From Pseudoalteromonas translucida KMM 520 (GTDB lineage Bacteria > Pseudomonadota > Gammaproteobacteria > Enterobacterales > Alteromonadaceae): 32,000 bases of DNA. The stretch is taken from the NCBI RefSeq assembly GCF_001465295.1, contig NZ_CP011034.1, positions 960,001 through 992,000 of the forward strand. Reading direction: 5' to 3'. Below, piece by piece: positions 1-32,000 of the stretch. Below the pieces are notes generated by a model, which was given only the letters and a program-made list of their open reading frames with translations, was not told the DNA's origin and did no database searches. Positions within the stretch are counted from its first letter, which is position 1, and the number at the start of each line of letters is the position of its first letter. Position numbers and translations under genes: made by a program.

Positions 1-849
1 CGGGCGATGAACGAGCGTTCTTGGTATCGTTTTGGTACTGGCGATTATGGTTTTTCATCAACCCCTATTTTTGAAAATGTGAATTACGGTTATTACATGC
101 CCCATGGTTTTCATACTCCTGCAAGTTGGGTGGGTATGTTTGCACAGCGTTATATGCATGAGTATGGCGCTACATCAGAAGATTTTGGTCTTGTTGCGGT
201 TGCCGCACGTGACTTTGCAGCAACTAACCCTGCGGCATTCTTTTACGAAAAACCAATTACTTTGGCCGATCACCAAGCGTCTAAGTGGATTTGTGAGCCG
301 CTACATTTACTTGATTGTTGTCAAGAATCTGATGGTGCGGTAGCAATGATTATTACCAGTGTTGAGCGTGCAAAAACGCTAAAAAATAAACCTGTAGTAA
401 TTAAAGCCGGTTCGCAAGGTATTGCCGAAGGTCAGCAAAGTATGACCTCGTATTATCGCGACGACATTACCGGTTTACCCGAAATGGGCATAGTAGCAAA
501 AGAGCTTTATGCACAATCAGGCCTAGGGCCTGATGATTTTCAAACCGCGATTATTTACGATCACTTTACCCCTTTTGTATTACCACAACTTGAAGAGTTT
601 GGGTTTGTGGAACGTGGTAAAGCAAAGGAGTTTATTCGCGCAGGTCATCATCAGCGTGGTGGTAAGTTACCTATTAATACCCATGGAGGACAGTTAGGTG
701 AAGCCTATATCCATGGTATGAATGGCGTGGCCGAAGCAGTACGACAAGTGCGTGGTACAGCAGTAAACCAAGTTGATAATGTTGAAAATGTACTCGTTAC
801 AGCGGGCACTGGTGTACCAACCAGCGGCTTAATTTTAGGCGCAGAGTAG
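1..849 (+). CDS. Thiolase-fold lipid-transfer-protein-like enzyme (SCP-x/Ltp family), C-terminal part; the 5' end lies upstream of the window
   Basis: Frame 1 is open from nt 1, before the first ATG at 7. The C-terminal motif INTHGGQLGEAYIHG and the LLDCCQESDGA core are typical of Ltp/SCP2-type thiolase-like proteins. It is a paralog of 11938..13149. Stop TAG is at 847-849, overlapping the AGGAG RBS (848-852) of the next gene. Confidence 0.8.
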   Translation, partial: RAMNERSWYRFGTGDYGFSSTPIFENVNYGYYMPHGFHTPASWVGMFAQRYMHEYGATSEDFGLVAVAARDFAATNPAAFFYEKPITLADHQASKWICEPLHLLDCCQESDGAVAMIITSVERAKTLKNKPVVIKAGSQGIAEGQQSMTSYYRDDITGLPEMGIVAKELYAQSGLGPDDFQTAIIYDHFTPFVLPQLEEFGFVERGKAKEFIRAGHHQRGGKLPINTHGGQLGEAYIHGMNGVAEAVRQVRGTAVNQVDNVENVLVTAGTGVPTSGLILGAE

Positions 850-858
850 GAGTGCAAA

Positions 859-2028
859 ATGTTCATTGATTTAACACCAGAACAACGGGCGTTACGCCTA
901 GAAGTACGTGATTATTTTTCTCAATTAATGACACCCGAACTGCGTCAAAAGCTAAGAGGCAGTGAAGGCGGCGAAGACTTCCGTAAGGTTGTACGTCAAA
1001 TGGGTAAAGACGGCTGGTTAGCTGTTGGTTGGCCAAAAGAGCACGGCGGCCAAGGTTATCAAGCCACCGAGCAGCTAATCTTTTTTGAAGAAGCCAATAT
1101 TGCAGGCGCGCCCCTACTATTTGTTACTATTAGCACAGTAGGTCCTGCGTTAATGGAATACGGTACTGAGTTACAAAAAGAAAAGTTTTTACCGGGTATT
1201 GCTAATGGCGAAATTCATTTTGCTATTGGTTATTCAGAGCCAAATGCGGGCTCTGATCTAGCCACTTTAAAAACCAAAGCTAGCTTAGAGGGCGACAACT
1301 TTATTGTTAATGGCAATAAGCTATGGACCTCAGGCGCTGAGTCGGCCGACTATATTTGGTTAGCGGCACGGACTGATCAAGAGCTGGCGCGTCACAAGGG
1401 GGTTTCTATTATGATTTTAGATACCCAAAGTGAAGGCTTTAGCAGCACAGTTATTCCAACGTGTTCAAACCCAACCGCGGCTACTTATTACGACAACGTA
1501 AAAGTACCTCAAGAAATGCTGGTGGGTGAATTAAATGGCGGTTGGCGTTTAATTACTTCGCAACTTAACCATGAACGTTTAGGTTTAGGATCGTGGTCAG
1601 ATAAAGTGGTTGGATTATTTCGCCGAGTGTATTTGTGGGCTAATACCGCAGATGAGCAAGGCAAGTCTGCTGCTAATAATCCTTGGGTGCGCGCAGCGTT
1701 AGCTGAGTGTTACGCTAAGTTAGAAGCCATGCGCTTAATTAACTTTCGTATCGCCGCCGATTTAGAAAAAGGCCATATGGATATTGCTCTGGCGTCAATT
1801 ACTAAAGTATATGGCTCAGAATGCTCAATTGAAATACTGCGTAAGCTGATTGATATTGTGGGAATGAATGGCATGGTGCGCGATGATTCTGCCGCGTCAT
1901 TTTTAATGGGTGAGCTGGAATACGAAGTGCGTGCCTCGGTTACCTTAACCTTTGGTGGTGGTGCTAATGAGTTACAAAGAGAACTAATAGCCCAATTTGG
2001 TATTGGTATGCCACGCGCAGTGCGCTAA
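859..2028 (+). CDS. Acyl-CoA dehydrogenase, alpha-type (carries the SEPNAGSD signature)
   Basis: 389-aa ORF with AGGAG RBS 6 nt upstream of the ATG. It has the ACAD fold motifs WPKEHGG, GYSEPNAGSDLATLKT and C-terminal GGGANELQRELIAQ. Confidence 0.9.
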   Translation: MFIDLTPEQRALRLEVRDYFSQLMTPELRQKLRGSEGGEDFRKVVRQMGKDGWLAVGWPKEHGGQGYQATEQLIFFEEANIAGAPLLFVTISTVGPALMEYGTELQKEKFLPGIANGEIHFAIGYSEPNAGSDLATLKTKASLEGDNFIVNGNKLWTSGAESADYIWLAARTDQELARHKGVSIMILDTQSEGFSSTVIPTCSNPTAATYYDNVKVPQEMLVGELNGGWRLITSQLNHERLGLGSWSDKVVGLFRRVYLWANTADEQGKSAANNPWVRAALAECYAKLEAMRLINFRIAADLEKGHMDIALASITKVYGSECSIEILRKLIDIVGMNGMVRDDSAASFLMGELEYEVRASVTLTFGGGANELQRELIAQFGIGMPRAVR

Positions 2029-2042
2029 CAGGAGATAACAGC

Positions 2043-3242
2043 ATGAGTGAGTTAACTGAATTTCGCCAGCAGGTCCGCACTTGGCTAGAGGAAAATTGCC
2101 CTATGTCGCTGCGCACACCAACGCCAGATGGCGAGCTCATTTGGGGCGGGAGTGAAGTTAACTTCACTTTTGATGATCAACGCCAGTGGTTTAATAGTAT
2201 GCGCGACAAACATTGGTTTTGTCCTAGTTGGCCAACGCAGTACGGTGGTGGTGGTTTAACCGCGCAACAAAACAGCGTATTAGAAAGTGAAATGCGCCGT
2301 TTAAAGTGTCGTCCGCCACAAATTAATTTAGGTATTTGGATGTTAGGCCCTGTGCTGTTAGAGCACGGAACTGAGCTGCAAAAACAACAGTTTTTAACAC
2401 CAATGACCCGCGGTGAAGTACGTTGGTGCCAAGGGTTTAGTGAGCCAAATGCCGGATCTGATTTGGCCAGTATTCGCACCAGCGCGGTTGATCAAGGCGA
2501 TCATTACTTAGTTAATGGCAGTAAAATTTGGACTTCTTATGGTGACAAATCCGATTGGATGTACGCATTAGTACGCACCGATGCTAAAGCCCCTAAACAC
2601 CAAGGCATAAGTTTATTACTCCTCGATATGCACAGCCAAGGTGTGCAAGCCAAACCTATTGATTTAATTAGCGGTAAATCTTCTTTTTGTGAAGTGTTTT
2701 TCGATAATGTAGCCGTGCCTAAAGAAAACCTTATAGGTGAGCTAAATGGCGGCTGGAAATTGGCTAAAGAATTGCTGCAACACGAACGCAGCGCAATGTC
2801 TAAATTTGGTGAGTTTCAATTACCCACGCACTTTGACTTAATGTCACTAATGAGCGATTACATGCCTGCGCCGCACAGCGCTAGTGAAGCCGCGCTTGTA
2901 AATAAGGCGGTTGCAGCCAATATGGAAGAGCAGGCATATAACTTAACGGTGCAACGCTTAGGTGCAGAAATGCAAGCGGGGCAAAGCTGTTTTGGTTTAA
3001 TGTCGATTATGAAGTTAGTGCATACCGAACAAGAAAAAATTAAATTTGAATTATTACTCGATGCGATGGGTTACCGCGGTTTAGGTTGGGAAGATGATAG
3101 CTTTAGCGAGCAAGAGCAAGCCATTACTCGCGCTTGGCTAAATAGTTTTTCGCAAACCATAGCTGGCGGATCCTCAGAAGTTCAGCTGAACGTGATAGCA
3201 AAGCGTGTATTGCAATTACCTGAAAATAAAGGAGTAAGCTGA
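2043..3242 (+). CDS. Acyl-CoA dehydrogenase, alpha-type subunit (probable partner of 3242..4354)
   Basis: 399-aa ORF with GGAG RBS at 2031-2034. Motifs are GFSEPNAGSDLASIRT and GGSSEVQLNVIAKRVL. Its stop TGA (3240-3242) overlaps the next ATG (3242-3244) by 1 nt. Confidence 0.9.
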   Translation: MSELTEFRQQVRTWLEENCPMSLRTPTPDGELIWGGSEVNFTFDDQRQWFNSMRDKHWFCPSWPTQYGGGGLTAQQNSVLESEMRRLKCRPPQINLGIWMLGPVLLEHGTELQKQQFLTPMTRGEVRWCQGFSEPNAGSDLASIRTSAVDQGDHYLVNGSKIWTSYGDKSDWMYALVRTDAKAPKHQGISLLLLDMHSQGVQAKPIDLISGKSSFCEVFFDNVAVPKENLIGELNGGWKLAKELLQHERSAMSKFGEFQLPTHFDLMSLMSDYMPAPHSASEAALVNKAVAANMEEQAYNLTVQRLGAEMQAGQSCFGLMSIMKLVHTEQEKIKFELLLDAMGYRGLGWEDDSFSEQEQAITRAWLNSFSQTIAGGSSEVQLNVIAKRVLQLPENKGVS

Positions 3243-4354
3243 TGAGTATGGTATATAGCGAAGACGATCGCATGTTGGCAGATACCGCCGAAGAGTTTTT
3301 AAGTGCGCAAAGCCCTGTCGCAGCGCAGCGCGCATTACGCGATAAGCCAACCGCAGTTAATTTTGATGAAAAAATTTGGCAACAAATGCTGGAACTTGGT
3401 TGGGGAGCAATTACTTTTTCCGAAGATCTGGGTGGCCTAGATTTTGGTTATAAAGGAATGGGCGCAATATTTGAAGCTATGGGTAAACACCTGAGTGCTT
3501 CGCCAATGTTATCGTCAGTAACCCTGTGTGGTTCGTTATTACAACAACTTGCCAACGCAGAGCAACAAACTTGGTTAACCGCAATAATAAGTGGTGAAAA
3601 ACGCCTAGCCTTAGCGGTTGACGAACACGCAAGACACGATCCCGACAGCATGCAAACAACGGCAACAACAGTGGTAGATGGCTTTGTGTTAAATGGTAAA
3701 AAAACCATGGTTATTGATGGTGTCAGCCCCGATGGTTGGATAGTTGCGGCGCAGCATAACGCTGGCTGTAGTGTGTTTATTGTGCCATTTAGTGAGCAAG
3801 TAAAGGTTAAGCGCCTTAACCTTATCGATGCGCGCAATTACGCCGAGCTTACTTTTAATGACTTAAAACTACCCGCAGAAGCCTTATTAGGCGACGCTGG
3901 CAATAGCTTAAAAGCACTGCAACAAGCACTCGATTTAGGTCGTTTATGTTTAAGTGCTGAAATGCTTGGTGCTATTAAAGCGCTGTTTGATACGACCATA
4001 GAATATTTAAAGGTACGTGAACAATTTGGTGTGAAAATTGGTACTTTTCAGGCATTACAACATCGTGCAGCACGCTGTTATGTAGAGTTAGAATTAGCTC
4101 AATCTTGTGTTATAGCCGCACTTTCGGATGCTGATAAGGCTGACGCAAACTTAGCCTCAAGCGCTAGTTTAGCTAAATGGAAACTCTCAAAAGTAGCCGA
4201 CTTAATCAGCGGTGAAGCGGTGCAAATGCATGGCGGTATTGGGGTTACTGATGAGCTAGACATTGGCCTTTACCTAAAGCGTATTCGCGTAGCACAAATG
4301 TGCCTTGGTGATGCCGATTACCACCAAGCGCGGTTTGCAGCTTTAGCGCCTTAA
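3242..4354 (+). CDS. Acyl-CoA dehydrogenase family protein, beta-type (lacks the SEPxAGSD signature)
   Basis: 370-aa ORF, translationally coupled to the upstream ACAD. The ACAD C-terminal helical domain is recognisable (FGVKIGTFQALQHRAA, QMHGGIGVTDE). The position of the signature-1 motif reads LAVDEHARHDPDS. A bidirectional terminator follows. Confidence 0.85.
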   Translation: MSMVYSEDDRMLADTAEEFLSAQSPVAAQRALRDKPTAVNFDEKIWQQMLELGWGAITFSEDLGGLDFGYKGMGAIFEAMGKHLSASPMLSSVTLCGSLLQQLANAEQQTWLTAIISGEKRLALAVDEHARHDPDSMQTTATTVVDGFVLNGKKTMVIDGVSPDGWIVAAQHNAGCSVFIVPFSEQVKVKRLNLIDARNYAELTFNDLKLPAEALLGDAGNSLKALQQALDLGRLCLSAEMLGAIKALFDTTIEYLKVREQFGVKIGTFQALQHRAARCYVELELAQSCVIAALSDADKADANLASSASLAKWKLSKVADLISGEAVQMHGGIGVTDELDIGLYLKRIRVAQMCLGDADYHQARFAALAP

Positions 4355-4375
4355 AGCTCACCTAGAGTTAAACAT

Positions 4376-4416
4376 AAAAAACCAGCCAGCAGTTATTCAC
4401 TGTTGGCTGGTTTTTT
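4376..4416. terminator. Bidirectional Rho-independent terminator between convergent genes
   Basis: The stem CCAGCCAGCAG (4382-4392) pairs with CTGTTGGCTGG (4400-4410) with one G-T wobble, around a 7-nt loop. It is flanked by an A6 run (4376-4381) and a T6 run (4411-4416). Confidence 0.85.
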
Positions 4417-4444
4417 GTTAATACGCTGAGTAACTTATGCGCTA

Positions 4445-5233
4445 TTACTGTGCGGGTGCGCCAGGTACACCATAATAATATTGACCAGCCGTTAAGCCGC
4501 CATCTACCACCATTTCGGTGCCATTACAGTAAGATGCCTGATCCGAGACTAAAAAGTTAACCATATTGGCTACTTCTTCAGGCTGACAACCACGTTGCTG
4601 AGGAATAAATTTATAGCGTGGGTTCAACTCTTCGCTACTTAGCCCTTGTGGGTTAGTCATGGGGGTATTTACAGCGCCAGGGTGCACGCTATTTACACGT
4701 ATACCAAACGGGCCTAGCTCAAGCGCAGCGGTACGAGTTAACCCTCTTACTGCATATTTACTGGCAGCATACGCACCTGTGCCATTGTTAGGTAAAATAG
4801 ACGAGGCTGATGAAATATTAACGATGGCGCCACTGCCGGCTTTTTTCATGCAGGGGATCACGCTATGTAAGCCTAAAAAGGTGCCAGTAATATTAATATC
4901 GATTAATTTACGAAACTGCTGTGGCTCTGTGGTTTCGAGCGTTGCGAACAGTAAAATCCCCGCATTATTAACTAAAATATCTATTTTTTGGTATTTTTCT
5001 AAAGTTGCCGACACGATCGACTGCCATTGTAGCTCATCGGTTACATCGTGTGTCATAGGCGTAACCTTGTCGCCAAGTTCTTGCGCCATTTGGTTAAGCT
5101 CTTCAGTTAAAATATCAGTGGCTATAACTGTGGCTCCAGAGTCAACCAGTGCTTGGCATATTGCTCTACCAATACCCCGTGCGGCACCGGTAACTAAGGC
5201 GACTTTATTGATTAAATGTGTAGCGTTTTTCAT
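4445..5233 (-). CDS. Short-chain dehydrogenase/reductase, 3-alpha(or 20-beta)-hydroxysteroid dehydrogenase-like
   Basis: 262-aa ORF with the TGAARGIG cofactor motif, NNAG, and S...YAASK catalytic residues. The stretches FRKLIDINITGTFLGLHSVIPCMKKAGSGAIVNISS and RVNSVHPG closely recall the Streptomyces 3alpha,20beta-HSD sequence as I remember it. Confidence 0.85.
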   Translation of the reverse strand: MKNATHLINKVALVTGAARGIGRAICQALVDSGATVIATDILTEELNQMAQELGDKVTPMTHDVTDELQWQSIVSATLEKYQKIDILVNNAGILLFATLETTEPQQFRKLIDINITGTFLGLHSVIPCMKKAGSGAIVNISSASSILPNNGTGAYAASKYAVRGLTRTAALELGPFGIRVNSVHPGAVNTPMTNPQGLSSEELNPRYKFIPQQRGCQPEEVANMVNFLVSDQASYCNGTEMVVDGGLTAGQYYYGVPGAPAQ

Positions 5234-5320
5234 TGTTAGTTTCTCGCTTTAAAATAGTTGCAAAGTATTATTGCTGAGGTTCTTGCTGAGCCATAAAAAG
5301 GCAGCAGCTTTAATTATGGT

Positions 5321-5346
5321 AATAAAATAGGGGCGAGTGCCCCTAT
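5321..5346 (-). terminator. Rho-independent terminator downstream of the flavoreductase gene
   Basis: A 7-bp GC-rich stem, TAGGGGC (5328-5334) with GCCCCTA (5339-5345), closes a GAGT loop. On the minus strand it is followed by TTTTATT (plus-strand 5321-5327). Confidence 0.7.
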
Positions 5347-5373
5347 GTTAAAAGTATTAGTAATTAGTCGCTA

Positions 5374-7494
5374 TTAGCAGCTTAAGCCAGCTTTATAACC
5401 GGCACTAATTGCACCCTCTATATAGGCAACGTCATTACAATCACCAATGTCTTTTACTGTATGGCCAGCTGCAATTAAGCTGTTTGTTAAGCTATTATCA
5501 GTGGTAATACCCGTTGCCATTACTACGGTATCGGCAAGGCAGCTGCGGGGTTGCTCGTCTACTTTATAGTGCACAGCGTGGGTATCGATAGCAGTAACGT
5601 CTGCCTGAGTAATTAAAGTAACGCCTAATTGCCTAACATGATCAAGTACCCGCCAACGCCTAACAATACTCAGCTCGATGCCTAAGTTACGTCCGGCTTC
5701 TATAACGGTTACTTCACGGCCACGCTCAGCTAAAAATTCGGCTAACTCTAAACCTACTAAGCCACCGCCAACAATAGTGACGCGCTTGCCAAGTGGCATC
5801 CATAAATGCGATAAGCGTTGTAATTTATCTACGTTTTTTGTTAAGCCAAGGGCGTTGCCGGCTCCTAACATTAAGCGCTGTAGCGCAGTTAACTTATTAC
5901 TGGTGTAGGTACTTACTTCGCCGGTAAGTAACTGTCTAAGTTGTTCGCCAGACCAAACGTGGCTTAACTCACAACCCTGTATATCGGGCATGCCACGGCT
6001 AGCGCCGGTTGCTACAAACACTTCATCGGCATTTAGTGTACTAATTAATTTAGGAGTCGCTGTGGTATTGAGTTTTACTATAACCTTAGATTGCGCTAGT
6101 TGCCTTAAATGGTAGTCGAGTAACTTGCCATTTTCGGGGTAGGCCAGCGCTGCAAAAAATAATGTGCCGCCTAAGCGTTTACTGCGCTCTAACAAGGTTA
6201 CTTTATGGCCTCGTTCACTGGCGGTTACAGCAGCTTCTATGCCAGCAGGCCCGCCACCAATTACCACAATATGTTTGGGCTTATCGGTCATTATTACTTT
6301 TAGTTCAAACTCTTTACCTGTTGCCGCATTAACTGCACATTTAACCCGCTGGTTAATAAATACTTGGCTTACGCATACATAGCAATAAATACAGGGACGA
6401 ATATCAGCTTCACGATCTGCGGTGAGTTTATTAGGAAGTTCAGGGTCGGCTAATAATTTACGTCCCATTGCAATAAAATCACACTTACCGCTGGCAATAG
6501 CTGCATCGGCAATATCGGGCTCTAAGCGGCCAACGGCAATTACCGGTATAGATACTTCTTTCTTCACTGCAGCAGCCCAATCTAAAAAGCCTGCTGGTTT
6601 ATGTACTAGCGGCGCGGCGGTAAATGCAGAGCCTGTGGTTAAGGTAGCATAAGCAGAAATACTAACGGCATTTACACTCGCTTGTTCAACCATTTTGCTC
6701 ACTGCAATACAGTCCTCAAGGGTAATACCGCCAGGGGTGTTGAGTTCGTGCGCGTCTAGGCGTACCCACAATGGAAAATCTTGACCAACACGTTCGCGTA
6801 TTGCTGCTATTACCTCGAGCAATAAACGTGCGCGGTTTTCAATACTGCCGCCATACTCGTCATCGCGTTTATTATAGTAGCTTGATAAAAAGCCCGCCAA
6901 AATATACGAGTGCGCGCTGTGCAGTTCAATCGCGTCAAAACCCGCTTGCTGGGCACGTTTTGCCGCTGCGGCAAACCATTCCACCATTTGGACAATATCG
7001 GCTTTTTCCATTACTTTTATGGTGATGGGTTTATCTGCTGGAGGTCTAACAAAGGTACTTAATTCTGTTGGTGTTACCGCTTGCATAATATCGCTTTGTG
7101 GTGGCGCAGGGGGTAGTGAAGGCACCCAAAGCTCGCGGCCTTCTGCTAAATCGCGTACTGCCGTTTTACCAGCATGCTGTAATTGCACCGCAATTTTTGC
7201 ACCATGCTTATGCACCCGCTCGGTAAGTGCTTTTAATCCAGGAATAAACTCATCTTTAGAAATACCCACCTGATAAGGTTCGGCAGTTCCTGCGGGAAAC
7301 GCAATAGCAATAGATCCCATAGTAATAAGGCCCACACCGCCTTTTGCTCTGGCTTCATAAAAAGCTTGAATACGCTCACTACAATGGCCATCAGGGTCCG
7401 CATAATTAGAGCCCATTGGCGCCATCATAATGCGGTTACGCAGCGTTAGGCCGCCTACTTTCCCTGGTTTAAGCAAGTGCTGATAATGTGACAT
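5374..7494 (-). CDS. NADH:flavin oxidoreductase with Fe-S cluster and FAD/NAD(P) domains (2,4-dienoyl-CoA reductase FadH / BaiCD-BaiH family)
   Basis: 706-aa ORF. The N-terminal OYE TIM-barrel has the motifs APMGS and VQLQHAGK. The cysteine cluster is CIYCYVCVSQVFINQRVKC. Two Rossmann motifs are present, VVIGGGPAGIEAA and TIVGGGLVGLELA. RBS AAGAGG lies upstream, and the gap to the upstream hydrolase gene is only 42 nt. Confidence 0.88.
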   Translation of the reverse strand: MSHYQHLLKPGKVGGLTLRNRIMMAPMGSNYADPDGHCSERIQAFYEARAKGGVGLITMGSIAIAFPAGTAEPYQVGISKDEFIPGLKALTERVHKHGAKIAVQLQHAGKTAVRDLAEGRELWVPSLPPAPPQSDIMQAVTPTELSTFVRPPADKPITIKVMEKADIVQMVEWFAAAAKRAQQAGFDAIELHSAHSYILAGFLSSYYNKRDDEYGGSIENRARLLLEVIAAIRERVGQDFPLWVRLDAHELNTPGGITLEDCIAVSKMVEQASVNAVSISAYATLTTGSAFTAAPLVHKPAGFLDWAAAVKKEVSIPVIAVGRLEPDIADAAIASGKCDFIAMGRKLLADPELPNKLTADREADIRPCIYCYVCVSQVFINQRVKCAVNAATGKEFELKVIMTDKPKHIVVIGGGPAGIEAAVTASERGHKVTLLERSKRLGGTLFFAALAYPENGKLLDYHLRQLAQSKVIVKLNTTATPKLISTLNADEVFVATGASRGMPDIQGCELSHVWSGEQLRQLLTGEVSTYTSNKLTALQRLMLGAGNALGLTKNVDKLQRLSHLWMPLGKRVTIVGGGLVGLELAEFLAERGREVTVIEAGRNLGIELSIVRRWRVLDHVRQLGVTLITQADVTAIDTHAVHYKVDEQPRSCLADTVVMATGITTDNSLTNSLIAAGHTVKDIGDCNDVAYIEGAISAGYKAGLSC

Positions 7495-7536
7495 AGATTA
7501 TTACCTCTTATTATTTATGTTTTTTGAGGTGCTGTA

Positions 7537-8391
7537 TTAGCCGTGTTTTAAAAAATCAATACAGCTGCTGTTAAACAGGCGTTGATGTTCTACTTGTACC
7601 CAATGACCACAACGATTAAGCATAATAAAGCGCGCTGTTGGTACGTTATCCAAAATTTTATGCATGCCTTGATGTGGATTAAATTTATCGTTAGTGCCCC
7701 AGAAGCCAAGCACTGGGCAGTTAAGCTCGCCAAGGCGTTCGGTCATGTTTGGCACCATCATAGTGCTAAATAAATTAGCGGGTTGAGTTACTGCCACTGC
7801 AGCGCGCTCTGCTAATATATCATCAGAAAGTACAGCTGAATCAAAAAGTTGTAACGACATAACTTCGCGCATTTGATCAACTCCCATAGGGCCGCGGCTG
7901 TATACTTCTACCATACGCACTATACCTTCCATCTCAAAGTAAGTTTCGCGCTCTTCAACACCACCCGGGGCCATTAAAATTAGGCGCTCTACCGTATCGG
8001 GATAATCAAGTGCTTGGCCCAGCGCAATAGCGCCGCCTAAAGAGTTACCTAATAAAGTCACCTTAGGCAAATCAAGAGCGTTAATAAAACCATTTAGTGC
8101 TGTGACAAAAAAAGCTAAATCGTAATTAACGTCATCAGGTTTATCTGAGCGGCCAAAACCAGGTAAGTCGAGCACAATATTACGATAGCCCGCATCAGCA
8201 AATTCAGGATAATTGCCTTTAAAGTTACTAAAACCACTTGCTCCTGGGCCACTACCATGAAGCCAAATAACAATAGGGCCTTGGCCTTGCTCTAAATAAT
8301 GTAATTTCAGGCCGCTTTCTAGGGTAACAAAGTGTCCCAGTGGTAACGGTAAATCCTGTGTTTGCTCTGGATTAGTTGTTTGCTGATTCAA
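7537..8391 (-). CDS. Alpha/beta hydrolase, meta-cleavage-product C-C hydrolase (HsaD/TesD/BphD-like)
   Basis: It has HGSGPGASG, the nucleophile elbow GNSLGG and C-terminal GHWVQ motifs. The preferred start is TTG at 8391, with a GGAG RBS 8 nt upstream, giving 284 aa. The ORF track extends to a GTG at 8442 that has no usable RBS, so the start is uncertain. Confidence 0.85.
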   Translation of the reverse strand: MNQQTTNPEQTQDLPLPLGHFVTLESGLKLHYLEQGQGPIVIWLHGSGPGASGFSNFKGNYPEFADAGYRNIVLDLPGFGRSDKPDDVNYDLAFFVTALNGFINALDLPKVTLLGNSLGGAIALGQALDYPDTVERLILMAPGGVEERETYFEMEGIVRMVEVYSRGPMGVDQMREVMSLQLFDSAVLSDDILAERAAVAVTQPANLFSTMMVPNMTERLGELNCPVLGFWGTNDKFNPHQGMHKILDNVPTARFIMLNRCGHWVQVEHQRLFNSSCIDFLKHG

Positions 8392-8498
8392 AACTCTTAC
8401 TCCTAATTTTGCCTTGCTAACAAGGTAATGAACGCTCACCACCTCTGCTTATTTATATAGTTTTCCTACTCAATACTGCGTTGCTCGTTTGCTTAAAA

Positions 8499-8514
8499 CA
8501 TCGTCCATTTAGAC
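8499..8514 (-). promoter_or_regulatory. Putative operator/activator site, copy 1 (minus-strand reading GTCTAAATGGACGATG)
   Basis: This is one of three copies of GTCTnAwTGGACGATG in the window. It sits in the divergent intergenic region and is oriented toward the hydrolase/flavoreductase operon. Confidence 0.5.
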
Positions 8515-8537
8515 CAGTGTTTTGTTTGTGCAGTTTA

Positions 8538-8553
8538 GTCTTATTGGACGATG
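8538..8553 (+). promoter_or_regulatory. Putative operator/activator site, copy 2 (GTCTTATTGGACGATG)
   Basis: It forms an imperfect inverted repeat (14/16) with copy 1, separated by 23 nt. It is oriented toward the SDR operon, whose ATG lies 108 nt downstream. Confidence 0.5.
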
Positions 8554-8661
8554 CTGGTTTTTATTACATATCCCAGTATGAATTGGAAAATTAATATTGG
8601 TGCGACTGCAAATGTTGCTCTAGATACGCCAAATTGGCTTGAGAAAAGCAAGGGGATAAAA

Positions 8662-9405
8662 ATGAAACATCAGGATCAAGTTGTGCTAGTAACAGGTGCA
8701 GGGCAAGGCATAGGCCAATCAATAGTAAGTTATTTTGCTGCTGCAGGGGCTAATGTCGCTGCGGTAGATATTAACGCCGACACATTAAATGCCAGCGTTA
8801 ATGAATTAAATGCAAACGTTGCCGGCAACATTGTGGCTATTACTGCCAACATAGCAAAAAGCGACTCAGTACGTGATGCCATTGCCGCTGTAGTGGAAAA
8901 ATTTGGCCGACTCGATGCCATTATTAATGTGGCTGGTGTGGGCTCTATTGATGCGTTTGTTGATACCCCAGATGAGCACTGGGACAAAGTGATTGCAGTT
9001 AACTTAACCGGTACTTTTTTATGTTGTCGTGAGGCGGCGAAAGTTATGCAAGCCCAAGGATCGGGTTGCATCATTAATGTTTCCAGCACGGCGGCATTAA
9101 CCGGCGAAGGCCCAAGTCATTATTGTGCATCAAAAGCCGGTGTTATGGGGCTTACGCGTAGTATGGCACGCGAACTAGCGCCAGTAGGTATTCGGGTAAA
9201 TACCATAGTACCAGGGCCAACCAATACACCAATGATGGCCGATATTCCAGAGGAGTGGACGCAACAAATGATCGCGGCTATTCCATTAGCGCGCATGGGC
9301 GAAGGTGAAGACATTGCCAAAGTAGCGAGCTTTTTAGCGTGTGATGATTCTGGCTTTATTACCGGCCAAAATATAGCAGTAAATGGCGGCATGGCCTTTA
9401 TCTAG
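8662..9405 (+). CDS. Short-chain dehydrogenase/reductase (FabG-like)
   Basis: Start ATG 8662 is preceded by an AAGGGGA RBS and gives a protein beginning MKHQDQVVLVTGAGQGIG. It has NVAG and S...YCASK catalytic motifs. The 37-codon N-terminal extension in the ORF track (from 8551) has no RBS and overlaps the promoter region. Confidence 0.85.
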   Translation: MKHQDQVVLVTGAGQGIGQSIVSYFAAAGANVAAVDINADTLNASVNELNANVAGNIVAITANIAKSDSVRDAIAAVVEKFGRLDAIINVAGVGSIDAFVDTPDEHWDKVIAVNLTGTFLCCREAAKVMQAQGSGCIINVSSTAALTGEGPSHYCASKAGVMGLTRSMARELAPVGIRVNTIVPGPTNTPMMADIPEEWTQQMIAAIPLARMGEGEDIAKVASFLACDDSGFITGQNIAVNGGMAFI

Positions 9406-9413
9406 GAGTGAAT

Positions 9414-10049
9414 ATGAGTGATTTAAGTTCAAGCCTTGAACAACGAATTGACCGCTTAGAGTCTATAGAGTCAATTCGTCAGCTCGCGGGTAAATACTCG
9501 TTGTCATTAGATATGCGTGACATTGACGCACATGTAGGCTTATTTGCTCCCGATGTACGTGTCGGGGGGGGGAAAAGCGGCCGAGCTCATTTAAAAGCCT
9601 GGGTTGACTCAACCCTGCGCGATCAATTTACTGGCACGTCGCATCATTTAGGGCAGCACATTATTGAGTTTGTTGATGAGAACAACGCCATTGGTGTTGT
9701 GTACTCTAAAAATGAGCATGAAACCGGGCGTGAATGGGTACTGATGCAAATGCTGTACTGGGATGATTACCAACGCATTGATGGGGTGTGGTATTTCCGC
9801 CGCCGTCTGCCATGTTACTGGTATGCCAGCGATATAAATTCAGCGCCAATTGGCGATATGAAAATGCGCTGGCCGGGTCGCGAACCGTACACCGGCACCT
9901 TTCATGATTTATTCCCATCATGGCAGTCGTTTTGGCAGCATCGACCTAACCCCGATGAGTTACCCGAAGTGGCAACTCCTGCACCACTTGAACAGTTTTT
10001 GCGCACCATGCGGGGTGATACCCCAGCACCTAAAATCCGCGTTCGTTGA
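9414..10049 (+). CDS. NTF2/SnoaL-like (SnoaL_4-type) protein with a C-terminal extension of about 75 aa
   Basis: AGGAG RBS at 9404-9408 lies 5 nt before ATG 9414. The N-terminal pattern LEQRIDRLESIESIRQLAGKYSLSLDMRD, followed by beta-rich core segments, is typical of SnoaL_4/NTF2-like proteins. The gene contains a G9 tract at 9564-9572. Confidence 0.7.
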   Translation: MSDLSSSLEQRIDRLESIESIRQLAGKYSLSLDMRDIDAHVGLFAPDVRVGGGKSGRAHLKAWVDSTLRDQFTGTSHHLGQHIIEFVDENNAIGVVYSKNEHETGREWVLMQMLYWDDYQRIDGVWYFRRRLPCYWYASDINSAPIGDMKMRWPGREPYTGTFHDLFPSWQSFWQHRPNPDELPEVATPAPLEQFLRTMRGDTPAPKIRVR

Positions 10050-10069
10050 TTAACACCAAAGGAGATAAT

Positions 10070-11938
10070 ATGTTGGATAATAATAAAATTCCTTATGCTG
10101 GAAGTCTCGACAACGCGCCAGTATCTAGAGCCGCTACACAACAAAAAATGGATAAGCGCGCACTAGCAGTACGCTCGGTTAGTCCGTCGCAAAAGTACAG
10201 CATTGCCGACCGCCTTGAAGCGCAAGCAGCAGCACAAGGCGATGCGCCATTTTTAATTTATCAAGGAAAAAGCTACAGCTACAGTGAAGTAGATGCCCAA
10301 GCAAGTAAATTTGCAAAAGCAATACAGGCACGCGGCTTAATGGAAGGTGATGTGTGCGCGATTGCGATTGAAAATCGCCCGGAGTTTTTCTTTGCGTGGT
10401 TTGGCTTAACCAAGCTGGGCGTAGTGGTCGCTTTTATTAACACCCAAGTACAAGGCAGCGTGCTTGAACATGCAATTAACACCACAGATGCCAATGTCGT
10501 TATTGTTGGTGAAGAATGTGTGCAGCGTTTTATTGAAACACCAGAGCTGGCAAATAAGTCAATTTGGCTAGTAGGCGATGATGAAGTAGTTGATAAACCA
10601 GTGCTTCCTCAGTGGATTGATAGCAGCTTTGATAGCGATGTTGCTGCGCGCAGTGGTACAAGTTGTAAGCAGGCACGTGGCTCAACCGTGGGCGAAACGC
10701 CAACCTTACTTATTTTTACCTCAGGCACGACCGGGTTACCTAAAGCGGCGATTTACAGCCATATGCGTTGGTTAACCTCGGGTGATGTGATGGTTGAAAC
10801 CATTGACGCCACACCAAATGACGTATTCTATTGTTGTTTACCTTTATACCACGGCGCTGCAGCCACCTCAGTGACTTCAACTGCGCTCGCGGCGGGGTCA
10901 AGTATAGTGGTTAGGCGCAAATTTAGTGTTAGACAATTTTGGCCTGATATTCAAACGCATAACATTACAGTTTGCCAATACATAGGTGAGATTTGCCGCT
11001 ACCTGCTTAACTACGCCGAGGCCACGGGAGTTAAGCCAAAAGATCATCAACTGCGCTGCATGTTAGGAGCTGGTTTAACCGAAACCAGTTGGCATCGTTG
11101 GCTTGAGTACTTTGGTCAAATGGACGTGCTAGAAGGGTGGGGCTCTACAGAAGCGAATACTAACTTACTTAACTTAGATAACTATATTGGTTCGTGTGGC
11201 CGAGTGCCGCGCTGGGATCGCACCAATTTTAGATTAGTTAAATTTGATACCGAAACCGAAACTCATGTTAAAGATGCTAACGGGCATTATGTTTTATGCC
11301 AACCCGGCGAAGTAGGGGAAGGGCTGGGAATGATCATTAACATGCCTGATTTTGGTGGTGGCCGTTTTGAGGGCTATACCTCAAAACAAGGTACTGAGCA
11401 GAAAATTTTGCGTGATGTATTTCAGCAAGGTGACGCTTACTGGCGCTCAGGTGATTTACTGCGCTACGATGAAAATGGATACTTTTACTTTGTAGATCGC
11501 ATTGGCGACACCTATCGCTGGAAAAGTGAAAATGTATCTTCGCAAGAAGTGGCCACCGCTTTGGCTGAGTACGATGGCGCCGAGCTGGTTAATATTTATG
11601 GCGTTCAGGTTCCTGAAAATGAAGGTCGAGCAGGTATGGCGGCCATTGTTATGCAACCAGGCAGGCAGTTTGATCCGCATGTGTTTTATGCTTTAACCAT
11701 AGAAAAAGTGCCTAATTACGCTGCCCCTCAGTTTGTAAGGGTAAGCAAAGCCGCCGACATGACATCAACTTATAAACTGCGTAAAGTCGACTTACAAAAA
11801 CAAGGTTATGACCCAGTAGCGTGTAATGAACCAATTTATATACGTAACGATAAGTTAGGCTGTTATCAGCCGTACTGTGAAAATGCGTTGCAAGCAGTAG
11901 GATTTTTACCGTTTTGTAGCAATCAGGAGGAAAAATAA
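10070..11938 (+). CDS. Acyl-CoA synthetase (AMP-forming), FATP/FadD6-like; candidate steroid-acid or bile-acid CoA ligase
   Basis: GGAG RBS at 10061-10064 precedes ATG 10070. It has the AMP-binding signature IFTSGTTGLPKAA, plus YHGAA, GWGSTE and YFYFVDRIGDTYRWKSENVS motifs. The TAATG stop/start overlap with the next gene is at 11936-11940. Confidence 0.85.
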   Translation: MLDNNKIPYAGSLDNAPVSRAATQQKMDKRALAVRSVSPSQKYSIADRLEAQAAAQGDAPFLIYQGKSYSYSEVDAQASKFAKAIQARGLMEGDVCAIAIENRPEFFFAWFGLTKLGVVVAFINTQVQGSVLEHAINTTDANVVIVGEECVQRFIETPELANKSIWLVGDDEVVDKPVLPQWIDSSFDSDVAARSGTSCKQARGSTVGETPTLLIFTSGTTGLPKAAIYSHMRWLTSGDVMVETIDATPNDVFYCCLPLYHGAAATSVTSTALAAGSSIVVRRKFSVRQFWPDIQTHNITVCQYIGEICRYLLNYAEATGVKPKDHQLRCMLGAGLTETSWHRWLEYFGQMDVLEGWGSTEANTNLLNLDNYIGSCGRVPRWDRTNFRLVKFDTETETHVKDANGHYVLCQPGEVGEGLGMIINMPDFGGGRFEGYTSKQGTEQKILRDVFQQGDAYWRSGDLLRYDENGYFYFVDRIGDTYRWKSENVSSQEVATALAEYDGAELVNIYGVQVPENEGRAGMAAIVMQPGRQFDPHVFYALTIEKVPNYAAPQFVRVSKAADMTSTYKLRKVDLQKQGYDPVACNEPIYIRNDKLGCYQPYCENALQAVGFLPFCSNQEEK

Positions 11939-13149
11939 TGGGCTTAGCAGGAAACGCCGCGATTGTTGGTGCGGCGCAATATAAACCAGAAAAATACCAA
12001 ACCGCGCCGCAAATGTTTCATTTAGAACAAGTGGCCGACTTAGCAAATCAAGCATTATTAGATGCAGGGCTACAAAAAAGTGATTTGGATGGGTTGGTTA
12101 TTAATGGCCCACATTTTCACGAGGCTTCAGTATTTGTGCCGGCAATGGCTGCTGAATATTTAGGAATAGAAGTAAACTTTGCCGAAGTAGTTGATTTGGG
12201 TGGCTGTACCGCAGTTGCACAAATTTGGCGTGCAGCGGCCGCGATTGAACTGGGGTTATGCCAAGCGGTACTGTGTGTTATTCCCGCTCGCATGGCACCA
12301 ATGGCGCCAAATGAAGACCCAGCTTGGATGACGCAAGCTATGCGTTATGGCGGTCACAGTACGGCATTTGGCGCGCCAGAAGCTGAGTTTGATTTGCCCT
12401 ATGGTCACATGGGACAAAACACCGGTTATGCAATGATTGCACAGCGTTACGCGGCGCAATATGGGTACGATCAAGCAGCTATGGCTAAAATAGCAGTCGA
12501 TCAGCGCTTTAATGCGCAATACCATAAAGACGCTATTTTTAAAGGCAAAGAGCTAACAATTGCAGAAGTATTAGCTTCTAAAATGGTAGCCGACCCACTG
12601 CATGTACTAGAAATAGTCATGCCGGTATCGGGTGGCGCGGCGGTTATTGTGGCCTCTAAAGAAGTGGCTGCAAGAGCGAAAAAACGCCCTGCATTTATTA
12701 CTGGTTTTGGTGAGCGTTTATCATTTAAATCGCCATCGTATGCGCAAGACATGACAGTGACGCCAGTTGCCGAAGCCGCAAAGCGTGCGTTTACTATGGC
12801 TGGGCTGTCGCCTAAAGATATACATGCAGCACAAATTTATGATTGTTACACCATTACTGTGTTGTTATCACTTGAAGATGCTGGCTTTTGCCCTAAAGGG
12901 GAAGGCATGCGCTTTATTAAAGAGCATAACCTTACCTTTAAAGGCGACTTTCCGATGAACACCCATGGCGGGCAACTTAGTTTTGGCCAAGCTGCGGCGG
13001 CGGGTGGTTATTCTCAAGTTATTGAGGCTTTCCATCAAATTTCAAACTCTGCCGATCAACGTCAGCTAAAAAGGTGTGACAATGTATTTGTTAGTGGCAC
13101 CGGTGGCGTGATGAGTGAGCAGGGCGCATTGATATTACAAGGAGGCTAG
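11938..13149 (+). CDS. Thiolase-fold protein (Ltp/SCP-x-like), candidate partner of the downstream DUF35 domain
   Basis: 403-aa ORF with AGGAGG RBS at 11925-11930. It shows thiolase-like architecture with a C-terminal MNTHGGQLSFGQ motif. It is a paralog of 1..849. Confidence 0.85.
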   Translation: MGLAGNAAIVGAAQYKPEKYQTAPQMFHLEQVADLANQALLDAGLQKSDLDGLVINGPHFHEASVFVPAMAAEYLGIEVNFAEVVDLGGCTAVAQIWRAAAAIELGLCQAVLCVIPARMAPMAPNEDPAWMTQAMRYGGHSTAFGAPEAEFDLPYGHMGQNTGYAMIAQRYAAQYGYDQAAMAKIAVDQRFNAQYHKDAIFKGKELTIAEVLASKMVADPLHVLEIVMPVSGGAAVIVASKEVAARAKKRPAFITGFGERLSFKSPSYAQDMTVTPVAEAAKRAFTMAGLSPKDIHAAQIYDCYTITVLLSLEDAGFCPKGEGMRFIKEHNLTFKGDFPMNTHGGQLSFGQAAAAGGYSQVIEAFHQISNSADQRQLKRCDNVFVSGTGGVMSEQGALILQGG

Positions 13150-13150
13150 T

Positions 13151-14086
13151 ATGGCAACGTTAAAACCTATGCCAGTCGCAACAAAAATTTCTGCACCATT
13201 TTGGCAGGCGTTAAAAGAAAACCAGTTAAAAATTCAGCAATGTAAGCAGTGTGAAGGGTGGGTGTTTTTTCCACGTAATCATTGTAGTCATTGTTTAGCG
13301 CATGAGCTGCAGTGGCAGCAAGTGAGCGGTGAGGGCACCTTATATTCATACACCCTTACACGTATTCCAACTATGCCAGAGTTTAGTGACGAAATGCCGC
13401 AAGCATTAGCTGTGGTCGAACTAGCTCAAGGCGTTCGTATCAATACCACGTTAATAGATGTGGCAGAGCAAGACATTAAAATAGGCATGCCTGTTAAAGC
13501 GGTGTTTGATAAAGTGAGTAGTGATGGCGATACCTTGCTACGTTTTACCTCTATTAATAATGCCGGTGGGGTGCGTGAATATACCAATCCGCTCAATGGG
13601 CTTGAACGCAACGACAAAGGGCAAGTACAAGTACCGCTAAGTAACCTTGCTGCGCTTTATGCACTGGCCGATAATAAATATACCGACTGGAGTAACGTGG
13701 TTGTTGTTGATCAAGACCTGATTAACGCCTTTGCCGATTTATCGGGGGATGATTACTGGTTGCATACCGATCCTGAGCGCGCAAAAACAGATAGCCCGTT
13801 TAAAACCACCATTGCCCATGGCTCGTTAGTACAAGTGCTGCAGTCGCGTTTAACGATTGCACTGCCATTTGAAATTATCGGCTTTAATAATATGGTTAAC
13901 TATGGCTCAAACCGTTTGCGCTTTCCTGCGCCAGTGCCTGCGGGCGCAACTATTTATGGCCGTAGTAAGGTAAAAGACATTAGCGTGTCGCACAAAGGGG
14001 TGCAATTAACCCTAGAAATGAACATCCATGTGGTTGGTAATGATAAACCAAGTGTGATCAACGATTTGGTGATCCTGTACCGCTAA
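13151..14086 (+). CDS. Fusion protein: N-terminal DUF35 (zinc ribbon plus OB fold) and C-terminal MaoC-like (R)-hydratase hot-dog domain
   Basis: GGAGG RBS at 13141-13145. The zinc ribbon reads CKQCEGWVFFPRNHCSHC and is followed by an OB-fold region. The C-terminal hydratase-2-like motif is LSGDDYWLHTDPERAKTDSPFKTTIAHG. A strong terminator follows. Confidence 0.8.
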   Translation: MATLKPMPVATKISAPFWQALKENQLKIQQCKQCEGWVFFPRNHCSHCLAHELQWQQVSGEGTLYSYTLTRIPTMPEFSDEMPQALAVVELAQGVRINTTLIDVAEQDIKIGMPVKAVFDKVSSDGDTLLRFTSINNAGGVREYTNPLNGLERNDKGQVQVPLSNLAALYALADNKYTDWSNVVVVDQDLINAFADLSGDDYWLHTDPERAKTDSPFKTTIAHGSLVQVLQSRLTIALPFEIIGFNNMVNYGSNRLRFPAPVPAGATIYGRSKVKDISVSHKGVQLTLEMNIHVVGNDKPSVINDLVILYR

Positions 14087-14114
14087 ACACAGTAAATAAT
14101 TTGGTAAATATAAA

Positions 14115-14157
14115 GCCGCTGAGCAACTTTATTGCTCAGCGGCTTTTTGTTTTTTTA
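14115..14157 (+). terminator. Rho-independent terminator ending the SDR-to-DUF35/MaoC operon
   Basis: A perfect 12-bp stem, GCCGCTGAGCAA (14115-14126) with TTGCTCAGCGGC (14132-14143), closes a 5-nt loop. It is followed by TTTTTGTTTTTTT. Confidence 0.9.
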
Positions 14158-14204
14158 GTTTTAAGTTTATGACTCTTAATGCTTTTTTTTCGTTTTTTTG
14201 GTTA

Positions 14205-14220
14205 GTCTCAATGGACGATG
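14205..14220 (+). promoter_or_regulatory. Putative operator/activator site, copy 3 (GTCTCAATGGACGATG)
   Basis: It lies 58 nt upstream of the dioxygenase ATG and is preceded by a T-rich tract. The 21-nt stretch 14200-14220 is 18/21 identical to 8533-8553. Confidence 0.5.
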
Positions 14221-14278
14221 AAGCATTAGTAATTTGCCCTAATAATGAACCTAATCACAATTTTGTAAGAGAGGGTTC

Positions 14279-15169
14279 ATGGATATTCGCGCATTAGGTT
14301 ATTTCGTAGCACAGACTGACGCTCCACACGAGTGGCAACACTACGCAGAGCAAGTATTAGGGATGATGACGGCGCCAACTGACGATGGTGGATTCTACAT
14401 CAAAATGGATGAGCGCCCATACCGCATGTTGGTTATACCCGGCGCAGACAAACGCTATTTTGCCTCTGGTTGGGAACTAACAGGTGCGAAAGCTTACAAC
14501 AATGCTAAACAAACATTACTTGATAAAGGCATTGCCTTTGAAGAGGCTAATAAAGCCTTATGTGAGCAGCGCCGCGTACAAAATATACTCATAGTTAATG
14601 ACCCCGCGGGTAATCGCCACGAACTTTATTGGGGTCATGTTTCAGACTGCCAACCGTTTACTTCTCCTCAAGGTGTACCCGCTTTTATTACCGGCGATAT
14701 GGGCCTGGGCCACACCGTATTACCTGCGCCAAATTTTGATGAAACCTTTGCGTTTTTAACCGACGTATTAGGGTTTGAATTATCAGATTTATTTAACTTT
14801 AAACCCGCACCAGAGGCCGATCCAATTCGCATTTACTTTATGCATTGTGGTAACGCACGTCACCACAGTTTAGCTATTTGTGAATTTCCGGTACCAAGCG
14901 GTTGCGTGCATGCCATGGTCGAAGTTGAAAACATGACAGAAGTAGGCCGCGCTCACGACAGACAACAACAACATCAAGTACAGCTGTCGGCCACTTTAGG
15001 TCAGCATCTTAATGACAAAATGACCTCATTTTATATGAAAACACCATCAGGCTTCGATTTAGAGTATGGCTTTGGTGGTCTGCAAGTTGAAAACTGGGAA
15101 GAGCATTGTGCTTTTGAATTTAGCCGAGTGAGCCTGTGGGGCCACGATTTCTCAGTAGGAGAAAAATAA
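14279..15169 (+). CDS. Type I two-domain extradiol dioxygenase (HsaC/TesB/BphC-like; catecholic seco-steroid ring cleavage)
   Basis: 296-aa ORF beginning MDIRALGYF. The spacing of putative metal ligands matches BphC-type enzymes: GLGHTVL, ARHHSLAI and FDLEYGFGG. The TAATG overlap with the next gene is at 15167-15171. Confidence 0.85.
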   Translation: MDIRALGYFVAQTDAPHEWQHYAEQVLGMMTAPTDDGGFYIKMDERPYRMLVIPGADKRYFASGWELTGAKAYNNAKQTLLDKGIAFEEANKALCEQRRVQNILIVNDPAGNRHELYWGHVSDCQPFTSPQGVPAFITGDMGLGHTVLPAPNFDETFAFLTDVLGFELSDLFNFKPAPEADPIRIYFMHCGNARHHSLAICEFPVPSGCVHAMVEVENMTEVGRAHDRQQQHQVQLSATLGQHLNDKMTSFYMKTPSGFDLEYGFGGLQVENWEEHCAFEFSRVSLWGHDFSVGEK

Positions 15170-16044
15170 TGAATAAAGTAAAAACAACAGCGCAAATGGT
15201 GGCTGAACTAAGTGATGGCATGACAATTGGCATTGGTGGTTGGGGCCCGCGCCGTAAACCTATGGCACTTATTCGCGAAATTATAAAGTCGGATCTTAAA
15301 GATCTTACGATTGTGGCGTATGGCGGCGCCGATGTGGGTATGTTATGCGCAGCTGGCAAAGTAAAAAAATTAATCTTTGCGTTTGTATCGCTAGACTTTA
15401 TTCCACTAGAACCTTTTTTTCGTAAAGCTCGCGAGCAAGGCGAGCTTGAGCTAATGGAAATTGACGAAGGTATGTTGTTACTTGGCCTTCGTGCTGCGGC
15501 GTGGGGCTGTCCTTACATTCCAACTCAAGTTGGTTTAGGTACAGATGTACTTACACATAACCCAGATATTCAAGTGATTGATAGCCCCTATGACGATAAA
15601 GAATGGGTGGCAATGCCAGCGCTTAAACTCGACGCTGCACTGGTACATGTTGATCATGCTGATGAGCGTGGTGTGTGCCAGATTTCAGGTCCAGATCATT
15701 ACCTAGACGATTGGTTTGTACGCGCAGCAAATAAAAGCTATGTCACCTGCGACAAGCTGGTTAGCAGCGATCATTTTTATGATCGCACAGCGGCAGATAA
15801 AGTATTTTGGGAGCGCAGCTTAACAACAGCCGTAAGTGAAGTACCTGGTGGCGCGCATCCAAGCAGTTGTCCGCCATTTTACGGCATTGATAATAAACAT
15901 TTGCTGCAATATAACAAATACGCAAAAGAAGGCGGCTTTAGTGCTTACTTTGATGAATTTATTAACAATAAATCAGAGCAAGAGTATCAAGCTAAATTAG
16001 GCGGCATCGATGCGATCCGTCAAATCCCTAACACAAGTTACTAA
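15169..16044 (+). CDS. CoA-transferase-fold subunit A (IpdA/ScdL1-like)
   Basis: Start ATG 15169 gives MNKVKTTAQMVAELSDGMTIGIGGWGPRRKP, a diverged class I CoA-transferase alpha signature. The ORF track's upstream extension overlaps the dioxygenase gene. Confidence 0.8.
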   Translation: MNKVKTTAQMVAELSDGMTIGIGGWGPRRKPMALIREIIKSDLKDLTIVAYGGADVGMLCAAGKVKKLIFAFVSLDFIPLEPFFRKAREQGELELMEIDEGMLLLGLRAAAWGCPYIPTQVGLGTDVLTHNPDIQVIDSPYDDKEWVAMPALKLDAALVHVDHADERGVCQISGPDHYLDDWFVRAANKSYVTCDKLVSSDHFYDRTAADKVFWERSLTTAVSEVPGGAHPSSCPPFYGIDNKHLLQYNKYAKEGGFSAYFDEFINNKSEQEYQAKLGGIDAIRQIPNTSY

Positions 16045-16058
16045 GGCAGGACATTAAA

Positions 16059-16865
16059 ATGACAGCAACTCAATACAGCTTGGCAGAATTAATGATTTGT
16101 GCCGCAGCAACCGCATTTGATAACGATGGTGAAGTGCTTGCCACCGGCATTGGGGTTATTCCGCGTTTAGCGGCGAGTATTTCTATGAGTACTAACAACC
16201 CAGATTTAATGATGACAGACTCAGAAGCCTACTTACTGAGTGAGCCAAATCCGATTGGCGCACGTGGCGATGATTTTGTACAGCGTAACGAAACATGGAT
16301 GGGCTTTTCACGCATTTTTGACAATGTGTGGAGCCGTAAACGCCACGCCATGATAGGGCCAACGCAAATTGATAAGTACGGGCAAAGTAATATTTCAGCC
16401 CTAGGGGGCGACTACGACAAACCTAAAATACAAATGTTAGGTGTACGTGGTTTACCGGGTAACTCAATTAGCCATGCTAACTCGTTTTTTGTGCCAAGCC
16501 ACAGTAAACGCGTATTTGTAGAGCAAGAATGTGATGTGGTGTGCTCAATTGGTTACAACCCAGCACGTTTGCCAAAAGGTTATCAGCTATCGGATGTCGA
16601 TATTCGTTTAGTGATCACCGATATTTGTGTGATGGATTGGCAAGGTCCAGAGCATCAATTGCGTTTAGTGAGCGTTCACCCTGGTGTGACTGTACAAGAA
16701 GTAATTGAAAAAACAGGCTTTGAAATTCACGTTGAGGCAAACACCCCAACCACACCAGCACCTACAGCTGAGCAGTTAGCGTTAATTGCTAAATTGGATC
16801 CGCACAATATTAGAGCTAAACAGCTAAAAGACAACCCACCGGGTGTACGCCCAGAGGAGTCGTAA
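16059..16865 (+). CDS. CoA-transferase-fold subunit B (IpdB/ScdL2-like), lacking the canonical SENG catalytic motif
   Basis: 268-aa ORF immediately after subunit A. It shows class I CoT beta-like architecture, but no SENG string occurs anywhere in the protein. The TAATG overlap with the next gene is at 16863-16867. Confidence 0.8.
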   Translation: MTATQYSLAELMICAAATAFDNDGEVLATGIGVIPRLAASISMSTNNPDLMMTDSEAYLLSEPNPIGARGDDFVQRNETWMGFSRIFDNVWSRKRHAMIGPTQIDKYGQSNISALGGDYDKPKIQMLGVRGLPGNSISHANSFFVPSHSKRVFVEQECDVVCSIGYNPARLPKGYQLSDVDIRLVITDICVMDWQGPEHQLRLVSVHPGVTVQEVIEKTGFEIHVEANTPTTPAPTAEQLALIAKLDPHNIRAKQLKDNPPGVRPEES

Positions 16866-17734
16866 TGAGTGAAGTTCAAACAATAGATGACGTAGTGTTA
16901 TACGAAGTGCGCGCTCAAGTGGCGGTTATTACCATGGATCGTCCTGAATATAACAACGCGCAAAACTCACAAATGACCTACGCGCTAGATAAGGCTTTTC
17001 AGCTTGCGTGTAACGACGACGAAGTAAAAGTAATTGTACTTGCCGGCAATGGCAAGCACTTTTCTGCCGGCCATGACATTGGCACCCCTGGGCGCGATGT
17101 TGATAAAAGCTTTGATCGTACTAACCTTTTTTACGATCACGCTAATAAGCCCGGCGGTGAGTTTTTATATGCCCGCGAGCACGAAGTGTATTTAGGAATG
17201 TGCCGTCGCTGGCGCGATTTACCTAAGCCAACGATTGCTATGGTACAAGGTGCCTGTGTGGCTGGTGGCTTAATGCTGGCGTGGGTATGTGATTTAATTA
17301 TTGCCGATGACAAAGCATTTTTCTCTGATCCGGTCGTGCGCATGGGTATTCCTGGGGTTGAGTATTTTGCGCATGTGCACGAGCTTAACCCACGTATCGC
17401 CAAAGAGTTTTTATTTACGGGTGATCGTATGTCGGCAGACCGTGCTTATCAAATGGGCATGGTGAATCGCGTAGTGCCAAGGGATAATTTAGAAGAGACG
17501 ACCTTTACTTTAGCTAATCAGATTGCACAAATGCCACGACTGGGTTTGCAATTAACTAAGCAAGTAATTAATAACGCCGAAGATTTAATGGGTAAACGTT
17601 CAACCATGGATATGGCGTTTGGTTTGCATCATTTTGCGCATGCGCATAACGAAACAATATCGGGTGACCGCTTAGGTGGCTTTGACGCGAAAGCGATGGC
17701 TCAAGCCAATAAATCAGCAGCCAAGGAAAAATAA
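16865..17734 (+). CDS. Enoyl-CoA hydratase/crotonase superfamily protein (EchA20/ScdN-like)
   Basis: 289-aa ORF with crotonase motifs VITMDRPEYNNA, GKHFSAGHDIG and VQGACVAGG. It sits directly after the IpdAB-like genes, as in known steroid ring-C/D clusters. Confidence 0.82.
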   Translation: MSEVQTIDDVVLYEVRAQVAVITMDRPEYNNAQNSQMTYALDKAFQLACNDDEVKVIVLAGNGKHFSAGHDIGTPGRDVDKSFDRTNLFYDHANKPGGEFLYAREHEVYLGMCRRWRDLPKPTIAMVQGACVAGGLMLAWVCDLIIADDKAFFSDPVVRMGIPGVEYFAHVHELNPRIAKEFLFTGDRMSADRAYQMGMVNRVVPRDNLEETTFTLANQIAQMPRLGLQLTKQVINNAEDLMGKRSTMDMAFGLHHFAHAHNETISGDRLGGFDAKAMAQANKSAAKEK

Positions 17735-17736
17735 AT

Positions 17737-18852
17737 ATGAGCACAGAGCACAATAATGCCGATGGCCGTTGGAATACGCCGTTAACAGAGGCACTGGGCT
17801 GTCGTTATCCGATTATTCAAACGGCGATGGGCTGGGTCTCTGATGCAAATTTAGTAATAGCAACAACACGTGCGGGCGGTTTTGGTTTTTTAGCTGGCGC
17901 GACGATGAACACTGAAGAAGTAGAAAGTGCCATAAAAAAAGTAATTGCTGCCACTGGGACCAGTAATTTCGGTCTTAATTTTCATATGTTTCAAGAAAAC
18001 GCGCAGCAATGTCTTGATTTAGCCATTAGCTACAAACTCCGTGCGGTGAGTTACGGGCGTGGCCCAGATAAAGCCACTATTGAGCGACTCAAAGCGGCAG
18101 GTGTGCTGTGCATTCCCACCGTAGGCGCAGTAAAGCACGCCGTAAAAGCGGTTGCTATGGGCGCCGATATGATCACTATTCAAGGTAGTGAAGGGGGCGG
18201 CCATACTGGTAGCGTACCGAGCACTATTTTGTTACCGCAAGTGTTAAATGCGGTGTCGGTGCCAGTAATTGCGGCTGGGGGCTTTTCGTGCGGACGCGGT
18301 TTGGCCTCAGTATTAGGTGCAGGCGCTGCAGGTATGGCAATGGGCACGCGCTTTTTGCTGACCTGCGATGCACCCACACCAAAAGTTACCCAGCAGCGTT
18401 ATCTTGATACCCAAGACAGTGCCGATATTCGTATTTCTACCGCGGTAGATGGCCTGCGTCATCGGATGATCAACACGCCATTTATTGATGACTTAGAGCG
18501 CGCGGGCGGTGTTAAGCGCTTATGGTTGGCACTAAAAAGTGCGCGCCATTGGCAAAAAGAAACCGGCATGACATCGCTGCATATGCTCAAAGTATTTTTT
18601 AATGGTCTGCGTGAAGATCCTAAAGCCGCAGCAACATTGGTAATGTCGGCTAATCAACCAGTGTTAATTCAAAAGTCTATGGTTGAAGGTAAACCCGACG
18701 AAGGTATTTTACCCAGCGGCCAAGTAGCGGCGGTAATAAATAATTTACCTAGCGTTGAGACACTAATAAACGAAATTATCGCCGAGGCAGACACCTGCCT
18801 TGAGCAATTGTTAACCCGCCGGACTAACCGGTCAGTCGAAGAAGAGGCCTAA
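17737..18852 (+). CDS. Nitronate monooxygenase (NMO/2-nitropropane dioxygenase) family flavoprotein, IpdC-like enoyl reductase candidate
   Basis: 371-aa ORF with motifs PIIQTAMGWVS, AGGFGFLAG, QGSEGGGHTG and IAAGG, typical of PF03060-type proteins. Confidence 0.82.
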   Translation: MSTEHNNADGRWNTPLTEALGCRYPIIQTAMGWVSDANLVIATTRAGGFGFLAGATMNTEEVESAIKKVIAATGTSNFGLNFHMFQENAQQCLDLAISYKLRAVSYGRGPDKATIERLKAAGVLCIPTVGAVKHAVKAVAMGADMITIQGSEGGGHTGSVPSTILLPQVLNAVSVPVIAAGGFSCGRGLASVLGAGAAGMAMGTRFLLTCDAPTPKVTQQRYLDTQDSADIRISTAVDGLRHRMINTPFIDDLERAGGVKRLWLALKSARHWQKETGMTSLHMLKVFFNGLREDPKAAATLVMSANQPVLIQKSMVEGKPDEGILPSGQVAAVINNLPSVETLINEIIAEADTCLEQLLTRRTNRSVEEEA

Positions 18853-18855
18853 GCT

Positions 18856-19608
18856 ATGAACCCAGCATTCAAAAGCCATATCGAAAACGGTATCGCCGAA
18901 ATAATTATAAATAAAGCACCGGTAAATGCACTCGACAGTGCTGAATGGCAAGCGCTCGCCGACCTGATCAACAGTATTGGTAAAAATTTGGCAGCACGGG
19001 TATTAATTATTCGCTCAGAAGGGCGTGGTTTTTGTGCCGGTGTTGATATTAAAGAGTTGGACCAATACCCAGAGCGTATTGTTAGCGTTAATGCCGGCAA
19101 TTACGAAACGTTTAAAGCGGTACATTTGTGCCCAATACCTGTAATAGTTGCGCTGCATGGTTATGTGCTGGGTGGCGGTATTGGTATTACTGGTGCGGCC
19201 GATATTGTGGTGGCGTCAGAATGTACCACTTTTGCGCTACCAGAAGTAGATCGTGGCGCTATGGGTGGCGGCGCGCATTTACAGCGCTTATTTCCGGTGC
19301 AAAAAGTACGTTATTTGTTTTTTACTGGCGAAACTATTTCGGTACAAGATGCCGATAAATACGGCTTTATCGAACGCATTGTACCTAAAGAGCAGTTACG
19401 CGACACCGCGCTGGAAATTGCCAGCAAAATTGCAGCAAAAAGCTCCGATATGATCCGCATTGCTAAAGAAAGCCTAAATGGTGTTGAAGACGGTGACCTA
19501 GAAGCTAAATACCGTTGGGAGCAAGGATTTACGCTGCAAGCTTATACCAGCCCAGATTCTGCTGAAACCCGCCGCGCGTTTGTAGACAAACGCGAAGTGA
19601 ATTTTTGA
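18856..19608 (+). CDS. Enoyl-CoA hydratase/isomerase (crotonase superfamily)
   Basis: 250-aa ORF with NKAPVNAL, GRGFCAGVDIKE and LHGYVLGGG motifs. GAAGAGG RBS upstream. Confidence 0.85.
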   Translation: MNPAFKSHIENGIAEIIINKAPVNALDSAEWQALADLINSIGKNLAARVLIIRSEGRGFCAGVDIKELDQYPERIVSVNAGNYETFKAVHLCPIPVIVALHGYVLGGGIGITGAADIVVASECTTFALPEVDRGAMGGGAHLQRLFPVQKVRYLFFTGETISVQDADKYGFIERIVPKEQLRDTALEIASKIAAKSSDMIRIAKESLNGVEDGDLEAKYRWEQGFTLQAYTSPDSAETRRAFVDKREVNF

Positions 19609-19616
19609 GGCCGACT

Positions 19617-20780
19617 ATGAAACTAACTTATACAACAGAGCAACAAAATTTCCGTATGGAAGTGCGTCAGTGGCTTGCAGAAAATGTACCTGCAGAAAAA
19701 CTGCCCACTTACGACACCAAAGCAGGCTTTGAGCTGCATCGTCAATGGGAGCGCAAGCTACATAAAGCGGGTTTTTCTATGGTTATGTGGCCTAAAGAAT
19801 ATGGCGGCCGCGGGTGTAACTTAATTGACTGGCTTATTTTTGAAGAAGAATATTACGGCGCAGGTGCACCTGGGCGAGTAAATCAAAATGGCCAGCTATT
19901 ACTTGGATCTACTTTACTTGAATTTGGTACGGAGCAGCAAAAATCGCACTTTTTACCGCGTATGGCATCAAGTGAAGACATGTGGGCGCAAGCCTGGTCT
20001 GAACCCAATGCTGGCTCAGATATGGCCAACATTAGCAGTAAAGCAATTCTTAATGGCGACCATTACATTGTGAATGGCCAAAAAACCTGGTCTACCCGTG
20101 CTACTTATGCCGATTGGGCATTTGGCTTGTTTCGCTCAGAAGCAGGTTCGCAGCGCCATCATGGTTTGTCTTTTTTAATGGTACCGCTGGATGCAGAGGG
20201 CGTAACTATTCGCCCAATTAAAGCGTTGGATGGGGAAGATGCCTTTGCAGAAATATTTTTTGATAACGTGAAAGTGCCGGTTGAACACCGTATTGGTGAA
20301 GAAGGCAAAGGCTGGCATGTGGCAATGGCAACGGCAGGTTTTGAGCGTGGTTTGTTGCTGCGCTCACCGGCGCGTTTTCAGCAACCTGTGCGCAAACTAG
20401 TGCAGCTGTACCGCGATAACAAAGCGGCTGCCGATCGCGACCCAGCCATTGGTGCTGCGGTGGCTAAATGTTGGGCTGATGCAGAAGCCTATGCGCTGTC
20501 GGCTTACAACACTGTAGGGCGTATTAGTCATGGCGATAAAATTGGCGCTGAATCGAGCCTAAATAAAGTGTTTTGGTCAGAGCTAGATTTACTTATTCAT
20601 CAAACGGCGATGGATATTTTGGGCACGTGTGGTGAGTTACTCTCATCAGCAGCACTTGGTGAGGAGCATGGTTATTGGTTAAACGGCTTTTTATTCTCTC
20701 AAGCTGGGCCAATTTATGCGGGTGCCAATGAAATTCAAAGAAATATTGTTGCTGAGCGTATGCTTGGCCTACCTAGATAG
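19617..20780 (+). CDS. Acyl-CoA dehydrogenase, alpha-type subunit
   Basis: ATG 19617 has a GAGG RBS 6 nt upstream; the track's TTG at 19605 overlaps the previous stop. Motifs are WPKEYGG, AWSEPNAGSDMANISS and GANEIQRNIVAERMLGLP. Confidence 0.88.
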   Translation: MKLTYTTEQQNFRMEVRQWLAENVPAEKLPTYDTKAGFELHRQWERKLHKAGFSMVMWPKEYGGRGCNLIDWLIFEEEYYGAGAPGRVNQNGQLLLGSTLLEFGTEQQKSHFLPRMASSEDMWAQAWSEPNAGSDMANISSKAILNGDHYIVNGQKTWSTRATYADWAFGLFRSEAGSQRHHGLSFLMVPLDAEGVTIRPIKALDGEDAFAEIFFDNVKVPVEHRIGEEGKGWHVAMATAGFERGLLLRSPARFQQPVRKLVQLYRDNKAAADRDPAIGAAVAKCWADAEAYALSAYNTVGRISHGDKIGAESSLNKVFWSELDLLIHQTAMDILGTCGELLSSAALGEEHGYWLNGFLFSQAGPIYAGANEIQRNIVAERMLGLPR

Positions 20781-20791
20781 CGAGTGAAACT

Positions 20792-21856
20792 ATGGATTTT
20801 ACCTTTACTGAAGACCAATTAATGTTTCGTGAAGCTATCAGCCGTTTTTTAATGACTGAGGCAGCACCAGAAACACTACGCGAAATATGGGAAACCGACG
20901 CGGGTCGCTCTCCCGAATTAAGAAATAAAATGGCAGAGCAAGGGCTTACTGCGCTATCAGTGCCAGAGCAGTTTGGCGGTTTGGGAATGGGCGATATAGC
21001 GTGGTCATTAATGACCCAAGAGCTAGGTTATTACGCTATTCCAGATTCGCTTGCCGATACGGCTTATGTAGGCAGTGGCGTATTTTCAGCCCTTGATGAT
21101 AGCGTAGCCTGTAAAGCTGATTACTTAGCTAAAATTTGCGATGGCGAGCTGCGCTTAGCTATTGGCCATCAATGCAGTGAGCTGGTATCGGATGCACATT
21201 TAGCGCAAGTACTACTTATGCAACATGCAGATGAAGTGCATTTAGTACCGCGTGATCAAGTAAATAACGTCGTTAATTTAAGTATTGATTCGTCGCGCCG
21301 CTTATCGCAAGTGACGTGGCAGCCAACAGCCGAAACCTGTATTGCACAGGGCGAGGCGGGCAAAAAAATATGGAATGACACGCTTAATCGCGGGGCGCTC
21401 TCGGTTGCTGGGCAATTACTCGGTTTAGCGCAGCGCATGCTCGATTTAACCGTTGATTATAGTGTACAGCGTAAACAATTTGGCAAAGCAATTGGTAGCT
21501 TTCAGGCTGTTAAGCATCATTTAGCCGATGTAGCAGGAAAAATTGAAATTGCAAAACCGGTACTGTATCGCGCGGCGTGTTCACTAGAAAATAACCACCC
21601 TTTAACTGACGTGCATGTTTCACAAGCGCGTAATTTTTGCAGCGAAGCAGCAGCACTTGCAGCGCGCCACGGGATTCAAATTCACGGTGCTATGGGGTAT
21701 ACCTGGGAAGTAGACCTGCAAATGTTTATGAAACGCAGTTGGGCATTAAATAACACCTGGGGTGACAGTATTTTTCATCGTGCACGAGTGCAAAATTATG
21801 TGCTTAATTCTGATGTCGATCTGGCACCTTCTAAAACATTTGAGGCGATACTATGA
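20792..21856 (+). CDS. Acyl-CoA dehydrogenase family protein, beta-type (no SEPxAGSD signature)
   Basis: 354-aa ORF with an ACAD C-terminal domain (FGKAIGSFQAVKHHLAD, QIHGAMGYTWE). The signature-1 position reads LAIGHQCSELVSD. An ATGA 4-nt overlap with the thiolase gene is at 21853-21856. Confidence 0.85.
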   Translation: MDFTFTEDQLMFREAISRFLMTEAAPETLREIWETDAGRSPELRNKMAEQGLTALSVPEQFGGLGMGDIAWSLMTQELGYYAIPDSLADTAYVGSGVFSALDDSVACKADYLAKICDGELRLAIGHQCSELVSDAHLAQVLLMQHADEVHLVPRDQVNNVVNLSIDSSRRLSQVTWQPTAETCIAQGEAGKKIWNDTLNRGALSVAGQLLGLAQRMLDLTVDYSVQRKQFGKAIGSFQAVKHHLADVAGKIEIAKPVLYRAACSLENNHPLTDVHVSQARNFCSEAAALAARHGIQIHGAMGYTWEVDLQMFMKRSWALNNTWGDSIFHRARVQNYVLNSDVDLAPSKTFEAIL

Positions 21857-23004
21857 CCCATGCATATATTGTAGATGCACTGCGTACACCTACAGGCAGA
21901 CGCAAAGGCGGCCTTGCCCATGTACATGCCATAGACTTAGGTGCAGCAGTATTAAAACCTTTGGTTGAGCGCAATAACATACCCGCAGAAGATTACGATG
22001 ATGTAATTTTTGGCTGTGTAGACACGATAGGCTCGCAAGCAGGAAACATTGCCCGCACCAGTTGGTTAGCGGCAGGGTTGGCCATGAATGTACCGGGTAC
22101 TACGGTTGATAGACAATGTGGCTCATCGCAACAAGCCGTGCATTTTGCTGCGCAAGCGATTATGAGCGGCACGCAAGATGTGATAGCGGTAGGCGGCGTG
22201 CAAACGATGACGCAAATTCCTATTTCGTCAGCCATGTTAGCCGGGCAACCACTTGGCTTTAGTACGCCGTTTGCAGAGAGTAAATTGTGGGATGCACGCT
22301 TTGGCGATGCGCCGGTAAATCAGTTTTATGCCGCTCAGCGCATTGCCGATCATTGGGGTATAAGCCGCGCCGATATGGAAGTGTTTGCCCTAGAAAGTCA
22401 CCGCCGTGCATTAGCGGCAGCAGCAGAGGGGCGCTTTGATCGAGAAATAGTGGCGATTGAAGGATTAACAGCTGATGAAACACCTAGAGAAAGTAGTTTG
22501 GCTAAAATGGCTGAACTTGAGCCGGTTGACCCTACTTACCCAAGTATTACAGCTGCGGTTTCGAGCTCAGTGTGCGATGCATCAGCAGCAATGCTTATTG
22601 TGTCTGAGCGCGCATTAAAAAAATATAACCTTACCCCAAGAGCGCGTATTCATCATGTTAGCGTACTGGGAGATGACCCTATTTGGCATCTTAGAGCGCC
22701 CATTCCAGCTACTATCGCGGCATTAAAAAAAGCGAATCTTACGCTTGATGATATTGATTTAGTGGAAATTAATGAAGCGTTTGCCTCTGTAGTAATGGCA
22801 TGGTTAAAAGAAACCGGTTACAGCCATGAAAAAACTAATGTTAATGGTGGTGCTATTGCACTTGGCCATCCGCTTGGTGCTACGGGCGTGCGTTTAATGA
22901 CCGGGTTATTACATGAATTAGAGCGTACAGGCGGGCGTTATGGCCTACAAACAATGTGCGAAGGCGGCGGTTTAGCTAATGTCACTATCATTGAACGATT
23001 ATAA
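21853..23004 (+). CDS. Acetyl-CoA C-acyltransferase (true thiolase, FadA6/ScdF-like)
   Basis: 383-aa ORF with the nucleophile motif VDRQCGSSQQA, the histidine motif NGGAIALGHPLGATG and a C-terminal CEGGGLAN. Confidence 0.9.
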   Translation: MTHAYIVDALRTPTGRRKGGLAHVHAIDLGAAVLKPLVERNNIPAEDYDDVIFGCVDTIGSQAGNIARTSWLAAGLAMNVPGTTVDRQCGSSQQAVHFAAQAIMSGTQDVIAVGGVQTMTQIPISSAMLAGQPLGFSTPFAESKLWDARFGDAPVNQFYAAQRIADHWGISRADMEVFALESHRRALAAAAEGRFDREIVAIEGLTADETPRESSLAKMAELEPVDPTYPSITAAVSSSVCDASAAMLIVSERALKKYNLTPRARIHHVSVLGDDPIWHLRAPIPATIAALKKANLTLDDIDLVEINEAFASVVMAWLKETGYSHEKTNVNGGAIALGHPLGATGVRLMTGLLHELERTGGRYGLQTMCEGGGLANVTIIERL

Positions 23005-23018
23005 TTAAGGAGAAAGGT

Positions 23019-23900
23019 ATGGGTATTTGCCAACAGCGTACAGTTATTATTACCGGAAGTGGCGGTGGATTAGGCCGTGCTTATGCACTTGCCTTTGCCG
23101 CAGAAGGCGCCAATGTGGTAGTGAACGACATTCGCCTTGATGCTGCAAAAGCAGTGGTTGATGAAATTATTACTGCCGGCGGTAAAGCGATTGCTAATAG
23201 CAGCGATATTACTACCAAGGCTACGGCGCAACAGATAGTAGATGATGCCATTGCCGCCTTTGGCGAAGTGCATGTGCTAGTTAACAATGCTGGTGTATTG
23301 CGCGATGGTATGTTTGTTAATTCGGATGAAGATGCTTGGGATATGGTAATGCGAGTGCATCTTAAAGGACATTTTTGTTTAGCTAATATTTTAAGCCGTC
23401 GCTGGCGCGATCAGTCAAAAGCGGGTAACCCAGTAGCTGCACGTATTATTAACACCAGCTCTGGCGCGGGCTTACAAGGTTCGGTAGGGCAAGCAAATTA
23501 TTCTGCAGCAAAAGGCGGCGTTGCGACGCTTACTTTAGTACAAGCGTCGGAATTGGCGCGTTACGGTATTACCGCTAATGCATTGGCACCGGCAGCACGC
23601 ACCGCAATGACCGAATCAGCAATGCCTGATCTAGTGAAAAAACCAGAAGATGATAGTTTTGATGCCTGGGCCCCCGAAAATGTAGCGCCGCTGGTTGTTT
23701 GGTTAGGTAGTGAGGCATCGACAGCCGTAACAGGGCAAATATTTGAAACGCAAGGCGGTCGTATCTCATTATGTGATGGCTGGCGTACTGGCCCCACTAT
23801 TGATAAAGGCGCACGCTTAAATGTAAATGAAATTGCCGGCGTGATTGAGCAATTAAATGCCCAAGCTGTGGCACCACAAAAGGTATGGGGTAGTAAATAA
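23019..23900 (+). CDS. Short-chain dehydrogenase/reductase, hydroxyacyl-CoA dehydrogenase-like (MFE-2/Hsd4A N-terminal-domain type)
   Basis: Strong AAGGAG RBS. It has ITGSGGGLGRAYA, NNAG and S...YSAAK motifs. The TAATG overlap with the amidase gene is at 23898-23902. Confidence 0.85.
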   Translation: MGICQQRTVIITGSGGGLGRAYALAFAAEGANVVVNDIRLDAAKAVVDEIITAGGKAIANSSDITTKATAQQIVDDAIAAFGEVHVLVNNAGVLRDGMFVNSDEDAWDMVMRVHLKGHFCLANILSRRWRDQSKAGNPVAARIINTSSGAGLQGSVGQANYSAAKGGVATLTLVQASELARYGITANALAPAARTAMTESAMPDLVKKPEDDSFDAWAPENVAPLVVWLGSEASTAVTGQIFETQGGRISLCDGWRTGPTIDKGARLNVNEIAGVIEQLNAQAVAPQKVWGSK

Positions 23901-25477
23901 TGACTAAGATAGATTTAGATAGACGACGACTTATACAGGCGTGCGGCGCAATTGGTGGTGCGTCTATGCTAGGTTTATCACTTGCAAGTCAAGCATCGGC
24001 GGCTGCAACAGTAAACACCACTAAACAGCCGCTTGGTGACTACGACAGTTGGGACATGTCGACCATGGCGGATTTATTACGCCAAGGCGATATTAGTCCA
24101 TTAGAATTAACCGACAGTGCAATTGCACGGTTTGAAGCAAATGCTGCGCTTAATATGATTGCCGTTAATCATTTTGAGCAAGCGCGCGCGCAAGCACAAA
24201 AGTTAAACCAATTAAGCACTGCACAGCGAACAGCTAAAATGGCCAGCGCACCGCTGTTAGGTGTACCGTTTGCGCTTAAAGATTTAGGCGTAACTATGGC
24301 CGGTACTATTACTACTAATGGTTGTCGTTTTTTTAAAGATAACCGTGTGGCTGAAAATTCAACCTTAGTTAATCGCTATCAAGCCGTGGGACTAAACATT
24401 ATGGCTAAGCTTACCAGCCCTGAGTTTGGTCAAACGCCTACAGGTGAGTCGAGCTTGCATGGCAACACGCTTAACCCGTGGGATACCCGCTATAGTAGTG
24501 GCGGCTCATCGGCAGGCTCTGCGGTGGCGGTTGCAGCGAGAGTTTTACCCGCAGCTCATGGTAGCGATGGTGGCGGCTCTATTCGTATACCTGCATCGCA
24601 TTGTGGGCTATTTGGGCTTAAACCAAGCCGTGGCCGGGTGGCCTCTGGCCCCACTAACCTAGAAAGCTCAATGGGGTTATCGGTTCATCATGCGCTTACC
24701 CGCAGTGTGCGCGACAGTGCATTGCTGCTGCAGCTAACGCAAGGGGCAGAGCCTGGGTCGCGTATTACCCTGCCTAACGATAATATGTTAGCTGCGGTTA
24801 ACGCCAAACCAAAGCGTCTTAAAATAGCATTAATGCAAAGCCATCCATTTGGTTACCCTGTGCATCAAGATTGTACCGATGCCTTAGATAAAACCGTTAA
24901 ATTGCTGACTAGCTTAGGCCACATTGTTGAAGCAGCTCAGCCAACTTTGCCACTTGAGCAGATGTTTAAAGGCATGGGCATAGCCACTTCAAGCGGCATG
25001 CTTAATGCAGTACAAGCTAGAGAATTAAAACTAGGGCGTGCAGCACGTGAAAACGAGTTTGAAGCCATTGTTTGGGGGCACTTGCAGCGGGCTAAAGAAT
25101 TTACAGCTCAGCAAATGTTGGAGGCACGCAGTGCCTTTGATCAGGGCGGACAAGCTTTTGATGTGTTTTTTAACGACTACGACTTTATTTTGACACCAGT
25201 GACCACAGCGCCACCACCAAAAATTGGTGAACTCAGTTTAAATCAACCCTACGATTCATTTGTGCAACAGGTATTAAAAGCATCACCCATTGCAGCGTTA
25301 TTTAATATGACAGGTTTACCAGCAATGTCGGTGCCACTGCATTGGAATAAGAATGGCTTGCCAATTGGTGTGCAATTTGCCGGTGCGTATGGCAGTGAGG
25401 CGCAGTTGCTTACGCTGGCCGCGCAATTAGAGCAAGCCGCACCGTGGGCAGATAAAAGGCCGCCTATATTAAGCTAA
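23900..25477 (+). CDS. Amidase-signature family amidase with a predicted twin-arginine (Tat) signal peptide
   Basis: 525-aa ORF. The N-terminus MTKIDLDRRRLIQACGAIGGASMLGLSLASQASA/AA has an RRR motif, a hydrophobic core and an AxA site. The AS signature is GGSSAGSAVAVAARVLPAAHGSDGGGSIRIPAS, with an upstream PFALKD lysine. Confidence 0.85.
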   Translation: MTKIDLDRRRLIQACGAIGGASMLGLSLASQASAAATVNTTKQPLGDYDSWDMSTMADLLRQGDISPLELTDSAIARFEANAALNMIAVNHFEQARAQAQKLNQLSTAQRTAKMASAPLLGVPFALKDLGVTMAGTITTNGCRFFKDNRVAENSTLVNRYQAVGLNIMAKLTSPEFGQTPTGESSLHGNTLNPWDTRYSSGGSSAGSAVAVAARVLPAAHGSDGGGSIRIPASHCGLFGLKPSRGRVASGPTNLESSMGLSVHHALTRSVRDSALLLQLTQGAEPGSRITLPNDNMLAAVNAKPKRLKIALMQSHPFGYPVHQDCTDALDKTVKLLTSLGHIVEAAQPTLPLEQMFKGMGIATSSGMLNAVQARELKLGRAARENEFEAIVWGHLQRAKEFTAQQMLEARSAFDQGGQAFDVFFNDYDFILTPVTTAPPPKIGELSLNQPYDSFVQQVLKASPIAALFNMTGLPAMSVPLHWNKNGLPIGVQFAGAYGSEAQLLTLAAQLEQAAPWADKRPPILS

Positions 25478-25512
25478 AGCACAAAATATAGAGATGCTAA
25501 GCAGTAAACAAC

Positions 25513-25537
25513 AAAAGAGCCAACTAGGCTCTTTTTT
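25513..25537 (+). terminator. Rho-independent terminator ending the long dioxygenase-to-amidase operon
   Basis: AAAAGAGCC (25513-25521) and GGCTCTTTT (25527-25535) form a stem around an AACTA loop, and the run of six T (25532-25537) serves as the trailing T tract. Confidence 0.8.
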
Positions 25538-25638
25538 AGTTGTAAAAACTAGTGACTATACGGCGGTAATTCAGTCGCAGTTAATTATAATAATGAGTTA
25601 GCGGCAGCTGCAATTAGCTTGGTTGTTAAATATTAGGC

Positions 25639-25664
25639 AAAAAAAAGCCCAGCTAAGCTGGGCT
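25639..25664 (-). terminator. Rho-independent terminator for the small minus-strand membrane-protein gene
   Basis: The stem AGCCCAGC (25646-25653) pairs with GCTGGGCT (25657-25664) around a TAA loop. On the minus strand it is followed by a T8 run (plus-strand A8 at 25639-25646). Confidence 0.7.
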
Positions 25665-25688
25665 ATAAAATATTCTAAGGGGAAGTAC

Positions 25689-25934
25689 TTAATTTTGGGT
25701 AACAGTAAATTGCCCAAAAGTATAAACTTTAAACAAATAAAATGTATTGATTAACACCAAACTCATATTCGAAACAATACTCGACGACATAAGATCTAAG
25801 CTAAATGATAAAAATAGCAAACCACAGGCACTAACCGCGGCAATACGCAGTAATGTGAGTTGGTTAATAAAGAAAGCACCTAAACCTAGTGCAAGTAATA
25901 TCGTGTTTAAAAGCCAATCTAGCTCGTTTAGCAT
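25689..25934 (-). CDS. Small hydrophobic membrane protein (81 aa), unknown function
   Basis: Two to three predicted hydrophobic helices (LLNTILLALGLGAFFI, IAAVSACGLLFLSF, MSLVLINTFYLF). A correctly oriented terminator lies 25 nt after the stop. No clear SD sequence. Confidence 0.5.
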   Translation of the reverse strand: MLNELDWLLNTILLALGLGAFFINQLTLLRIAAVSACGLLFLSFSLDLMSSSIVSNMSLVLINTFYLFKVYTFGQFTVTQN

Positions 25935-26040
25935 GGTAGTTTCAATAGTTCATTTGTTGAAAAAAGGAGCGCCATTATGTTGATCTTTTGCACACCTTTC
26001 AACCAAGTAATTTTAAATTTTCAGATTAGTTTTTTTAATG

Positions 26041-26484
26041 CTAAAAGAAAGCTTTTATTGCCGCAATAACGCCATTATCGGCAATTACTTTATATTTTTG
26101 ACAGCTATTTGAGTTAACCGTATCAGTACATAAATAAAGTGCCTTACGCTTACTATCTAACTGTGGCTGTAAGTTTGAATCGAGGAGCCTTGCGCCATAA
26201 CCAAATACCCCTGGCCAATAAATGCTATTACTTACCATGCCTAATTTATGATAACTAAGCAGTGTTGGCTTAGGGATTATAATTATTATAAATAGTAATA
26301 GTCCAAGCGTGATCAGTAAACCGCTTTTAGACTTTTGTACTGCCTTGTTATTAGCTGCAGTATTAGCACTTTGTTTAATATTATTGGGCTTTGTAGCCGT
26401 ACTGCGGTTTTGCTTGTTTTTTGTTGTTTTTGTACTTCTAGATGATTTACCTAGTAATGATTGTTTTTTTGTATTTGTAGACAT
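26041..26484 (-). CDS. Membrane-anchored protein of unknown function: K/N/T-rich N-terminal tail, one TM helix, small C-terminal domain with two cysteines
   Basis: The ORF is open to a TTG at 26559. I prefer ATG 26484 (MSTNTKKQ...) because the longer form would leave only 29 nt for two divergent promoters. The TM segment is LLITLGLLLFIIIIIP and the C-terminal part contains CTDTVNSNSC. The start is uncertain. Confidence 0.55.
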   Translation of the reverse strand: MSTNTKKQSLLGKSSRSTKTTKNKQNRSTATKPNNIKQSANTAANNKAVQKSKSGLLITLGLLLFIIIIIPKPTLLSYHKLGMVSNSIYWPGVFGYGARLLDSNLQPQLDSKRKALYLCTDTVNSNSCQKYKVIADNGVIAAIKAFF

Positions 26485-26588
26485 AAAGCAAATCTGGCCT
26501 TTTTGGTGTAGTTCTCTATAATAAATAACTGTATTTAAAGCAAATGATAGCATTTGCAAACATTGCTTTTAGCCTATAAGGATCAAAT

Positions 26589-26972
26589 ATGAACACGCAG
26601 CTTGCAATTTTAATCGTTGATGATGTTAGTACTGTGCGCAGCTTTTTAAGCCAAACATTGATGCATTTAGGCATAGAAAACGTAAAAGAAGCATCAACTG
26701 CCGCACAATGTATTAATGAGTGTCGTGCTGCAAATTATAACATGATTTTTTTAGATATAGAGTTACCTGATGGCGATGGTAAAGAGTTAATTGAGCAAAT
26801 TAATCAACTGAACCCAGAAACAATCGTGGTTATGGTGTCGGCGCACTCAGGGGTTGAAAATGTTAAAGATGCGATTGATAAAGGAGCCAAGGGTTTTGTG
26901 GTAAAGCCTTTTTCTCCTAAAAAAATAGCAGCTATGCTGAAAAAGTTTTATCCCGAGCTAGAAGGGGTTTAA
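26589..26972 (+). CDS. Single-domain CheY-like response-regulator receiver
   Basis: 127-aa ORF with a full receiver residue set: DD in ILIVDDVS, phospho-acceptor D in IFLDIELPDGDG, S in MVSAHS and K in VVKPF. It has no output domain. Confidence 0.85.
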   Translation: MNTQLAILIVDDVSTVRSFLSQTLMHLGIENVKEASTAAQCINECRAANYNMIFLDIELPDGDGKELIEQINQLNPETIVVMVSAHSGVENVKDAIDKGAKGFVVKPFSPKKIAAMLKKFYPELEGV

Positions 26973-27100
26973 TAACTTACGCGCCATTTTATTAAAAGCG
27001 CTTATTTAAGCGCAACTGCCCTAAACAAGAATATGTGATGATTGTGCTGTGTGAATTGGCTACATACCTGTTTAATGCTGTAAATATTAAATATAAAGCA

Positions 27101-27127
27101 AAAAAAAACCGGCCAAGGCCGGTTTTT
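27101..27127. terminator. Bidirectional Rho-independent terminator (rpsT on the minus strand; receiver gene on the plus strand)
   Basis: The GC stem CCGGCC/GGCCGG (27109-27122) is flanked by an A8 run (27101-27108) and a T5 run (27123-27127). Confidence 0.8.
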
Positions 27128-27146
27128 ATATTCTTGCAAAAACAAA

Positions 27147-27407
27147 TTATAGTGCTTTAATTTTAGCAGCTATGCGGCTCTTATGACGAGCAGCTTTGTT
27201 TTTGTGAATTAGACCCTTAGTTGCGTAACGGTCTAGGATAGGTGTAGCAACAGAAAAAGCTTGCTGTGCAGCTTCTTTATCACCAGCTTCAATAGCTACG
27301 ATTACTTTTTTGAAGTAAGTACGCATCATTGAACGACGACTTGCGTTGTGCTGACGGTTTTTTTCGCTTGTAATAGCGCGTTTTTTTGCAGACTTGATGT
27401 TAGCCAA
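27147..27407 (-). CDS. rpsT: 30S ribosomal protein S20
   Basis: The 86-aa protein begins [35 protein letters not shown], characteristic of S20. It starts with TTG, as in E. coli rpsT, with a GGAG RBS 6 nt upstream. Confidence 0.97.
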
Positions 27408-27454
27408 GGTTTGCTCCTAACAATCTTAAATAAAGCTTAAATTAAAGGCCGTGG

Positions 27455-27483
27455 AATATGCCTGTTTTTATCATGAATGTCAA
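27455..27483 (-). promoter_or_regulatory. Candidate sigma-70 promoter for rpsT
   Basis: On the minus strand, TTGACA (plus 27478-27483) is followed by a 17-nt spacer and CATATT (plus 27455-27460), about 50 nt upstream of the rpsT start. Confidence 0.35.
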
Positions 27484-27660
27484 TTTAATTTTGACAATCC
27501 AAGAAAAACTGCTCCTTATAACGAACATCAATTTGCCGCTCTAGCAGTTAATATCGACATTGTAACAAAGCATGAGGATTCAGCCTAGTGCTTTAAAGCG
27601 ATTTATAAAAAAGACTATGGCATAATTACTTATCTTAATGATTTTTAGTGTGGGTTTGCG

Positions 27661-29241
27661 GTGTCAAAAGGTTTATTTCGCTCCGGTATGATTGTTAGTT
27701 GTATGACAATGATATCGCGTATTTTAGGGTTAGTTCGCGATGCGGTTGTTGCAAACCTCTTGGGAGCCGGTGCTGCGGCCGATGTTTTTTTGTTTGCTAA
27801 TCGAATTCCTAACTTTTTACGTCGTTTATTTGCAGAAGGTGCGTTTGCTCAAGCATTTGTACCTGTATTAAGCGAAATAAAAGAGCAGCAAGGCGACGAC
27901 AAGGTTAAACTTTTTGTTGCGCAAGCAGCAGGAACCTTAGGCACTATTTTATTAATAGTGACTATTGTAGGTGTGGTTGCGTCTCCGGTTATTGCTGCAC
28001 TATTTGGTACAGGTTGGTTTATAGATTGGTGGCAAGGTGGCCCTGATGGCGAAAAGTTTGAGCTTGCCAGTGCATTGTTAAAGCTGACTTTTCCGTATTT
28101 ATTTTTTGTCAGCCTTGTGGCGCTAAGTGGGGCGGTTATGAATGTATACAACCGCTTTGCTGTGGCTGCGTTTACCCCAGTGTTATTAAATGTATCTATT
28201 ATTGCGTGTGCTATTTTTTTACATGACCAATTTTCGGTAGGTGCTTATGCATTAGCCATAGGTGTATTTATTGGTGGTGTGGTGCAATTACTGTTTCAGT
28301 TACCTTTTTTATATCGGGCAAAAATGTTGGCGCGCCCGCGCTGGGCTTGGCAAGACGAAAATGTAAAAAAAGTACGTAAATTAATGCTGCCTGCTTTGTT
28401 TGGGGTCTCTATTAGCCAAATAAACTTATTGCTCGATACCGTTATTGCTTCATTACTCATGACCGGCTCAATTGCTTGGTTGTATTACTCAGACCGCTTA
28501 ATAGAATTTCCGCTGGGATTATTTGGTATTGGTATAGCAACGGTTATTTTACCGGCACTGTCAAAATTACATAGCAGTAAAAAAAGCAGTGATTTTCAGC
28601 ATACCTTAGATTGGGGGGTACGCTTTGTAATATTTTTAGGGCTGCCTGCTATGATAGGGTTAATGATTATTAGCCCGCTTATTATTACCGTGTTGTTTGA
28701 TCATGGTGCGTTTAAAGAAGCAGGGATTGATCATGTTAAAGCGGTGAGCTTAGGGGTAATGGCTTATTCGGTTGGTTTAGTCAGCTTTATGCTAATAAAG
28801 GTATTAGCCCCTGGATTTTACGCCCGTCAAGATACTAAAACCCCAGTGCGCATTGGTATTATTACCTTGGTACTTAATATGGTATTTAATATAATGCTTG
28901 CGCCTTTTATTGGCTATTTAGGATTGGCCTTAGCCACTTCAATGTCGGCAAGTTGTAATGCATTTTTGCTTTACAGGCAGCTTAAAAAAGAAAATGTGTA
29001 CCAGTTTTCGTCAATGAGCTTATATTTTACCCTTAAATGCTTTGTTGCAAGTATTGTTATGGGGTTACTGGTTTGGTTTACCAGCGAGCAGTATAGTTGG
29101 ACGACTTGGCACTTTAGCGAACAGGTTATTTTACTCCTAGTGTTGCTAGCAATTGCAGGGTTAAGTTACTTTACGCTGTTATTTTTGATGGGTGTGCGAC
29201 TAAATACGATAAAAAGTGTAGCAATTACTGAATCGAACTAA
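27661..29241 (+). CDS. murJ: Lipid II flippase MurJ (MviN)
   Basis: 526-aa polytopic membrane protein. Its N-terminus SCMTMISRILGLVRDAVVANLLGAGAAADVFLFANRIPNFLRRLFAEGAFAQAFVPVLSE aligns with E. coli MurJ as I recall it. GTG start. The rpsT/murJ/ribF/ileS synteny is conserved. Confidence 0.93.
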   Translation: MSKGLFRSGMIVSCMTMISRILGLVRDAVVANLLGAGAAADVFLFANRIPNFLRRLFAEGAFAQAFVPVLSEIKEQQGDDKVKLFVAQAAGTLGTILLIVTIVGVVASPVIAALFGTGWFIDWWQGGPDGEKFELASALLKLTFPYLFFVSLVALSGAVMNVYNRFAVAAFTPVLLNVSIIACAIFLHDQFSVGAYALAIGVFIGGVVQLLFQLPFLYRAKMLARPRWAWQDENVKKVRKLMLPALFGVSISQINLLLDTVIASLLMTGSIAWLYYSDRLIEFPLGLFGIGIATVILPALSKLHSSKKSSDFQHTLDWGVRFVIFLGLPAMIGLMIISPLIITVLFDHGAFKEAGIDHVKAVSLGVMAYSVGLVSFMLIKVLAPGFYARQDTKTPVRIGIITLVLNMVFNIMLAPFIGYLGLALATSMSASCNAFLLYRQLKKENVYQFSSMSLYFTLKCFVASIVMGLLVWFTSEQYSWTTWHFSEQVILLLVLLAIAGLSYFTLLFLMGVRLNTIKSVAITESN

Positions 29242-29326
29242 AAAAAAGATTATAATCGGCAACTCTGCAACTTCATTCAATTTTGAGTTGTGAATTAATA
29301 ACTCGCTTAAAAAGGCATTGGGTGGC

Positions 29327-30253
29327 ATGGAGTTAATTAGAGGTATACACAATATTCGCTCACAACATTTTGGTTGTGTGCTTACTATTGGTAATTTTGA
29401 TGGTGTTCACTTAGGTCATGCTGAAGTATTAAAAGGCTTACTTATTGATGCTAAAGCAAATAATTTACCTAGTACGGTAATGTTGTTTGAGCCCCAACCA
29501 CAAGAGTTTTTTGCTAAAAGTAATGCGCCAGCGCGTTTAACTCGCTTACGAGATAAACTGCTATTGCTCAGCGAGTTAGGTATTGAACGAGTTATTTGTA
29601 TTAGCTTTAATCAGCAATTTGCAAATATGCATGCAGAGCAATTTGTTAGTGATATTTTAATTAAAAAGCTAGGCGTTAAGGCATTAACGGTTGGTGATGA
29701 TTTTAGGTTTGGCAAGCAGCGACAAGGTAATTTTGACTTACTTGTAAGTATGGGCAAACAAGCGAGCATGGATGTTAAAAGCACCGCGAGTTTTCGCCAA
29801 TTAAATGCTAGAGTAAGCAGTACTTTAATTCGTGAAGCGCTTGCCGCTGGTGACTTAAGCACTGCAAAGGTAATGCTTGGCCACAACTATGCCATTTCGG
29901 GACGTGTTATACATGGTTGGAAACGCGGCCGAGAGCTGGGTTTTAGAACCGCAAATATAGCGCTTAAACGTCAAGTTTGCCCGGTAAATGGGGTGTTTGC
30001 TGTGCAAGCAACTATAGCTGGAAAACAAGTTTATGGGGTTGCCAATATAGGCAATAAGCCCACCTTTAATGGAACTCGTGCCTTATTAGAAGTTCATCTT
30101 TTTGATTTTGCACAAGACATTTATGGACAATTTATGCATGTGGAGTTGATTAAAAAACTCCGCGATGAGAAAAAATTCGAGACATTAACACAATTAACGG
30201 TGCAAATAGCAACTGACGTTGCCGCCGCTAAGCAGTGTTTTGGTTTAAATTAG
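29327..30253 (+). CDS. ribF: Bifunctional riboflavin kinase / FMN adenylyltransferase
   Basis: MELIRGIHNIRSQHFGCVLTIGNFDGVHLGH matches the RibF N-terminus, so ATG 29327 is preferred over the track's TTG at 29318. The C-terminal riboflavin kinase motifs are GRELGFRTANI and LEVHLFDF. Confidence 0.93.
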   Translation: MELIRGIHNIRSQHFGCVLTIGNFDGVHLGHAEVLKGLLIDAKANNLPSTVMLFEPQPQEFFAKSNAPARLTRLRDKLLLLSELGIERVICISFNQQFANMHAEQFVSDILIKKLGVKALTVGDDFRFGKQRQGNFDLLVSMGKQASMDVKSTASFRQLNARVSSTLIREALAAGDLSTAKVMLGHNYAISGRVIHGWKRGRELGFRTANIALKRQVCPVNGVFAVQATIAGKQVYGVANIGNKPTFNGTRALLEVHLFDFAQDIYGQFMHVELIKKLRDEKKFETLTQLTVQIATDVAAAKQCFGLN

Positions 30254-30282
30254 GTAGCCGATAGATACGGAATGTAGGATTA

Positions 30283-32000
30283 ATGAGCGACTATAAACAT
30301 ACTTTGAACTTACCGGAAACACCGTTTCCAATGCGTGGCAATTTGGCACAACGTGAACCAAAAATGCTTAAAGCATGGTATGAAGACGACCTATATGGTC
30401 AAATTCGCAGTGCTAAAAAAGGTAAAAAAACCTTTATTTTGCATGATGGACCTCCGTATGCAAACGGCGATATCCATTTAGGCCATTCAGTAAATAAAAT
30501 ATTAAAAGATATTATTGTTAAGTCTAAAACCTTATCTGACTTTGACTCGCCATTAGTACCTGGTTGGGATTGTCATGGTTTACCAATAGAGTTAATGGTT
30601 GAGAAAAAAGTTGGCAAGCCAGGCGTTAAAGTAACTGCGAGCGAGTTTCGCGAAAAGTGCCGTGCATACGCTAAAAAGCAAGTTGAAGGTCAAAAGGTCG
30701 ACTTTAAACGTTTAGGTGTGTTTGCCGATTGGGACAAGCCTTACTTAACCATGAACTTTGATTTTGAAGCGAATGCTATTCGTGTACTTGGTCGTATTAT
30801 TGAAAAAGGCCATTTACATAAAGGTGCTAAGCCTGTGCATTGGTGTACTGATTGTGGTTCAGCTTTAGCCGAAGCCGAAGTTGAATACCAAGATAAGCAA
30901 TCACCAGCCATTGACGTACGCTTTATTTTTAACGACCAAGACGCAGTAGTAAGTGCGTTTGATTTAGCCGATGGTCATAAAGGTACAGGTAAAGTTGGTA
31001 CTGTTATTTGGACTACCACGCCGTGGACACTACCGGCTAACCGCGCAGTAGCAGTACATGCAGAATTAGAATATGCACTAGTACAAGTTGAAGACGAAGG
31101 TAAGCAGCAACGCTTAATTTTAGGCTCTGAACTTGTTAAAGATGCAATGGACCGTTTTGGTTTTAATAACTTTCATGTATTAGGTTACGTTAAAGGCGCG
31201 GCACTTGAAAATTTACAAGTAGCACATCCATTTTACGACTTTAATGTTCCGGTAATTGTAGCTGAGCATGTTACGACTGACTCAGGTACGGGTGTTGTAC
31301 ATACGGCTCCAGGACATGGTCAAGAAGATTTCGTGGCTGGACTTGAATACAAACTAGAAGTGGCTAACCCGGTTGGCGCAAATGGTGTGTACTTAGCAGG
31401 CACTGAGTTATTTGCCGGTCAGCATGTGTTTAAAGCCAATGCGAGCATTGTTGAAGTGCTTAAAGAGCATGGCGCATTAATGCATCACCATGCTATTACG
31501 CATAGTTACCCACATTGCTGGCGTCATAAAACGCCAATTATTTTCCGTGCTACACCGCAATGGTTTATTAGTATGGATCAGGCTAATTTGCGTCAAGACT
31601 CATTAAGCGAAATTAAAAACACGCAGTGGTTACCAGAGTGGGGCGAAAGCCGCATTGCAAACATGGTTGAGGGCCGTCCAGATTGGTGTATATCACGCCA
31701 ACGTACTTGGGGTGTACCAATTGCATTGTTCGCTGATAAAGACACGGGTGCTATTCACCCAAATACGCAAGAATTAATTGAACAAGCTGCACAACTGGTT
31801 GAAAAGTCAGGTATTCAAGCATGGTACGATTTAGATCCAGCGACACTGTTAGGTGAAGAAGATGCTAAGCAATACATGAAAGTGCAAGACACTCTCGATG
31901 TATGGTTTGACTCGGGCGTATCGCACGCGTGTGTTGTAGATGCACGTGAAGACTTAACTGGTCCTGCCGATTTATACCTTGAAGGTTCTGATCAGCATCG
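30283..32000 (+). CDS. ileS: Isoleucine--tRNA ligase, N-terminal part (about 572 codons); it continues beyond the window
   Basis: This ORF is not in the supplied track because it is open-ended. ATG 30283 gives [32 protein letters not shown]...[38 protein letters not shown], containing the class I HIGH motif. It is near-identical in pattern to E. coli IleS and lies directly downstream of ribF, as in enterobacteria. Confidence 0.95.

Follow-up and report, generated by a model that had tools for sequence, protein, structure and literature searches.

A conserved dyad as a likely activator-dependent promoter element of steroid and bile-acid degradation operons in Pseudoalteromonas and other proteobacteria

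Three copies of a 20-nt box in 32,000 nucleotides of Pseudoalteromonas translucida KMM 520 DNA (contig NZ_CP011034.1, positions 960,001 to 992,000; this whole stretch is called the window below) are likely to be the upstream elements of activator-dependent sigma-70 promoters for steroid/bile-acid operons, the most likely factor being an orthologue of TesR/TeiR. Comparison between species confirmed the box as a real, deeply conserved promoter element that precedes the operons for steroid/bile-acid breakdown of many beta- and gammaproteobacteria. Its conservation, specificity, position and orientation, as well as its co-location with TesR-like genes, were established by computation.

A sequence-only reading of the window had described an inverted pair of a 16-nt motif between two divergent operons, and its coordinates and distances were all reproduced on the sequence. 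CATCGTCCATTTAGAC (8499-8514) and GTCTTATTGGACGATG (8538-8553) are reverse complements of each other at 14 of 16 positions and are separated by a gap of 23 nt; box 1 lies 107 nt from the TTG at 8391, and box 2 lies 108 nt from the ATG at 8662. These two start codons, which the reading had preferred, are backed by an AGGAG located 9 nt upstream of the TTG and, for the ATG, by family profile alignments that open at residue 1-2 of its protein. A third copy of the motif is found at 14205-14220 (+), and all three copies are intergenic. That their number exceeds chance, as had been calculated from simple base arithmetic, held against shuffled sequence: the window contains TGGACGATG three times versus 0.08 expected, and none of 100 dinucleotide shuffles reached 3. 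A search for GTCTNAWTGGACGATG with up to 2 mismatches allowed returned three matches in the window, all with 0 mismatches, versus ~0.05 expected. Moreover, a 20-nt weight matrix derived from orthologous loci exceeds 10 bits at only three sites in the 32-kb window (scores in Table 1; maximum 29.4 bits).

Table 1. Promoter boxes, predicted -10 hexamers, terminator, operons and genes in the window (positions counted from its first letter).
Feature	Position	Strand	Basis or content
Box 1, ACTG GTCTAAATGGACGATG (minus strand)	8499..8518	-	weight matrix 26.1 bits; invariant footprint block
Predicted -10 of box 1, CAGTAT, 20 nt past box	8473..8478	-	fixed-offset signal; A and T positions conserved in footprint alignment
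Box 2, TTTA GTCTTATTGGACGATG	8534..8553	+	weight matrix 28.6 bits; invariant footprint block
Predicted -10 of box 2, CAGTAT, 20 nt past box	8574..8579	+	fixed-offset signal; footprint alignment
Box 3, GTTA GTCTCAATGGACGATG	14201..14220	+	weight matrix 27.7 bits; orthologous boxes
Predicted -10 of box 3, AATAAT (TAATAAT counting 14240)	14241..14246	+	fixed-offset signal
Intrinsic terminator	14112..14146	+	15-bp stem then T run; closes SDR-ligase-aldolase operon
Operon 1	4445..8391	-	hydrolase, flavoreductase, probably SDR
HsaD/TesD-like hydrolase (operon 1)	7537-8391	-	
BaiCD-like Fe-S flavoreductase (operon 1)	5374-7494	-	
SDR, probable member of operon 1	4445-5233	-	
Operon 2	8662..14086	+	SDR, SnoaL-like protein, acyl-CoA synthetase, Ltp2-type thiolase-like aldolase, ChsH2-like hydratase
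Operon 3	14279..25477	+	HsaC/TesB-like dioxygenase, IpdAB/ScdL-like CoA transferase, enoyl-CoA hydratases
Operon 3, further genes	within 14279..25477	+	FabK-like reductase, acyl-CoA dehydrogenases, thiolase, SDR, amidase
Acyl-CoA dehydrogenase gene	859-2028		
Ltp gene	7-849		cut by the window's left edge

Box 1 is predicted to belong to the promoter of the hydrolase/flavoreductase operon, box 2 to that of the SDR/SnoaL/CoA-ligase/aldolase operon, and box 3 to that of the operon for HsaC/TesB-like ring cleavage and C/D-ring beta-oxidation. Transcription would start near 8466 (-), 8586 (+) and 14253 (+). Since the intrinsic terminator ends the SDR-ligase-aldolase operon, box 3 would head its own transcription unit. 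The SDR gene of operon 1 is probably co-transcribed with its neighbours, because the gap 5234-5373 contains neither a box nor a promoter-like site. No canonical -35/-10 promoter was found by a consensus scan of 8380-8680 and of 14060-14300. With Rfam, no RNA element exceeded the gathering score, and the weak matches sit on the terminator hairpin.

The box was then compared across 80 orthologous loci (1.41 Mb) from gamma- and betaproteobacteria, in which a site of at least 20 bits was considered as strong. We found 203 strong sites, versus 0-1 in Markov-simulated sequence, and nearly all of the 80 loci carry the box upstream of the hydrolase and of its divergent partner. It is conserved before orthologous operons from Pseudoalteromonas to Pseudomonas, Vibrio, Aromatoleum and Comamonadaceae. 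Phylogenetic footprinting, a check proposed in the sequence-only reading, gave a favourable result: when nine Alteromonadales intergenic regions were aligned (mean column identity 45%), invariance was confined to blocks at both boxes, at both -10 hexamers and at the ribosome-binding site.

The full box has the consensus T-R-G-T-C-Y-N4-G-G-A-C-G-A-T-G. It forms an imperfect 20-bp dyad that can be written nnTRGTCY-N4-GGACGATG, the ideal dyad being CATCGTCC-N4-GGACGATG. The 16-nt motif is real but was drawn too short, as the element extends 2-3 nt more distally (T-R before GTC). The internal dyad GTC-N6-GAC, already noticed in the window copies, is present in every site. Typical sites are asymmetric, with an invariant promoter-proximal half and a relaxed distal half that shows A or G where perfect symmetry needs C, and a simple symmetric homodimer would not predict such a site. 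Fourteen sites score well on both strands (full 20-bp palindromes), and 6 of these 14 have -10 hexamers on both sides, so that a single box may serve two divergent promoters.

A sigma-70-type -10 (xAxxAT) lies 20-21 nt past the box in 88% of 197 unique sites. Counted as xAxxxT, 72% of sites carry it with an offset of 20 and 16% with an offset of 21, versus 1-7% for other offsets. Measured from the start of GGAC, the signal consists of A at +29 (145/167), A at +32 (110/167) and T at +33 (133/167), positions that played no part in choosing the sites. A usable -35 is missing from nearly all of them: the best match to TTGACA at 16-18 nt spacing reaches at most 3/6 in 189 of the 197 sites (96%). 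Beyond the 20-nt box and the -10, the information content is zero, which places the motif outside any larger repeat. The orientation is consistent as well, a conserved gene start lying no more than 300 nt ahead in 167 of 201 sites. Measured from the predicted -10, the box runs from about -52 to -33 and is centred at ~-42.5, which would be a lux-box-like geometry, as in class II activator sites. The near-symmetric distances of 107 and 108 nt to the start codons are true in the window but vary in relatives, where it is the distance to the -10 hexamer that is kept.

The two inverted copies seen at first sight are real, but in orthologues such divergent pairs are anywhere between 12 and 262 nt apart. 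On this ground a single composite operator at 8499-8553 was rejected; the copies there are two independent promoter boxes.

We also examined what the box stands in front of. An exact-pattern search of metagenomes gave 53 matches, 47 of which have a steroid-cluster homologue directly downstream, and the enrichment upstream of steroid operons that the sequence-only reading had proposed to look for is present. For HsaC, an orthologous box upstream was found at 16 of the 80 loci and for ~29 metagenome matches. Specificity was checked on the whole 174-kb plasmid of Vibrio alfacsensis, which carries the box solely before steroid operons: each of the 12 sites that reach 15 bits stands ahead of such an operon, and ~100 kb of other genes contain no site of that strength. 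The box marks ~11 operons on this plasmid, including those of the uptake candidates MMPL/BNR, DUF1302/DUF1329 and MFS, and an ETF operon with the regulator gene as its last gene.

We propose that a dimeric transcription factor would occupy the box when a steroid or a steroid-derived metabolite is present. The bound factor would recruit RNA polymerase through a class II contact, with the box standing in for the -35, so that these promoters would combine a sigma-70 -10 (xAxxAT) 20-21 nt past the box with no functional -35. The window would contain three such promoters, a back-to-back pair at 8499-8553 that drives the divergent hydrolase and SDR operons and a single one at 14201-14220 that drives the HsaC/TesB operon. 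The factor would be the orthologue of Comamonas TesR/TeiR and would be encoded beyond the window. Given that the distance from box to -10 is fixed and that the box replaces the -35, an activator is likelier than a repressor; activation instead of repression, like the identity of the binding protein, is what we infer from these comparisons.

The cluster part of the window contains no transcription factor gene. An exact look-up of the acyl-CoA dehydrogenase of the window (859-2028) returned no record, and its left flank was reached via a 93%-identical Ltp homologue. The candidate gene is known from a relative: in a syntenic Glaciecola contig (L085), a TesR-like gene occupies 3115-4275, at a distance of 5.7 kb upstream from the Ltp gene equivalent to window positions 7-849. 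Both observations agree with the earlier suggestion of a pathway-specific regulator encoded outside the window, and such a protein would presumably bind the box. TesR-like genes were found in box-bearing clusters of Glaciecola, Marinobacterium, Endozoicomonas, Vibrio, Pseudomonas, Comamonadaceae and Pseudoduganella, and they represent the sole regulator that recurs in the box-bearing clusters of each clade examined. Within 10 kb of the hydrolase in the 80 loci, helix-turn-helix queries of NarL, FixJ and GerE gave no significant match to a GerE-type regulator. Only two weak regulator matches (E = 0.02) were obtained, and jackhmmer seeded from these revealed TesR-like genes in 4 of the 80 loci, which suggests that the distance between regulator and hydrolase usually exceeds 10 kb. 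Pfam annotation of the 20 commonest clusters of ORFs without a window homologue revealed no further family of transcription factors.

The TesR-like protein has ~385 residues and combines a tandem GAF/PAS-like sensor with a probable C-terminal LuxR/GerE-type helix-turn-helix. The latter (RNTARAHLRxIFSKT) is nearly invariant, the remainder of these proteins being 35-65% identical, and its near-invariance parallels that of GGACGATG in the box. Pfam scores for GerE are 22.3-23.0 bits, just below the threshold of 23.5, and the sensor part gives PAS only. A PDB profile search retrieved the helix-turn-helix domains of VpsT, ChrA, VraR and ComA (E = 0.003-0.5). The AF2 model contains four C-terminal helices (residues 308-371), and the predicted structure of the sensor matches tandem GAF/PAS modules. 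In the source annotations, these proteins are called LuxR C-terminal-related.

The most likely binder would be an activator of this TesR/TeiR type, with PAS and a LuxR-type helix-turn-helix, which we put forward as a candidate. That the box is a direct TesR/TeiR target, and that beta- and gammaproteobacteria share it as the 'steroid box' of their 9,10-seco pathway regulon, seems to us somewhat more probable than otherwise. We found no description of the box motif, or of a DNA target of TesR/TeiR, in the searchable literature (the original TeiR paper lies outside that search). Published descriptions present TeiR as a kinase that is polar and membrane-associated and works via phosphorylation (PMC6678751, PMC8399759); if TeiR is a kinase, the direct binder of the box could be another DNA-binding protein.

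That other protein could be an AraC/XylS-type activator, one helix-turn-helix unit reading each of the two conserved blocks, or a LysR-type or other activator with its gene elsewhere, with TesR acting upstream as sensor or kinase, in line with the reported mode of action of TeiR. A directional, asymmetric box that overlaps the -35 at a fixed place indeed resembles marbox-type AraC-family sites, and AraC- and LysR-family genes are present in some clusters. These genes are, however, sporadic (7 and 11 of the loci, respectively), non-orthologous and absent from the window's cluster, whereas the TesR-like gene, with its nearly invariant helix-turn-helix, is the sole regulator in every clade examined. 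The dyad, and the full palindromes serving both directions, also suit a homodimer better than an AraC-type monomer with two helix-turn-helix units, and we consider a different activator unlikely. Quite unlikely, in our view, is a repressor operator overlapping the -35, KstR/KstR2-like in function, with induction by de-repression. KstR operators do offer a precedent for a ~20-bp dyad in steroid-operon promoter regions, but the promoters described here have no usable -35 (at most 3/6 in 96% of sites), and the rigid 20-21 nt to the -10 is typical of activator-dependent promoters. According to reviews, KstR homologues are absent from bile-acid-degrading Proteobacteria. The KstR/KstR2 consensus patterns, TnnAACnnGTTnnA and AnCAAGnnCTTGnT, occur at chance level in the window (1 and 4 matches versus 0.9 and 1.5 expected), all within coding regions, and Comamonas genetics reveal a positive regulator.

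The very high invariance of the box and its rigid spacing to a downstream element might be expected of an upstream promoter element for an alternative sigma factor, ECF-type or sigma-54. Yet what lies downstream is a -10 of the housekeeping type (A at -11, T at -7), and an 18-20-bp dyad ending 20 nt before it is too long and too distant for a -35 element; the intergenic regions contain no sigma-54 GG-N10-GC pattern and the annotated clusters no sigma factor gene, and we regard such a factor as very improbable. The idea that the motif recurs by chance or is a generic dispersed repeat, without regulatory role, has the shortness of the motif alone in its favour, and we give it practically no chance, as the motif occurs ~200-fold above simulation and almost wholly upstream of steroid genes in independent collections, with flanks that carry no information. 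Zero flank information and the tie of the copies to steroid operons likewise ruled out a REP/MITE-like dispersed repeat. Simulation, footprint alignment, metagenomes and plasmid have already refuted the generic repeat considered in the sequence-only reading, which would show no positional bias.

The regulation of steroid/bile-acid degradation in Proteobacteria was called 'largely unknown' in a 2021 review (PMC8399759). TesR/TeiR is the single known positive regulator, with a disputed mechanism and no DNA target in the searchable literature. If the box is the direct target of TesR/TeiR, the latter would be a classical ligand-sensing class II activator, beyond a membrane kinase alone, and would feed back positively on its own operon. 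The box alone would then suffice to define the complete regulon of any genome or metagenome, together with uncharacterised members such as MMPL/BNR, DUF1302/DUF1329, MFS and ETF genes. A box of ~29 bits with a fixed promoter geometry provides a directly testable model and an in silico definition of the regulon. Moreover, it is a specific metagenome marker of steroid-degrading beta- and gammaproteobacteria, and a ready part for steroid/bile-salt biosensors and inducible expression systems. It should be noted that what is new is the specific system, the principle of a transcription-factor site in activator-dependent promoters being already ordinary.

One of the closest known systems is the TesR/TeiR regulon itself. 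In C. testosteroni TA441, TesR is needed to induce tesB-tesR, tesA1-tesG and tesA2-ORF18, according to a passage of PMC6895838 that cites Horinouchi 2004. The pathway and the operons are orthologous to those of the window, where the tesB/HsaC orthologue is headed by box 3 and the tesD/HsaD operon by box 1; the window differs in having no tesR gene. Among the loci examined, a set that does not include C. testosteroni itself, boxes precede HsaC/TesB, HsaD/TesD and HsaA-KstD-KshB operons, and a strong box is found on two of the three TesR-dependent operon groups. The strongest box in Comamonadaceae heads the HsaA-KstD-KshB-CoA-ligase operon. The loci of this family have a single strong box between the divergent tesA operons and none that is strong on the tesA1-tesG side, and the promoter there is consequently left unaccounted for by the model. 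PMC6895838 also states, in a passage citing earlier work, that tesR-like genes are restricted to C. testosteroni, whereas more than 2000 homologues were found in the present analysis.

As with the KstR/KstR2 operators of actinobacterial cholesterol catabolism, one palindromic motif marks and delimits a large steroid regulon. In contrast, KstR and KstR2 are TetR-family repressors with other motifs, and the promoter architecture at the box points to activation. The box also resembles the class II promoters of lux box/tra box systems (LuxR, TraR, LasR): there too, an 18-20-bp dyad near -42.5 overlaps the -35, takes its place and goes together with a sigma-70 -10, and the proposed binder, with a probable C-terminal four-helix LuxR/GerE-type helix-turn-helix, would likewise be dimeric. 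The sequence of the box is nevertheless unrelated to lux boxes and markedly asymmetric, and the candidate has a tandem GAF/PAS-like sensor instead of the acyl-homoserine-lactone binding domain of quorum-sensing LuxR/TraR. By analogy, the box would work like a lux box, yet within a system other than quorum-sensing LuxR.

The 16-mers CATCGTCCATTTAGAC (8499-8514) and GTCTTATTGGACGATG (8538-8553), read on the plus strand of the window, are indeed reverse complements at 14 of 16 positions with a 23-nt gap, as the sequence-only reading had claimed; the GTC-N6-GAC dyad described inside the motif is also real. For the 9-mer TGGACGATG, three copies were counted where 0.08 were expected, and none of 100 shuffles reached three. 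Allowing up to 2 mismatches, the 16-mer pattern gave three sites, all perfect (0.05 expected), the third at 14205-14220 (+), and all three copies are intergenic, as had been stated. The start codons proposed on either side hold, ATG 8662 being supported by family profile alignments that start at protein residue 1-2 and TTG 8391 by an AGGAG 9 nt upstream.

The surrounding genes form a proteobacterial-type steroid/bile-acid (9,10-seco pathway) cluster of ~45% GC, after which come the housekeeping genes murJ and ribF. The cluster part of the window contains no gene for a DNA-binding regulator. The last gene of the HsaC operon codes for an amidase (23900-25477), an arrangement also found on a Vibrio plasmid, and this enzyme may remove glycine or taurine from conjugated bile salts. 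Right after the cluster, GC falls to 35-40% (25500-31000); this region holds a 172-aa ORF without family match (26041-26559, minus strand) and a stand-alone CheY-like receiver protein (26589-26972), murJ and ribF being next. Among the closest relatives is a Pseudoalteromonas MAG (hydrolase identity 95%). Moreover, TARA Oceans scaffolds L087, L096 and L098 encode proteins 99.6% identical to the SDR and HsaC of the window, which puts the source organism, or a strain nearly identical to it, in open-ocean samples.

Boxes, promoter elements and operons in the window and in contigs of other genomes (L-numbers)
Feature	Location	Strand	Remark
Ltp-type thiolase, three acyl-CoA dehydrogenases	7-4354	+	thiolase cut by left edge of window
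HsaD/TesD-like hydrolase, BaiCD-like Fe-S flavoreductase, SDR	8391-4445	-	
-10 hexamer CAGTAT, box 1	8478-8473	-	predicted
Box 1	8499-8518	-	
Box 2	8534-8553	+	
-10 hexamer CAGTAT, box 2	8574-8579	+	predicted
SDR, SnoaL-like protein, acyl-CoA synthetase, Ltp2-type aldolase, ChsH2-like hydratase	8662-14086	+	
Strong terminator	14112-14146		closes SDR-to-ChsH2 operon
Box 3	14201-14220	+	
-10 hexamer AATAAT, box 3	14241-14246	+	predicted
HsaC/TesB-like dioxygenase, then IpdAB/ScdL-like, hydratase, dehydrogenase, thiolase, SDR, amidase genes	14279-25477	+	
TesR-like gene	L085 3115-4275		Glaciecola
Palindromic box CATCGTCCATATAGACGAAG	L085 6528-6547		also faces divergent enoyl-CoA hydratase gene
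ETF-tesR operon	L140 38368-41459		Vibrio; NZ_CP140104.1 138368-141459
SDR, OYE, ETF-beta, ETF-alpha, tesR	L081 6159-11158		Marinobacterium; box-headed, tesR last
Boxes of BNR/MMPL and DUF1329/DUF1302 genes	L081 3664-3683; L083 2442-2461, 6503-6522; L142 24088-24107, 27273-27292		

Using the hydrolase as query and one genome per species, we collected 80 loci, from Alteromonadales, Marinobacterium, Halomonas, Shewanella, Vibrio, Endozoicomonas, Pseudomonas, Marinobacter, Aromatoleum, Zoogloea, Comamonadaceae, Polaromonas, Cupriavidus and others. In nearly all, the motif precedes the hydrolase operon and an inverted copy precedes the divergent operon, and many also have it ahead of HsaC. A weight matrix built from the orthologous sites (maximum 29.4 bits) reached 20 bits or more at 203 sites in 1.41 Mb, compared to 0-1 in first-order Markov simulations; in the window, nothing except the three known sites exceeded 10 bits. 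When nine orthologous Alteromonadales intergenic regions were aligned (mean column identity 45%), the invariant blocks were both boxes, two -10 hexamers and a ribosome-binding site, so that phylogenetic conservation was confirmed. Several Alteromonadales in this alignment also share a partly conserved AATTAATA(TTGGTG) element (8590-8606 in the window), ~5-20 nt past the point where transcription of the SDR operon is predicted to start, which could represent a further regulatory site or merely reflect relatedness.

The box itself was delimited with 167 unique instances selected solely by GTC-N5-GGACGATG. The second position before GTC is T in 165 of them and the next base is A or G, and the base counts give T-R-G-T-C-Y-N-A-W-Y-G-G-A-C-G-A-T-G. 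The flanks beyond carry no information, thus the box does not belong to a longer repeat.

The box is also specific. An exact search of a metagenome collection for box plus -10 returned 53 matches from marine, freshwater, soil and engineered samples; a steroid-cluster protein homologue lies directly downstream in 47 (HsaC ~29, HsaA ~15, SDR 3, HsaD 1), while 4 are at contig ends and 2 have no recognised gene. We also assembled the complete 174-kb Vibrio alfacsensis plasmid NZ_CP140104.1 (L142/L143/L140/L141) for scanning. All of its 12 sites of at least 15 bits are directly upstream of steroid operons (CoA ligase operon; HsaD; BNR/MMPL; DUF1329/DUF1302; flavin reductase with TesEFG; MFS with KshA; SDR, MaoC, thiolase; the ECH and SDR-Ltp pair; ETF-beta, ETF-alpha, TesR-like gene; HsaA with KshB; HsaC through to amidase), and none falls in ~100 kb of exopolysaccharide, phosphonate and replication genes. 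Taken together, the metagenome matches and the plasmid scan speak against frequent, position-independent occurrence, which the sequence-only reading had named as one of its refutations.

This non-mobilizable plasmid, from isolates of turbot and sole intestine, combines a near-complete steroid/bile-acid degradation pathway with an XrtA/PEP-CTERM exopolysaccharide locus, and its cluster looks like a plasmid-borne bile-acid catabolism trait of fish-gut Vibrio. The boxes ahead of BNR/YCF48-like and MMPL transporter genes and of DUF1329/DUF1302 pairs place these genes in the same regulon; the encoded envelope proteins, poorly characterised, are likely steroid uptake components.

Downstream positions, which played no part in site selection, were scored for a -10 signal. 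Counted from the GGAC start, A was found at +29 in 145/167, A at +32 in 110/167 and T at +33 in 133/167 instances, a fixed-offset signal that corresponds to a predicted sigma-70 -10 hexamer, xAxxAT. Among 197 unique sites, xAxxxT follows the box at offset 20 in 72% and offset 21 in 16%, compared to 1-7% at every other tested offset; the best -35 match is at most 3/6 in 96% of them, and a consensus promoter scan found no promoter in either intergenic region of the window. Given this fixed spacing, the box would span ~-52 to -33 relative to the predicted transcription starts (near 8466, 8586 and 14253), with its dyad centre near -42.5, and would thereby replace the -35, which is the layout of class II activator-dependent promoters.

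Could the inverted pair be a single operator? The two 16-mers of 55 divergent pairs lie 12 to 262 nt apart (23 nt in the window), and each box keeps a fixed distance from its own -10 hexamer; we therefore rejected this reading. A conserved gene start lies at most 300 nt ahead in 167 of 201 sites. The pair in the window represents two promoters. Six single palindromic boxes are flanked by -10 hexamers on both sides and apparently each serve both divergent promoters, as a symmetric dimer would allow. Some genomes (L022, L047, L070, L084/85 and others) have the complete 20-bp palindrome CATCGTCC-N4-GGACGATG. The usual box is asymmetric (e.g., 8534-8553): its promoter-proximal half GGACGATG is invariant and its distal half is relaxed to T-R-GTC-Y, its two outermost bases being unconserved and A or G standing where symmetry would call for C. 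A plain symmetric homodimer does not explain this asymmetry, which could come from RNA polymerase contacts on the proximal side.

Regarding the regulator, one type recurs, although it lies within 10 kb of the hydrolase in just 4 of the 80 loci. This TesR-like protein (~385 residues; weak PAS matches; C-terminal LuxR/GerE-type HTH) is annotated as LuxR C-terminal-related or as a CsgD-family/PAS protein, and its family has >2000 members. Its gene is found within multi-box steroid clusters of Marinobacterium, Endozoicomonas and Pseudomonas; on the Vibrio plasmid it closes a box-headed operon, after ETF-beta and ETF-alpha. Such a terminal position suggests positive autoregulation, which would occur by read-through. 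No other conserved transcription factor family was found in these clusters, and AraC and LysR genes are sporadic among them, with none in the window's cluster. Some Pseudomonas clusters have two TesR-like paralogues (L083 10001-11140 and 20002-21140; P0233 with L035), as is reportedly the case in P. stutzeri Chol1; such pairs could form heterodimers or have split regulons.

In a comparison of 51 family members, identity is 35-65% in the sensor part, and the HTH (…LTPAE…RNTARAHLRxIFSKTGV.RQ…) is nearly invariant, which parallels the invariance of GGACGATG. An AF2 model (mean pLDDT 83) predicts two GAF/PAS-like modules with a long helix between them, then a four-helix HTH. Its nearest folds are tandem GAF/PAS sensors forming parallel dimers (phytochromes, PDE GAF tandems, DhaR-N), and a PDB profile search gave weak matches to the VpsT, ChrA, VraR and ComA HTH domains.

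Synteny extends leftward in Glaciecola contig L085, whose Ltp is 93% identical to the truncated first gene of the window. The order there is KshB, SDR, OYE, TesR-like gene, MFS, ECH and a palindromic box with -10-like hexamers 21 nt away on both sides, then an operon of SDR, ChsH2, ACAD, MaoC, Ltp and three ACAD genes; the TesR-like gene is 5.7 kb upstream of the matching Ltp gene. The first operon of the window begins outside it and is probably also headed by a box beyond the edge.

Overall, the regulatory-site interpretation was supported and sharpened: from comparative evidence, the three motifs are upstream boxes of three probable activator-type promoters in a steroid-catabolic regulon conserved across beta- and gammaproteobacteria. 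That the box is a steroid-regulon promoter element is almost certain, an activator site is highly probable, and a TesR-like protein is its likely binder. Promoter geometry, the dyad, Comamonas genetics, gene co-location and the invariant HTH point to a dimeric TesR-like PAS/LuxR-type regulator that would activate box promoters by a class II mechanism.

The box is an ordinary kind of object, a transcription-factor site, and as a specific system it appears undescribed; the searchable literature, whose coverage is limited, yielded neither an account of the motif nor a binding site for TesR/TeiR. The box opens a long-standing gap in proteobacterial steroid catabolism to direct testing. The promoter geometry is the same as that of the lux and tra boxes, which have the class II layout. 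According to published work, C. testosteroni TesR, nearly identical to TeiR, is a LuxR-type positive regulator (PMC6895838, PMC6678751) without which tesB-tesR, tesA1-tesG and tesA2-ORF18 are not induced (PMC6895838, citing Horinouchi 2004). The strongest box of Comamonadaceae loci (28.9 bits) precedes the HsaA-KstD-KshB-CoA-ligase operon. In Comamonadaceae locus L074 (8825-8946; also L073, L079), a single strong box lies between HsaA-KstD-KshB and the divergent flavin reductase-TesD-TesEFG operon, and on the plus side there is just a degenerate sequence that contains GGACGAAT and lacks a -10 at the right spacing. Except for the tesA1-tesG side, where no strong box was found, the operon groups of the TesR regulon match the box-headed operons described here: box 3 precedes the tesB/HsaC orthologue of the window, and box 1 its tesD/HsaD operon.
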